Assembly (NCBI GenBank): GCA_964187785.1
Contig: OZ076409.1
Span: 56,980,001 to 57,044,000 of the forward strand
Reading direction: 5' to 3'
Origin: Amphiscolops sp. MND2022
Taxonomy: Eukaryota
Length of the DNA: 64,000 bases
Part shown: positions 1 through 64,000 of the stretch, one piece after another
Position numbering within the stretch: the first letter of the stretch is position 1
Layout: each line of letters opens with the position of its first letter
Translations under genes and position numbers: made by a program
The notes under the pieces: model-generated
What the model was told of the DNA's origin: nothing
Seen by the model: the letters and a program-made list of their open reading frames with translations, nothing else
Databases searched by the model: none

Positions 1-9
1 AGCGACCAA

Positions 10-1350
10 ATGCATAATAACATGAAAACAGCATCAGGAAGTACCGAATATCAAACTGCTATTTCGTCAATGCTTGGCGCAAAACGCTCAATGCTACCCC
101 ATAGTAACGACCAATTACGGCCATTGGCCTCTAGCACGCAAAGGAAGACAATCTCGAGAAGGAACCTGAACACTGGAACGGTGGAAGGAGCTGCCAAGGA
201 CAAGGACAATGCTCCGAACGCTATACACAGCCAAGCGTTGGCGGAAGCAATAACCACTGCGATGTCCAAGGGTCTGGAGCCATTATTAGCAGCTAAAGAA
301 TCTAAGAACAAACCTACCAAGTATCGTCGCACACGCGATGGAATAGTGGATGGTTGGCTAATGCTGTTGAGGCGTTACCTGGAAAAAGCCCATGCAAAAG
401 ACACTCCTTTAGACAGAGCATGGACCATTGTGGAGTTCCTAGAAAATGAAGCACAGGACTATATTAAGAATAAATCAGAAGCGGAACGCGATACTGATGA
501 AAAAGTCTTCGCGCTGCTAGCACGAAGATTTGGATCAGGATGTAATAAGATCCAAATACAACAACAGTTCCGTACACGTAATCAGTCCCCGGATGAAGAC
601 TACATGCAATACCTTGACGCATTGGAAGGTTTACGCAGCCAAGGTTTTCTTAACGAGGAAGTTGCGGTGAGGCGCTATGAAATTATGCAGAAGTTCATCG
701 AAGGGGTACGAAGCTATGAGTTGAAACGAAACCTTGCACTCATGTATGCACAGGAACAGTATGTAGACACACCCCAAACTGTGGAGGCCTTACGATTCAC
801 GGTACAACAATACCTGCGTATGCGTGATTCGACACGTTCGGAAAATTATCCTGCACCACAACAACAACAACAGCTGCCTGTCGCAGCGAACCCGCAAAAC
901 CAAGCACAGGCACAAGCCCCTCAAGCGCCCAACGCCCAGCAACTCCCACAGCAGCCTCCAGCTTTCCGACAACAACCGCAGCGAACATGTTTCAACTGTG
1001 GAGATCCTTCACACTTTGCAGCTGATTGTCCGTTGAAAGACCGAGCACGGAAACCAGTACAGCACATAGTCAATTCGTGTCGCACGAACACAGCTGGAGA
1101 ATGGGTGTGCCCATCGAACCCACGCGGCATGAATGATGACTTAATGCCCGCAACCCTACCAGAACAAGGAACATCAGCATTTTGTGTTAATTGTGGTCAT
1201 GTAGGCCACGTGGCATCTGATTGTATGACGCCTCACAATGTTGCAACGGAAGAACAAGTAAAAGCGGCGTGGTACGCCCCGGTCGCAAACTCAACAGACT
1301 TTTGCGATTCAGAGGATCAAATAAGGGTGATCTCGACTTCAGAAGACGGA
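10..1350 (+). pseudogene. gag: Gag (capsid-like region, Gln/Pro-rich linker, two CCHC zinc knuckles)
   Basis: CFNCGDPSHFAADC (~988-1029) and CVNCGHVGHVASDC (~1183-1224); capsid-like QQQFRTRNQSPDEDYMQYLDALEGL; true start may lie upstream of the window. Confidence 0.9.
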
Positions 1351-1789
1351 GGCCCATCACGTCCTGTGGTTGTAACTTGTGGTGAAAAACAAATCTTGAC
1401 GACACTTGAAGCACCAGCGCCTGACTGTACTGAAACACTAATATCCATCCATCTGTTGTTATCCGCGGAACAAAAGGCGCTTCCAAATCTCACATTAGCA
1501 CAATTGAAAGAAGAACTGTGCCGCAATACCAGTTTGACGATAGCTTCGCGACCACTACCCCACTTCACCAGGAATGATGAGACCAAGCTGGCCCAAATAA
1601 AGAGAGTGAAGACAATCGCGCCAGTCCCCGTAGCGATCACGGTTGATGGTGTGGACATGAGGTTTGATGCGGTTGTTGTCCTGGAAGGACACTTTCCGCA
1701 AGGCCTATATCTGGGCAGGCAAGAACTGCGTTGTTATAGCATTGGAGTGCAAGATGCACAAAGAGAGGCCCAGATTGATGAGCGAGCCT

Positions 1790-2130
1790 CGCTAGTAGTA
1801 GCATTCGGAACTCCTCTGCAAAAGCCGATACCACTTTTCGGCATGATTGAAACCGGTTCGGGAGTTTCCATCCTTTCATTGAGTGCGTACAAGAAGATTG
1901 CTTCCCAGCATACGCTGAGCCTATCACCATATGACGTTGAACTAACTCTTCGCTGCCAATGGCAAAAGTATCACCACCGTAGGTATAGCCGAAGATGTAA
2001 GCTTTCAGCTCGGCGGATACACTCTGAAGACCAACTTTGTAGTCATAGCCAATCATATTGGGTCAGAGGATTTCCTCCTGGGTCGCAATTTCTTGCGCAC
2101 ATACGACGTGTTGGTGGACCTGACAGCAAT
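1790..2130 (+). pseudogene. Retropepsin (aspartic protease), inactivated
   Basis: GMIETGSGVSIL (DTG>ETG at 1849-1857); 4-bp AACT duplication at ~1940-1947 shifts frame; continues AANGKSITTVG...DFLLGRNFL. Confidence 0.85.
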
Positions 2131-2680
2131 GAAAGTGACTATCCGCGATCCCAAAACACCTCGAATCTTTAAAGCCACTCATGAGGTAAGCGACCACGAA
2201 CCACCGTTTGTAGTTTCCACTGAAGACGTAATACTAGGTCCATTCGAAAGGAAGATTGTGCGCGCGAAAATCATCACGCAACAACCTGACATTTTCCTGT
2301 TTCGTAATGTAACGGTCCAGTCATGTAGCATAAAGTCCAGTTCTGTTTTTGTTTCAGAAGATACACTGATTTCTGTGGGAGAAGGAGGTATAGTATTTTT
2401 AGCCATCCGAAACCAAACTGATAAAGAACGGGTGAAAATCAAAGCACAAACTGTTATTGGCAAAGCGGCGCTTACCATTTTTGTATTGAACTCTGTTCTT
2501 ATGCAAACTGAAGGTGAAGCTTCGAAGCTTTCTGCCGAATATGTAAATCAAATACATAGAAACTTTGATTAGGACACCAGTTCAGAATTCAGTTCCTTTG
2601 CCCAAAACTTTTTATCTTCGACCGAACCGTCTGAGGCAGGTTTATCAGATAATGAAAAGCGCAAAAGGACAGATCCACAG

Positions 2681-4130
2681 TTGCTAAAAGCAATCCCAGG
2701 CCCTGATCTCTCTTCCGTCCTCTCTTCATGGGGGGAAGAGGCGAGAAACAAGTTAGAAACTATATTAAATGAGTATGAAGACCTATTCATGAAAAATAAG
2801 TCTGACATATGTAGGTGTAAGATTGCAAAGCACAAGATAGAGCTAGAGCCGGAGGCTATACCACACCGAGAAGGAGCTAGGCGAATGTCCCCTGATAAGG
2901 CGGCGAAAGCAAATCAGGAAGTGCAAAATTTGCTGGCCCTTGGTCTGATACAACCCTCCTACTCTCCGTGGGCCAGTGGCATAGTCATGGTGAAAAAGAA
3001 ATCAGGCGAGCTTCGCTTTTGCTGTGACTTCCGCCCGCTAAATGATGTAACAGTGAAGGACGCATTTCCACTACCCAGAATCGATGAAAGTCCCTCGAGG
3101 ATTGGGAATGCAAAGATCTTCACGAGCATCGAATTGGCGTGGGCCTTTTGGCAATTTCCACTGAAGAAGCGTGATCGCAGAAAAACGGCGTTCGCGTGTG
3201 AACTTGGCCTGTTTGAATGGCGGCGCATGCCCTTCCGGCTATGCAATGCATCGGCCACCTTTCAGCGATCGATCACGAGAGCTCTACAGAAGATCCAACA
3301 ACGACATGAAAGCGTTGTCATGGCATACATAGATGACATAGTGATTGCGACAGAAACCATTAAAGACGACTTGAAAAGAATCAAAGAAGTGTTCGAGTGT
3401 CTCAGAGAGGCAGGTTTCAATATGCGAGCAGAGAAATGTGACTTCATGCGAACTGAAACCAAGTACCTCGGAAGAGTATTCTCGGCCGAAGGCATTAAGC
3501 TTGACCCGGCTGCTGTTAGCAAAATCCTGGAATGGATGCCCCCCAGAAACAGAGAAGAATTACAGAGCTTCCTTGGATTTGCGAACTACTGCGAGATTTC
3601 ATTCCTTTTCATGCGGCTAAGGTGCAACCTATGCAGGAGTTGTGAAGGAAGAACCAACACTTCTACTGGAAAGAAAGACACCAAGAAGCGTTCGATGCAG
3701 TAAAGCAGGCATTGGTCGATGCCACAGCTTTGGCAGCGCCTAATGAAGAAAGACGTTTCGTTCTAGACACGGATGCCAGTGCAGTTGCTATAGCCGGCAT
3801 ACTACACCAAGAGCAACAATACAATGGGAAAACCATTCTTCGTCCTATTGTTTATAGCAGCAAGTCACTGACTAAAACACAAATGAATTATGGCGCCCCG
3901 AAGCTGGAAATGTATGCAGTATTCTATTTCATCGAGAAATTTCATTCCTACCTTGCAGGTCGGGAATTCACGCTGCGCGTGGACAACCAGGCTCTCTCGT
4001 GGCTGAAGACCTATTCAATGGATCAAGCCATGATTGGACCCTGGATTGCGCGCCTCGACCAATATCATTTCAAGACGATCCACAGACCGCGCACACAACA
4101 TAGAAATGTGGATGGTCTTAGCAAAAGGAC
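2681..4130 (+). pseudogene. pol: Reverse transcriptase and RNase H
   Basis: SPWASGIVMVKKK, RFCCDFRPLN, PLPRID, YIDD (3326-3337), FLGFANY; frameshift ~3590; RNase H LDTDAS, KLEMYAV, RVDNQAL; an in-frame TAG at 2570-2572 separates it from the upstream ORF. Confidence 0.95.
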
Positions 4131-4809
4131 CAATGACTACGTACATCGGGAGAAGATTGTGGAAACTCTACCAGAAGTGAGTAAGGGATTCAGCTTCATG
4201 CCTCAGAAAGACTACGAAGAACTCCCCACTGTGCCCTATATCGACAAACATGGAAAAGTTATTCCAAACCATCCAGAGCTTCAACCGGAAGCTCGAGCAC
4301 AACTTCCAGTGCTGTACATTTTGAAAGAGCCACCAAAAGAAGATCTAACCTCAGACCCGTCCTTGAGTTCCATACCATGGTACCCACAGGTGCAATGGGA
4401 AACAACTCCGACTACGAACGAAGACGACAGACCGAATTGTATCCTTAGCGTAACAACCAAAGTGCCGGCGGCACGTCTGGACACCACCCAACGTGACCCA
4501 GCACTGCATAGATTGCCTACGCAGTGTCAAGAACAAGCTGATGTCCCCAGGCCAGTCGGGACTGAGCTTCACGAGCATCAGTCAACAATGCACGGATTAA
4601 AAGATCTTCATCTAGCTCAAAACAGAGATGCACATCTGCTAGCGCTGAAGAAACTCATGAAGAACGAGCCATTAGAGGATACATTGTTCCCCGAAGACGT
4701 GCAGGACTTTGCCAAACGGTACTTTCACCAGAAGAAAGACTTACTGTTCCTGAATCAGAATGATATCTTGTGTATCAACTACATTCCGCAGCAACGCGCG
4801 ATGCACATA

Positions 4810-5880
4810 CGACCGTGTATGATCGTGATGCCCCAGCTATACCAACACGAAATCTTGTACAGAGCGCATGACGAGTCAGGACACCAAGGCGTTGGTAAAG
4901 TGTTGGCAAGAATCCAGGAGCGCCACACTTGGCCAGGCATCAAACGTGATGTTGTCAATCATATCAAGCACTGCTTAACATGCCAACAAACGAAACATCC
5001 CGCTGGGAATCCATGTTATCCGTTACAAAGTATCAACAGCAGCAATTTCGATGACCTGGTGCAGTTCGACCATTCGAAGTTATGCAAAACAACGTCAGGA
5101 AATAATGGATTGCTAGTCATCATCGACCATTTCTCTAATTTTGCAGAGGCAATCCCATGTGCACACGACGAATATGACGCCCAGACGACTGCAAAGATTA
5201 TCCTGAACAAATGGTTTGCAAGACACGGCACTCCTGCCAGGATGCAATCAGACAATGCCACCAACTTTACTGCTGAGATTGCTCAAGAACTGATGAAAGC
5301 TTCGCAAGTAACCAAAATAACGTCTACTCCAGCTCATCCGAGAGGCAATGGTTTAGTGGAACGTCAAAACCGAACATTACTGACCTTGCTCCGAGTCTAT
5401 ACGTCTCGAAGAATGCTTGACTGGGATGAACACATAGACGGAGTCTTGGGTGCCTATAATTCAACCAGACATGCAACGACCGGATTTTCCCCGTATATGC
5501 TCCAACATGGCGCAGAAAAATCCATTCCACTCTCGTTTATATACCCAGAATTCGCAGCGCGAGAGTTTGAGTCCAAAGAAGAATTTGTGGAGCACCTACT
5601 TGCTCGACAACAAGAAATCCACGAACTTGTTCGCCGAAACACACAACAGGCGGAAATACGACAAAAACAGAAGTTCGACAAGCATTTGAAAGCAAAAGCT
5701 CACGCGGTGGGTGATGCTGTTTGGGTTTTCTGCCACATAATTCCTAAAGGTGGCACCCGCAAACTCCTTCGTGCCTGGCGTGGACCTCACAAGATTACAG
5801 ATGTTTTACAAGATGGAAGATTATACGTTTTGGATACAGGACAAAAGGTTCACTTCGAACGCCTGAAGAAGCATGTGCCC
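4810..5880 (+). CDS. pol: Integrase (within ORF 3712-7104)
   Basis: HHCC (HDESGH...CLTC), DDE core (QFDH, SDNA, LVERQN) and GPY/F-like WRGPHKI. Confidence 0.95.
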
Positions 5881-7076
5881 GCGCCGTGGGATTGGGCGGC
5901 ACATCAACCCTTTGGGTTAGACCAGAATGTTGCCATCATCGCAGACCCATACGTGGAGGAAAGTAATGAGGAAATAACGTCAGACATATCACGTGACTCA
6001 TTTCTTCCAGAACAACTGCCACAGGCATCATTCGAGATGGAACCGACCGCGCCCGTTGCCCCGAGCACGATTCAAACGCGTACTCAGTCTGCTTTGGAAC
6101 GGGGAATCCCTCGAAGACGATTCAGCCATTTTGGATACCCTTCTGAGTCGGAATCCGACCAAGAACAAATGGGTCAACCCATCGAAGAGCCACAACAACC
6201 AATGATTCACCCTGATATCGATGATTTGGAACCACTGTATTCAGATCAAGAGGAAGTCAGGCCAGAACCTACACCAAGTCTGATACCCTCGCCATCAGGA
6301 ACATCAGCACCATTGTTCTCGAACCCAGCTTTAACCGACACATTGAGCAATTTTCCACTTATCAGTTCTCGAGCTGGTAGCTCGGCAGGACTACAAACTA
6401 TCGAGGAACCCGAACCCCAAGAAAGAACTGACAAAGAAATTCCAGAACCCGGACACAGCATGGAAACATCGCCATCATCGGGGAGAACCGCGAGTAGAAG
6501 AGGCATGCCAAGAGGCAGACCTCCAGATCGTAGAAGAGGAAGTGCCAACTCATCAAGCAGAGCACTTGCAAACACGCACCGACCGTACACCAGATCGGGA
6601 GGCAGATTGCGAACCAGAGCACAATCTCAAACCTTGGAACGTGCAATGACACTACCCAACATTGCAGAAAAATTATCATCAGAACAACCAGAAGCGGAAC
6701 AAACAACAACCTCACGAGCACCACCCTATTTGCTGCGACGCAATAGAACTCCTAGATATCGCTGCGGAACATGTGGTTCCCGTAACTTTAGTTGCGTCAA
6801 CCTAATTAATGGAAAACCACCGGACAAGCGATTGGCCCGGGGAGTAGACGCTCCTGCCCCAGACACAGCTGTTACTGAAACAACGGAAGACCACATACAA
6901 CATATCCGAAACATACAAGCAAAGGACCAAGAGGTTCCACAAGTACATCATGTTGTGATTACCGTGGAAAAGACCTATTCGAGCATTGGACCAGCCGTGG
7001 TCCCGCCCCTGGAAACCACACTAAAAGCCATGCAAGAAACATCTCGATCAGACTGCCCCAGCTACCGATTTAAGGA

Positions 7077-8198
7077 ATGGACATGCACAAAAAGAATGGA
7101 TTAGAATTCACGTTGACCGCAATCATACTCCCACTCCCACTATCGATGATGTTTGGAAGAATAGAACCAAGTGACACACGAATAGCAATGGTCCGCTGTA
7201 TCACCGCGCGAAGACTATGGCAGCAATATGGTGTAACCTCCCCTCCTGGAGATGTGTATCACCCAACGGCTGGTTGGTGGCTATTGGTCACCTCTTTGGA
7301 CGAAACATCACTAGTGACTCCAGGAACTTTACTGATTTGCTTGGAAAATTTGCGTACGCTTGTAGAGTTCGAGGATACCTTATGCTTCCATCTAGCAGAT
7401 ATTTATCGTGGGAAATTCCTCAGTCAACATTGGTTACAGCTACTAGCTATCACCTTTTGTCGCCAAGCCAAAATACGCCTGTTAGACAAACACACGTATA
7501 CATTCGAGAACCCAGTGACCGTGCTGGAAGCACTCTCCGTAGTTCACGATTGGTCTTGCACGAACTTGGGAGACAGACCTTTACGCAGAACAGTGTGGCA
7601 AGACCGTAAGGCCATTCTGGATCATTTCACACCAAGTCAAGACAATCAAAGCACAGTCACAGGAAAACTATTGACAACGCATCCGAAGATCAAACCGAAC
7701 TATCTATCATGGATTTATTACGAAGAAACTGACATTTTGCAAGCCAGAGGTACCGTAGTAATATGCTGTCCGGCAGATCTTCTGTCATATTCAGCAATGG
7801 CGCGCTACGTCATCAGGGAATATGGCCAGGAAGAAATTTTCCGACTACGCCCAGCCGTAGGAAAGGCTATTCACCTCACCAGATCACCCGCAACGCCGTG
7901 GAATAACGAAATGTTCCTGCTAATCACTAGAGCCTCTAGTAAACACCCCATTTTACATGATGTGCTACATCTGTGCCTGATAGATCTGGTGCAGAAGCTC
8001 ACACGAACATAAATCACCCGTATCCATCTTCCCATCTATGACCCTGAAAGATCAATCAACATGCTACCAGCTTGGTACTCAATGTTGAAAGATCATTTCA
8101 TTGATTCCAATACCGACATAGTCCTCCATGATAGGGTGTATGTATCAATTGCGTTAGTGAGGACACACCACAACCATGTAAAATCCAAATTTGATTGA
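7077..8198 (+). pseudogene. Tandem TARG1/OARD1(Poa1p)-like macrodomains, probably the original Pol C-terminus
   Basis: ORF 7077-8012 continues past one TAA (8010-8012) in frame to TGA 8196-8198; IYYEETDIL..VVICCPAD..GKAIHL..MFLLITR..ITRIHLP..FIDSNTDIVLH follows the TARG1 motif order; a more diverged repeat lies at ~7180-7490. Confidence 0.65.
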
Positions 8199-8389
8199 AT
8201 CACTGTGGCACAAAAAAAAACAAAAAAAATGGCAATAAGGGAGGCCACTCGTCCTATTCTTAGCATATGTGTTGTTTGAGTCAATCCCTGAACTAGGTTT
8301 TAACGTGAATTGTCGAATCTGTTTTATCTTTTTGTCTTTTAATGTTTATTATATCAATTGCATTCATCAGCAATAATATTTTAGCTCAA

Positions 8390-8418
8390 ATTGACGTCTG
8401 TTGTTTTCTTTTTTCTAG
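8390..8418 (+). promoter_or_regulatory. Candidate splice acceptor for a subgenomic ORF3 mRNA
   Basis: TTGAC branch-like motif, pyrimidine tract TTGTTTTCTTTTTTCT, then AG at 8417-8418, ~105 nt upstream of ATG 8524. Confidence 0.4.
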
Positions 8419-8523
8419 TTCAGTCCTGTCAATTCCCATGCACTTGACGCAGCCAGTCGTATATCATCATATTTGCAGTATATCCACCATAGTCATTTAT
8501 CAAAGGTGCTACCCATCTCTTTA

Positions 8524-11500
8524 ATGAATCAATCGGCTAGAACCCGCATGCCAGCTCCATCAACAACAAGCTCGCAACCGAGCACCAGCAGAATGGACCA
8601 ATCACAACCGCCGACGATTGCCACGCAAGAAACTCCCGTGTCCTCGCTGCCTGTCGAAGCATCTCAAACCAGAATTGACCAGCTTGGTCTGGTTCAATCG
8701 ACCCTACAAGAGGCCCCTTCTTCATCACTGGTGACCGGGATAGCCATACTAATCGCTCAAATGCAATCTCTCGAAATACATCCGGACCTTACCCTCTCCA
8801 TATCAATTGGAATTGGATCTTACCGCAGAACTGCGGAATTCCACAATGGCGAGTGGCAAGGTCACGATCTCACCCACCATTTTGATGACCACAGATCGCA
8901 CCTCAGATATGGCGAGCCTAATAGGCCTCCCATGGAGCAGCAACGACGTCTTCAAACGAACCTGACGCAAGCACCTGCAATATCGTCGATAACTGCCCCC
9001 GAGAGCGCCCGCGACTGTCAATCAACGCAACCACCGCCTACACAGCAATTCACATGCCTTTTGCCAACAATGCTTCCGCAGATATTGACGCTCCCACCAT
9101 CATCCGCCCCAATTAGTGTCAGGCGCCTGGAAGAGAACAACAAACTCATGCTCCCTTCTTCTTTCAGGGGGGAAGAGGTAGAAGGAGCGCACACGAGCGC
9201 GCAGAACGCTGAAGATGCCACCCAAAATACAAGCCAAAGACCGAGAACCATAATGATGCGGAACCCGCCCGACGTGCCCATCATGACAGATATGATCGAA
9301 TTTCAAGACTCTTACGATGCCTTGCTACCTTCAACGTCGCAGGACCCACATAACCTAATAGGTTTTCAGGCCGACCCAGAACGCCAAGAACAACAAAAAA
9401 AGCAAGAACTAGCAGAAAGGCAAGCAGCCAAGGCCCCTATCGATCTCCGCGACGTATTGAATCGAAAGGAACAAAGCAAGATCGAACAGCTAGTCCAAAA
9501 GAAAAGGGCCAGAGACTTAGCCAATTCGGATGCAACGAACTCCAGCCCGAATCCTTCCCCAGTGCAACAGCCGGAGCCTAGGCGAGTGCGATTCTCTAAT
9601 GAGCTCCTATCGCAGACAGAGGCACGACAGCTTGACATTGCTGCCAGAGACGCGGTGCGTCTGCAGCGAGAAGCGAAATCAGAGAATCCAGACTCAGAAT
9701 TGGATGTGCAGAAATTCGAAACAGCTACCAGTAAAGGAAACCCAGAGGATGTGGAGTACCTCGAAAAAGCAACGATCGGAATGCATTACTTGAGGCCCGT
9801 AAAGAAGCCAACACTCCTTCTGGACCGCATTCCTCCCTGGTTCGAGAGAGTAAGGGAGAATCTTCATAAAGACAAGTCATCATTGGTGAGACCACTCCCC
9901 TCCAAAGTAAAATTGGCCGTACAACGACCGGCAAGATACGATGACCAACTGATGAGAAGCCGTGATTTCATGAAGGACGTAACAACCTTGCTCCCCATGG
10001 GCAAAGAGATGTTGCAAAAGACAAGGATTGCCTTGTTCATGGACTCAACGATGAAAGCAACGGCGAACATGAACAACACCCTGATGGATGTTCGCGTGAT
10101 GAACTTGCCCTGCACATCGCTAGAGGAAATGGCCGAGGTGACCTGCAAGGTCTTCGGTCCCACCATCAACCACCAATCCCACCAACAATTCCATTCCCTC
10201 CGATCCTGATATATAGCAATATGATTGACCACTTGGCTCTTCGAGGAACGCTGAAGTACTTTGAAGGAGGCAACCGTAGACTGACGGAAGAATTGATGAC
10301 AGGAGAGGTAGTTGCGTACGTCGAAGCAATGAGGAATGTGATCAGGCGGGTGCAGCGAAAGAAGCCCGTCGTAGGGGTAGTCTTTGTGTCGCCCCCGGGA
10401 TACGTATACTTGCCTAAACCACTCCAGCAATTGTTGTGTCTAGTATCAGAAGCATCCTACTCACAGAATTTGTCATTCTACATAATAGCACCGAACCTGA
10501 GAGTGAGTGCCACAACCTGGCGTCCGGGTGAGAACTCTTATTCTGCATTTTTGGCGGAAATCTCGAAAGCCTTGCAGGCTTGTACCGGATACGAGGGCAA
10601 TTCTAAGTTGTTGGCCGATGATGCTACTGCCTTTGACTTTGGCATGCAAATGGCGCACCGCTCCTTTGATGAGAATGGGGTACGCCGAGTCAAGGAGCCT
10701 AATGAAAAGGAACGGGCAAACATGATTGACAACGGATGGTTTGAAAAGAGAGATGAGTCAACGCTAGATGAGAGGACGCACAACGCTAAATTCCACAAAG
10801 AACTGCTAGCTCTCTTCAAGAAGACAGAAGGAATAAAACAAACTCGGACCGACGCGACCGTTTTTCCAGTGGCGATACAAGCGATCGACGCAAAGTCCAA
10901 CATGGTTTCCCCCACCCTGGTATTGTTAACAGTTTTAGCTCAGAAGACACCGCAAGAAAACCGAATGAACCCAGAGCATTCTTACCAATCTTGGTATGAG
11001 ACGCTGCAGGTGACCTTGAATGAAACAGCAGAAAGCCATGGAGTTCCCTTCCCCATATTCTTGTATAATATCTCGCTATTTTGGGTACCAACGATGGTGC
11101 AGCGTGAAAGCAGCTTAGATGAGCAGCAAGTTAGACTGTATGTTGAAGCAATGCAGAGGGCCACAATTGCTGAGATCCTGGCCTACCTGATGGCCGTTGG
11201 TCTAGGCGCCGTCTACAAGGGCCCAGTACACCTGGTGCAGAGGTTGGTCCTAGCTAAAGCCAACTCCTGTCTACTCAGTTTTCTCATATTCACCAAGAAC
11301 CAGCGGAATTGGATTAACGCCTTTCTAAACACTTTGGACCCTGCAGGCGCTTTGAAATTGCGCGCCCAGCTCGCCGAGAATATCCAAACACTATTGGCTT
11401 GGGTTTACTCAGCCTGGGTCAATGTCTCTGGTGTGATGAGCACTTTAGACGACGCGCTGAGTCAAAAACCCAATAGCAATAACCTGCCAGGTTTCCTATT

Positions 11501-12677
11501 CCCGTCGCAGATAGCCAGCCTCATGTTGGTAGAAACTGAAGACCTAGTCCCCATGATCGCACCCATAGTCTGGCCTATATTCGGTTCAATGATGGCCCTG
11601 AGATACCCTACACAGTCGCTTAGAGTTGCCGCAAAAGCACCTACATTATCTATTCTGCATTTCGTGGACCCTGAAGACGACGCCAGACAACCGAATTTTC
11701 AAATGCTAGTGGGCAACTTTGCCAACTTCCGACCACCAATGGCATAAACGATTATTAAAGACGAGAAACAGGTCGAGTACAATTTCAGTGCCCTGATCCG
11801 AGCCAGAGCGCGGTGCGCTGTTCCTATGTCGCTAGAACTTCATCCAGTAGAATGGTTGCACGCTCCTATAGAACCCAGCACTGGAGCATTGCAAGGCTTT
11901 GCCAGCTGGGATGAGCCAGGTATTCTCCAAGTACTAACCAATGCGGAACGACGTCTGGGTGGACGAAGAAAAGGCTCCACACCAGAAAGACTCCAGCATC
12001 GAATAATACAAGATATATCCCGAATGTACAACCCTCGAGTGACACCGCAAGCCGATACAGCCAAAATCCTGTCTGACACTACGCATTGGGCAGACCCGAC
12101 GATAGTGGACAGAATGATCTACCAAGGATTTCAAATTCTGAAGGCGACAATTCCGAAGATCGCAAGAGAACCCCATAGAAAGACCTTGCCCCTGAATGAA
12201 GAGAAGCCGAACAATCCAAAAATGGCCATGGAAATCTTCATGAGTCTGATAACCAAGCAGAGGGACGTAAGAAATACCGTATTTGACAGTTATTCAAATG
12301 CAATAGGGACTTTCAAGGAAATATTTTTCCGATATGGACGCCAAGACCTCGCAGACCAGCTGCCAGAACTAAGCCCAGCTGGCTCGACCTCAATGAGACA
12401 AGCAGCAGGGCACGAGGAGGTTTCTACTGCTGAAAATACATCAACTTCCGTGGTGTCAACCTCAAGTCGAATCAGCATTGCAATAGCTGCAGCACCAACC
12501 AACACCGATGTATCCATCCATGACCCTGAAACAGCTAACCCAACCACAGTCAACACCACCAATGTTACTTCCAATGATCAGACAGTGCCGCTAGAAGCTT
12601 TGGAAGTTACGCCCACGTCGTTGACGAGAACACTAGCAGCCGATATCGAATTAGAATTGAACGAACTACCTAGTTGA
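8524..12677 (+). pseudogene. ORF3 of element 1: ~1400-codon protein of unknown function with an SGNH-hydrolase-like segment
   Basis: ORFs 8473-10209, 10221-11747 and 11826-12677 join via one frameshift (~10170) and one in-frame TAA (11745-11747); may have extended to TGA 12773-12775 via another frameshift. Confidence 0.75.
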
Positions 12678-13244
12678 GGCAGCAAGACCTGCCGTCATCG
12701 GAAGTATTGGCCGTATCATTAAATGAAGTGCTGCAAGATGACGATACTACTATGGATGACACTGGCCATGAATGAAACAAGTACTGAACTTGGCTAATCA
12801 TACCAAACTAACCAAAAACGTATTACGCCTCAGCAGTTATCAAAACAATAAGTGCTATTTTAGTTAACAAAGTATTAACATGATTTTGCTAGTGTAACTA
12901 CCCGGTGGGTAGGTCCCAGCTTGGTGCCTGCCTAACTGCCAAAACAAGTGCAATTAAAGTCTTAGTAAAAACTTCTCCGCTCCTCTGGCTAAGTGTCGCA
13001 AAAGTGCAACCACCCTTAAAAGAACTTTTAAACTAGCTTGGAACGAATGGTAAGAGTTTTTAAAGAAACTGATTTTTATTGTCCCAGAATGATCAAAAAG
13101 TGCTAAAATGAAAAGTGCTAAGTCGAAATTTTGAAGTAGTAAGATCTAAGAGAAAAACTGAAAATCACGTTGCTAAAACCATTTGTAAGTAGTGATGCAT
13201 CCTTCTCCGTTTGCCGAGGACGACAAACAGTGGCCCGGGGAGGA

Positions 13245-13875
13245 TGTAACGTCCACCAGTCAGCACCAAATTTTCGATGAAAAATTCGATCAAGGACCAG
13301 AAAGTGTGCGAATCAAAATGGCCGACCTGGCAGGTCGTTGGAATCAAAAAGGAAGCAAAAAAAGAAGAGAAGAGACCCCCCACCCCGACCATAAAAAGAA
13401 GAAAAGACACTGACACGATGTGGAAGAATAAGAAAAATGCTCGGATTAGTGTCATCTCCCCAGAAAAGTGCGTTTTTAATACAAAAACGTTCTGAGATCC
13501 AGATATCCCACAGCGAAGAAGATGAAGAGAATCGCGAATTCAATAGAAACATGCCAGGAGTGCCAATCTTGATTAATTCTGATGTCATTAGTATTGATTT
13601 ACGGATTTATGATGATGTCAGATCTGCCAGAACCTTGTAATGGAGCATTTAGACGTTATTTTCTGAAATAGAATGCATTTCAGCTAGAACCCTGTTCTCG
13701 GACCTCGGGAGTGTGTAGGACCGCAGGAAGTCTTTAGGAACGTTTTTACATGCTTGTGGGACGTGTCCGGACTTTGAGTGTGCCGGCACGTCGCCACGGA
13801 GCTCTAATAAGAGGAGTCTCCACGGTGTTTTGGAATCCACAGTTCTGGTATGTGCGTTACTTGCTTGACGTTACA
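13245..13875 (+). repeat. 3' LTR of element 1 (631 bp)
   Basis: TG...CA ends with perfect 9-bp terminal inverted repeat TGTAACGTC/GACGTTACA, preceded by a PPT; shares sequence blocks with 55359-56074. Confidence 0.9.
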
Positions 13876-15633
13876 TGAAATTTCAGCCAAAAAATAATAA
13901 AACTATTTGATGCTCCATCAAAAACGAGAGTTTTCGTTCAATGTCCTCAAATGACATTTCAAGATGTCGCAATATCCGTCCTTTCGAACTTTTATCATTC
14001 ACCACATCAAAGGCCAGCAGAAAAGGGGCCAGATTTTTATAGAGGGTTGAAGTTGTCTTTTCGTGGAAGTCTTGTTCGAGTAATATCAAATCGTTTTTGA
14101 ACTAAAGATGATTGCTTGCTTTTGAAGTGTGTTGTGGTTTGAATTTACTTTTGCAAAACTTTTATATAAATCAAAGTCGTTCCCAATAATTTTGACAATT
14201 GCTTGATATAATCTTACTTCATCTTTTGTTTTTCACCGACGTAATTAATTTTTCCAACGTAATAAAAATTGCTTCAGATCGTCGGAGAGTTAAAATTCAT
14301 CTCCAAACAATGTTGTATTTCCGAACTTCTATGATTAGAAAAGGGTCAAAGAATCGTGTATCTTAGAGTGTGAAAAGTATGAAGGAAATTCCGAAACAGA
14401 AACCAAAAACTGTATACAGTTACTTTTCTGCGCCGGGTTTCTATGGTATTTCATTAGCATAAAACAAGCAGACGTATAACTGACTTTCAGCAGCAAAGTA
14501 ATTCTTTTCAATCATCACGGTGATCAGTAATTGGATTTTTTACACCTCAGTAATGACGAAATTCAATAATCAAGGCCTGCAGGCGTACGTTGATCGGAAA
14601 CGGTGGACTCTATTTCAGTCGAACCGTTCGTAAATTGAAAATGTCAGAATCCAAAGGAGATGAAAACTAGCAACACCAAAGTAAAAACATTTTGATTGCT
14701 CATTTGATAAATTCATTGAAAAAACCTACAAAAGAAATACTACCTTCGTCGGCTTCTTTTTAAACATGTAAGTTTGAAAAGAACATCCAGGAAGGATTAA
14801 TTTTTAATGGGAAATAAGACGCCTTGTTGTAAAAGCAATAAAACCGGGGATCTAAAGTTTGATAGCTTTGCGACTTCGGTGCTCTAGGGAAAAAACGCAC
14901 AGTAGAGGTGCGCGTCTGAATTGCTTAACCTTGAAAATAGAATTTGGGATCTAATAAAAAATATGAGTAAAAATTTGGCATCGAAGATTCGAAAATATAA
15001 TGCTTGTTCCAGCAATTTGTTTTTTAAACACTTCGGTGCCAGGAACCAAGGAAAAACTATAAATGACAGCTATCGTTCAAATCTGCTTAAAAAGGTTTCG
15101 TTATGAAACTTTTTGGCTCTGGATTTTTCCGAATGACACTACGATTCAACAAAAGATTCAACAATTTCTATTTGCTCTAAAAAAACTAGACAAATTCGTG
15201 AAAATTAGCTTTGACTTTTTGTTAAAATCAGCATATTTGAAATTCAACTGGTAATTTTTCACAATTAGATTAATTTCACGCAATTTTGAAAGAGAAGTCT
15301 CTTTTTATTTCGAGACAAAAACCCAATAGCTTTAGGAAGGGCTTTTTTCCGCTTATCTCAATAACCAGTAAATTGTAAGAGATTCTCGGGACGACCTTTG
15401 CTATGAGAAACGTTTTTAATTTATAGAAAGATATTTTTTATAACAGGACGCCTGCTGAGCAGCCAGAGTTTTTCCGGACCAACTTATTTTAGCCAAGACA
15501 AATTCTTGAGTATCGGGTGTAGCCAAAAACAACAAATTTGCGAAAACACAATGATTGAAGGTCAAAAATTCGCCACTTTTTAATTTACTTTTACGTGTAC
15601 TTGGAAAACAAGTTTCTCTTTACAAAAGATATG

Positions 15634-16542
15634 CTACTTTGCTATTTGCTTAGTTGTTAAATTCCTTTCCCTAAAATTTATAAAGAAGTAAATCAATTGC
15701 TTTACCCTAAACGGACGATAGGTTCTTATAGGTATCATACTATAAACCATATTAACTCTCAGTAATGCACAATCCAATACCGGTAATTACGTCATAGTCA
15801 AGACGAACAGTCTCGCTGAAAACGAGTAAAATGAAAAAATATGAGTACGTATTTAGCTATGGGGATCTGCTCAATTGGACGATCGCTCAGTTAGTCGACT
15901 GTGCAATTGATCGATTTTGCATGTATTCCTTTTTCAGTTCGCTCATAACTTGTAATGATTACATAATCGGAGTATGTCAGCGAAGCTGAAACAACCAATA
16001 ACATTTTAGAAGCAGCTCATAGTCTTCCAATTGACCAATCGGTTAGTTGAGCGGTCGTCTAATTGAGCTAGAACCTTAGCTATGACAGCGGAGCACAAGC
16101 GACCGAGTTATGACGTCATTTTCAGCGAGACTGTTCGTCTTGACTATGACGTAATTACCGATATTGGAATGTGCATTGCTGAGAATTATTATGCTTTGTA
16201 GTATGGTACTTATAAGACCCTATCGTCCATTTAGAGTAAAGCAATTGGTTTACTTTTTTAAATAAACTTTAGGGAAAAAAAATTTAACAACTAAGCAAAT
16301 AGAAAAGTGGGTCTAGCTCAATTAGACGACCGCTCAACTAACCGATTGATCAATTGGAAGACTATGAGCTGCTTCTAAAATATTACTAGTTGATTCAACT
16401 TCGCTGACATACTCCAATTATGTACCCATTAGATGTTATGAGCGAACTGAAAAAGGAATACACGCAAAACCGATCAATTGCACAGTCGTCTAACTGAGCG
16501 ATCGTCCAATTGAACAGTTCCCCATAGCTAAATACGTACTCA
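15634..16542. repeat. Interleaved inverted repeats A-B-A'-B'
   Basis: 15634-15822 is the reverse complement of 16119-16310; 15842-16072 is the reverse complement of 16312-16542. Confidence 0.9.
15861..16075. mobile_element. MITE with ~50-bp imperfect TIRs and 8-bp TSD (hAT-like)
   Basis: TTAGCTAT at 15853-15860 and 16076-16083; GCTCAATTGGACGATCGCTCA vs TGAGCGGTCGTCTAATTGAGC inverted ends. Confidence 0.6.
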
Positions 16543-17714
16543 AAGCTCATACCAATCGGCGCCAATGTCAACGAATGCATGAAAAGACTTTGCCTCGCCT
16601 GAAAATTCTCGGGAAATTAATTCTGCTGCGCAGAACCTGAACTGGTATTCAAATAGAAAATTGACGTCAATAATGAAAACAATGATAGCAAAAACAACAC
16701 ATGCTTGAGTTCTCCTCACAGAACTTTTCAGTCTGGTACTTTGAAGTACCACAGGGCCCTCACAGTGATAATAACCAAAACTATTCATAATACTTATCAT
16801 GAAAAGTTGATTATTTTTTTTTATTCAGATTCAAAATGAGTTTAGATCTTGAAGTGAAATGGCAAAACGGATCATACAAAACTGTTTGCATGCAATTTGA
16901 TATCACTGCAATCATTACAAATAGCTGCTCGTTGGAAACCTGCCACGATGAACGATTGGAATGGTTTAAGTCACAAAGTAAGTTACATTTGAATACTTTT
17001 CTTATTCTGTCAACCTAACCTCCTTACCACTCCGCCCCCGCTCTAATAAAAAAAACGAAACAGTTCAGGACTTCGATTAAAAAATGATTGTCCAGGTGAT
17101 CGAAGAAAACCTTGTGGGGGTGACCTGGAATAATGGCACAAAAGATATAATGCAATTGAAAAACTTGAACATGCTGAATAGGGATGACTGGTACGCTCAA
17201 ATGTGACATGGAGATGGGACAGAAAATGGAGTTGAATAGTTTTCAGCCCTGAAGAATTCGACAGAATAACGAACGAAAATGATGAATCATTCCGGCACCC
17301 AAGTAATTCGATTGGTACTTTTAGGACCCAAACATGAAATAACTGTGAGCCGAGTGGTACTTGAAAGACCCAAACAAAAAATCTAGAGATTGAATGATAG
17401 TTTCGGAACATTTTTGAATGTTGCATTATTCAGGCCCATTAAAACGTCTTTCCAATGGCCTTAAGCTAAAATACTGATAGTAATCCACGTCCGCAAAAAC
17501 TAGCGCTTTTCAAGTCGGTTGGGTCAAAAAAAGACCCGAACTTGTATCTCTTCATGAGTTAAAGAAAAAAATTTCTGAAAATTGTTTCTCAACTAACTAC
17601 TCAACGGCCAGTAAACCAAGTATCGTCAGCGGTTTTCTTTTTTTTTAGGAATAATCGTCCATTTCGGTTTAAAACGGTCGATAAATGAAAAAGCAATGAG
17701 GTTCCATATGCAAT

Positions 17715-17920
17715 TTCGCCTTTGCCGGATACTACCTCCCCACTGCAAGGTAAGGTACCATGATTGCAGCCAAGTGGTCGAGTTTTTGTCGACTTGCGTA
17801 AGTGATTTCGAAGTGACTTGTTCAAAGTCGCTAATGTCCCATTGCTTGCAGTGGCCCTCTTGAATTTTGCTTTCTCTGCTTGCCAATTGCTTTTTCTCTC
17901 ATGACCATACTAGCGAGCTA
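17715..17920 (-). mobile_element. Degenerate copy of CORE-like SINE
   Basis: Collinear similarity to 21075-21295 (GGATACTA.CTCCCCA, GGTACCAT, TTGCAGCCAAGTGGTC, AAGTGACTTG, TGACCATAC). Confidence 0.6.
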
Positions 17921-18740
17921 GTTCGCCAAACTTTTTTCAAACCCAACGAATTTGCGTTGAGACTGAAAAAATCAATCAATCCGCACCAACACCTGCTTCT
18001 TGCTCTTACCGCTGATCAACGGAATGGGATGGGAATGAAAAGGATCAAAAGAAACAAAATTGACTCTCTCAGTTAAATTAAGTTCTTTTTATCAGTTGAA
18101 ACTTTTGATTTCTCTCGAACAAGATAGTAGGTAGCTAAAATTTGATAGTTTCAAATATGTCAATGATTCTATTTTTGAAAAGATTCGGAAAATGGACGTA
18201 AATGGAAAAAAAATTTTGTTATCTCTTGCTTCATTTCCAAATTTTCTTCGGTAATAAGCATCCTAAGTAATCAATTTTTCTTATCGAATTCTCTTTATTA
18301 TAATCAAAGTCACAAATACATGCAACCATTAAACACCAATTGTGTGCGTAAAACGTACGGAAAATACCTTTTTTGCAGTTTTCGCTCTTTTTCGGTCATA
18401 CACTTGAAGTTTTGGTTTGAAAATGTGGCTGAAATTATGATTACTTAGTGTTTGAGCTCTTTGTCTTCTTATACCGACAAAAAATCAAAACTTGTAGGGA
18501 AATTGGATAGCACGGTCGAAACTGGAGAAAAGTTCGTTCTTTGAAAAAGATTTTTGGGCGTATTCGAACACGAAACATCATTTTTTTCTCCCAAAAAAGC
18601 CTTGAGTAACTAGTCTTTTCGTCGTTGATGTTTATGAATTTTCTGCTTCTCAGAAATAAAAAAAGAGCAACTAATCCGCCAAAAAAAATGATATTTTCAA
18701 TATTCTCCTTTTGAAATAATTTTGAGCCAATTTTTAAACA

Positions 18741-18940
18741 AACAACCCGGGCCCGGTTCAAGTCGGCGCCATATCTAAAGCTGAAAATTAGCAAAAGGAC
18801 TTCAAAATGTCAAAGTATTGGTGAATTTGGAAACTTTTATGAAAAAAAGTTTTTAAAAAGTCTCTGACGAAAAACCATTTAAACACTGACGAAAAGCCAT
18901 GATTATTGTCGCTCTTTTCAGGAAAAGCGCCGACTAAAAA
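18741..18940 (-). mobile_element. HINE/DINE-1-like non-autonomous Helentron copy (short)
   Basis: AACAA..AAGTCGGCGCCATATCT at one end, hairpin plus GCGCCGACTAAAAA at the other. Confidence 0.75.
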
Positions 18941-21074
18941 AATCAGAATGTTATAATTTATTGTTATATTAACGTTGCAAAATGTTGGAAATTCAGTGTT
19001 TCATGAGATTTCTTAGACATCTTGTTCTAGAATGTTCCGCTGATGGCGTATGTTTTACCATCCACTGCTTTGGAAAGTTCATCAAACGTTTTCCCGGTTC
19101 TTAAATATTTTTGTTTCAGCCAAAAATTGAACTACAAGCCTTGCGCTAAACTTTTTAGCACCTATTTTCGTTTCAATTATAACAAGATAAGCATGGAAAT
19201 TAACTCTGGAAAAAGTGAACTCTAAACAATCATGATAACAAAACAAAACAATTCGTCTGCAGTTCTACTGTTCTATCTCCATTTCCTTCTCCATGTCAAA
19301 TTCCAGCTGTAACAGATGGTCATGGATTGATACTGTTCGTTTGAATCCAGTTTTTCATTCAGTTTTCAAATTCGATCCAAGGATTTGTTTTTGGCTCGTT
19401 TTGAAAACCTCGACTTCAAATCGGATCCTTCATATCATTGAAAAAACACTCAATTGTTGACGAACAATTTTGTTGCAAAAATTTGCAAAAATGTCAGAAA
19501 TCAATAACATTAAAGCTGAGCAAACAACGAAATATGTTGAGCAAATTTTAAAAAATATTACTGACTGTAGTTCCCAAATGTTTTCAATGTTTCAGACTAA
19601 AAACATTTGAATAACTTTCAAGTTTGCAAAGTAAAAAGATTTTGGTTTCAAGATGTTGCAAAAGAAGACAAATTTGAATGCCAAGAGCAAAGTTTGGTTT
19701 TTGATCGAGGCTCATGAACAAATCAGTCAAATGCTAGAACCGTTTGGGCTTGTGCGGTCAAGCGAATTAGTGACAACGCAATGATCTGAACAATTGAAAT
19801 GTCAATATTAAGGGAACAGTTTGGTTCCTGGAAAATGTTTGAAACCCTCGGTTGTAAATAGAGGTCAACTACTCCATAACGACAAACCGAATTGAAGAAG
19901 TCACTTAGAGAGCGAGTTATTTACCATTTACCCACAAACTCGAGTTTTTAGACTGTCATTTTTTGTTATATATAGATATGATGATTCAGTATTGTTGTTG
20001 ATACGATAAATTGAGTAGAGAAATTGCATTGTATTTTGAATTAGACACCTCAGTGATGACTTTGATGGATAAAGGGCACTACTAATGACTATCACAGGAG
20101 TATGTTGTGGTGTGGAATTGATTAATTCTGGATGATTTGAGAGCACACTGAATGCGTCAACGCTGAGTGGGAATTTCAGAAATGACAGAAAGGAACGGAA
20201 ATTGCTGACATCAACTGACACAGCTTAGGATTTCCGAGACGACTGATGCAGTAATGGAGTTATGACGAACATCCCCAAAGCCTCCTTTTTCACAGATTAA
20301 TAAATGAATGTGTCGGAACCCAAAAAAAAATGAGCGACCAACAAAGAGAAAGAAAGTTCGACATGTTTTGTTTCAATTCAACAGAATAGTAACGAAAATG
20401 ATAGAAGAGGTAAGTGACAAGTTTTAAAAAAGGAAAATAATTTTGGGCATCACCAAAACTGTTCGGCAACTTCGATGCGTTACAATTGCATTCACGATTT
20501 ACAAGAAAATGAAATGAAGCACGAAACGAAAATGTAATTACTGTAATCGGGTCGTACGTTTCTTACCACGGGGCCAACTAACCTCTTTTATCACAAACGC
20601 GGATGCGGATGCGGAGGCACATTTTGGAGTATGTTCTTCGTCTTTTTTATTTTTAAAAATGCATTTTTAGATTTTATCCAACAAGCGCCATAGATCAACT
20701 TCATAGAATGTGTCACGAGAGAGAAAGCGCCCAGAGAAGAATGAAAGCTAAACTCTTCTCGGATTCGCTTCGGAGCTCAATAATTGTTTTTGACTGGGCC
20801 CAAAAAAATTCACTTCAGTGAAGTTCACACCTCACCACTTTCACACTTGTGCAAATTTTGAAGTTTTAACTGACGCTTTCATTCAATTGCGGACGGCGTC
20901 TACCAAATAAGAACTGTTTAAGAACATTGTTCAACCATGAAAACAGATGGCGAATATGACAAGTGAGTTTTCAAAACAGTCATCTTCATTAATTCTAGAA
21001 CTATCACCCTGATTGAGAGAGAGAAAGAGAGAAGTTAATTTCCCCATTACCGCGGGGTGGACGCCGAATAGGCA

Positions 21075-21360
21075 GTTCTGCTTTTCTAAGTCGGCGCCCT
21101 TTCGGATACTATCTCCCCATAGCAAGCTATGGTACCATATTTGCAGCCAAGTGGTCAAGTAATGGTGGACTTGAAGCTGTGGTTTCAAAGTGACTTGCTC
21201 AAGGTCACAAAGGTCTGACTGCTCACCGTTGCTCTTTTTGTTTTGCTTTTCTCCGCCAAATGCGTTATTTTTTGTCATTGACCATACCACTAAGCTAGGG
21301 ATGAAGGACTTGCTTAAGGACCAACAATGGTGAGTTGAGAGAGATTCGAACCTGATACCA
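21075..21360 (-). mobile_element. tRNA-derived SINE with CORE/MIR-like motif
   Basis: Pol III B-box GGTTCGAATC (minus strand, 21343-21352), then TGTGACCTTGAGCAAGTCACTT (21188-21209); A-box not clearly seen. Confidence 0.65.
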
Positions 21361-21425
21361 AATTTTTCAAAAGTTTTCTTTCAGGACTGAACAAAGCAGC
21401 GGTGAGAAGAATGATTATTTATAAC

Positions 21426-21893
21426 AACAAGCCGGGACCGGCATAAGTCGGCGCCATATCTAAGGCTCAAAAATAGCAAAAGGACATGAAAGTGTTAAAA
21501 AATTCTAAGTATCAAACTCACAAAAAGAGTATCAAACTCACGAAAACCCCAAACGACCGAACCGGCGCGCCAGGGGGGCCCTTTAGCATTTTTTCAACAT
21601 CCATTGTTGCAAAACATCAAAAAATTGAAGGGGCCCTTTGGGGAAAAAATTTTCAAAAAAAGTCTCACATTGCCGAAAAAACTGAGAGGGGTACCTTATA
21701 GTCTCTCCCGTTATTGTATGTTACGCGGAAAAAGAGGGAAAACCTTTTTGCGTTCAGTACGCTAGGCCAAATGATGCAATTTGGGACCATAAATTTTCGT
21801 AGATCTTTTAAGAACTATTTTGGTCAGTTCGTGTGGATTGAAAAAAAGTCACTATAATAGTCGCGTTTCACTTCATGAAGCGCCGACTGAAAA
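21426..21893 (-). mobile_element. HINE/DINE-1-like Helentron copy
   Basis: Same termini and sub-terminal inverted repeat AGTCGGCGC/GCGCCGACT as the other copies. Confidence 0.8.
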
Positions 21894-22962
21894 TTATTTC
21901 CTTAAGCTTCACTTTCATTTAGATTCGCAATTAATTTCATTCACCTCCAGTATCGCAATTAAAGGTATCATAAAACCTGGATAGTTAAAAGTTGGAATTG
22001 CTCAGGGTTTTCTTCATAATTGGTAAAACAACAACTGAAAGATTGGAAATGCGAGAAACTGCCAATCCATGCCTGGGGTGTTGAATCTAAAAACAGTCTC
22101 AATGATTTTCTATCGTAATTGGTTGAAGACTTCGATCATTACGAACCCACTGATGCGAGAAATTTCTATACAAATCTTCATAGAAAATAAACAAACACGA
22201 CTTTTCTAGGATTCGGATTTTTTTATTTTTTTTATTACAAAATCGTAAATACAAATACTTTATAGAAAAATAATAAATTGTATCGTTAAATGTTTGTACT
22301 AAAACTCAGCGTTCTATTTTTGAAGTTGTAACTTTCAAGACAAAAGTACAAATAATCATGATTATTTGCTGCATTTGCTGATGATTTTCTTGCAGGAAAA
22401 AGTGTTGTATTTCGAAAATAAAATGAATTTATGTATTTAAAACTGCTTTATTCCTTGTTATAGAAAGCAAAGCACCGAGGTAGAATGAATAGGGCGGCTA
22501 AAGAAATGTTGTTTACCAACAGTTTTGGTAGTAATCTATCATCCGAATAATCGGTTCGGTATACTTTCGCATTACGGACGGTTCGAATTTTTCCTTCATT
22601 GGGTACATTGACACGAGACCCTCTGAGCATCAGTATAGTTTCCATCCAACATATTTTTAAGGCTCGAGACTAGGCAATAAACTTATAACAACGAAACCGT
22701 TCGAAATGCGCACAAAATGCGTCTGAAATGTAAAAATTTTGCCTTTTCTGACCAATTTGAGGTTTTTAAGAACAAATTCTCTGTTTAAAAAATACCGAGG
22801 TGCAACATAGTTAATATTGACAAACAAAACAAAAGACATAAAAATGTGTAATATTTGAACAAAAATGGCTCTTTTATCAGAATTCATAGCTCATTTCCAT
22901 TAGGCATGGTATGGGTCATCTGTTATGAGGCTCTTGTTTTCGTGTTTGAATTATGTAGTCTA

Positions 22963-23466
22963 TTTTTAGTCGGTGCGTTTTCCTTTTAAGGAAAAATGCC
23001 CGACTATAGCAGTGACCTTTTTTTTTTCTTCAGACTACAATCCTCACACTGATCGGTCCACTTTTTACAATTCTGCGCAGAGCACCTGAGGCCAAGTCCG
23101 CCCAAGGCAAACGTACTCCAAAGGGTCCCCCCTTTCATTTTTTACTTTTTTTACTTTTTCAAGGAAACATACAAAACCGGACGTGCCCAAAGGGTCCCCC
23201 CTTTGGATTTTTTTCGGAACTGTGCGACTTTTTTTCGAAAATTTTTTAATGTCCCCAAAGGGTCCCCCCTTTGAGTTTTTGATATTTTGCAACGGAATGT
23301 TTGTTAATAAATCCAGAAGGGTCCCCCCTTTTACATTTTTCGGCACTATGCGACTTCTTTTGAAAGAAAATTTTTTTTTAAAAATTTCAATTTTTTTCCA
23401 AAAAAAGTGTTTTACGCTTTTTGAGCCTTAGATATGGCGCCGACTTTAGACGTTCTCGTCTTGTTT
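22963..23466 (+). mobile_element. HINE/DINE-1-like Helentron copy
   Basis: TTTTTAGTCGG..stem-loop..CCGACTA at the 5' end; GCGCCGACTTT-AGACGTTCTCGTCT-TGTTT at the 3' end; internal AAGGGTCCCCCC repeats. Confidence 0.85.
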
Positions 23467-24671
23467 ATCTTTGGAGTATAAAATTTGGCATGGAAACTCT
23501 GACTGTGATAGCTTTTTTTATAAAATTCAATCGACATTTACTGGTTTACTGGGTTTTATTCTTACTCGACCTTTACTGGATTAACCGTCATTAACGGTTT
23601 TAATTTCCCCTCTGAAAGTGACCAATATCCATCATCTCCGTATACAATGTTGCATACCAATCATTAGAACCTTCTCACAAGACGGGATCATCTGAAACCA
23701 GAACCCCGCTTAAGACTCAAAAAGCTGGAAGTCTCATTGAAATTCTCAGTAAGACGTTCAGGAAAATTTCATTACTTTCAGAGTGATGAAACATAGGCAC
23801 GACAGCATGTCGCGCTTGGCTTCAAGCAGAAACGTTCAAGGGTCTGCATGAGGTGCTACATTATGTGTATATTCCAGGCCCAAAACCATTTGAACTTATC
23901 TAGTCTCAGATCAGGAATTTTTGAGGAACTAAGAAAAGAAATTTTAAAAACTCCCAATATTTTTGGCAGAAAAACGAAAGCGTCATACTTGATGATGGAA
24001 ACTTGATGGCAAAAAGCTTACAACCTTGCCATACTGTCTAAGGGAGCATGGCTTCCCTATCTATTTTCAGTTCTTAGAAATATGAGCTAAAAATTGGAAA
24101 AAAGTCAGCTCAAAAAACAAAACTGAGAAAATTTTTGACGTCAGTTTTAGGGTAAAATGTAGCCTACGAAACTCTTGTACACTTTACGAAGTCCTGAACC
24201 ACTCAAAAAGATTTCGAAACTTCTTTGCAAAAAATCCGATAAAGTTATTTTTTGCAGCGAAAAGGCATCCTATGCGCAATTTTTACCAATAGTATGGTAC
24301 CCATATCTATTTTCGGTTTTGAGAAGTTTGAAAATTAGTCACATTTCACAAAATATACGACACAAAACTGCACTATATGGACATCTCGCGAAGCTCGAAG
24401 CCTCATAAATATCCGAAGGGGCGACCTGTGGCCTCGAAAAACACTTTCGCTCAATGAAAACATCAAAAAATACCCAAGCGGGCGGGGAAACGTTTTCGGG
24501 ACAGACGTGGAGATTTAGACTTGAAAAACGTTTTTTTGGAAGTTGAAGGTGGAAAATCTAATTGTGTTGGAAAAAAACATTCGCATACATTCTGTGGGGT
24601 CACGGAAAAAACAACAAAACCACAGTAAAATTCGAGTACATTTTTCAACAAAATGCGCTGACTTAAGAATC

Positions 24672-25174
24672 AACAAGACGGGAACGTCTCAAGTCGGCGC
24701 TATATCTAAGTCTCAAAAAGCGCAAAACATTTTTTTGGAAAAAACTTGAAATTTTCGAAAAAAATTTTTCTTTCGGAAAATGTCGCGTAGTGCCGAAAAA
24801 TGTAAAAGGGGGGACCCTTTTTGATTTATAAACACACATTCTGTTGCAAAATAACAAAAAACTCCAAGGGGGGACCCTTTGGGGACATTTAAAAAATTTC
24901 GAAAAAAAGTCGCACGGTGCCGAAAAAAATTCAAAGGGGGGACCCTGTAGTTCCGTCCGGTTTTGTATCTTACGTTAAAAATTGAGTACACGAAAGGGGG
25001 GACCCTTTGCAGTAACTCAGATATGATTCCGCTTGCCGGTGCAGTACTTTTAGTAGTTCTGTAAAAAGTGTCCACTACGCATAAATTCTGTGGTCTGACG
25101 AAAAAAAAAAGAAAAAAAAAACTTGCCACTGTAATAGTCGGGCTCATTTTCTTCTAAAATGCGCCGACTAAAAA
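24672..25174 (-). mobile_element. HINE/DINE-1-like Helentron copy
   Basis: Reverse-complement similarity to 22963-23466 over the full length. Confidence 0.85.
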
Positions 25175-28100
25175 CACGGTAGGCGCATTTTGTTAAGTTT
25201 GTGTTTTTTATTTGCAGTTTCAATCTGCCACCGAGATCAATTTTCAAATTCAATTTCATTCGAAAAAGATCATCGTTATCGTTCGATCTCAGATCCTTCT
25301 ACAAATATGCCATCTGCAGTGAACGTGCAACAGCCGGTTTTTAGTGAACGCGATTAATTTCAATGAATACGACGACATTCACGCCTCCCGGAATATTGAG
25401 GTAGGCCATTATTTTGAAGTAATTTTCTGATACTGTTACTTTTAATTTGTTACGGAGTAGAGGGTATTTCTCTGTTTTTCTCTGTATGTCAAATATTTCC
25501 AATTGAAATATGAAGAGAAAAACTCATCGATTTAAATCACCTTCCGTTTAGAACGTCTTTCGGCACGTACCGAGAGACAGGGCCATTAAAAAAGAAACAC
25601 GACGATTCATCAGTAATTCCAACATAATATCAGTCGGCGGCATTTTCAAGTTCCTTTTCCCATTTTTTACGGCGGGGACAAAACGCAAAAATTACCTGAT
25701 ACATACAATTCGATGAAAATTTTCGACGAAGCTAATTGGTTAATTGATTCTTTGTTCTGCTCTTAATTTTTCGCGAAAAAGGTTAACTTAAGTACCATGA
25801 AATGTAATCATATTAATCGAACTTATAGGAAGCAACTGAATTCATGAAACTAAAAGCTGTAAACGAACTTGAAAATATTCCTGCTAGAATTTGATTGAGC
25901 CGATTGTGTCCAAAAGCGCCCCTGGAATTCCATTCAAAATCGTTTTTGAAGTTTGTTTTGAACTATTCAAGATTTTTGCTGAAAAATAAAACTGGTACTT
26001 CAGACAATTTTTGAGTTTCATGAACTCATGGCGTGAATGAATAAATGCAGCACGAAGAAGTCCTAATGGCTAATTCATCCCAAAAATATCATTTCACAAA
26101 TGGCAAATGAACAATTCATTGCTCCATGTGGCATTTTTGGACGCCCATAAAAATGACGTGAATAAAGCTCAGCAGGCCGAATAGTTTCAATAGCTTCCAA
26201 AATATCAAAGTATCAATTTTGAAGAGCAAAAATGAAATCACTGAACTCAACTTGAACAGTTGGTTTTTAATACCACACCTCTCACGCCACAACAGCAGAA
26301 CATAAACAATGTCAACCTTTTTTTAATAATGAAACTGTTTGTTTCATTTCAAGTGAATATGATGCTATGATCCGTAGGCAAAAAAACTTAATCAAGTAGA
26401 GGATCAGCTACTCTTGTCTATACCAAGTCGTAAGCACCAAAAGTTTTGGTTAAAAAACATTTCAATCGTAGCGTACGTTCAACTGCTTATGAATGGTATG
26501 ATTTGATATCGACATTATGGTAATTATTATGGTAACAATGTTAACAGTGTTAACAGATACTTATATAATATGAGCTAAGTAATCTCTATTCCTTGGCTAC
26601 CACAATGTGTCGACGGGCAAATGACTGGAATCATTAAATCTCATTACTGAGTCTTCGAATTCTGAAACCTACCCCGAGAGTTTTCATTACGACTCCCTAA
26701 AAACTCACTTGAACACCGACCAAAAATTTTGACCCAAGTTCTCACAGTTTTTCTATTTAGGGAATGTTGCTTTAAAACATAGCATTGACTGTTTTTCTTC
26801 TATTGATTCGATAAGTGAAACGTTTTCCCAGGTTCTTTTCATTTACACAATTTTGTGCGGGTTATTATGAGTCAAGTATTGACGTGAATGTTTTTCAAAC
26901 AATTAAAAACCTAAATTTTGCGTAAAACAAACAACTTTATACCTTAGCAATTATGCAGGCTATTTCTGTCGATAAAACCTCACTTTAACAATTGTTTCAA
27001 AGACGAAACAGTTTACGATATGTTTGTAACGCGGTTGATGTCAGTTTTATTGACATACGAACCTATTTCGCAAAACATGTTTCTTGGTAGGTGGTGCAAA
27101 CTAATTCAATTCAATATTCAATCAAAGCCATTTGTTTGATCGGTTGCTGGAAGTGAAAACCAACTTAACTTGTAAATTGTTTTCTAGAAGATCTTGATGT
27201 AAACAACCCATTATACTGCAAAAGACATGAATTAACTCGGGTTGTGTATTGACGTGGCAAGTTACTAAAAGTTGTTGTTAAACGTTTGGCTGCGTTTGAC
27301 TGTTCGACATGCTACAATTCAGTAATTTGAATTGACGAAATTTCTCTGCTCGATTAGATTCAATTCAATACTTTCTAGATTATCCGGAGTTTTTGATTGA
27401 AAGCAAAGCGTATAATGCTTGAATGAGCTTCGCGGGCATGAGAAAAAGTAATTCCATTATTCAATACAAACAATAATTTCATGACTTGTTTTGCTAACGC
27501 TAGTTTTTGTTAGATCAATAAAAAGTAAACGAATCAGTAAAGGTATCAGTAGTTGAGCTAACGTTAGTCGGCATTTGCTTCTACGTGAACTACGTGATCA
27601 TTACTTATCCCCTATTCAAAATTTCTCAAGAATTTTTATGTCTTTATGCAGTTTGTTTGCCTTTGTTTTTAGTCGACCCTTTATTGAAAATAAAAACCGT
27701 AACTATTATGGTGGTTTTTCGTGTTTTTTTTTCAATCCATACGAAGTGACCAACACAATTCTTCAAAATTTGAACAAAATCTTGAAATTTACCATTTGGC
27801 TGATTGAACTGAACCAAATTATTTTTCTGATATGAACAGAATATTGCCCTACATCAAAATTTGTGGCGTTGTATCTGAACTACGGAGCATTTTACTAAAG
27901 AGGAAGTGGACATTCGAAAAAGCACTACCATTGGTCCGAGTACGATATATCCGAACATTTGTCGTTAATACCCGAGAGACAGTCCGTTCTACTACATAGG
28001 AAGCGGAGGCTCGGAACTATAGAACAAAATCCCAATTTTGACGTTATATCCGAAATAAACTTCGCTGTAAAAAGGACGAGGCGGAGGTGTCATATGAGCA

Positions 28101-28509
28101 TGATGAAAAAAGATCAAATTGATATTTATTATGTACTATTTGTGTCATATATAAATGGTACATATAGAACGGTCATATAGAATGTTACTTATCTAAGGGC
28201 AACATGAAGACATATAACAAGATAGATGGTTGTAAGCAACTCTATCATATTCAATTAAATTCACCATTTCCCCTGAATCTGAGTAATGTGTCTATTCAAT
28301 AATGAGCCTCCAGAGTCAAAACTATGCATTAAACGTTTCCAAAAATGGAGAAAATCCAAGCAGAAATCCAGTCACGAAAAGAGGAGAACAAAAATAAACA
28401 AGACGCCCGCTAAGCACCGGGATATTTTCCTCCCTTTTCGCTTTCATCACTTGAGCCATAGCTATTTTGGGAGGAGAATAGGATCTAAATAATAAGATAT
28501 AAAATTTAG

Positions 28510-28610
28510 TGATTTTAGATCTTATTCCCTTTAGATCTTATTCCCGTCCTAAAATTTTATATCTTATTCCCTTTAGATCTTAATCCCATTTTTACTTTAG
28601 ATATTATTCC
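28510..28610. repeat. Short tandem repeat, unit ~TTTAGATCTTATTCCC
   Basis: About 5 imperfect copies; related degenerate units at ~34845-34925. Confidence 0.7.
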
Positions 28611-29192
28611 CATTCCAGTATGAAGGATGAAGGCTGAGCAGGGAGACTGAGTAAGTGGAGTGGAGTTGTACAAAGTGGAGTTTTGGCAGAATTTGGAAAA
28701 AAAAACGCAACACAGATGATGATTTTCCTCCCCATTGAAAATGTGGGTCGGAAAATGATAAATGAAAGTTGGAAAAACAATGACAGAAAGATCGAAACTG
28801 TAACACGACAGCCAGCTAAGCCTCAAGGACTGTCCTGATTCGATTTCTATATCTCGTCCGTTTCACATCGCTTAGGCAATGAAGATCAGCTATGAATGAG
28901 AGGACGATGTAAAAAAAACAGAACTTAATTTAGTTGCAGGCGAGTATCAAGTGTTCATCGTTTTCCCATCGATGAATCAGAGAGATGATAAAAAGATGAA
29001 ATTCATCCATCGTTTTCGCATCGGTTCACGAGTATCGATTGACACTTACACGGAATATGCGAAAACGATGAGTAAACGATGAAGTTTTTTTTAATCACGT
29101 CTCCCACTCATAGGATTTCATAACTTTAAAATCGCCATTTTGAATTCCCTATATTACACGTCCTTCGCTCGAAGTGACCAATCAGTTTCATG

Positions 29193-29800
29193 TTTTTTAG
29201 TCGGCGCTTTATCTTTTTAAGGAAAAATGCCCGACTATAGCCGAGACCTTCTTTTCCTCACACTGATCGGTCCAATTTACAGAAACAATCCTGAAACCAC
29301 CTAAGGCGCCAAGTCCGGCCAAGGGGCCAAGGCAAACTTAGTGCAAAGGGTCGCCCTTTCGTTTTTTACTTTTTCAAGGTAACCTACAAAAACGGACCGG
29401 ACTAAAGAGTCCCCCCTTTCGATTTTTTCGGCACTGTGCGACTTTTTTTCAAAAAAATTTCTGTCTCCAAAGGGTCCCTCCTTTCGTTTTTTACTTTTTT
29501 AACGTAACCCTCAAAACCGGCCGAGACTAAAGGGTCCACCCTTTTAATTATTTTTCGGAATGGTGCGACTTTTTTTCGAAAAGTTTTGAATGTCCCCAAA
29601 GGGTCCCCCCTTTGAGTTTTTTGTTATTTTGCAACAGAATGCATGTTTATAAATCAAAAAGGGTGCCCTTTCTACATTTTTCGGCACTGTGCGACATTTT
29701 CCGAAAGAAAAAAATTTTCGAAAATTTCAAGTTTTTTCCCTGAAAAATGTTTTGCGCTTTTTCAGCCTTATATATAGACTTTAGACGTTCTCGTCTTGTT
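29193..29800 (+). mobile_element. HINE/DINE-1-like Helentron copy with internal duplication
   Basis: Same termini as 22963-23466; internal module duplicated; part of the 3' subTIR deleted. Confidence 0.85.
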
Positions 29801-30634
29801 AGTAATTCAACATAGTTACATTTAATGTTCATGTGAATCAATTCACTGATAAATTTGGCGCGTGAGCATGCTTGGTAGCTTTTTGGCGACGATGCTGGTA
29901 GAAGTCACGTGACCAAACAAAAGTATCGCCAACGTTGGGGAGATTATGACAGCGCTGACTGGTCGGAATTGCGTCTTAGCATCCGCTGACGCATCGCAAA
30001 GAACCATACCATCCCAAGTACCACTAACACATTCTGTAACCTGGCGTTCACTAGCCATTATTATCGCGCATCATTCCGACACTTCGTAAACTGCAATGTT
30101 TATTTTTGTTTGCCTTTAACAAGTCAATGAAGTTTACTGATTGGCCATCCTCAAACTACAATGAACTTCTTGTCGTAAAAAATCCATCCTTTTTTCATCG
30201 AATGAGCAATCAGCAATCCTTCCCCTATACAGCTTAGAAACAGGAAAACATATAGTTTCGGAAAGTCAATTACCAGATTAGAAGTTACAAATAATACCCA
30301 AGTTAGCAGTATTGACACAACATGAAAGTTTGGAAACCAGGTAACTGGAGTCCTTTCACAGTCGCCTTCACTAACACACAAAACTCAGAGCGAAAACGAA
30401 GGTAGATTTAGAAAGCTCCCAGAGGAACTTTTTCCCTGGAAGGACTTGATGGAGAACGTGATTGAGCAACACAGGGACAGGTCCGGGTAGCGAGGGCGCT
30501 GCAAGCTCGTCATTGTTTCTCGTGCACAGCTGTCTGACAGGAGGTTCGAAAATCTTGCGCTTTATACATACTTTTGACGTTATATCCGAAGTAAATTACG
30601 TTTCACTAAGGACACAGCAGTGCGCTATGTCCAA

Positions 30635-31257
30635 ATTTTTGTCGTTCTATTCTAAGTATAGTGCGTTTTGCAAGGCACGAGAGACCGAAGTTTGTATCTT
30701 TTCTTTTTGCGGCTCTTTGCGTCTTTTTTTTCGGAAGTTTTATTTGACGGAAGTGCCCCATTTGTTTTTAGCAGGAACCCCCCTCCCATTTTTCGAGCAT
30801 AGGTTGCAGATTTGGATTTTTTCAGAAATGAAAATTCAGATATGTTTTTTGAAACATTTTAAAACTTTATTTAGTTTTCATTGGTTATTTTCTGTGAGGA
30901 AAACTCTTTCCGATTCCTAAGTGTGAGTTCATGGAATTATTTTTGGTCCTGTGGAACTGACGAGCGTTTTCTCAATAACTGTGGAAAAGACCTTTGGTAT
31001 TTTTCGGCAATGTGCAACTGTTCTTAGGAAAGAGTTTTCGTTTCGTCAAAGTGTACCCCCTTCACGTTCATGAATGTTTTCGGCCTGGGAAATGCTCAAA
31101 GCTCCATTTTCGGCACTATGAGAGTTTCTTCCAGTCTTATGCGCATGGATTCGGGTGTTTTTTGGCCCTGTGAATTTGATAAAATTTTAACAATAGTGTC
31201 CTTTGCATATTTGAGGAACTTGTATCTTTTCAAGTTTGAGCGGGCGCCCGACTTGTT
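30635..31257 (+). mobile_element. Degenerate HINE-like copy
   Basis: TTTTCGGCACTATG-type internal motifs and GGCGCCCGACTTGTT terminus; left boundary approximate. Confidence 0.45.
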
Positions 31258-34200
31258 AAATGATATGTTTCAGAAGTTTCATTAGCGTTTTTTAATAGCC
31301 CTAATAGTAACTTTCTAGATAGTTTTCCTGACCTGCAGGGTCTCTCAATTTTCCATGTTTGTTAAAGGATAGTCTGCATATTTCCATACAGCATGTAAAA
31401 AGCCATAATGACGACTAGGATTGTTATAACTTCTATTCCGGCAAACCACAGATTTAAAAAACTCTCTCTTTTTGAGGGAAGTTTTTCTCATTACTAATTT
31501 AGATTATTATTGGGTTGTTTGGACCCCAGTAAACAAGCATTACGTAAAAATGACCGAGCTTAATGGCCATGATTTCTGCAAAACCTTTCCAGCCAATTTT
31601 TCAGATTCCATCCAATTGTGGTTTCAAAACATAAGTTAACCTGACTTTTTTGGGCTTTTTAAACACATGTACTTGAAAAGAGGTCATGATTAAGTTGTTT
31701 AGCTATCTTTGCAAAATATCTGTTGAAATCAGTAGTTTACTTTTAATGCGTAATCAACAGTTCTCAAAATTTATATTGAAAATGGGAATCAATTTAAGTC
31801 CGGGACAACAGAGGAAAAAGTAAAATTACAAATTCAAACTATAAAAATTAACAATCAATTTCTATAGAATTTCATCTTCAAAACATCTTCAATTTCTAGT
31901 ACATTATTCCACAATTCGGAACTTCACTTGACATGTTTGAAATGGTCATAAATTTTGAGAAAAAAAAGAACTTATAAGGTATTCTGCCAGTTGACCAAAA
32001 AGGACTATCCATCTGTCTACCAACAGCGTTTTCATAACATTTGCTATGGTATTTCATTGGACATTTAAAAAAATGTTCATAGCTGCATTTCACAACCTTT
32101 CAGCCACTTTTGGCGCATATTTCTTTATCAATACCGACAGACCGTCTTAAAAAGTTAAGTTTCAAAATTCATGGATTTCTTTTTTTCGGGTCTGCTCTAT
32201 TTCGATCAGTTTAAAATGACATTTTACTTGACGTGAAAATATAACAGATATGCCAAAATACTCTAGGCTGCGTCTTAAATTGATGAAAATTCAAATCATG
32301 ATTTGTTTTGATTCTACCCCCTCTAAGAACCAAACGGTATTTTCAAAATAATTACGAAAAAGTTGCAAATCGAGATTTCTTGACTATTAAGATCTAAAGC
32401 TTCTTGCGTGGTGCATGATCACGTGATTCACATGATCCATGCTCTCATGCACGTTAACATGTGATTTTTAGAATCAGTTACCATTAAGTAGTCTCAAAGT
32501 TTTTTAAGTAATACTCAACTTTTTCGCAACAGGATCAGTACAAGATGAGGACAATTTTGATTGAAAGCTGCCTCCTAAAATCAATAATTTATTCATTTCA
32601 ATTACCAATTTGTACATACGAAAGCAATTAGTTTTAGGCGCTGTATTTCTCTACCGATTTGGAAACAAAAATCAAAACTCTTCAGTCAATTCAAAGTAGG
32701 GGAGGGGTTCCTTAGGTTAGCTCATACATATTCAATAGGTTGGAGGCGACATGAACAGACTGACTTCAGAATATTATTTCACGCACTGTTAAAAAAGTGT
32801 GGGGGAGAAGTTCAAGCGACAATTTTTCTGTTTTCATTTGTTACTTCACACTTTCAAGACTTCGGACGGCTGTCAAAAATAACAGAAATAATGTATGTCA
32901 AAATTCGTAACCAATGCATTTATCATTCGTGAGGATGAGGAAGACGAAAGTCAGAGGTTGAAGTTTCAACGATCTTAATGCTTAAAGCTTGTTAACTTTC
33001 GAAAATTTGGATTTCTACAATCTTGTATCAAGCTTTCTGCACCATTGTTGATGTTTCAGACCAACTGACTCCCGCAAATCATGCGTCATGTTTAATTTTT
33101 TTTTGTTTTTTTCCAAGTGTTCATTTTAAATATATCATTTCAAGTACAAAACAGTCAACAACTGTTACTTAATTGTCACCAGCGGCAAAATTCAAAGTTA
33201 ACAAAGAGCCAAGTAGTACTTTGAAGTATTCGGCATGCCTGGAAGTATGTTCAGAAAAACAAAGATATTCAATGATAAAATTTCTTGATTATCATAAAAT
33301 TCAACTCATGTCCGATCATATTTAGAAGAGGAATGAGGTCAATAGCAGAGACATAGTCCTGCCTACTTGAGCATTCAGTTTCTGATCTCAATGAAATTGA
33401 AAATACAGTTCCATTGATGGTAGATTTTTTGATAACCAATTGAATTTCGAAAGAAAAGTTTATGATTTTTGTTCGGTTTGTCTAGATCATGATAGGAATT
33501 ATTGATTAATTGAAAATTTGGAATCAAAATTTTTAACCTCCTTCACCAATTACTTCACAGCACTTCAAACAATCTCTTTAGGGGTTAATATGCTAATAGT
33601 AGCTCTCAAATTCCTCAAATAGTAATTCAATTACTTTTCCGAAACTTATCTCAGTTGATACTTATTTGAGACTTGTGAGCGCATATATCTCCAATAAATT
33701 GCAAAAAGCAACAGTATCTTTCAAAAACAGAGACCAATATAGCATTCTAATTTTCTGGTCTTTCTTTTGAGAACAAATTTCAAAGAAAAACTTCAATGTA
33801 AATTACTGGAGCCTGCTTACGAAAATCTTCTACAATAATCATAAAGCGACTTCTTGAAGATTAGTTATAATCTTTTTCTTTTGATTGAACTTTTGTTATG
33901 ATTGATAATTTGCTGAACTGAAAAAGATTTTTTTCTTACAAATTGTATCAGGTGCATCATCTTTTCTAAAGTGCAATAGAATGATGAGAAGAACTTTCAA
34001 GCCTGCATAGATTTAAAATGAAGCTTGCCTGATTTTCGATGTATAATATAAAATTAGTTTGCATGCTGCCATGCAATATGCAAAAAATTCCTAATTTCAA
34101 CTAAGGAAGTCTTAAGTAGCTACATCGGCGGCTCGAACCCAAAGGAAGAAATTATTTAATTTCAATAGGCGCAGTATTTACACACCGATATGTTTTATTC

Positions 34201-34545
34201 TTTCTGTCGAGCTTTCAGTCGGAGCTAGATGAAATGATGCCTGCCGGCCGACTATTACAGTGGTTTTTCGTGGTTTTCTCGGTGTCACCAAAAAAGTTAT
34301 GCAAAAGTTATTTTTGCCCAAAATTTGAATAGGGTTAAAAAAGATTCCAAGATTTGCAAACTATTTATTTCAATAACAAAATTTTATGCCGAAGAAGGTC
34401 TGGGAAAGGGAACATTTAGTTAATTCAATGATGAATTAAAATCAAATTTCAAATCAAACATATCAGAATACCATTCAAATGGGGCCTTTTGTTTTAGAAA
34501 ATTGAGATGCTTTTGATACAAAAATCTATAATTGTCTCGTTGCTG

Positions 34546-35782
34546 CCCTAGTTGAAAAAATTCACATCTTTTGCAAAATTGCAAAAAACTCTTGTAAAAA
34601 AATGCATTATTTGACACTAACTCTTACAAGATTCTTGCAAAATTTGCGATTTTTAGCTAAAAATGATACAAAAAATGCATAAATCTTACAAAACTCTCAC
34701 AAAATTTGCATTGTTCCACTAAAGGAAATTCTGAAAAAAGTCGTTCCTAATCAGAAAAATTTATGCGAGCGATGAATGATACCATTTCCAAATTCTCAGC
34801 CTTAGCTTTTCGCAGCAAAAGGATCCTATATCTCTCTCAAAAAAGTGATTTAGACGTTATTCCCGTGAAATACAGTGTTTTTGGACCTTATTTTACCAAA
34901 ATACGGTGATTTTAGACGCTATTCTATTGAACAATTTCTTGTTTCTCAAACTGTTTCTCGCTCAAACCATTTCTCTAACACGGCTGCAAAAGAGGAGAAT
35001 ACAATTAAAAATCCCAAATAAAATTATGTTAAAGACAATTAAAAATACCAAATAAAAATATGTAAAACACCAAAAATCAAAATTAAAAGAACAGAGAATT
35101 GAACACCATTGAGATTATAAGAAAAAAACGCGAGGAAGATCATAGATTGGGGTGAGAAAATTATGTTGAATCAGTTTAAGGATCCAGAAAAAACGAATCA
35201 ACATCTCATTAACTTCACATTCTTGCGTCGTCGCTTGCCAATTGAGAAGTTGCCGACTCTGACAGGGCTCTGACAAAAATTTAAAATATAGACCATTTCC
35301 ATCTAAAATTTACGACCATATTCCAAATTTGGACCATTTTTATCTAAAATTTACGATAATATTCCAAATTTGGACCATTTTCATCTAAAATTTATGACAA
35401 TCTAACCCAAAATCCTACCTACAAGCGGCTTCGGGAAACGCGGTGCCGAAAAGCGTCCTTGATGCCACGCGGGTCATTAAGAAAACCCTGTTATAGATAC
35501 AGACTTTCAATTCAAATGTTATTCAAAAAAGACACAAAATGGGTCCAGAAAATTTTGAACGAATGTTTGGTCGAAATAACACATCGCATTTTTTGTAAGA
35601 ATTTCTTACAAATAGATACAAATTTTGCAAACATTTTATCAGACTCTTGTAAGAAATGTTCAACGCTGTAACAAACTTGCAAAATTTGCAATTTTTGTAC
35701 AAACTCGTAAGATTCTTGTAAGAAAAAACTGGTAAGAATTTAGGACGAATTTTGCAAAATTTGTTATTCTGAAAAACTAGGG
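34546..35782. mobile_element. Region bounded by CCCTAGTT/AACTAGGG termini with CTTGCAAGA-like subterminal repeats (MITE with nested inserts, or two half copies)
   Basis: Inverted termini at 34546 and 35782; small relative at 41634-41743. Confidence 0.5.
35291..35401. repeat. 41-bp tandem repeat, ~2.7 copies
   Basis: GACCATTT..ATCTAAAATTTA.GA starts at 35291, 35332 and 35373. Confidence 0.9.
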
Positions 35783-36642
35783 TGCCCACTACTACAGATA
35801 ATTTCAAAATATTTCTGCATGTGCTTGAAATTGATGTGATGAAAGAAGCGTAACATTTTCTAGAATGAAACTACTCCTTTTTTATGAGCCAATTATAGTA
35901 TTTTCGCTAAGTATTCGAACCTTCGCCTTAGTGATGGTTCGACTGTACAAAGTAAGAAGGTCAATTTGTCAGACTTTGGATAAAACAAGCCCAAAGCATA
36001 TTCGAAATATTTCGCGCGTTGCGAACGCCATCTTGTGCCACTGCCGGTCTTTTGGTCAGTCAGGGCAAAACTAAGGTTTACAGGCCAAAGCATTTCATCC
36101 ACGAAAAGCCATGAAATCGGAACGATGTCCATGATGCCATGGATGAAAAGCCATGATGCCATGGATGATCATGGATGAAACGCATTAAAGGGCCCTAACT
36201 TTCATTCACTTCGATAAATGATGAGCTCAAACACCACTAAAAGAGAGGATTGGCGAACTGAAATCAGTTGTTCAACGGTTACCATATATTTTGTCGTAGG
36301 AAATTTCGTCGTCGAGACTTTTGTCATCAGAATTTTTGTAGTAGGTGATTCCGTTGTATTAAACTTTGTAGCATTTTAGCTCACCTACGTTTACACATAG
36401 TTATCGTTAATTGTGCGATAATTGCAATAATCGAATACTCGAAATTATGGGTTCGGGGAACGTTTTTTTGGAAAAACTTCAAATACTCAAAGAAAATTTT
36501 CCATTTTCACAGAAAATTCAACACGTTACTTCTTCGCAATTTCAAACCTCTTGTAAAACTTTTAATCGAATATTTGAATGTATGTTGGTAAAAAAGTTCA
36601 GGACTAAAAAAACAACCCTTAACTCAATAAGCGTAAAGCGTA

Positions 36643-37055
36643 TATTTACAAATTGACATATCGTTTTTTCTAGACGTGGCACTGGGCGGTTGAACTTTTC
36701 GTGAGAGATTTCCTCGTATTAGCAAATCCAGAAACTTCGTTGTCAGAAATTGCATCATATTGAGCGTTCAGGAAAAGTAACTAATTCAGTTATTCACCTA
36801 TTTATTCAATAAACTGAGATTTTAAGAACAAGCTCCTTTTTGACACCTTTTCTAGGGCAAGAAATTATCAACTCATTGATATATCAGTATAATAACTCAG
36901 TATAATAACTGAATTAGTAACTTTTCCTGAACGCCCAATATGACGCAATTTCTAACAACGAAGTTTCTGGATTTGCTAATACGAGGAAATCTCTCACGAA
37001 AAGTTCAACCGCCCAGTGCCACGTCTAGAAAAAACGATATGTCAATTTGTAAATA
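36643..37055. repeat. Near-perfect foldback (152-bp arms, ~109-bp loop)
   Basis: 36643-36794 is the reverse complement of 36904-37055 with about 4 mismatches. Confidence 0.95.
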
Positions 37056-37289
37056 ATCATGGTTTTTTATAACTACAAAGTTCTGAATCTCATTGACTTC
37101 AAATCACTTTTAGAAAGTTTGCCAGATTCTAGAGCCATGATCATGAATGATCATCCATGATTCAAATAAAATGGAGATCACTATGGACCAAAACCCATAG
37201 TCGAGATTGTTTGAACTTTTTACATGGTGCATGGAAACATCCATTTTTTTTGCAAAACATGGAAATTTTCACCATGGAAACAAATCCAT

Positions 37290-37748
37290 GGAAATTTTTA
37301 CAAAACATGGAAAATTCCGGGGGCTTGCGTGGAAACACTTTGTAGGATTACAATGAAGCTTCCACTATTTGAATTGAAACTGAAAACAATCCAACTTCTT
37401 CATTGCCGCGATCATTTGTTTTCACGCGTAAGTTTCTCAAAGCAAGTACCTTATGTAATCACCTTTAGTCGAATAGCACGCTGAATATGACGCTACTTTG
37501 AAACTTATAATGTTACTGAAGTTTATTTGCATTGAAATCGCGGTAAAATTATTGAGGTCACAGCTGCTTTCAAAATAAAAATGGAATTATAATGAAACCT
37601 GCGAAGCTGCATTTTATAGGCAGCTTGATAAAATTAAATTGAATCAGCGAAGTTTTAATCAGTTTCTCTGAGAATTTTCTACAGTCATGGAAAATTAGCT
37701 TGGTAACCTACAAAAGCATGTTAAAAGTTCAAGCAGTTCCAACCAGGG
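37290..37748. mobile_element. Dispersed non-autonomous DNA-transposon-like repeat ending AACCAGGG
   Basis: Inverted diverged copy at 51620-52100; more decayed partial copy at ~38240-38425. Confidence 0.65.
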
Positions 37749-38879
37749 AAGCCACGATTCAAATGTAATGCCGAAGAAAACCATGATAATGGATGAAAAG
37801 CCGAGAATGAGTTATGGTGGTCAATTTGGGTAAGGCCAAAACAGTTATTCCAGATTTTCAATAAAATGGAATCAAAGACCACTTTAGAAGTTACAAAACA
37901 AGGATTCGAAGCAAATTTTTTGCTGGTTCAATCCGCTGATGAACGGTTTTTTTGTGAGTGTGACCTTAGTGGAGAAGGTACTAGTGATTAATGTTGAACA
38001 AAACATTTTCCAATACTGCAAATAAATTTCAAGTCAAATCCTATTCATTACCGACAGAATCACTTGGTTTTCACACTTTGTTTTCTCAACTAGTCATCTA
38101 ATGTGATCACCGGTTCCCAACTAGGACGCTAAACATGCTGCTAATTTGCAGTTTATTACGCGACTTGTGCCTTGAAATAGCGTTAAAACTGATAGCAATT
38201 TAGTTGGGTATAAAATTAGAACTGTTTCTTAATAAAAGCTGCAAAACTCCAAGGCTTTAAATTGCCGCCAAAACTTTGATGAATCTTTCAAGCAGCTTGA
38301 TAAAAGCCGAATACAACAGGGAAATATTTTCGCATGAAAGTTTCCTTTACAGTTTTGGAAAAGCATATTAAAAGTTGCTGGCAACATTAAAGTGCATGCA
38401 AAAAGTTGAAGCAATTTCAACAAGGGAGTGGTTAGAGCGCGAGTTCATAGGAAAAGAGTTGTGCATTCCAACTTGGTCTGTGCCTCTAATATTCCATATA
38501 TACATTTCTGACATAGCTTCGATCTTTACATATTTTTGACTTTCAGGGTGGGGCACCAGCTTACACCTTTTACGTCTTCTTTTCTCTACTATGTACTTCA
38601 CTAAAGAAAGAACAAAGTTTTCTTCTCTAATATAGTTGTTGCCTGAATGTGACATTTACTACATCTAAATCAACAAGATCTAATTAGACCTCTGATACAG
38701 ACAAGCTGGAAGCATGAAAGATTATGACTGGAAACATTGTAGACAATAAAATGGTTTTTAGTGAAGAACTGATTTTTCCTTATTTCGAAACATAGCATGA
38801 TAAGTATGACACCAATCTTGCGAAAGTTTGAAGTAGAAAATGACGTCGAAAAAACTCATGAACCCAAAATAATAAAGTC

Positions 38880-38900
38880 GAGAGAGAGAGGGAGAGAGAC

Positions 38901-38962
<62 letters not shown>
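38880..38962. repeat. (GA)n microsatellite
   Basis: Directly visible. Confidence 0.98.
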
Positions 38963-38965
<3 letters not shown>

Positions 38966-39507
38966 ATAGAAATCTTTATTCCATGTATTTTCTTATACAC
39001 AAATCACTTTTCTTTCCAGTAGTTAAATTAAACTAGAAGAATCTGCAAAACATTGCGCATAAAAATATATAATTTAAAACTTAAAAGTTTTCTATCAGAC
39101 GAGATCATGAAAGATGTTGCATGCATTCAGCATCAGGTGAAAATTATACTTTCCAGGGTGTAACCGTCGTGATGCAAAATGCATTAAAGGCAGCGGTTAT
39201 CACCAGGCTCTTAAAGTGGTAATTTAGAGCCATAAATAGTCTGGCATTCTGTTGCAAGGGGTCACAGACTTCAACGGATGACTTCTTTCAAGCTCGCTAT
39301 TTTTACAGTTAGATTAATTTGAAACCAAACGGAAAATGATTGATCATATCCAGGGTTAGTATTTCCTGTTTGATCTATTATGCGCAATCATGTACATAAA
39401 TCACATATGCATGAAAGTTACACTTTAAGATGAATTCAATAATCGGTCGAACCCAATTCGATGAAAAATTGTGACCAAAATGGTAACATATAAAAACTGA
39501 TTATTTC

Positions 39508-40130
39508 CAAATCCGGATCCAAATTTATGATGCTTCCATGCGATTCCATGCATGGAACCATATGATAAGGGTGATTTAATGCGTGGAACTATAGCCCCAT
39601 GCTTTCCATGCAATTCCATGTATGGAACCATATATATGGATTGTATGGAACCACAGGATTCCATGAATGACGTTATTCACGCCCCTATTCTTGTTTGATA
39701 AATTGATAAACACGAGAGACTGAGAGAAAATGTTGACGAAAGGACATTTTGACTCCACAAAGTTTTCCATTTTGGGTTTTGGATCTTTTTCCGTACTCTT
39801 TTTAAATTAAATATTTGGTTTTCTGACATCTGTGAACTTTGTTATCGACTTCATACAGCTTCGTGGATAGAACGTGAATGATTTTAGTTATGAAGCGATA
39901 TAATTTCGAGCTATTCCATATATGGAATCATACGGTTCCATACAATTCCATGTATGGAACCATATGGTTCCATGGGATTCCACATATGGAACCATATGGT
40001 TCCATACGAATATCATCATATGGTTTCATACGATTCCATGCATGGAAGCGACATGAAACTATTGTATTGAACCATATGGTTCCATGCATGGAATTGCATG
40101 GAATCCTTATAGATTAGGATCCGAGTTAGG
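39508..40130. mobile_element. MITE-like element with palindromic TTCCATATGGAA-type internal repeats
   Basis: Inverted ends GGATCC.AAT.TAT..ATTCCATGCATGGAACCATATG vs CATATGGTTCCATGCATGGAAT..ATAGATTAGGATCC; unrelated sequence at ~39670-39900. Confidence 0.55.
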
Positions 40131-40674
40131 GAAACATGTTCCACAAGTTTTCGCATATAGACCCCTCAGGCTTTTTTGCTTGACTGAAAGAAATTTGACA
40201 CGTTTCATTAAATCACTTTGTTTGTGTAACAACACAAAAGTCACTTTGACTGTGCAACGAGAGGACTCGACTCGCCTGGTTAAATCCTCATTTGAGACAA
40301 TCAAAATTTAGCTTAAGCCCTGTGATTGATTATCATTAATCTTTTGCTGCCAACAAGTAGTATTCAATAATGTTCAAACCCCGTCAATTATGTTGTGAAT
40401 TGCTTTTGTGAATTTTTGGACAAATATTGTGCGCCTAAAATTGTATAAGACCCTCAAATTCGATATAGATTAAGTGACTAAACTATTGAAGGTGCAGTTG
40501 TTTGAAGATAAAATGATCTGCTGGAAACTTTCGTGGAATCTTCTTCCGAGAATAAATGTGAACAACTGCTGATCGGACAGCTGACTTACATCTTGATAAA
40601 CAAAGTTTTTGACACAATGCATGCAGTTTTGTATGTTTTCCATGTATCATTGATGCACACGAAGTGAAACTTAC

Positions 40675-40820
40675 CTGGAGGAATGAAGTCTTTGTTCTGC
40701 TGCACTATGGTAGTAGAGGTAACGGGGGTATTGCTGGTATAAATGAGACTCTCGATTGAATAGAGACAAACCAAGATGGAGACTACAATGAGACCGGCGT
40801 AGAACACGGCTATCACTCCA
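40675..40820 (-). CDS. Exon 2 of putative PAC/TMEM206-like (two-TM ion channel) gene: TM1
   Basis: GVIAVFYAGLIVVSILVCLYSIESLIYTSNTPVTSTTIVQQNKDFIPP; acceptor TAATCAG at 40821, strong donor CAG|GTAAGT at 40674; spacing matches PAC TM1...HPVMS...YDAPG. Confidence 0.55.
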
Positions 40821-40831
40821 CTGATTATGAA

Positions 40832-41074
40832 CAGGGATGTCAATTTGATTTTGATTTAAAATATTACCCACAAAATCTTCTTAAAAAGGAATACATTCTA
40901 ATTATGATTTCAACTTTTTGAGAAAAAAAAAGATCTCAAGTCACTACAGATTGAATTCAAAAAGTTTCTTATGTACGTGCCCCCAATAGCCCCCCCTCCA
41001 AAAAAAATGATAGGGCGGTCTATCAAAATATACAATTGTAAGCAATTAGGTGAAAAAAAACATCAACATCCCTG
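40832..41074. mobile_element. 243-bp hAT-like MITE occupying intron 1 of the putative channel gene
   Basis: Perfect 9-bp TIR CAGGGATGT/ACATCCCTG; degenerate 8-bp TSD ATTATGAA vs ATGATGGC (5/8). Confidence 0.6.
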
Positions 41075-41241
41075 ATGATGGCATTTATGCAGGTGGAGTT
41101 CTCGTTGTACTGAACACTCGAGTTCACATTGGACAGGTCGTTGGGGGATACATTAGTGTCCAACCCGGGGCTACTCATCATATCTTCGTGGGTGCCTACC
41201 ACACTGCTCGTTTCTTCTTCCTCTACCTCACGACGTCTCAT
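41072..41241 (-). CDS. Exon 1 of putative PAC/TMEM206-like gene
   Basis: ATG 41241 with an upstream in-frame stop; MRRREVEEEE...SPGLDTN...SSVQYNENSTCINAII resembles the PAC N-terminus (PGLDSE..SSIRFSKACLKNVF). Confidence 0.45.
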
Positions 41242-41633
41242 GTCTGTCCACGCCTCTTATTCTGGCGAGTACCAAGTCACTTAGAAACAGATCAGATGTC
41301 TCATGTTTCAAAACATCTCGTGAATGAAAATGACATGACTTCGAAGTAACTCAAGATTTTTAAAAAAATGTTTACATTTCTAGTGGATCCACTGGAAATG
41401 TAAATATTTTTCAAAAATCTTGAGCTGCTTCGATCAACACATTTCCATGCAGAAATTGATGGTTTTCGGGACTCTAAATCCAATTTATTGGTCCAAACGT
41501 AAATACAACTTGAATTTCGTGGTGAGCATTTTTTTCATCTGATTTGCAGACTTCAAAAATGGTATGTATGTCTGAAAGCACGAAAATGCACTTTTTAAAG
41601 CTCAGTAGTTGGTGCCTATTGAGATTCTGCCTT

Positions 41634-41743
41634 TCCTGGTTGAGAAAAATGCAATTCTTGCGAGAACTCCTTGCAAGTAAATGTAACAGAAATGCATTGC
41701 TAGCAAGGATCTAGCAAGGAACGCATTTTTTTCTGAACCAGGG
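41634..41743. mobile_element. Small MITE (CCTGGTT/AACCAGG termini)
   Basis: Inverted termini and CTTGCAAG-like internal repeats. Confidence 0.55.
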
Positions 41744-43920
41744 TTGCTATTTTTCTCTAAAAATATTTGAATTGCCAGAAAAAAGATAATATTGGTAAAT
41801 AATTTAACCGAAAAGTTTCTCCTATGTGACTTGTGAGTTGGGCGAAAGAATACTTTTCAATTTTCGGCAGTGTTTTCACGCAGGGTGAGTAAATAGTTGG
41901 TATGGATCGTGAGGGGATAAGAGAGAGTTGAGAATTCTTTTCGAAGGTGTAAAAGGGTAACGCAATTAAACTGAGGGACTGTCTAAATAATCAAAAAGTT
42001 GAGGCGAATTCCCACACGCACATCCATGTAAATAAAAAGGCGGGGAATTTCCCAATGTCCACAATGTGATAGGTGATTGATTTGGCTCACACCGAGGCGG
42101 TTTTCCCAGATGTCGAACTGCTGAGAAATGGGATTTAAAAGCAGCACAACACTCCTGAAATTATCCAACCATTTTTGATTTACCTTTCCAAGCTCCAAAG
42201 AAAACTAATAATAGTTTATGTAAATGTGAAAATTTGGGAAGAGGCAACCGATCAATGTATTTTTAGCCAATCAAATTTCAGATATTTTGTCGTCAAGAGA
42301 ACTCTTGTGAACAGTTTTTAAATTAATTGTTGTCTGGTTCTTTTTAGTTCTACTTGATCACGCGAAAAAAATATCAAGTGAAGAAATTTTTTCCAGTCAT
42401 GGTATATTGAAGTTCATGTTCATTCCTTCCTCTAATGGTGAATTTGAAGCCGAAAACTAGATCTTTTTTGTTTCACAAATTTCATTAGATTAATTTCTAC
42501 TCAGCGGTACTTTGGAAACTGTGGTCCTGTTCGCAATAAACTGGATTCGTGAACAGGCTTTTGAAAGACAACTGACCGAAGCCAGGAAAATTCAATTACC
42601 AATTTAATAGTTTCCCCCTTTTTTCATTGGAAAATTTCAAGTTAATAATGTCAATTGGTCTTTTCTCCGGCCGAATTCTGCTTAAGTGGTCTTCATCAGA
42701 TGAACTGGAAATTGCCAATAAAAAAAGCATCCTTGAATGATGCTTATACGTGGAAGGATAAATTCAACAGATATTTGGCCGAGCATTGAAGTTATAAAAA
42801 ATTCCAACTTGTTTTTACTCTAAAGACAATCATCACTTGTTCCAAAAAGACCATTTCTATATTAAAAAAATCTTTACGCTTTCAAAAAAAGACTTTTTTG
42901 GACAAGATTTTTAGTTGTCTCAAATAAAGTTCGTTCAATACTTGATCCTAAGAACTTTCTTCGAGATAATTTCTAAAATTTAGATTTCTAAGAACGTATT
43001 CGACAAAATGAAAAATGAGTTTCGAATTTATTGCAAAAAAGCCCCTTGTGCTGACACTGAACTCTTCAGAAATCTATGCAATTACCATTTTCGAGCCGTT
43101 ATTCCTGTTAAGCACCAAGATCGAAGGTTCAAATTTCCTCATCAAAGGTTTTTCAACCAGTTGAGAAAAAGGTATTTTGATAAATGGCAGTAAACACATT
43201 TTGGCATTCAGTTACAACGTTATGTCAGTTATTTCAGTTATCGTTTTTTAAAACCTTTTTTTTGCGTTTTTCAGATTATTGTTGCTACCATGAAACAATA
43301 GCCTTTTTCGGGCCTGTAAGAATGCATATGAATGCATTAATCATTACCCCAGTTGGGCGTCATTATCCTTCCAAAAAGCTTCTTTAGCCGTTTTGAGAGC
43401 TATTAGGACTGAATTTCCAAACAAAGAACTGAAAAAATCAATAAATCAATTGGCAAGATCTCATCAGTTTCATCTTCATTTGCCTAAATGCTGTTAAGGC
43501 TGAATCGAGGAATTTGAAGCTGCAAAAGGCGTTCGAAAAACTAAAAAGCTATTTTTTGTGTTACTTTTGAAACAGAATGATTCTTTCTTTCTAATTCCTT
43601 TCATTCGTAAAACTTCACCACTGCGAAGTATGTGAATGAAAAGTATCAATTATCAGAAAAATTTAGCAATATAAACAAACCGGAGACGACACATGCCACC
43701 ACCCCGCTGGAGGTTGAAAAGAAAGAGCCAGAAAGTATACAAGAGTATCTTACTTGCGTAGAGTATTGAAGTTCAGTGTTAAAAACTAAACCAACTGGGA
43801 ACTGCCCAAGTCGGCGCAAAGAGTCACACTAACAAGCCGGGAATGGCCCAAGTCGGCGCCATATTAAAGGCTCAACAAACTGTGAAATTTGGAGAAAAAT
43901 CCATAATGCTAAACGAGAAA

Positions 43921-44121
43921 TGAAAACGTCAAATCCGAACTTTGAAAACGTTATATCCTAACTTTGAAAACGTTATATCCGAACTTTGAAAACGTTATAT
44001 CCGAACTTTGAGAACGTTACATCCAAACTTTGAAAACGTTTTATCCAAACTTTGAAAACGTTATATCCGAACTTAAACTTTGAAAACGTTGCACCCGAAC
44101 TTTGAAACGTTACATCCTAAC
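43921..44121. repeat. 22-bp minisatellite (CCGAACTTTGAAAACGTTATAT), ~9 copies, inside the HINE
   Basis: Head-to-tail copies with no spacers. Confidence 0.95.
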
Positions 44122-44513
44122 TAGAAGATCTCGGCGGAAAAGTTGAACAAACGAACAAAAAAGTGGATCATTCAGAGTGAACTGAAAACTACCCATTGTA
44201 ATTGTTGTAGCTAACGGCTTTGATAAAATAGCGTGAGAATAAACAACTGTATTTCAACTTTCTCAGACCACACTGGTAGTCTATCGTGTTTTGTCTGAAC
44301 ACTGTGTTCAGCTTAGGCAGGTTCTTAGTCAACTGTGACTAACTGCTCTTTTTCAATCGCGGTTACTACCACATTCCCCCGACAGCAATTGACGGTTGGG
44401 AATGGAAATTAATCATAACATCGAAACACAGAATGTACAGGTTAGGTATGGATAAGTAATAATTATGGAAAACACTACAACAGTTAAAAGTTTCAAAAGA
44501 GTTTGTGACGGTT

Positions 44514-45403
44514 TCACTTTTGGGTAGTTTTCTTTTCATCTCCACATATGTAAACCGGTATGCCGTAACGGTCTGGGGCTCGTCTATTTCTACTATTTCT
44601 AGCGGGTGACGATTTCGGTGCTTGGTCTGTTTCGGCGCTATTTTCTTCTTGTTCCAGGTCTGCAAATACCTGTGGCATTTCTTCGTCTTTTCTTGTCTCT
44701 ATGGCTCTCATTGTGTATTGCTTTGTTTTCTTTAGGCGTTTTTGCTTTCCCTCTGCTTTTGGTGCTCGCGCGTTTTCTCTCTTGGATAGGATCACTTCTG
44801 CTTTTCCTGCTGGTGCAAATTGTACTGTGTGATCAGTCTCTTTAGTCACTCTTCCCATCCTTTTCTTGAAAAGTCCAGCCAATTTTCGCTTTCTTTGGCG
44901 CTCTCTGCCGAAGATCATGCTGTCATCGTCACGGGGAAAATCTTTCAATCGCTCCAGTTCCACTGATTTGTCGTAGTCTAATTCATTCAATTCTTTATAC
45001 AGTTTAACTATTATTGACGTTACTGTATTCAGTTTTCGACCAATATGCCTCTCGAACGGCGACTTCCCATCTTTCCCTTTACTTGTCCTAGCGCTCTTAC
45101 TAATTGGTAGAACAATTTGTTCTGTTTTTCGGCTTATATTTAGGGACTTGTTCTTAGTCTTTCGTTCACCGTTCTTATAAGTCTCTCGACTTTACCATTT
45201 CCTCTACGGTCATGGACCGGGCATACTATGTGACGAATTCCAAATTCTTCTCTAAGGTTTTTAAGTTCATTCCCCATAAAGACGGTTGCTTGATCAGTTC
45301 TTACTATTTGTGGAACCCCGTTGTTGCTTATGTATTTTCGCAAAAACTTTTCGACCCCTTTTATGTCAGAACTTTTTACAAATTGTAAAGTAGGGTATGT
45401 CAA
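44514..45403 (-). pseudogene. pol: Integrase core (N-terminal part deleted) and C-terminal tail of element 2
   Basis: IVRTDQATVF...GNGKVERLIRTV; HHCC domain and first catalytic Asp not found. Confidence 0.85.
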
Positions 45404-45463
45404 TTAGGATGATTAGACGATTTTCGTAGTAAACAAGCTCTCTGTCTACTCTCAGGTCTTTAA

Positions 45464-47285
45464 TTACATGTCCAAATAATTTATTTTCTTTACGAAGTAT
45501 ATTGATATCGCGCCGTAAAACATCTTCCCGGACATTTTTAACCCTCGACCCGCTTGATAATTTGCCATAAGTAGTCCGTCAGTAATTTCTTCGAATGTTT
45601 TAACTTTTACAAATGTAATTTTGGGGTTTATTTGGGCTGATGTAGATGCCTCTTCGACTGATGTCACAATAGACTGAAGTGGTGAAGTTTTTAATTCTGA
45701 AGGCTTTTCGGTTTTCCTTGATTGAACAATTTCTTTGGGTCTTTGAGATTTTGATGAACGAATTAAATTACGTGTAGCGTTTCTTTCGCGACTAATTTGT
45801 AGGCGACTCATTTTGATTTGTTTGCTTTCACACTTAAGACGGTCAGTTGTTTCGCTCATCTCTTTCTCGCTTTCTGCGTCCTGCGCTCTCATTGGCTGCT
45901 TGAACAATTTGTTCGATCTCTGATTAGCGCGTTGCTGCCTTTTATAATTCTTGTTAACATTTTCTACTGAATTGACTACGAACCAACTTTCCCAAAGTTT
46001 TTTTGAACTTTTCGACCACTCATTTTCATTATAATCACTCGGGTGTCTAGATAAATAGTCGGCTAATCCCATTGTTCGTCCGGGTTGATGAATTACTTCC
46101 ATATCAAAGGGTGAAAGTCTGTCTATCCATCTAGTAAGACTACTCGAATAGGTTTGGTTTCCGTGATTACTTTTCAGTGCTGTTTCGAGCGCTTTATGGT
46201 CGGAAATAACTTCGAATTTTACTCCTAATACGTAATCACGAAAATGCTCTACCGCCCAAACTATGGCGAGTAATTCTAGTTCATTCGTGGAGTATCTGGG
46301 TTCGTAATCTGACAAATATCTTGATGTGCATGATAGTAACTCCCATTCATTTTTCTCATTTTTCTGCATGAAAAATGATCCTAGGCCGTCGTGACTAGCG
46401 TCACATATTATGCGCCAATTTGTTCAGTCTGTTGAAATGTGATAATTGGATAATTTCTTGTACGCTTTTTTGTACTTGGTTAAACGCTTGGGTATGTTTT
46501 TCCTTCCAATCCCAGTTTCCTTCTTTTTGAAGTAGGTCTCTAAATGGTTCGGTGATTTTGGCTAATCCGGGTAAAATGTTAGTTAGCTGATTCACTGCCC
46601 CCAAGTATGATCTTAGTTCTTTCAAAATTTTGGGTTTCATTTTCTCTGGAATTCCTTGTACTTTTTCATTGAGTGGTTTTATCCCCTTTTCTGAAACTCT
46701 AAATCCGAGCCAGTCTTTTTCATTCTTTGCTATGTTACATTTTTCTTCTTTAAGTTGTAGCATTCTACTATCTAACTTTCTAATAACCTCCCTAACCTTT
46801 TCTTCGTGTTCTTCCTTGGTTCCCTTTGTTACTATTAAAATGTCATCTATAAAAATGAAAACATTCGGAATATTAATTAAAATATCTTCCATTATTCGTT
46901 GGAATTCTGTGGGTATTACTGTTAGTCCATAGAATCCCGTTTTAAAACGATATATGCCGCTAGCTTTTACCCCGATTATCGCAAAATTACAGTGTTTGGT
47001 TAATTCTGGGTTTAGGAAGACCTGTCCAAACGCGTATTTGAGGTCTACTGAAGTGAACCATACTTTTTCTCCCTTTTGCGTTGTGATTGTTTCTGCCAGG
47101 GTATTTAACAAATCATCTAAATTCGGCATTTGGTAATTATCCTTCTTTATGTTTTCATTCATTTCTCTGGCATCTAGCGCTATTTTTACCGTTTTATCTC
47201 GCTTTACTCTGATAACAGTGGGCTGTATAAAAACATCGTCTTTCATTTCGTTTATTCTTTCAATATGTCTCAATTTTATTTTCAA
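45464..47285 (-). pseudogene. pol: RT and RNase H of element 2 (frameshifted)
   Basis: KIALDAR, MPNLD, VDLKYAFGQ, FIDD; CDAS region, ELELLAIVWAVEHF, SDHKAL, LADYLSR. Confidence 0.92.
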
Positions 47286-48774
47286 TATGTCCCATTTTTA
47301 TTAACTTTTCTAGTTCTTTTTCGACGGAATTTTGGACTTTGAATATTCGACGTCCCTTTTGTTGTTTTGGCACACAATTTTCTTTAATTTGTGCGTTTAT
47401 TTCATGCCCTTCTATGCTGCCGTGTCTTGAAAACAATTCCTTAAACTCTATGAACAATTTGTTTGTCGACTTAGTTACGCAATTGAATTCACACTTACCA
47501 CCTTCCGTCTTTAGCTTCACTCCCAAGCCTCTCAGCCAGTCTTGGCCTATCACAGTGCGCGCTCCGTTTTCTGCTATCAAGGCCCCAACTTTATCCAGCT
47601 TTTTCCATCCTGCTTCGACCTGTCCGATGAACGCTCGAAGAAATTCAATTTTGTTACTACTGTAATCAATGTATTTCTCATTCTCGCCCAGTGGTTGCAA
47701 TTTATATTTCTTCACAAACATCTTTTCTACGTGAGCTTTGGTAAAGATGGTGATAGGCGATCCGGTGTCGATGAGTGCGTGGAAGGGTTTTTTGTTGACT
47801 CTTCCTTTTAGTACGAAGGGTTTGTTTGAGGAACTTTTTTCTTCGTCGATGTGGAGCACTTCCACTTCTTCTTCTCCTGATTCGTCTTCCGAACTACTCC
47901 ATTCGGTTTTTTGTTGGACGACATTAACTTTCTTTTGATACGGTGTCTTTTGTTTTGTTTCTGGTTGTTTTATGCGGCACATTCGTCCGTAGTGTCCCAT
48001 TTTTCCGCAAAGTCTACACTGGACGTTTTTCGCCCTGCAGATCTTTTGATGTCCAGCGACGAATGGCTTCTCTCCGCACTTGTAGCATTCGTTTGTTTTC
48101 TCCACTGCGAACACTGGTTCTTCTCTTATGGTTGTTGGCTTTATACAAATTGTTTTCTTCTGCTGTGCGCCTTGTTCGAAAGCTACTGCAGATTTTAGAG
48201 CTTCCTCCGGATTATCCATTGGCTCTGTGAAAAGCCTTTCCTGTACCACTGTGTTTTTCATGTTCGATACACAAATATCGTACACTAACCCGGTGGTTTG
48301 CGTTCCAAAGTCGCAATTTGCAGCTAATCCGTTCAAGGCGTGCCAAAAATGCTCCAAGTTTTCGTCTTCTTTTTGTTTTCTGTTAAGAAATTTGTGTCTG
48401 TCCATCAGCCTGTTTCTCTTTTTCTGGAATGCGTCATGGCATTCTTTCAACAGATCTTCTAGCTTTGTTGCTTTTATATCCATGTTTGGTTTTCGGTCTA
48501 ATAGCGTTTTTCTGGCAGCCTCCCCAAGTGCGATATATAAGAAACTTACTGCTTTTTTCTCGGCAATTGATTCTTCAACTCCTCCCATCAGTTCCTTTTT
48601 TCTTGGGTTCGTTGTCGTATCTCTTGTTAGTTCTTCTAGCGATATGGAGGATTTTGCCATGAATGTCGCCTCAAACAGCTCTATCCATCGACTCCATTCG
48701 TATTGTTTTTCTGTGGCTGCATCTTGCCAGAATACGGGTATGCCCGATGTCGGTTGGTTATCTCGCAGCGCCAT
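47260..48774 (-). pseudogene. gag: Gag-protease of element 2
   Basis: ATG 48774 (MALRDNQ...); knuckles CYKCG..H..C and CRLCGKMGHYGRMC; protease LIDTGS...IGQDWL. Confidence 0.92.
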
Positions 48775-51619
48775 GTTAAAGCTAACGGCTTTGATAAAAT
48801 AGCGTGAGAATAAACAACTGTAATTCAACTTTCTCAGACCACAATGGTAGTCTATCTTGTTTTGTCTGAACACTATGTTCAGCTTAGGCAGGTACTTAGT
48901 CAACTGTGACTAACTGCTCTTTTTAAATCGCGGTTACTACCACAGTAATAGTCGGTTTTTTCCTTATGGGAAAAGGCGTTGACTATAGACACTTTAAAAA
49001 TGAGACAGTTCCAAAAAATCTCAAAGTGGAACTCTTTGCTATTGTCAAGCTTTCGAATATGGCCCTAAATAAAATTCACACTTGCGCCAAGCCGACATGA
49101 AAACATAACTTGTGAAGTTGGACGAAAAAAGAGTCACTGTAAAGGTATGTTCTTTTTCTCCAAACACTGCCGACTAAAAATAGTGCTTGACCAGGTTAGA
49201 ACACAAAACCTTCAGACGAAAAAAATTGTGTCTTACGAATTATCTCAACTGGTGTTGATTTCAAGTTATAGAAGATTTGAAAGAAATTTTTGGTGACTTC
49301 TAAACTTCATATAGCACTGACTGTTTATGAATCTTTTCATCAACGGTTTTTTTTATTGCCTGTGGAATTAACCATTGTAACGTTACTCTGGTTGAAACTA
49401 GGAATTTTAATTAGAAGCTGCGAGGAAGCATTGAAGCTAGTGTTTTAAACAACTTCAAATCAGGGCAGACTCCATATAAATAAATTTCTTGTATGTTTTC
49501 CCATCAGCTTAGATAATTACGGCAGCACTCAACTGCGCTTGAAAAAAAGTCGATGCAAAATTCTCGCACGACTTGATGGTTATTTTGAGCATCGAAAGCG
49601 CAATTTGAGATCTCTTCACTTTCGAGCTAATGTTGTCTCTTAAAATTCAAGCAATTGGCAATCCAGTGAGCTCGTTCAAAATAAAAACAAGCATCAAGTT
49701 TCATGCGATCTCCTGAAACTATTTGGATGCAAAAACATATAAACAGCACAATAGTCCAGTCCAAAATGTTACAACAAAACCTGGAGAAAATTGATTTCGA
49801 AAGTTAACCTTTTTTTCAAACTTTCTTGGCGCCAGTGTTCAAGATAAGTTCTCAAACAGATTGGATTGCAGAAAACTCGAGTTCTACTTTGAGAAGCGCT
49901 TTGCAATCAACAACAAAAGTCACGAACTTGTGCTGTTCGGAGTAAAATGGTAGAATAATCGAATTCGTGATGTCTTTGAACTGATGCCAGTGATGGTCTG
50001 TTTGAACGTTCAATGCAATCGGTTACGGATTTCTTTGGAACACTTGGTCACCTTGCCATTTTGTAGTGTGGAACTTCTTCCCTTCACCGATTTAAAAAGC
50101 CTACTAGATTCCAGATTTGGAAGTGAGAAAGTAACAATTCTGATAAAACATCCGACATAATGCAACGTTCATGTTAATATATCATGTATTTGTGAGAGTT
50201 GTATTTTCTATCACAATCTTTTTGATGAAAGTCACATGGAAAAACAGCAAAAAAACTTGCTTTCAAAAGAATAAGTCACCTGTGTTGTCGTTGTAACCCC
50301 AGCGTTATGAAACGCAGACGTATCCTGGAGATTTCGTGATGGGAAAGAAAACAGTGGAAAAGATTGTTATCACTTCAAAGTTTTTGGCAATTGGGCTGCA
50401 CTTAGGCAGCCATGGCAAGATCTTAGAATTTCTTATTGCATCTTGCCGGTCATGAAACCCATGGCAAGATTCTTATTATTATCTTACTAAGATGTAGAAT
50501 TGAAAAAATTCAAAGATTTCAAAATTTTGATTAGGAGCTCGAAAAACAATTCCGATTCTAGTATTTTTCTATTGGTGGTGGGTATTTACGCGCTTTTTCA
50601 TAGATTTAATTTTCTTTGAAAATTCAAAAACTCTGGAAAAAGATCTGACAAAGCATCATGGTTCTGGGGACTTTCAGATCTAACATAGCCATGGAGGGTC
50701 AGTCTGGATATGTAACGAGAAGCTATCGCGTTTGTCCAGTTTTCGTAACTTTTGGAACATTGGTGAAACTTTCAATTGAATGTTGCGTGGTGGCGCCAGT
50801 GTACCGTGATTACATGACACGGTACTAAAGTTCGCAAAAAAACTAAGTGCGCTTGATAAAGAATGTCAAGATGTCTAAGAGGTCAAGACCCTGGAATGAG
50901 CTTTTTCGCACGTCCAAATGACATTTCCCGAAGTATCACAGTTCCTAGAGGATCATTTGTGACTTGTACCTCCTTTGAAGAACAGGATCCCCATGTTTTT
51001 AGAAGGCCCTATTCTCAAAAATCTTGCGTTCAGGAAAGCTGTTTCTCGTGAAAAAAACTGTTTTTAGATTTTATATCTTAATTAAGCTTGAATTTGTTAG
51101 TTTTTTGTTCGGTCAAAATAACAAGTTTAGCCAAGGTCCCCTTTTGCATATTTTTGAAGGCTTCTTGATTGTTGGTTTTCTGCGTTGAACCCACGGCACT
51201 TATAGCGTTTACAAATAAGAAAATATGATGGAGAACTTTTTCTAAAATTTCCGAAATTGATATTTTTTGCGAAATTGACGTGTTCAGGTTCCCGGGCCTT
51301 TCACTATGTTAGCGCCATAAGTTTTCACGGTCGTGATTAGGTGAACGTTACAGAAGGTAGAAACAGTTTCTTGATTGGGATACCCGTAGATGGTTAAAAG
51401 TCACAGTATCTATCTTCTGACGAGCGGAGATCTCAATAAATTCTATTTCGAAGCCTCATACTTTTCGCGAGATAGAGAAAAATTTATAGTACCGAAGTTT
51501 TTTTCTCTCGACTGGCCCCGATGGGCCTATTAGTCATCGGGTGAAAAATTATTACTTGTTATTATAATATGTATATTATTATAGTTTTCCCTATATCATA
51601 GAAAAAATCGAAAAAGCCC

Positions 51620-52100
51620 CCCTGGTTGAAACAGTTTGAACTTTTTAAAAGTTTTTGTAGGTTATTAAGCTAATTTTTCATGATTTTACGAAAATTCTTG
51701 AGGAAATTTCAATGCAATAAAATTTCACTGAGTTGATTTCATCAAGCTGCCTATAAGATGCATCCTAAATTGGGTGGCAATTCCGAGCCGTGAAGTTTTG
51801 CAGGTTTCATTCAGAAGCAGTTGTAATTTTGAAAGCAGCCGACACCTCATCAATTGTACCTCGATTTTCAACTAAACTTCAGTCACTTTATACGTTTCAA
51901 AGCACCGTGATAGTCAGTGTGCTAAGTGACTAACGGTGATTACAAATTGCACTTACTTGAGAAATTTAAGCGTGAAAACAATGTCAATGTGAGAGTGAAG
52001 AAATGAAAATGTTTTGTCTTAATTGAAATAGTGAAAACTACAAGATAATCCTTCGGAATGTTTCCATATATGCTCCCTGAATTATCCAGGTTTTGTGACA
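51620..52100. mobile_element. Copy of the CCCTGGTT-terminated dispersed repeat
   Basis: Reverse-complement similarity to 37290-37748. Confidence 0.65.
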
Positions 52101-53956
52101 AGAAATAGTCTGCATATTTCTTTTTGTAAAAAATTAGATTGCGAGGGTGGAGACACTTACTCAAGAATCTAACTATCAGAAAAAGAGGGTTTGTTTGGTG
52201 GATAAGTGTTTTGCGTTAACTAGATTAACTTAGTTTTTCTCCAGTATGCTCTTCGGCTCAACAGAATCGATCATTAAAAGAGGTGTTCAATAATCCAATT
52301 ACTTTCAATAGCGATAATCAAACGTCTTTCTATCGATTGTAAAATCAAAATAACAATACTAGTCAAGATTGAGATCCACGATTCAGTCAACTACGCGATC
52401 ACAAGTCCCGGACTAATACAATTTCTGTCTTTCTGTCTTCAACTACTAACGAACGAGTTCTTTAGCTTAACCAAGTTTCTTGCCTTCGTCCTAAGGCTCA
52501 ACTTGCTGGTAGCTCTCTAACTCCGATGTGTCTATTCAGTTAATTCCAAATCCGCCTCAGTTATATTTGTTCATCGCACGTGCTTCGGGTGGATTTATCT
52601 TAACATTCTATCGTTCGTAACGTTTACATTACTAGGCGGCAGCCTCTGAAGTTTGCATGCTTTTACCTTCACGTCTATTTATTCTTTTTGGTATAGCGAG
52701 CGCTTCTAATTATACTTCGACTAACCATTGTTTCCCGCCGACGACAAACTTCAACATCTTGACCGAAGTCCACATTTCTAAGATATTTCAAGTCGCCAGG
52801 ATTATTCTAATGTCACGAGAGTCGCTCAACGACCTTCTATTACATGGTTTACAAGTCCTGTGCGTGTACGGGGCTTTTATTCCATCACGCTAAGCTGATT
52901 CGTTCTACCTTGCTGACTTGCAAAAATTATCGTGCAGAGACATTGGTTTACATGTTTTAAGATACGTTTTTCCATGTGTTCAGGGGTCACATCTAAAATG
53001 GCCTTGAGGTCCGCTCGTGACCTTGAAGTTAATTGTCCTCATCCAAAGCTGCTACATATCAAGTTATATTGTCCTTGGGTCAATGGTTCCATAATAATGA
53101 GTTACATAATATGCGTACCGTTTGTTCACTTAAGGCGGTTACCCCGCATGGGTTACAAATACCGTTCCATTCTCGTTAGTAATCGACAACACTCGTTATT
53201 GTGGTTCGTATGAGATATTACAAGCTGAGGTCAAATGTCCTCTATCGGTCGGGCCGGCGCGTCCGGTCCCTTGTGCCTTAAACAAACTTTACTCCGCGCG
53301 TGGTGGAGCATTCTTGTATTTTTCATATATATTTTTTAGGGTTGGTAGATGAACATCTCAGGTAAGTTTCATGATCCTCGGGTCAACTGGTGGCGATTTA
53401 CATAACATTCGGGAGTTTATTATTTAGGGTCCGTGCTCTGCCTACACGTGTCGTAGAGTTCCGAAAAGATACGGAAACGAAATTATTTCCTATGTGCTAA
53501 CCATTTCATACATTATCAGACTTTTCCTGTACTTGGCCGATGAATTCGAAGGGTTCGACCTAGGTCACTTCCGGGGCTGGGGTTCTCGGGTCGGTTCCGT
53601 TTTTACAGGTGAGCAGCATAACAGCTCAAGTATACAGGCGCCAAATTTCAGATTTCTACGATTAGCAGTCTTCAAGAAAAACCTTACTGGGGGGTTTCGT
53701 GTTTGTGATTGTTGATGAACCAACTCAAATTCGGAACTTTTTGGTATGTTCAGTGACCCAAGCATGAACTATTTGAGACGGGATGACCTCGCTGGTCTTG
53801 ATGTTGCGACTCCAAAGAATCTCATTTTCGAAGATAGTTTTTCCAAGAAGTATGCCGGTTTTTAGATGATTCTAAAAACGGTCAAATGACTGGCATAAGG
53901 GTTTAAAAGAAATCTCCAGAAAGTGTCTCTAAAATCAAACAAGATTTCAACGTTTT

Positions 53957-54496
53957 AAGTAGGCGCCTGCTCAAAGCTCAAAATATCAAAGTCTCATTAG
54001 AATACTGAGATGCCATTGTGAAATCTTTTATACCTTTCAGTGTTTTGAAAAATATCCAAATTGATCAATTTAAAAATGCTCCAAAAAATCTCAAAAACCC
54101 AAAGATGGGAGAGAACCATTATGCTTGAAAAATGTCTCCTTCGAAGTCGAATTGAAACACGGGGAAAACCGAAAGGGGGACATTTTGATGAATAGAAAAT
54201 TTTTCGAAAAACAGTCGCACAGTGCCGAAAAAAAAAACAAATTTGACACGTCAACGGTTTGTAAACAGAGATATTTAGTCCTAGGCACACATCGAATCGA
54301 CAGCCATCTGCTTGGGGATCGCCCATCCTAACTTACTGGCTGAGTGAAGAAACTGGCGACGTGAACAAACTCTTAACTCTGTTCAAATGTGGAACATTCG
54401 CATACATTCCTATGGTGGTAAGATGTAAAAAAACAAAGAAACTAGCCTCTTTTATTGTCGGGCACATTTTTTTACAAAATGTGGCGACTGAAAAAA
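53957..54496 (-). mobile_element. Diverged HINE-like copy
   Basis: AAGTAGGCGC start, GTCGCACAGTGCCGAAAAA internal motif, GTCGGGCACATTTT..AAAATGTGGCGACT hairpin end. Confidence 0.65.
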
Positions 54497-55358
54497 GTTT
54501 TTCGGGCTCTCGTTGTTTCCACACAGTTATGAAATATCTCAATAAAATATCATTAAAACGCTGCTGTAAAAATTAGGACATGCAGTGAAATTCTTAACAA
54601 AACAAGAGAACCTGTATCTTTAAATTTGTTACCCTTTCAGCGTGAAATCTGTGCTGTGGGCAAAAATTAGTCACTAAAAGTGTTAGTCTGTTTTTCTTTT
54701 CTTTTTTTTTACAAAAAGCTAACCTAAAGTAAACATTGACCGTAATGTTTCAACTAAAAAATTTCTTTTTCTGGATCTAGACTGAAGCGGGATTGAAACC
54801 ACATGTCAGCTTCAATTTTCTGTTTATGCTTTAAAGGTGCTTAAATTTTCAATCAATATTTGAAATCATAATGAATCTATTTGGTAAGTTGAATGTTTGT
54901 CAAAGTTGAATGTTTACAACCACTTTTGCGCTCATAGTGTTGTCATTTGTTAGCAGACAACGAACGGTTAGAGATATTGTTTGTACGCGTTCATTTGCAA
55001 AATTGTTCTATCAACCTAAAAACAGTTATTTCATGACTGAGCGCCGTGGTGCCATCAATTCCTTTGTTGTTTTCATTTCCTAATTCACCGCCCAAAGAGA
55101 CTCAATAGGAAAGACATCTTGTCCTCCTATTTATTCTCTCAATTGTCTTTGTTGAGACCAACCACGTGAGGTTTTCAATATTAGGAACACGAACACTGTT
55201 TGAATCATCGACTAAGAATATTTGAATTTTGAGAAAAGGGATACTTCATTTCATTAACTTATTCGTGGGGGGAGTAAGATAGCCAGCTGGGCAAATGAGA
55301 AGCTGAAATGAAGCGATTGAAATTCAAAGAGGATGCAATAGTATGTATAACCACCCCT

Positions 55359-56074
55359 TGTAACGTCTGCCACCGGCATGACCAAAATTTCGATGAAAAA
55401 TTCCAAATGTGCGATGTCAAAATAGAAGAAAAAAGATGGCCGACCTGACAGGTACAAAAAGTGTGAAAGAAAAAAGAAAACACGCGGAGAGCGAGCAAGA
55501 AAGAGAACACGTGCCGGAGAGACAGCAGAAAAAGATGAAAGAGCAAGAAGATCGAGGAATGTCAGAATGGCGATTATCGGGAAGTTGTGTCATCTCTTAC
55601 GAAATTCAACAATTTCAGATGAAGATTGCCAGAGGGATATTCCGAATTATGGCTTGAAACTGTAAAGTAATTGGGGTTTGTCCCCGTTTTTCCTTGTTAT
55701 CTTCATAATTCCCTTCGATATTTGGAAGATGTTTGACCTTCTAGGTCATTTTATATCTTATTTCCCAAATATTATGTTTTCCAGCTAAATCACTGTTTTG
55801 ACCTCGGAAGCATGTAGGAACTCGCAGGAGTACATTAGAAACCTTAGGAATGTTTTTACAGGCTTGTGGGGCGTGTCCGGACTTTGAGAGTGCCGGCGCG
55901 TCGCTTCGGAGCTCTAACTAGAGAAGCCTCCTTAGACGTTAGAAAAGTCCCCCTTGGAGACCATTTTGGGATCAAAAACTAGTGTCTAGGTATGTAGTAA
56001 GACAACAGTCTCCTGTTTAAGCATCCTAGGCATTGTCCCTCTTCCTAGATGTGCGTCGCTAGCCGGTCGTTACA
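55359..56074 (+). mobile_element. Solo LTR related to the element 1 LTR (716 bp)
   Basis: TGTAACG...CGTTACA termini; flanks CCCCT/CCTCT (5-bp TSD, 1 mismatch); shared blocks with 13245-13875. Confidence 0.88.
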
Positions 56075-57214
56075 CCTCTTTGTTAACAAAGACACATCAT
56101 CATAAACAGAAAAGCGTTAATTTTCGCTGTTTCGTTACTTTTTGGTGAAAACAGCGGAATGTTAAAAATTAGATGGAGCCAAAAACAGATAGAAGTTGTC
56201 TCTAAAATCGACAAGCGTTGAAATCAAAACCATTCAATGAAAGTGCAGAATATCTTGGTGCAGAATGATACCAAGGGCTAAATACCGTGAATTTCATCTT
56301 TGTGAAATTCCACCATGGGATCATTTATCACAAATCAGCGACCGATTGATGTAATTCTTATCTTGGGAAAGCAGATTAATGAGCCAGCTATGAGTCATCG
56401 ATTCAAAACATTGCCAATGAAGCAATGCAAGGGGCGCAGTGATACTGCAAAATTTTTTACGTACTGTTTGAGGGGGGCTATGGAAAAAATACGACACTTT
56501 CTAAACTCAACTACTTTAAAACGAAAAAAAGCACTAAAAGGAATAGTCTGAACTGAAATGCTTCTAATAATCTCAAAACCAGGTCACACATTTTTGTATA
56601 TAGGGTCCTAAATGGCAATTCGAAAATCAGTATTTTCCATTCATCGTTTCATCTCCATTCAGCTTCACATGACCTACTTCGAAAAAATTAATAATTTGAA
56701 TGAACCATACTTTGTCGTTTATAAGGTTCTGTCACAACAAAAAACATTTTGATATAGTTAAGTTTGAAAGTTTAAAAAAAGTAAGTTTGTCCCCTGATTT
56801 AATTCTGTGAAGACAAAAGAAATCAGAAATAACCATTCAGATAGAGCGTTTCCTTCCTCGAAGAAGTTATTATCCAAACTATCTTTTATCATAGTTATAT
56901 TTCAAAAATGGCAGAAGCTCGTTACGTGTTTATTGTGAATTCCCACGCTGCGGGAAAAACATGGTGAAAACAGTTTCAAACAAATCGTAGGACAAAATAT
57001 TTTCATAGGGGACATTTCATAGTGAATAAGGACTATTATTGACTAAGAAGATAAAAATGCCCGAAGTTGTGACTGTTTCTGAGAATTTTTCATTCCAAAC
57101 AGCGTTGCACACTGTCCAAAAATACCAATTGTCAAAATGTGCGGCACAATGGGCTCGAAAAACGCGATATTCAAACTGAAAACATCAAAACCGAAGCAGA
57201 GAATTTCTAGTGGA

Positions 57215-57580
57215 AACAAGCCGGGACTGGCCCAAGTTGGCGCCATAGCCAAAAGGCTATAGTCAAAAATAGCAAAAGGACTTCAAAGTGTCAAAGTATT
57301 GGTGACTTGGGGGCCCTTTACTGAAGAAAGTTTTTTGAACAAAGTCTCACAATTCCGAAAAAACTAAAAGAAGGGACCCTTTAGTCTCACCCGGTATTGT
57401 ATGTTACGCAGAAAAACGAAAAAACTTTTTTGGTTCAGTAGCGTGGGCCAACAGGTACAATTTAAGTACTTTTAGAACTTTTGGTAGAACTATTTTGGTC
57501 AACTCAGGTGTATTGAAAAAAAACACTGACTAAAAGCCCTGACCATGGTCAATTTTTTTAGGAAAGTCACCGACTAAAAA
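57215..57580 (-). mobile_element. HINE/DINE-1-like Helentron copy
   Basis: AACAAGCCGGG..AAGTTGGCGCCATA start, CCGACTAAAAA end; internally similar to 21426-21893 and 18741-18940. Confidence 0.8.
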
Positions 57581-57705
57581 TTAAAAGTCGCACAGAGCAA
57601 GCCGGAAAGAGCCATGAGTTTTTTCCGTAAAATCAAGTACAAAACTCCCATGAGTTGTACATTACCAAAAACAAAAAATACCCGAAGTGGCCAAACTTCA
57701 AGGTC

Positions 57706-60700
57706 AGTTGTATCTCAAATAGACGTATAAGAAAAAGAAATCGATGTTAAAATTCAACTGTTCTGTTACTATCCTTTTTCTATCTGTTCGTACAAAGTTC
57801 CATCTGCACGTATGTGGCAGGGCAGGTAATTAATCTTTAAATAACATTAGTATAAATGAACACAGAAAAGAAACCAGTCTAATTAGTTTCTAGAGTCTAA
57901 ATGAGTTCGTCTGTCCTCTACATTCCCCCCTCCACAATTGGCTGATGATCGGCCAATAGGGGGCATTCTGCTTTCTGTTGTGGCCGTCAGTTCTTCACTG
58001 GTCCAGTGTTTGGTGGATGGTTAACCGTTCCTGGCAGATTGATCTGTTCTGGTTTGCAATTAGCCGTAACGTCTGAATTTGGTTCTTTGACCGGTCTAAA
58101 GGTTGTCGTCTTTTCTCTCCGGTTGAGATTCTGGTTGACTCTGTGTGGCCCCCGAGTTCAGTTGTTCTTTGGTGTTTCCTGTAATCATGACAAACCGGGT
58201 TATTATATCTAATGATTGGATCAGTTTTTGTCAATCTCTTTGACTTGCGTATAGGTTCCTTTTTTTCAGTGTCCAATTCAGTACTTGAGCACAGGTTACT
58301 TGCTAAGTCTAGATCAGAATTTTCTAGGTTATCTTCTAGTGTGTTCGAATTTGTGTTATTATCAGAAAATACCTTACCGTTTTCGTCTCTGATAAAAAGT
58401 CCTTGTCTGCGCGTTTAGCGTCTTCTATGGCACGGTCTACATTACAGTGCATAGCCAAGCTAAATTTCTACAAACACAATGCTGTGCGTGTAACCCCTTA
58501 GATTCCACAGACATGTCTTTAAACGTGCAAAATTGATTAGTTTCCACTAGTTTCGTGGAAACCGAGACACCGTCAACGAAATTCTGTGGATTCCAATAAC
58601 AAATATTTAAAACATTAGCGGTGCTGCAGAGCTGTCAGGAACTTTTTGTCTTAGTTTCCGCATAGTACTTCCGTGTCCGCCAAATTTGCTGTTTTAAATG
58701 TTAGTAGGCCCGTGCTGCTTCCCGGCATAGTTGTGTTGGTTGGGCTCGTTTGTGGCGTTTAGACGGGGGCAATCTTTGGTTAGCCTCGGTCTGCCTCGAC
58801 CGAATGTGCTCTTTGTGAGGGCTGTATTGTCTAGGGACACTGGCGTCTTAGGCTCTCAACATCCAATAATGGCGTCTCTGATCCGCTGTCCGATTTTATC
58901 ACCAATGCCCGTTTTTGTTTGGATAGTGATCTGATAAATTGGCCGTCCGAACCCTCTGTTGCTTTGTTCCTTGTTAAAATCAGTGATAGGTTTAATAATC
59001 ATTTTCTCATGTAGTACTCCTCCGTTTGGAGTCGTTACAGTATAGTTTGTACCCGAAATAGCTGATTGTGGTTTATCGGAATCTGCACTTTCAATGTTTT
59101 TTCGTTGGCGTTTTTTATCTAAGAACAAAAAGGGATAATTACTATCACCTTTTGTGTTTTTCTTCGGCTTCATTGGCAACTGGTCAGACACACCGCCAGC
59201 TCCACTAAACGAATATGCCTGTAAGGTCACTGAAACGGAACATTTTGTGAACTTTTCTTTTTTATCAAGGTTTAGTAAATTGCTTATCTCCGGATTTGGT
59301 TTTCTGCCTATGCGGAGTTGAAAAGAGGATTTTTTAAGTTGTGTGTGCAGTGTTTTTCTCATCATGTCCAGTGACTTTCCAGGGCCCTACCGAAACGTTC
59401 TCCGGCTTTAATGTTTGTTAAAAGGTTTTCTTTCAGAGTTCTGATCCCCAGTTCTACCAAATTTGGTGGGTGTATGGATATACAGTGTCCCGTATATTAA
59501 TTCGATGCAGTGTTTTTTGCAGAAGTCTCTGAACAGGCGTCCCGTGAAAGCGGTACTTTTATCCGTTCTAATCGTTTTTGATATACCGTTTAGCTGGATG
59601 TATTTTTCAGGAAGTTTTACCGCCGTTCGCCGTCCGTAGATGTACACAAACTTGCTGCCGGCCTTTAACTAAACCTGTCCATGGCCAATAAAATGTAAAG
59701 TCGACGTTGTTTTCCGTGATTGGTTTAATGAAATCCAATTGAATTTCTTCTTTGGGTTATCTAACCGAGGGAGGGTATTCGTTTCCGTGTTCGGTATGTT
59801 ACGCTTAATGTTCTTACCGGATATGAATCGCACTTCTTTTGGATTGCCGTCGTCATTTACGACCATCAGAAGTGTCGTGCTGCGATTGTCATCTTGTTGA
59901 TGGCAGTATGGCTCTTGTGTAACAGGCTGATGATTTTGTCCTCGAAAAAGACCAGACCAAACAGGCTTGACAACTTCTTCTTGTGGGGCTGATAACTGTC
60001 TGGTGTTAAATCGTGTTGTTGACGTTCCAGACAAACCAAGGTTTTTAACAGAGTCTGGTCATTGATAGTCTCGGTCATCAATAATTGCAGGTCTGTTGAA
60101 AAGTTCTTCTCAGTTTCTCTAACAGCTTGTCCTAGGTCCCAGTTGTTGTCTTTTTGAGCTACGATTTTTGAGGCATGTCCCAGCTTGACATATTGGACGC
60201 TAATTACCCTGACATAGCGTTCCCAATTTATTGCGGGGACTTCCAGGATGGACGGGTCTTAGTCCGTCTCGGAGTCGTTCTCGCCATTTTCCTTCGGCAT
60301 TGGAACGTATTGGTCGAGGTCCGTTAAGGCTGACGATGGTCCGGGCAAGTTTTGTTGTTGGGCCGGTGTTGGTCGATCCGTTTTCCAAAATGGATCTACG
60401 GTCCATTGTTCCGACCGTCTCGTTTGGGGTTGGAAGCCTCCGCTGATTTGGGGACCGACATTTTTTCGTAGGTCACCTTGTTCCCGGCCTCGAATAATTT
60501 GTTGTATTCTTCCCTCGATCACTCTTCTGTCGTTTCTCAGGAATTTCGGTTCGTGGTTTTTTTCCACTTTCCTCCGGTCATGCGATAAATACCGGGCTTC
60601 ACAATTTCCTTCCATCTTTGGATCAATGTTGTAGTTTCGACTTCGATGAACCTACTGCTGCGAGATTATCAATTGTTTTAGTATCCGTTGTAAGTTTGGT

Positions 60701-63700
60701 GCTTTTTGTTATTTGCGATTTTGATGAGTTGCGTGTTAATGTTGTGTTGTTCAGGTAATCAATGGCGGTTTGTTTGCGTGCGTCTTGTGACCGTGATTGG
60801 TATTTGCTGTGCGTTCGTTTTTGTCCGTTTCGGTTTCTGATTGCTTGACGTGATTGTCCAGGCAACCCTGTTTGGAAACGAACTTAAAATGCAGTGAAAT
60901 GTTGTTGATGACGTATTCATCGTCGTACGCATAGTCCGTTTGCGGCCGCGCTGACGGATTTCTGCTCAACTAAACAGTGAGCGCTAAATGCTTCGCTACG
61001 ATATGGTTTACATTAATTGTGAAATGTGCTAACCAGTTGTGTTGTTAGCCATCTTGTTAGCTGTGCGCTATATGTTTTACTGGATTGGTTTCGTTTAATT
61101 AATGGTTCTAAAGCCTGATGGTCCGTAAGTAGGTCAATCGGCTTACCGTAGATATACAATCCGAATTTTTCTAATCCCCAAACTACGGCCAATAGTTCGA
61201 GTTCTTTTATTGCGTAATTTTTTCGGTATCTGCTAAAAATCGGCTCGCGAAACCGATTGGTTTTAGGTTTCTGTCTAGCTGTTCTTGCCAACATGTTGCA
61301 CCGAGGCTGTTCGTTCTGGCGTCGGTTGTTATCACGTTCGGATAATTTGAATTGTAGGGAACAGGACACGAAATCTCCGTGATCGTTTGTTTGAGATTTT
61401 CCAATGATTGTGTGTGTTCTTCCGTCCATAACCTTTCATCGTCCTCCTTTAGGAGCTGTCTTTGGCTATCCGTTTGTGCGAACAGGTTGTCTATGTATTT
61501 GAACAAGTATTGGATGGCCGCCAGAAATGATTCGGGTTCTTTCTCATTATCAGTTCGTTTCAAAACTTTCATTGCCGTCAGTTTGTCCTGCAGTGGCCTG
61601 ATTCCGTTTTGGTTTAGTTTATGACCAATCCATTCATTCTCCGTTTTAAAAAATGCGGATTTAGTTTTGCTGAGTCTGTATCCGGAATTTTTCAGTCGGG
61701 TTAAAACGTTTATTAGCTCTTTTTGTGTTGTTCTTTTGAGCATTTGGTTACGACGATAAAGTCATCTAACCATGCCGGGTGTTTGTTGTCAATTTTTTGT
61801 CAATTGTTTTTCCTGAAAAGTGGTCGGTATGTCCGCTAACCCGTAAAATCCCTCTTTCGAAACGGTAGTAACCGGTAAAATGTCCACTGCTTACGGCGAA
61901 TATGCACAGGCTTCGGGCGTCTCTGGACAATTGTTGCTGACCAATATGCGTCGTCGAGGTCGAACTTCGAAATTCAAATCTCGTCTGCCGGTCCATCCGC
62001 AATCTTTCTGGAAATCCTGGAAAATAATTCCTCCATGTTAGGAATCTGTACCCTTTTTGTGGTGATTTCATTTACCTTCCATGAATCCATGGCAATTTTT
62101 ACCGACTGGTCCTTCTTCACCGTGATCACAGCCGGACTGACGAATTAATTTTCGTCAATGTTTTTTGCTTTTTTCAATATGACCTTGTTTCATGAGTTTA
62201 TGGATTTTTTTTCCGGCTGATTGTTGTAAGTGGATCGGTATTTATCTTCCTTTTTGCAGTATCAATTTTGCGTCTTCCGTTTGCGGTATTTTCACTTCGA
62301 GTCCGTTCGCGGTATGATTTTTGTTGAAAGTGTTTTTGAACTTCCTTTTTAGAATAGTTATGTCCGGATTTTCCTTTATGTGATTTTTCTGTTGATCGGC
62401 CTTACCGGTATCCAGCGTTATTCCCAAATTCTCTATCCAGTCCAAACCTAATAAAGGATTGGTTTTCTTTGTTGTTACCACCAAGACTTCGAGGTTGTTT
62501 CGCTTCACGTTTATTTCTACTGTTGCGATTGTCTTTCCTTCAAATCAAATCCGATTGTCACTTAGATCTCTATATTCAGTTTCAATTGGCTTCAGTGGCG
62601 TTATTCTGTTGAATTGTGCTTTCGGTTATAGGTTACCGGTGAGCCGCTATCTGTTATAAATTTGATTGACCGATTATTGACCAATGCGGTAAGTGTGAAG
62701 AATTCCGTACCATTCTTTTTCATTTGGCGTATTGAATGCATCTTTTTATTTACTGAATGCCATTCAGTAAATAAAAAAATCCATTCAATATGCCAAACTT
62801 ATAACAGATGGCGGCTCACCAGTGGATTGTCTTCGGTGACCAATTGTCCTCTTCCGCACTGCTTGCCTCATTTTCTTGTATGCGGTTTACTTTTTTGTTT
62901 AATCTACAGCATTTCGCGTAGAGGCCGATCTTTTTGCATTTCGCACATTTCTTTCCCCTGGCCGGGCATTCGTGCTGATTAGACCAATTAGTTGCTCCGC
63001 ATTTATTGCAGTCTAGTTTTTGGAATTTACCCGGTTTATCCAATGGTTCTTTCGTACTCCTTGTCTTTCTTTTATTGAAACATCGAATTTTCTTCTCGAC
63101 TTCTGTTTCTGGTGAGTCGTTCAATTTCTCATACATGTACTCGTGTAGTGCTTCGGTAATTGGCTCCACTGACATGTCGCTTTTTCTGATTTTTTTCTTG
63201 AGGTCATAATCGCATGTCTCGTTTCCAATTACAGATAAAAATTTTGCCGCCAAGAGTTCCGCTGCCGTTATCGTTTCGAACTCGTAGTTTCTGTCGAGTT
63301 CAAATATCCCTTTCCACACGTCTGCCGCGGACTCTCCATCTTCTCGTTTCAGGTTGAAAAAATCGGCTCTTTTATGTTAGACATTTCTCTCCGGTGTAAA
63401 ATGTAGTCGGAATAATGTGTATAATTTGTATACCAGTAATGTGCTTTTGCTCTCTTTCTCTCTAACCGCTTTGGTCATTTCCGTGATAGCACTATGTACA
63501 ATTGCCCACAAAAATATGTCTTTTATCTCTGTTTTTATTTAATCACGGTAGAGTGGCAGTTATCACGGTGTTTTTTTGCTGTTTGTCATTGTCGATAAGT
63601 CTAGATTCTTTGTCAATTTTATGTACTGTACAAACTTCCGCCACCGCATGTTTGCGTTGGAATAGTCTTGCTTTTCCAATGTTGGAATGGTGAGCTTCTG

Positions 63701-64000
63701 AGGTACAAGTTCGTTCATTGGTTCTGTTGAGCGTATCGTTCGCTAGCGGCTGTTCACCTGAGTGTGTTCCCGCCGACGTCCTGTTTGTGGCTCCGTTCCT
63801 TGGAAGGGTGTTTGTGCTGTCAACCATTACATTTTTTTTCGTATTGGTCCTTTGTAAGTCTTATAGTTACTCTGACTGCGCAATGTTGTATCTCGAATAG
63901 ACGTATAAGAAAAAGAATTCAATGAAAAATGCAATTTCTGTTACTATCCTTTTTTATCTGTTCGTACGAAGTTTCATCTGCACATATGTGGCAGGGCAGG
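57706..64000 (-). mobile_element. Heavily decayed Ty3/Gypsy (Mag-like) LTR retrotransposon; 5' LTR runs off the window
   Basis: LTR 57706-57922 matches 63884-64000; PPT GGAGGGGGGAA; degenerate PBS TTGCGCAGTC; fragments of gag knuckles (~62880-63010), protease LLGLDW, RT WLDD (61761-61772), RH ELELLAVVWGLEKF, integrase IRTDKSTAF. Confidence 0.93.

What the first reader, a model, noticed from the sequence alone, without database searches (positions are those of the whole stretch)
7077..8198. Gypsy retrotransposon carrying tandem TARG1/DarG-type macrodomains after integrase
Seen: reading through one TAA gives a ~140-aa unit (7710-8132) that follows the TARG1/OARD1 macrodomain motif order (I.Y...D.., V.C...D, G....L, .LIT[KR], I.LP, F...DI.L). 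A second, more diverged unit precedes it (MVRCIT..GDVY..WLLVTS..TLLICLENL..IRLL). The ORF overlaps the end of Pol, so the ancestral state is probably a Pol fusion. Known: TARG1/DarG-family macrodomains remove ADP-ribose from proteins or DNA, and viral macrodomains counter PARP-based defence. Inference: the element may encode an anti-ADP-ribosylation or chromatin-targeting module. The Gly-rich loops (GAGIA, GCGLD) are lost and the catalytic Lys is Arg, which suggests a binding or decoy role rather than catalysis.
Basis: partly seen in the sequence, partly recalled or inferred. Interest (0 to 1): 0.85.

Follow-up and report, generated by a model that had tools for sequence, protein, structure and literature searches.

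The report
Retrotransposon carrying twin disarmed ADP-ribose domains
A family of gypsy jumping genes ends its main protein with two domains predicted to have the fold of the ADP-ribose-removing enzyme TARG1; the key pocket residues are replaced, so the pair likely works as a docking module rather than an enzyme, while a related element also carries a copy with the enzyme motifs intact.

Summary
Confirmed, and extended. Both units fold like TARG1/DarG-class macrodomains: unit 2 (7701-8135) Foldseek E 1.6e-9, Z 17.6; unit 1 (7134-7490), folded alone from a sister copy, E 1.7e-4, Z 8.8. The Pol fusion is real: 60 long relatives carry integrase and the module in one frame, and 56 of 60 end with unit 2. 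The window's own copy is broken. The module persists in subfamilies only 38-48% identical in unit 2. New: a related gypsy Pol (P0363) has a motif-intact TARG1 domain right after integrase (E 6e-25) plus one degenerate copy, like coronavirus Mac1 plus SUD. Best reading: a captured TARG1-type hydrolase repurposed as a non-catalytic docking module on the integrase tail; partner unknown. Macrodomains in retroelements have precedent (fish endogenous retroviruses). No dN/dS and no binding data could be obtained.

The parts
1..3703 (+). 5' part of the gypsy gag-pol (gag with zinc knuckles, protease, reverse transcriptase), broken by frameshifts near 1945 and between 3541 and 3589; the element's 5' end lies outside the window
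   Evidence: ORFs; Pfam zf-CCHC, gag-asp_proteas, RVT_1; match to a full-length sister in four frames
3646..7104 (+). Pol frame with RNase H, integrase zinc finger (4831-4998), integrase core (about 5101-5340) and a long low-complexity tail
6763..6795 (+). basic Cys motif (C-x2-C-x4-C-x-C in relatives; 3 of 4 Cys in this copy), possibly metal-binding
   Evidence: sequence; motif in 60 of 60 long relatives; pI 9.5-10.3 in six relatives
6946..7133 (+). small conserved beta-alpha-beta-beta segment ahead of unit 1; the window's copy is frameshifted near 7086 inside it
   Evidence: alignment; secondary structure; no match listed for it; break
7134..7490 (+). unit 1: shortened TARG1-class macrodomain fold, no Lys/Arg at the catalytic site
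   Evidence: register; residue counts
7491..7700 (+). linker with two predicted helices between the units
7701..8135 (+). unit 2: full TARG1-class macrodomain fold with Arg285 (=Lys84, 7929-7931), Asp322 (=Gly121), Glu324 (=Gly123, 8046-8048), Ser326 (=Asp125); interrupted by TAA at 8010-8012 in this copy
8419..12677 (+). three further long frames, probably extra ORFs of the same element, function not found
   Evidence: no significant family; weak GDSL-esterase lead (score 0.82)

Best explanation
This is the C-terminal end of a gypsy Gag-Pol polyprotein: two domains predicted to have the TARG1 macrodomain fold, with their catalytic and pocket residues replaced, which likely act as a non-enzymatic docking module on the integrase tail. 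Shown: in-frame fusion in sister copies, the fold prediction, the residue exchanges, retention across distant subfamilies. Inferred: an ancestor captured a TARG1-type ADP-ribose hydrolase; copies lost the pocket and were kept for a new binding job; carried on a flexible tail behind integrase (where chromoviruses carry a chromodomain), the pair would tether the integration complex or particle to a host protein or nucleic acid without reading ADP-ribose. The partner is unknown; a protein is favoured over plain RNA because the units are not basic. The window's copy itself is dead.
For: Fusion: 60 proteins of 1128-3114 aa hold the module, all 60 with an integrase zinc finger, 55 with reverse transcriptase; 56 of 60 run to the end of unit 2. 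Fold. Pocket: among 52 representatives (under 85% identity, from 173 rows covering unit 2) Arg at Lys84 in 49, Asp at Gly121 in 48, Glu at Gly123 in 44; Asp at 125 in 0 of 49; a two-residue gap and no Gly run in the GAGIA loop. TARG1 G123E loses ADP-ribose binding and activity, stays folded and still binds RNA (PMC5928194 passages); Lys84 is required for activity (PMC8501950 passages). Constraint: against the most distant subfamilies unit 1 and unit 2 keep 43-48% and 38-46% identity, the disordered linker 29-38%, integrase 67-69%; among 51 close copies unit 1 differs by about 2%, near RNase H. Analogy: coronavirus SUD is a tandem of macrodomains that fail to bind ADP-ribose and bind G-quadruplexes (PMC2674928 abstract). 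Position: gypsy elements with a C-terminal chromodomain target chromatin (bioRxiv 10.1101/2021.11.30.470311 passages).
Against: No binding partner or activity was tested. The adenine-binding Asp is kept (45 of 52) and the Arg at the catalytic site is nearly invariant, which could mean a nucleotide is still bound. The 8 representatives of the second clade keep Gly at 123, so the Glu argument covers only the window's clade. One representative (P0149) has Lys at 84. SCO6735 lacks both catalytic residues and is still a hydrolase (PMC7050489 passage). The loop mapping rests on ungapped sequence alignments at 16% identity, not on inspected coordinates. The margin of unit 2 over the linker is modest, and between close subfamilies unit 2 varies about as much as linker regions (48% vs 42% for P0312/P0313). 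Whether the module stays attached to integrase after protease cleavage is unknown.
Confidence: 0.48

Rival explanations
1. ADP-ribose reader or decoy: unit 2 still binds ADP-ribose or PAR, with Arg replacing Lys to hold rather than cut it, steering the element to ADP-ribosylated chromatin or soaking up a host mark.
For: Adenine-site Asp kept in 45 of 52 and 7 of 8; Arg at Lys84 in 49 of 52 and 8 of 8; Gly123 kept in 8 of 8 of the second clade. ADP-ribosylation takes part in L1 silencing through SIRT6 and KAP1 (PMC4695847 passages).
Against: Asp at Gly121 in both clades and Glu at Gly123 in the window's clade put acid side chains in the phosphate loop; G43E, I44E and G123E each abolish binding in TARG1; the GAGIA loop is shortened; unit 1 lacks the site altogether.
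Confidence: 0.22
2. A rewired enzyme: the new conserved polar set in unit 2 (Asp234, Arg285, Asp322, Arg325, the His-Asp-Arg end) forms a different active site acting on ADP-ribose derivatives or nucleic-acid ends.
For: Asp234 42, Arg285 49, Asp322 48, Arg325 45 of 52. Catalytic residues vary widely in this class: DarG keeps only the Lys, SCO6735 neither.
Against: Salt bridges that close a dead pocket would be conserved equally well; no open diphosphate loop is left; no known family member has this pattern in the hits.
Confidence: 0.13
3. A structural or RNA-packaging part of the particle: the pair binds the element's own RNA or its extra ORF products (8419-12677), not a host target.
For: TARG1 binds RNA outside its pocket; a basic Cys motif precedes the units; the element has large unexplained extra frames.
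Against: Units 1 and 2 have pI 5.1-7.9 in six relatives; the other two gypsy remnants in the window show no such module, so it is not a general need.
Confidence: 0.12
4. A decaying passenger: a captured gene drifting neutrally at the end of Pol.
For: All catalytic motifs lost; unit 2 varies as much as linker regions among close copies; dN/dS could not be measured.
Against: Open frame to the same end in 56 of 60 long proteins, fixed motifs across subfamilies near 40% identity, a confident fold, unit 1 nearly as invariant as RNase H among 51 close copies.
Confidence: 0.05

Closest known systems
TARG1/OARD1/C6orf130 (PDB 4J5S, 2LGR) and the DarG macrodomain (5M3I); ALC1-like class
   Same: Predicted fold, top match for both units; detectable sequence homology through divergent relatives; adenine-site Asp kept in unit 2.
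   Different: 16% identity; Lys84 is Arg, Asp125 absent, both Gly loops replaced; tandem; fused to a retrotransposon Pol; unit 1 about 25 residues shorter.
Coronavirus nsp3 SARS-unique domain (SUD-N/SUD-M, Mac2/Mac3) beside the active Mac1
   Same: Tandem derived macrodomains in a mobile element's polyprotein with the ADP-ribose site lost; P0363 mirrors the active-plus-derived layout.
   Different: Other macrodomain class (SUD scores Z 7.7-8.0 against 17.6 for TARG1); SUD binds G-quadruplexes through lysines, these units are not basic; analogy, not membership.
Macro-domain ORFs of fish epsilon-like endogenous retroviruses (Basta et al. 2009, as cited in PMC4977317)
   Same: A reverse-transcribing LTR element that has captured a macrodomain.
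   Different: Retroviridae, described there as additional ORFs; here a gypsy Pol fusion, doubled and pocket-dead. The original paper was not held, so its macrodomain class was not checked.
Chromoviruses (gypsy elements with a chromodomain after integrase)
   Same: An accessory host-derived domain at the C-terminal end of Pol.
   Different: No chromodomain here; the domain sits about 400 residues behind the integrase end; targeting not shown.

Membership tests
Ty3/gypsy LTR retrotransposon | gag, protease, RT, RNase H, integrase in that order | tested here: met
   Ty3 Gag-Pol is the best integrase match of P0363
Ty3/gypsy LTR retrotransposon | paired LTRs, PBS and PPT | tested here: inconclusive
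   5' end is outside the window; 13734-13821 has an 88% copy at 55844-55931 that may be LTR sequence
Macrodomain superfamily, ALC1-like/TARG1 class (unit 2) | minimal macro fold closest to TARG1/DarG | tested here: met
   predicted model: E 1.6e-9, Z 17.6; sequence E 8e-4 to 2.7e-7 via relatives
Macrodomain superfamily, ALC1-like/TARG1 class (unit 1) | minimal macro fold closest to TARG1/DarG | tested here: met
   predicted model of sister P0079: E 1.7e-4, Z 8.8, 118 aligned; weaker than unit 2, no significant sequence support
Active TARG1/DarG hydrolase | catalytic Lys (TARG1 K84, DarG K80) | tested here: not met
   Arg in 49 of 52 and 8 of 8, Lys in 1 of 60; Ser/Ala in unit 1
Active TARG1/DarG hydrolase | acidic residue 125 of the TARG1 dyad | tested here: not met
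   Ser, Pro or Gly; Asp in 0 of 49. DarG also lacks it
Active TARG1/DarG hydrolase | Gly-rich loops GAGIA and GCGLD forming the diphosphate pocket | tested here: not met
Active TARG1/DarG hydrolase | adenine-site Asp (GDL motif) | tested here: met
   Asp219 in 45 of 52 and 7 of 8, unit 2 only
Active TARG1/DarG hydrolase | ADP-ribose binding and hydrolysis | not testable with these tools
   needs bench assay
Active TARG1-type hydrolase (P0363 residues 391-534, related lineage) | GDLF, HCIS-D, MGAGIA, TK, G-GLD motifs | tested here: met
   E 6e-25 to TARG1 with all motifs aligned; DarG model E 1.3e-11, below its cut-off; activity untested
Chromovirus | chromodomain after integrase | tested here: not met
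   no chromo hit

The most novel reading that the evidence does not exclude
A gypsy lineage built a coronavirus-like macrodomain cassette on its integrase tail: an active TARG1 eraser that counters host ADP-ribosylation of the element (kept in the P0363 lineage) and derived pocket-dead copies that gained a new host partner and became the part worth keeping, so that the window's family holds only the doubled pseudo-enzyme. That would make ADP-ribosylation a front in the host-retrotransposon conflict of animals and define a new kind of integration tether.
Probability: 0.3. Interest if true: 0.82.

Novelty: new variant of a known kind. Interest (0 to 1): 0.62.

Why it matters
Host-derived domains on Pol tails tell what a retrotransposon must cope with. 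An intact-looking TARG1 eraser behind integrase gives a direct test of whether hosts use ADP-ribosylation against LTR elements. The doubled pocket-dead form, invisible to Pfam, is a natural version of the laboratory G123E mutant kept across a large family, and repeats in a retrotransposon the path from active macrodomain to derived binding pair known from coronavirus nsp3. Its partner could be a new targeting factor or a non-catalytic function of TARG1-class folds.

Tried and rejected
Pfam scans of the window's frame and of 58 and 24 relatives gave no significant macrodomain hit (best Macro E 0.3); the beta/gamma-crystallin hit (E 0.05-0.15) and a glycoside hydrolase hit (E 0.035) were rejected as chance after the fold searches. 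No whole genome is held. No sequencing run was listed, which is no evidence on expression. Locus searches: none in viral contigs for P0363; one 1056-base metagenome contig with 62 codons of unit 2 (L001), too little for dN/dS. Positive selection on unit 2: 11 fixed differences between two groups of copies all lay in unit 2, but the groups were defined on unit 2; the control showed splits as deep in gag N-terminal and linker windows, and 13 of 22 site states shared with a third subfamily point to recombination, so the idea was dropped. Sequence proof that unit 1 and unit 2 are duplicates: profile-profile probability 6%, E 0.006, reversed control E 0.013, inconclusive; one search was uninformative because both alignments held unit 2. 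The tree (33 rows picked by hand) separates unit 1 from unit 2 but the intact domain is a long branch, so the order of events is not settled. The all-representatives search listed only 150 of 345 hits, and those looked like fragments of this family; the weaker 195 were not shown. No fold match was listed for the small segment ahead of unit 1. No complex prediction was run. PMC12440569 and PMC9040795 hold no macrodomain passage.

Full report
Observation. The window opens inside a gypsy gag-pol: zinc knuckles, protease, RT, RNase H and integrase follow in order. Against one full-length relative the window's copy matches in four frames, with breaks near 1945, between 3541 and 3589, and near 7086, so it is a dead copy. 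The host was not identified; a eukaryote, probably an animal, is my inference.

Pol fusion. A search among proteins of 205-653 aa gave 116 relatives, all from ENA; 55 of them also match the window's Pol tail and run on into the module in one frame. A search among longer proteins gave 60 of 1128-3114 aa, all with an integrase zinc finger, 59 with the integrase core and 55 with RT. In 56 of 60 the protein runs to the end of unit 2 and stops within a few residues. The layout is gag-PR-RT-RH-IN, a disordered linker of about 280 residues, a basic four-Cys motif (60 of 60), a small structured segment, unit 1, two helices, unit 2.

Fold. Pfam sees no macrodomain. An AlphaFold2 model built on 58 of the relatives has two confident domains (mean pLDDT 70.7, pTM 0.48, so their relative position is not fixed). 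Foldseek's first eight hits are human TARG1 (best E 1.6e-9, TM 0.83 over the target); the independent aligner gives TARG1 Z 17.6 and DarG Z 16.2 over residues 209-354. To test unit 1 without unit 2 I folded sister protein P0079, which ends before unit 2 (55 sequences): again the first eight hits are TARG1 (E 1.7e-4), Z 8.8 over 118 residues, followed by other ALC1-like and Poa1p macrodomains. This is weaker and near the tool's background, but both searches pick the same family. Sequence homology to TARG1 is significant through divergent relatives (E 8e-4, 5.8e-5, 2.7e-7). Unit 1 and unit 2 align in the expected register but not significantly.

Pocket. TARG1 numbering was read from the PDB chain (offset 6); it shows Asp at 125, where PMC7050489 writes Glu125. 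The alignments from the Pro before loop 2 to the last helix are ungapped. Of 366 stored proteins, 173 rows cover 80% of unit 2; thinned to under 85% identity they give 52 representatives of the window's clade and 8 of a second clade (many are degraded copies). Lys84 is Arg in 49 of 52 and 8 of 8, Lys in one. Gly121 is Asp in 48 of 52 and 7 of 8. Gly123 is Glu in 44 of 52 but Gly in 8 of 8. Residue 125 was never Asp in 49 representatives. The adenine-site Asp is kept (45 of 52, 7 of 8). In human TARG1, G123E abolishes ADP-ribose binding and activity, stabilises the fold and leaves RNA binding intact (PMC5928194, passages); K84A is inactive (PMC8501950, passages). So the window's unit 2 most likely neither cuts nor binds ADP-ribose. 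The caveats: the mapping is by sequence at 16% identity, the second clade keeps Gly123, and SCO6735 is active without either catalytic residue (PMC7050489, passages).

Constraint. Against the most distant subfamilies RT keeps 81-82%, integrase 67-69%, unit 1 43-48%, unit 2 38-46% and the linker 29-38%. Among 51 close copies unit 1 differs by about 2%. Unit 2 is more variable, about as much as linker windows; a control argued for recombination rather than positive selection. No sister DNA could be had, so dN/dS is not measured.

A related lineage with an intact copy. The unit-2 profile reached a second clade on short contigs from NCBI and ENA. One cluster member, P0363, is a gypsy Pol fragment: integrase (41-55% identical to the window's family), then a domain matching TARG1 at E 6e-25 with GDLF, HCISAD, MGAGIA, TK and GAGLD all in place, a long linker, and one degenerate copy homologous to unit 2 (E 1e-21 to 6e-19). 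A unit-1 profile found no unit 1 in six proteins of this clade, and the intact domain has no match in the window and no intact counterpart among the other stored proteins. Whether the intact copy is the parent of the degenerate ones or a second capture is open: it is a long branch in the tree. It rests on one protein.

Mechanism. Most likely a captured TARG1-type hydrolase gave rise to pocket-dead copies kept for binding. Their place on the integrase tail is where chromoviruses carry a targeting chromodomain (bioRxiv 10.1101/2021.11.30.470311, passages), and the closest functional parallel is the coronavirus SUD, two macrodomains that do not bind ADP-ribose but bind G-quadruplexes beside an active macrodomain (PMC2674928, abstract). 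The units are neutral to acidic (pI 5.1-7.9), which favours a protein partner; the basic Cys motif could supply nucleic-acid contact. All of this last step is inference.

Known and new. Macrodomains in reverse-transcribing elements have precedent: fish epsilon-like endogenous retroviruses (PMC4977317, passage citing Basta et al. 2009; the original was not held). From recall, not from a call, database annotations of OARD1-like domains in gypsy-like polyproteins exist, so the intact form may be familiar to repeat curators. Ten full-text searches (listings seen, some cut to the first 15-40 papers) showed no paper describing a TARG1-type domain in gypsy Pol or a tandem pocket-dead form; the library lacks most subscription journals and Repbase, and supplements were not read. 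PMC4245714 (passages) notes TARG1-like domains in many viral genomes, few with all catalytic residues; PMC7729036 (passages) and PMC4695847 (passages) gave background only.

Verdict. A real, conserved, Pol-fused tandem of TARG1-class folds; it works least like an ADP-ribose eraser and most like a docking module, and it is not a member of the active TARG1/DarG hydrolases. New variant of a known kind; interest 0.62.

Noticed in passing
P0363 residues 391-534 (stored protein): A related gypsy Pol fragment carries a TARG1-like macrodomain with all binding and catalytic motifs intact directly after integrase, then a long linker and one degenerate copy homologous to unit 2. Only this one stored protein of 366 shows the intact copy.
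   Followed up: partly
window 8419-12677 (+): Three long frames after Pol with no significant family hit; part of 9966-11747 has a weak GDSL/SGNH esterase lead (atlas score 0.82).
   Followed up: partly
window 6763-6795 and 6946-7133 (+): A basic four-Cys motif (60 of 60 long relatives) and a small conserved beta-alpha-beta-beta segment precede unit 1; no fold assigned.
   Followed up: partly
long relatives P0258-P0310: Unit 2 occurs as two versions about 11% apart among 51 copies that are 98-99% alike in RT and integrase; probably recombination between subfamilies.
   Followed up: partly
window 13734-13821 and 55844-55931: 88% identical 88-nt pair, possibly the element's 3' LTR and a solo LTR remnant.
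   Followed up: no
window 44514-48909 (-) and about 61000-63376 (-): Two other degraded gypsy-like elements, with no match to the macrodomain module; 44203-44373 and 48774-48944 are a 95% direct repeat around the first.
   Followed up: no
window 18741, 21426, 24672, 43831, 57215: A dispersed repeat family of 56 nt or more in both orientations, and a 22-nt tandem array at 43899-44096.
   Followed up: no
window 15636-16542 and 36643-37055: Long nested inverted repeats (234 nt at 93%, 152 nt at 97%), like MITE or foldback elements.
   Followed up: no

Follow-up and report, generated by a model that had tools for sequence, protein, structure and literature searches.

Introners are non-autonomous transposons, with terminal inverted repeats (TIRs) and target site duplications (TSDs), that have turned into introns. 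One splice site is their own, the other is recruited from the neighbouring exon or the TSD, and codons are sometimes added or dropped, according to the available portions of two accounts (PMC9860276, PMC12130899); the element described here appears to be of the same kind. In the part of Gozashti et al. 2022 at hand (PMC9860276), introners occur in two animal groups only. The 5' splice sites given in the corresponding part of the 2025 paper (PMC12130899) are GT, GC, GA and AT, with no GG; the supplementary datasets of the two papers may list hAT elements or GG sites.

Introns with GG donors were reported from Eurytemora affinis (Robertson 2017, PMC5714493), where, as in the introns predicted here, the exon always ends in AG and the intron has A at +3; they too are lineage-specific, and the 5' end of U1 is unchanged (PMC5714493). 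The initial annotation of our locus had named Oikopleura for both GA and GG donors. The GA donors are indeed reported there, in the part of the source available (PMC7072748), and GG donors are reported for Eurytemora (PMC5714493). In Fritillaria borealis, TIRs of non-autonomous DNA transposons supply the splice sites, as would be the case here, and the introns are removed by a U2 spliceosome whose U1 is conserved, in the sections seen of the two reports (PMC11282704, 10.1101/2025.08.15.670264). For hAT elements, a precedent of behaviour as an intron is Ds1, spliced from Adh1-Fm335 (cited in the accessible part of PMC3260210). The maize Ac/Ds TIR, C/TAGGGATGAAA, and 8-bp TSD given in the same part of that source agree with our element in the first eight TIR bases and in TSD length.

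Here we describe a candidate intron of Amphiscolops sp. that consists largely of a probable hAT-type MITE and begins with GG. Judging from genomic sequence, it is very probable that hAT-MITE introners yield GG-AG introns in this animal, and that removal of the present element restores the ancestral protein exactly.

The predicted intron and its host gene

The window, that is, the whole stretch of 64,000 nucleotides that was analysed, contains on its minus strand a MITE-like element between two coding exons (Table 1). The TIRs are identical at 9/9 positions, and identity drops off further inward. The initial annotation had given 41071-40821 (251 nt, a 243-bp element plus an 8-bp TSD) as the segment to be removed, and its coordinates and lengths were right; the element lies at 41074-40832 and the acceptor CAG at 40823-40821. 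Its claim that removal of 41071-40821 restores the reading frame also held: without these 251 nt there is an open frame of 106 codons, with the residues of an intron-less orthologue at the junction, and reading through the element leads to stops. The last three bases of the upstream exon (CAG, 41074-41072) come from the TIR of the element. We infer the start codon to be at 41241. Compared with the donor consensus, the predicted GG donor agrees at 7/9 positions and departs at +2 and +4 only.

Table 1. Features of the predicted intron and its surroundings (positions in the window)
Feature	Position	Strand	Remarks
MITE-like element	40832..41074	-	243 bp, non-coding, 9-bp TIRs, old, hAT-type ends
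5' TIR, CAGGGATGT	41066..41074	-	holds predicted donor CAG/GGATGT; GG at 41071-41070
3' TIR, ACATCCCTG	40832..40840	-	
TSD, exonic copy, 8 bp	41075..41082	-	residues as in intron-less orthologue
TSD, intronic copy	40824..40831	-	5/8 identical to exonic copy
Predicted acceptor CAG, once exonic	40821..40823	-	+9 to +11 past TIR
Predicted GG-AG intron, 251 nt	40821..41071	-	
TTGAC, possible branch point	40839..40843	-	A at -20, inner edge of 3' TIR
Upstream exon of probable TMEM206/PAC-like gene	41072..41241	-	coding; aligns to P0001
Downstream exon, first transmembrane segment	40675..40820	-	canonical GTAAGT donor at 40674

The flanking 8-mers that the initial annotation took for an 8-bp TSD match at 5/8 positions. 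Since the exonic copy keeps the residues of the orthologue, the intronic copy is the changed one. Its supposed drift toward pyrimidines is absent, with five pyrimidines in each copy; in 11 introns, mismatched TSD bases are pyrimidines at 23/38 exonic versus 24/38 intronic positions. No internal relative of the element was found, it is a singleton among the predicted introns, and with a TSD match of 5/8 its own MITE origin rests on its ends. Near the 5' end of the gene there are arrays of palindromic repeats, together with small elements that have inverted repeats (window 39500-40120, 41341-41433 and 41642-41733). Broken frames of Gypsy-like LTR retrotransposons occupy window 1-12700 (+), within the predicted second intron of the host gene, as well as 44500-48900 (-) and 57000-64000 (-).

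A search of the downstream exon against 1.84 billion representatives returned five matches, of which four (P0001-P0004), all predicted from genomic contigs, have no intron at the junction and are continuous across it. Orthologues lacking the intron, which the initial annotation had proposed looking for, therefore exist, and they read as the predicted spliced product. When seven junction models were compared, the GG model gave the best alignment to all of P0001-P0004, and its product differs from P0001 in 2/66 codons around the junction. The best joint probability of two or three TSD changes beside 2/66 residue changes is 0.005 or 0.0002, a rough figure that uses one neutral rate and assumes P0001 to be the orthologue. 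A scan of JGI metagenomes for orthologous DNA confirmed none, and the empty site is known as protein only.

The presumed last exon of the host gene (L003) matches PF15122 (TMEM206) with 31.3 bits (cut-off 27); the window exons searched alone matched no Pfam family, and they are joined to this last exon because the order is collinear with that in a paralogue on C3. The host is likely an ion-channel gene of the TMEM206/PAC type. A weak lead to DEG/ENaC-type channels came from Atlas (0.86). The likely extent of the gene is about 190 kb. A middle exon, at C1:56.884 Mb, shares the strand of the window exons, and the last exons run the other way, in a 39-kb contig (C1:56,814,237-56,853,076) flanked by two 200-N gaps (C1:56,814,037 and 56,853,077). 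Because of these gaps and the collinear paralogue, the contig is likely a mis-oriented piece of the scaffold.

The paralogue (C3, 9.19 Mb) has its own CAGGGATGT element of 636 bp (L005:836-1471), which sits some four codons upstream of the site in the window and has TAG as its acceptor, at +14; it looks like an independent insertion. One apparent pair of window and paralogue exons turned out to be a DNA repeat, and a wider comparison recovered exon 3 onward. The last exon of the paralogue is present twice (C3:9,398,076 and 9,462,151). The TMEM206-like last exon has eight genome matches (L254-L261) at E ≤1, five of them at ≤0.001, which suggests an expansion of this family in the present invertebrate.

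Sister elements across the genome

Exact TIR pairs with an inner length of 40-400 number 107 in the genome versus six in the control, and near the size of the window element there are eight versus none. We analysed 74 pairs: all 32 of ≤369 bp, all 19 of ≥379 bp, and 23 of the 56 in between. Many of the young copies are embedded in a larger repeat, and the pairs therefore reduce to 52 independent sites. Young 375-bp MITE copies (L027 and 15 others; L057 and three others) have common flanks, so they spread as part of a larger repeat and not by transposing themselves.

Flanks were called coding in a manner blind to the acceptor, with at least 35 open codons per side in the frame set by an 8-bp duplication and GC ≥0.40. 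These thresholds were our choice; L046, L050 and L052 fell narrowly below them, and L010, L012 and L013 (a three-copy gene with an acceptor at +13) went into the non-coding class. An in-frame AG for the GG donor is found at +5 to +14 in 17/20 coding-flank sites in the sense direction versus 7/20 antisense (P=0.003), and at 17/64 non-coding ends. The AG is exactly at +11 in 11/20 coding-flank sites versus 0/20 antisense (P=1.5e-4) and 2/84 of all others. The frame required by the internal GT of the TIR fits one of the 20. By +17, where two of the AGs lie, an in-frame AG is present at 19 of the 20 sites, and L048 has no AG nearby. The 19 acceptors comprise 14 CAG, 2 TAG and 3 AAG (YAG, 16/19), and every donor reads CAG/GGA, so that AG ends the exon and A stands at +3, as the TIR sequence itself dictates. 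The genome-wide search for TIR elements at exons that the initial annotation had suggested thus bore out the acceptor in the frame of the GG donor.

Further candidates came from searches biased to acceptors. These added 11 longer introns after 50 of 55 matches were examined, and six coding loci with a changed 3' TIR were noted among 13 new loci examined. Related TIRs gave several further loci; that pattern had 120 matches, whose first 24 new loci were examined, and is noisy (control, 91 matches). L303, L304, L305 and L322 have related TIRs (CAGGGATGA, CAGGGCTGT), YAG at +11 and long open frames, and the TSD of L304 matches at 8/8. The tally is at least about 40 candidate introns. Most of the other flanks matched no Pfam family, and they are taken as coding on the grounds of GC content and open frames. 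It is likely that dozens of sister elements in genes of this animal are spliced as GG-AG introns.

Some loci depart from the main pattern. The donor end of L125:959-1512 and of L119 reads CAG/GCATGT, a GC donor, with both flanks open. Predicted GG introns also occur in multi-copy genes (L192, L203; L010, L012, L013), of which one has a MULE transposase domain; such introns thus seem to be present in mobile or repeated genes as well.

In the clathrin heavy chain (C8:23,664,273 onward), the pieces meet without a gap at 805/806 across the predicted GG junction; the clathrin piece is the one match in the genome among three candidates scored, and a search for full-length clathrin returned no match. 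The flanks on both sides of another element (C5:35,895,137) match the ryanodine receptor RyR2, at a site that is likewise a single genome match (two candidates scored). This junction is gap-free in four intron-less orthologues (P0010, P0011, P0013 and P0015), and two orthologous RyR proteins carry the element. In a kinase (C2:20,468,643), the Pkinase profile runs over 2-126 and then 128-198, the catalytic loop being split at one codon. An F-box-like match covers profile positions 2-23 and then 26-44, beginning at the second residue; the predicted GG junctions of the kinase and the F-box are gap-free too.

Thirteen of the 31 predicted introns belong to one MITE family and have 70-80% internal identity to one another and to non-genic MITEs, in both orientations equally. 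The mean TSD match is 6.3/8 in these 13 and 3.3/8 in the 18 singletons, which is an age gradient; over the 22 introns with acceptors at +11 it is 5.4/8, and the match is 8/8 in L106 and several non-genic copies. A PF05699 search of the genome gave 150 scored matches, of which 20 loci were examined. One, L234, is an intact hAT of 2241 bp with a 697-aa frame, the PF05699 domain and a perfect 8-bp TSD. Its ends, TAGGGATGT and ACATCTCTA, have one mismatch to the MITE TIR, and the same type of end asymmetry (ACATCTCTG) recurs in four predicted introns. A transposase copy with exact CAGGGATGT ends was not present among these 20 of the 150 loci.

Proposed mechanism and alternative readings

The process would begin with an insertion that makes an 8-bp duplication directly ahead of an exonic YAG. 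U1 and U6 would pair with CAG/GGATGT and the major spliceosome would remove the element, the YAG of the host serving as acceptor and the CAG of the TIR taking its place in the mRNA. Because both ends of the element read CAGGGATGT, it should work in either orientation. Insertions without an in-frame AG soon after the TSD would be purged, and the survivors would age until their ends alone are recognisable; the window element would be among the older, single-copy survivors. As regards the machinery, a U1 change that would pair with the G at +2 was seen in none of the 20 copies read out of 23 in a diverse U1 family, and the ACAGAGA box is normal in the three U6 copies read out of 19. Among the 23 U1 matches (L166-L185), several differ at the 5' end (ACTAACCTG and ACTTACCTT are examples), and many of the matches are clustered on C12. 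Conservation of the G at +2, or its conversion to GT, was also considered; five elements have another base there, none with coding flanks, which are too few.

A longer canonical intron could instead start from a weak upstream GT or GC, at a cost to the protein of 8-31 residues. GTs at 41110, 41134 and 41164 with the acceptor 40821, and the GC at 41090 with the AG at 40816, are in frame and stop-free; the earlier statement that nearby GTs give the wrong frame is accurate for the two just inside the element (+5 and +11 of the predicted intron) and wrong for these three GTs. However, the upstream donors match the consensus at 3-5/9 positions versus 7/9 for the GG donor, the stretch that would become intronic is conserved against P0001 as well as exon is, and every alternative junction aligns worse to P0001-P0004. 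Among the 31 introns, 25 have no GT-AG alternative within a total shift of 12 nt; the other six, clathrin and RyR included, do have such a pair, but its use would drop or change conserved residues. In the kinase, the nearest alternative would cost 14 codons, as far as the catalytic loop; at two sites there is no canonical pair within 45 nt. We regard such a longer intron as highly improbable. That the insertion simply killed the gene, leaving open flanks as a residue, is hardly credible. The assembly does place the last exons on the other strand, but the position of that piece between 200-N gaps and the collinear paralogue suggest mis-orientation. The host exons look conserved and not decayed, contrary to the pseudogene alternative of the initial annotation, as seen in the contrast of TSD and codon changes with the joint probability given above; dead genes would not select AG at +11, and the clathrin and RyR cases are sole matches in the genome.

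The same mRNA would also result from a shifted register, or from excision guided by a stem of the TIRs as in euglenids or Fritillaria, with true ends other than GG and AG. With repeated ends, the junction can be slid by 1-5 nt to an identical mRNA; the TIRs pair in the predicted fold, and the absence of a GG-matched U1 from the copies read would agree with such a route. Excision of the element plus one TSD would not depend on an AG, but there is strong selection for AG at several offsets, mostly as YAG (16/19). The predicted fold does not stand out from those of shuffled sequences (z -0.86), and YTRAY at the TIR edge is found in 7/19 versus 10/58 non-coding ends (P=0.11). An obligation of the 3' TIR to pair with the donor was rejected, the 3' TIR being changed at six coding loci. 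With the branch motif not significantly enriched, an ordinary fold and a variable 3' TIR, stem-guided excision is unlikely, and we consider this class of explanations as a whole very unlikely.

A transposon-derived intron with a GG donor, as the initial annotation had suggested, is thus the predicted splice best supported by the orthologues, the sister elements and the conserved exons. We propose, more tentatively, that the spliceosome of this lineage has become relaxed at donor +2 without a matching U1. An Ac-like hAT terminus, (C/T)AGGG.TG, would then be a ready-made donor in either orientation, and several hAT MITE families might, over a long period, have turned exon insertions into exact GG-AG introns by the hundreds, also in essential genes. 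If that proposal is true, transposons have repeatedly opened a way to non-canonical donors in animals.

Comparison with known systems

Donors with GG are very rare in described genomes, and in Eurytemora, where they are common, their origin was left open. Here most of the chain is present in a single genome, from an intact hAT through a MITE family that shares its ends to exon insertions both young and old, with orthologues that lack the intron for comparison, and it offers testable substrates for a spliceosome that would accept G at +2. Gene predictors based on GT-AG would break clathrin, RyR and similar genes in this genome. A literature search, mainly of the texts of open-access papers, gave no paper that links hAT ends to GG-AG introns.

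Like introners, the predicted introns are absent from orthologues (the window gene and RyR) and similar ones occur at unrelated loci; they would add an animal case of introner activity, and the element would act, by the splice predicted from its sequence, as an introner with its own 5' site and a co-opted 3' site. The copies here are 70-80% alike or single, and older than the targets of the introner screens, as far as the available parts of these describe them (PMC9860276, PMC12130899). In Eurytemora, 31 of 36 introns have GA donors and a transposon origin was not shown; none of the five GG donors in File S1 is GGATG, and the donors were confirmed by RNA-seq, whereas those here are predicted from genomic sequence (PMC5714493). 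The introns of Fritillaria are mostly non-canonical, with ends chiefly AG-AC or AG-AT, in the portions of the reports at hand (PMC11282704, 10.1101/2025.08.15.670264). In contrast, the introns predicted here have a normal YAG acceptor of the host, are odd at donor +2 alone and have GT-AG neighbours. Splicing of Ds is imprecise, uses GT donors near the end of the element and occurs in mutant alleles. Here, by comparison, removal is apparently exact, the GG of the TIR itself would be used, and the genes concerned are conserved and matched once in the genome.
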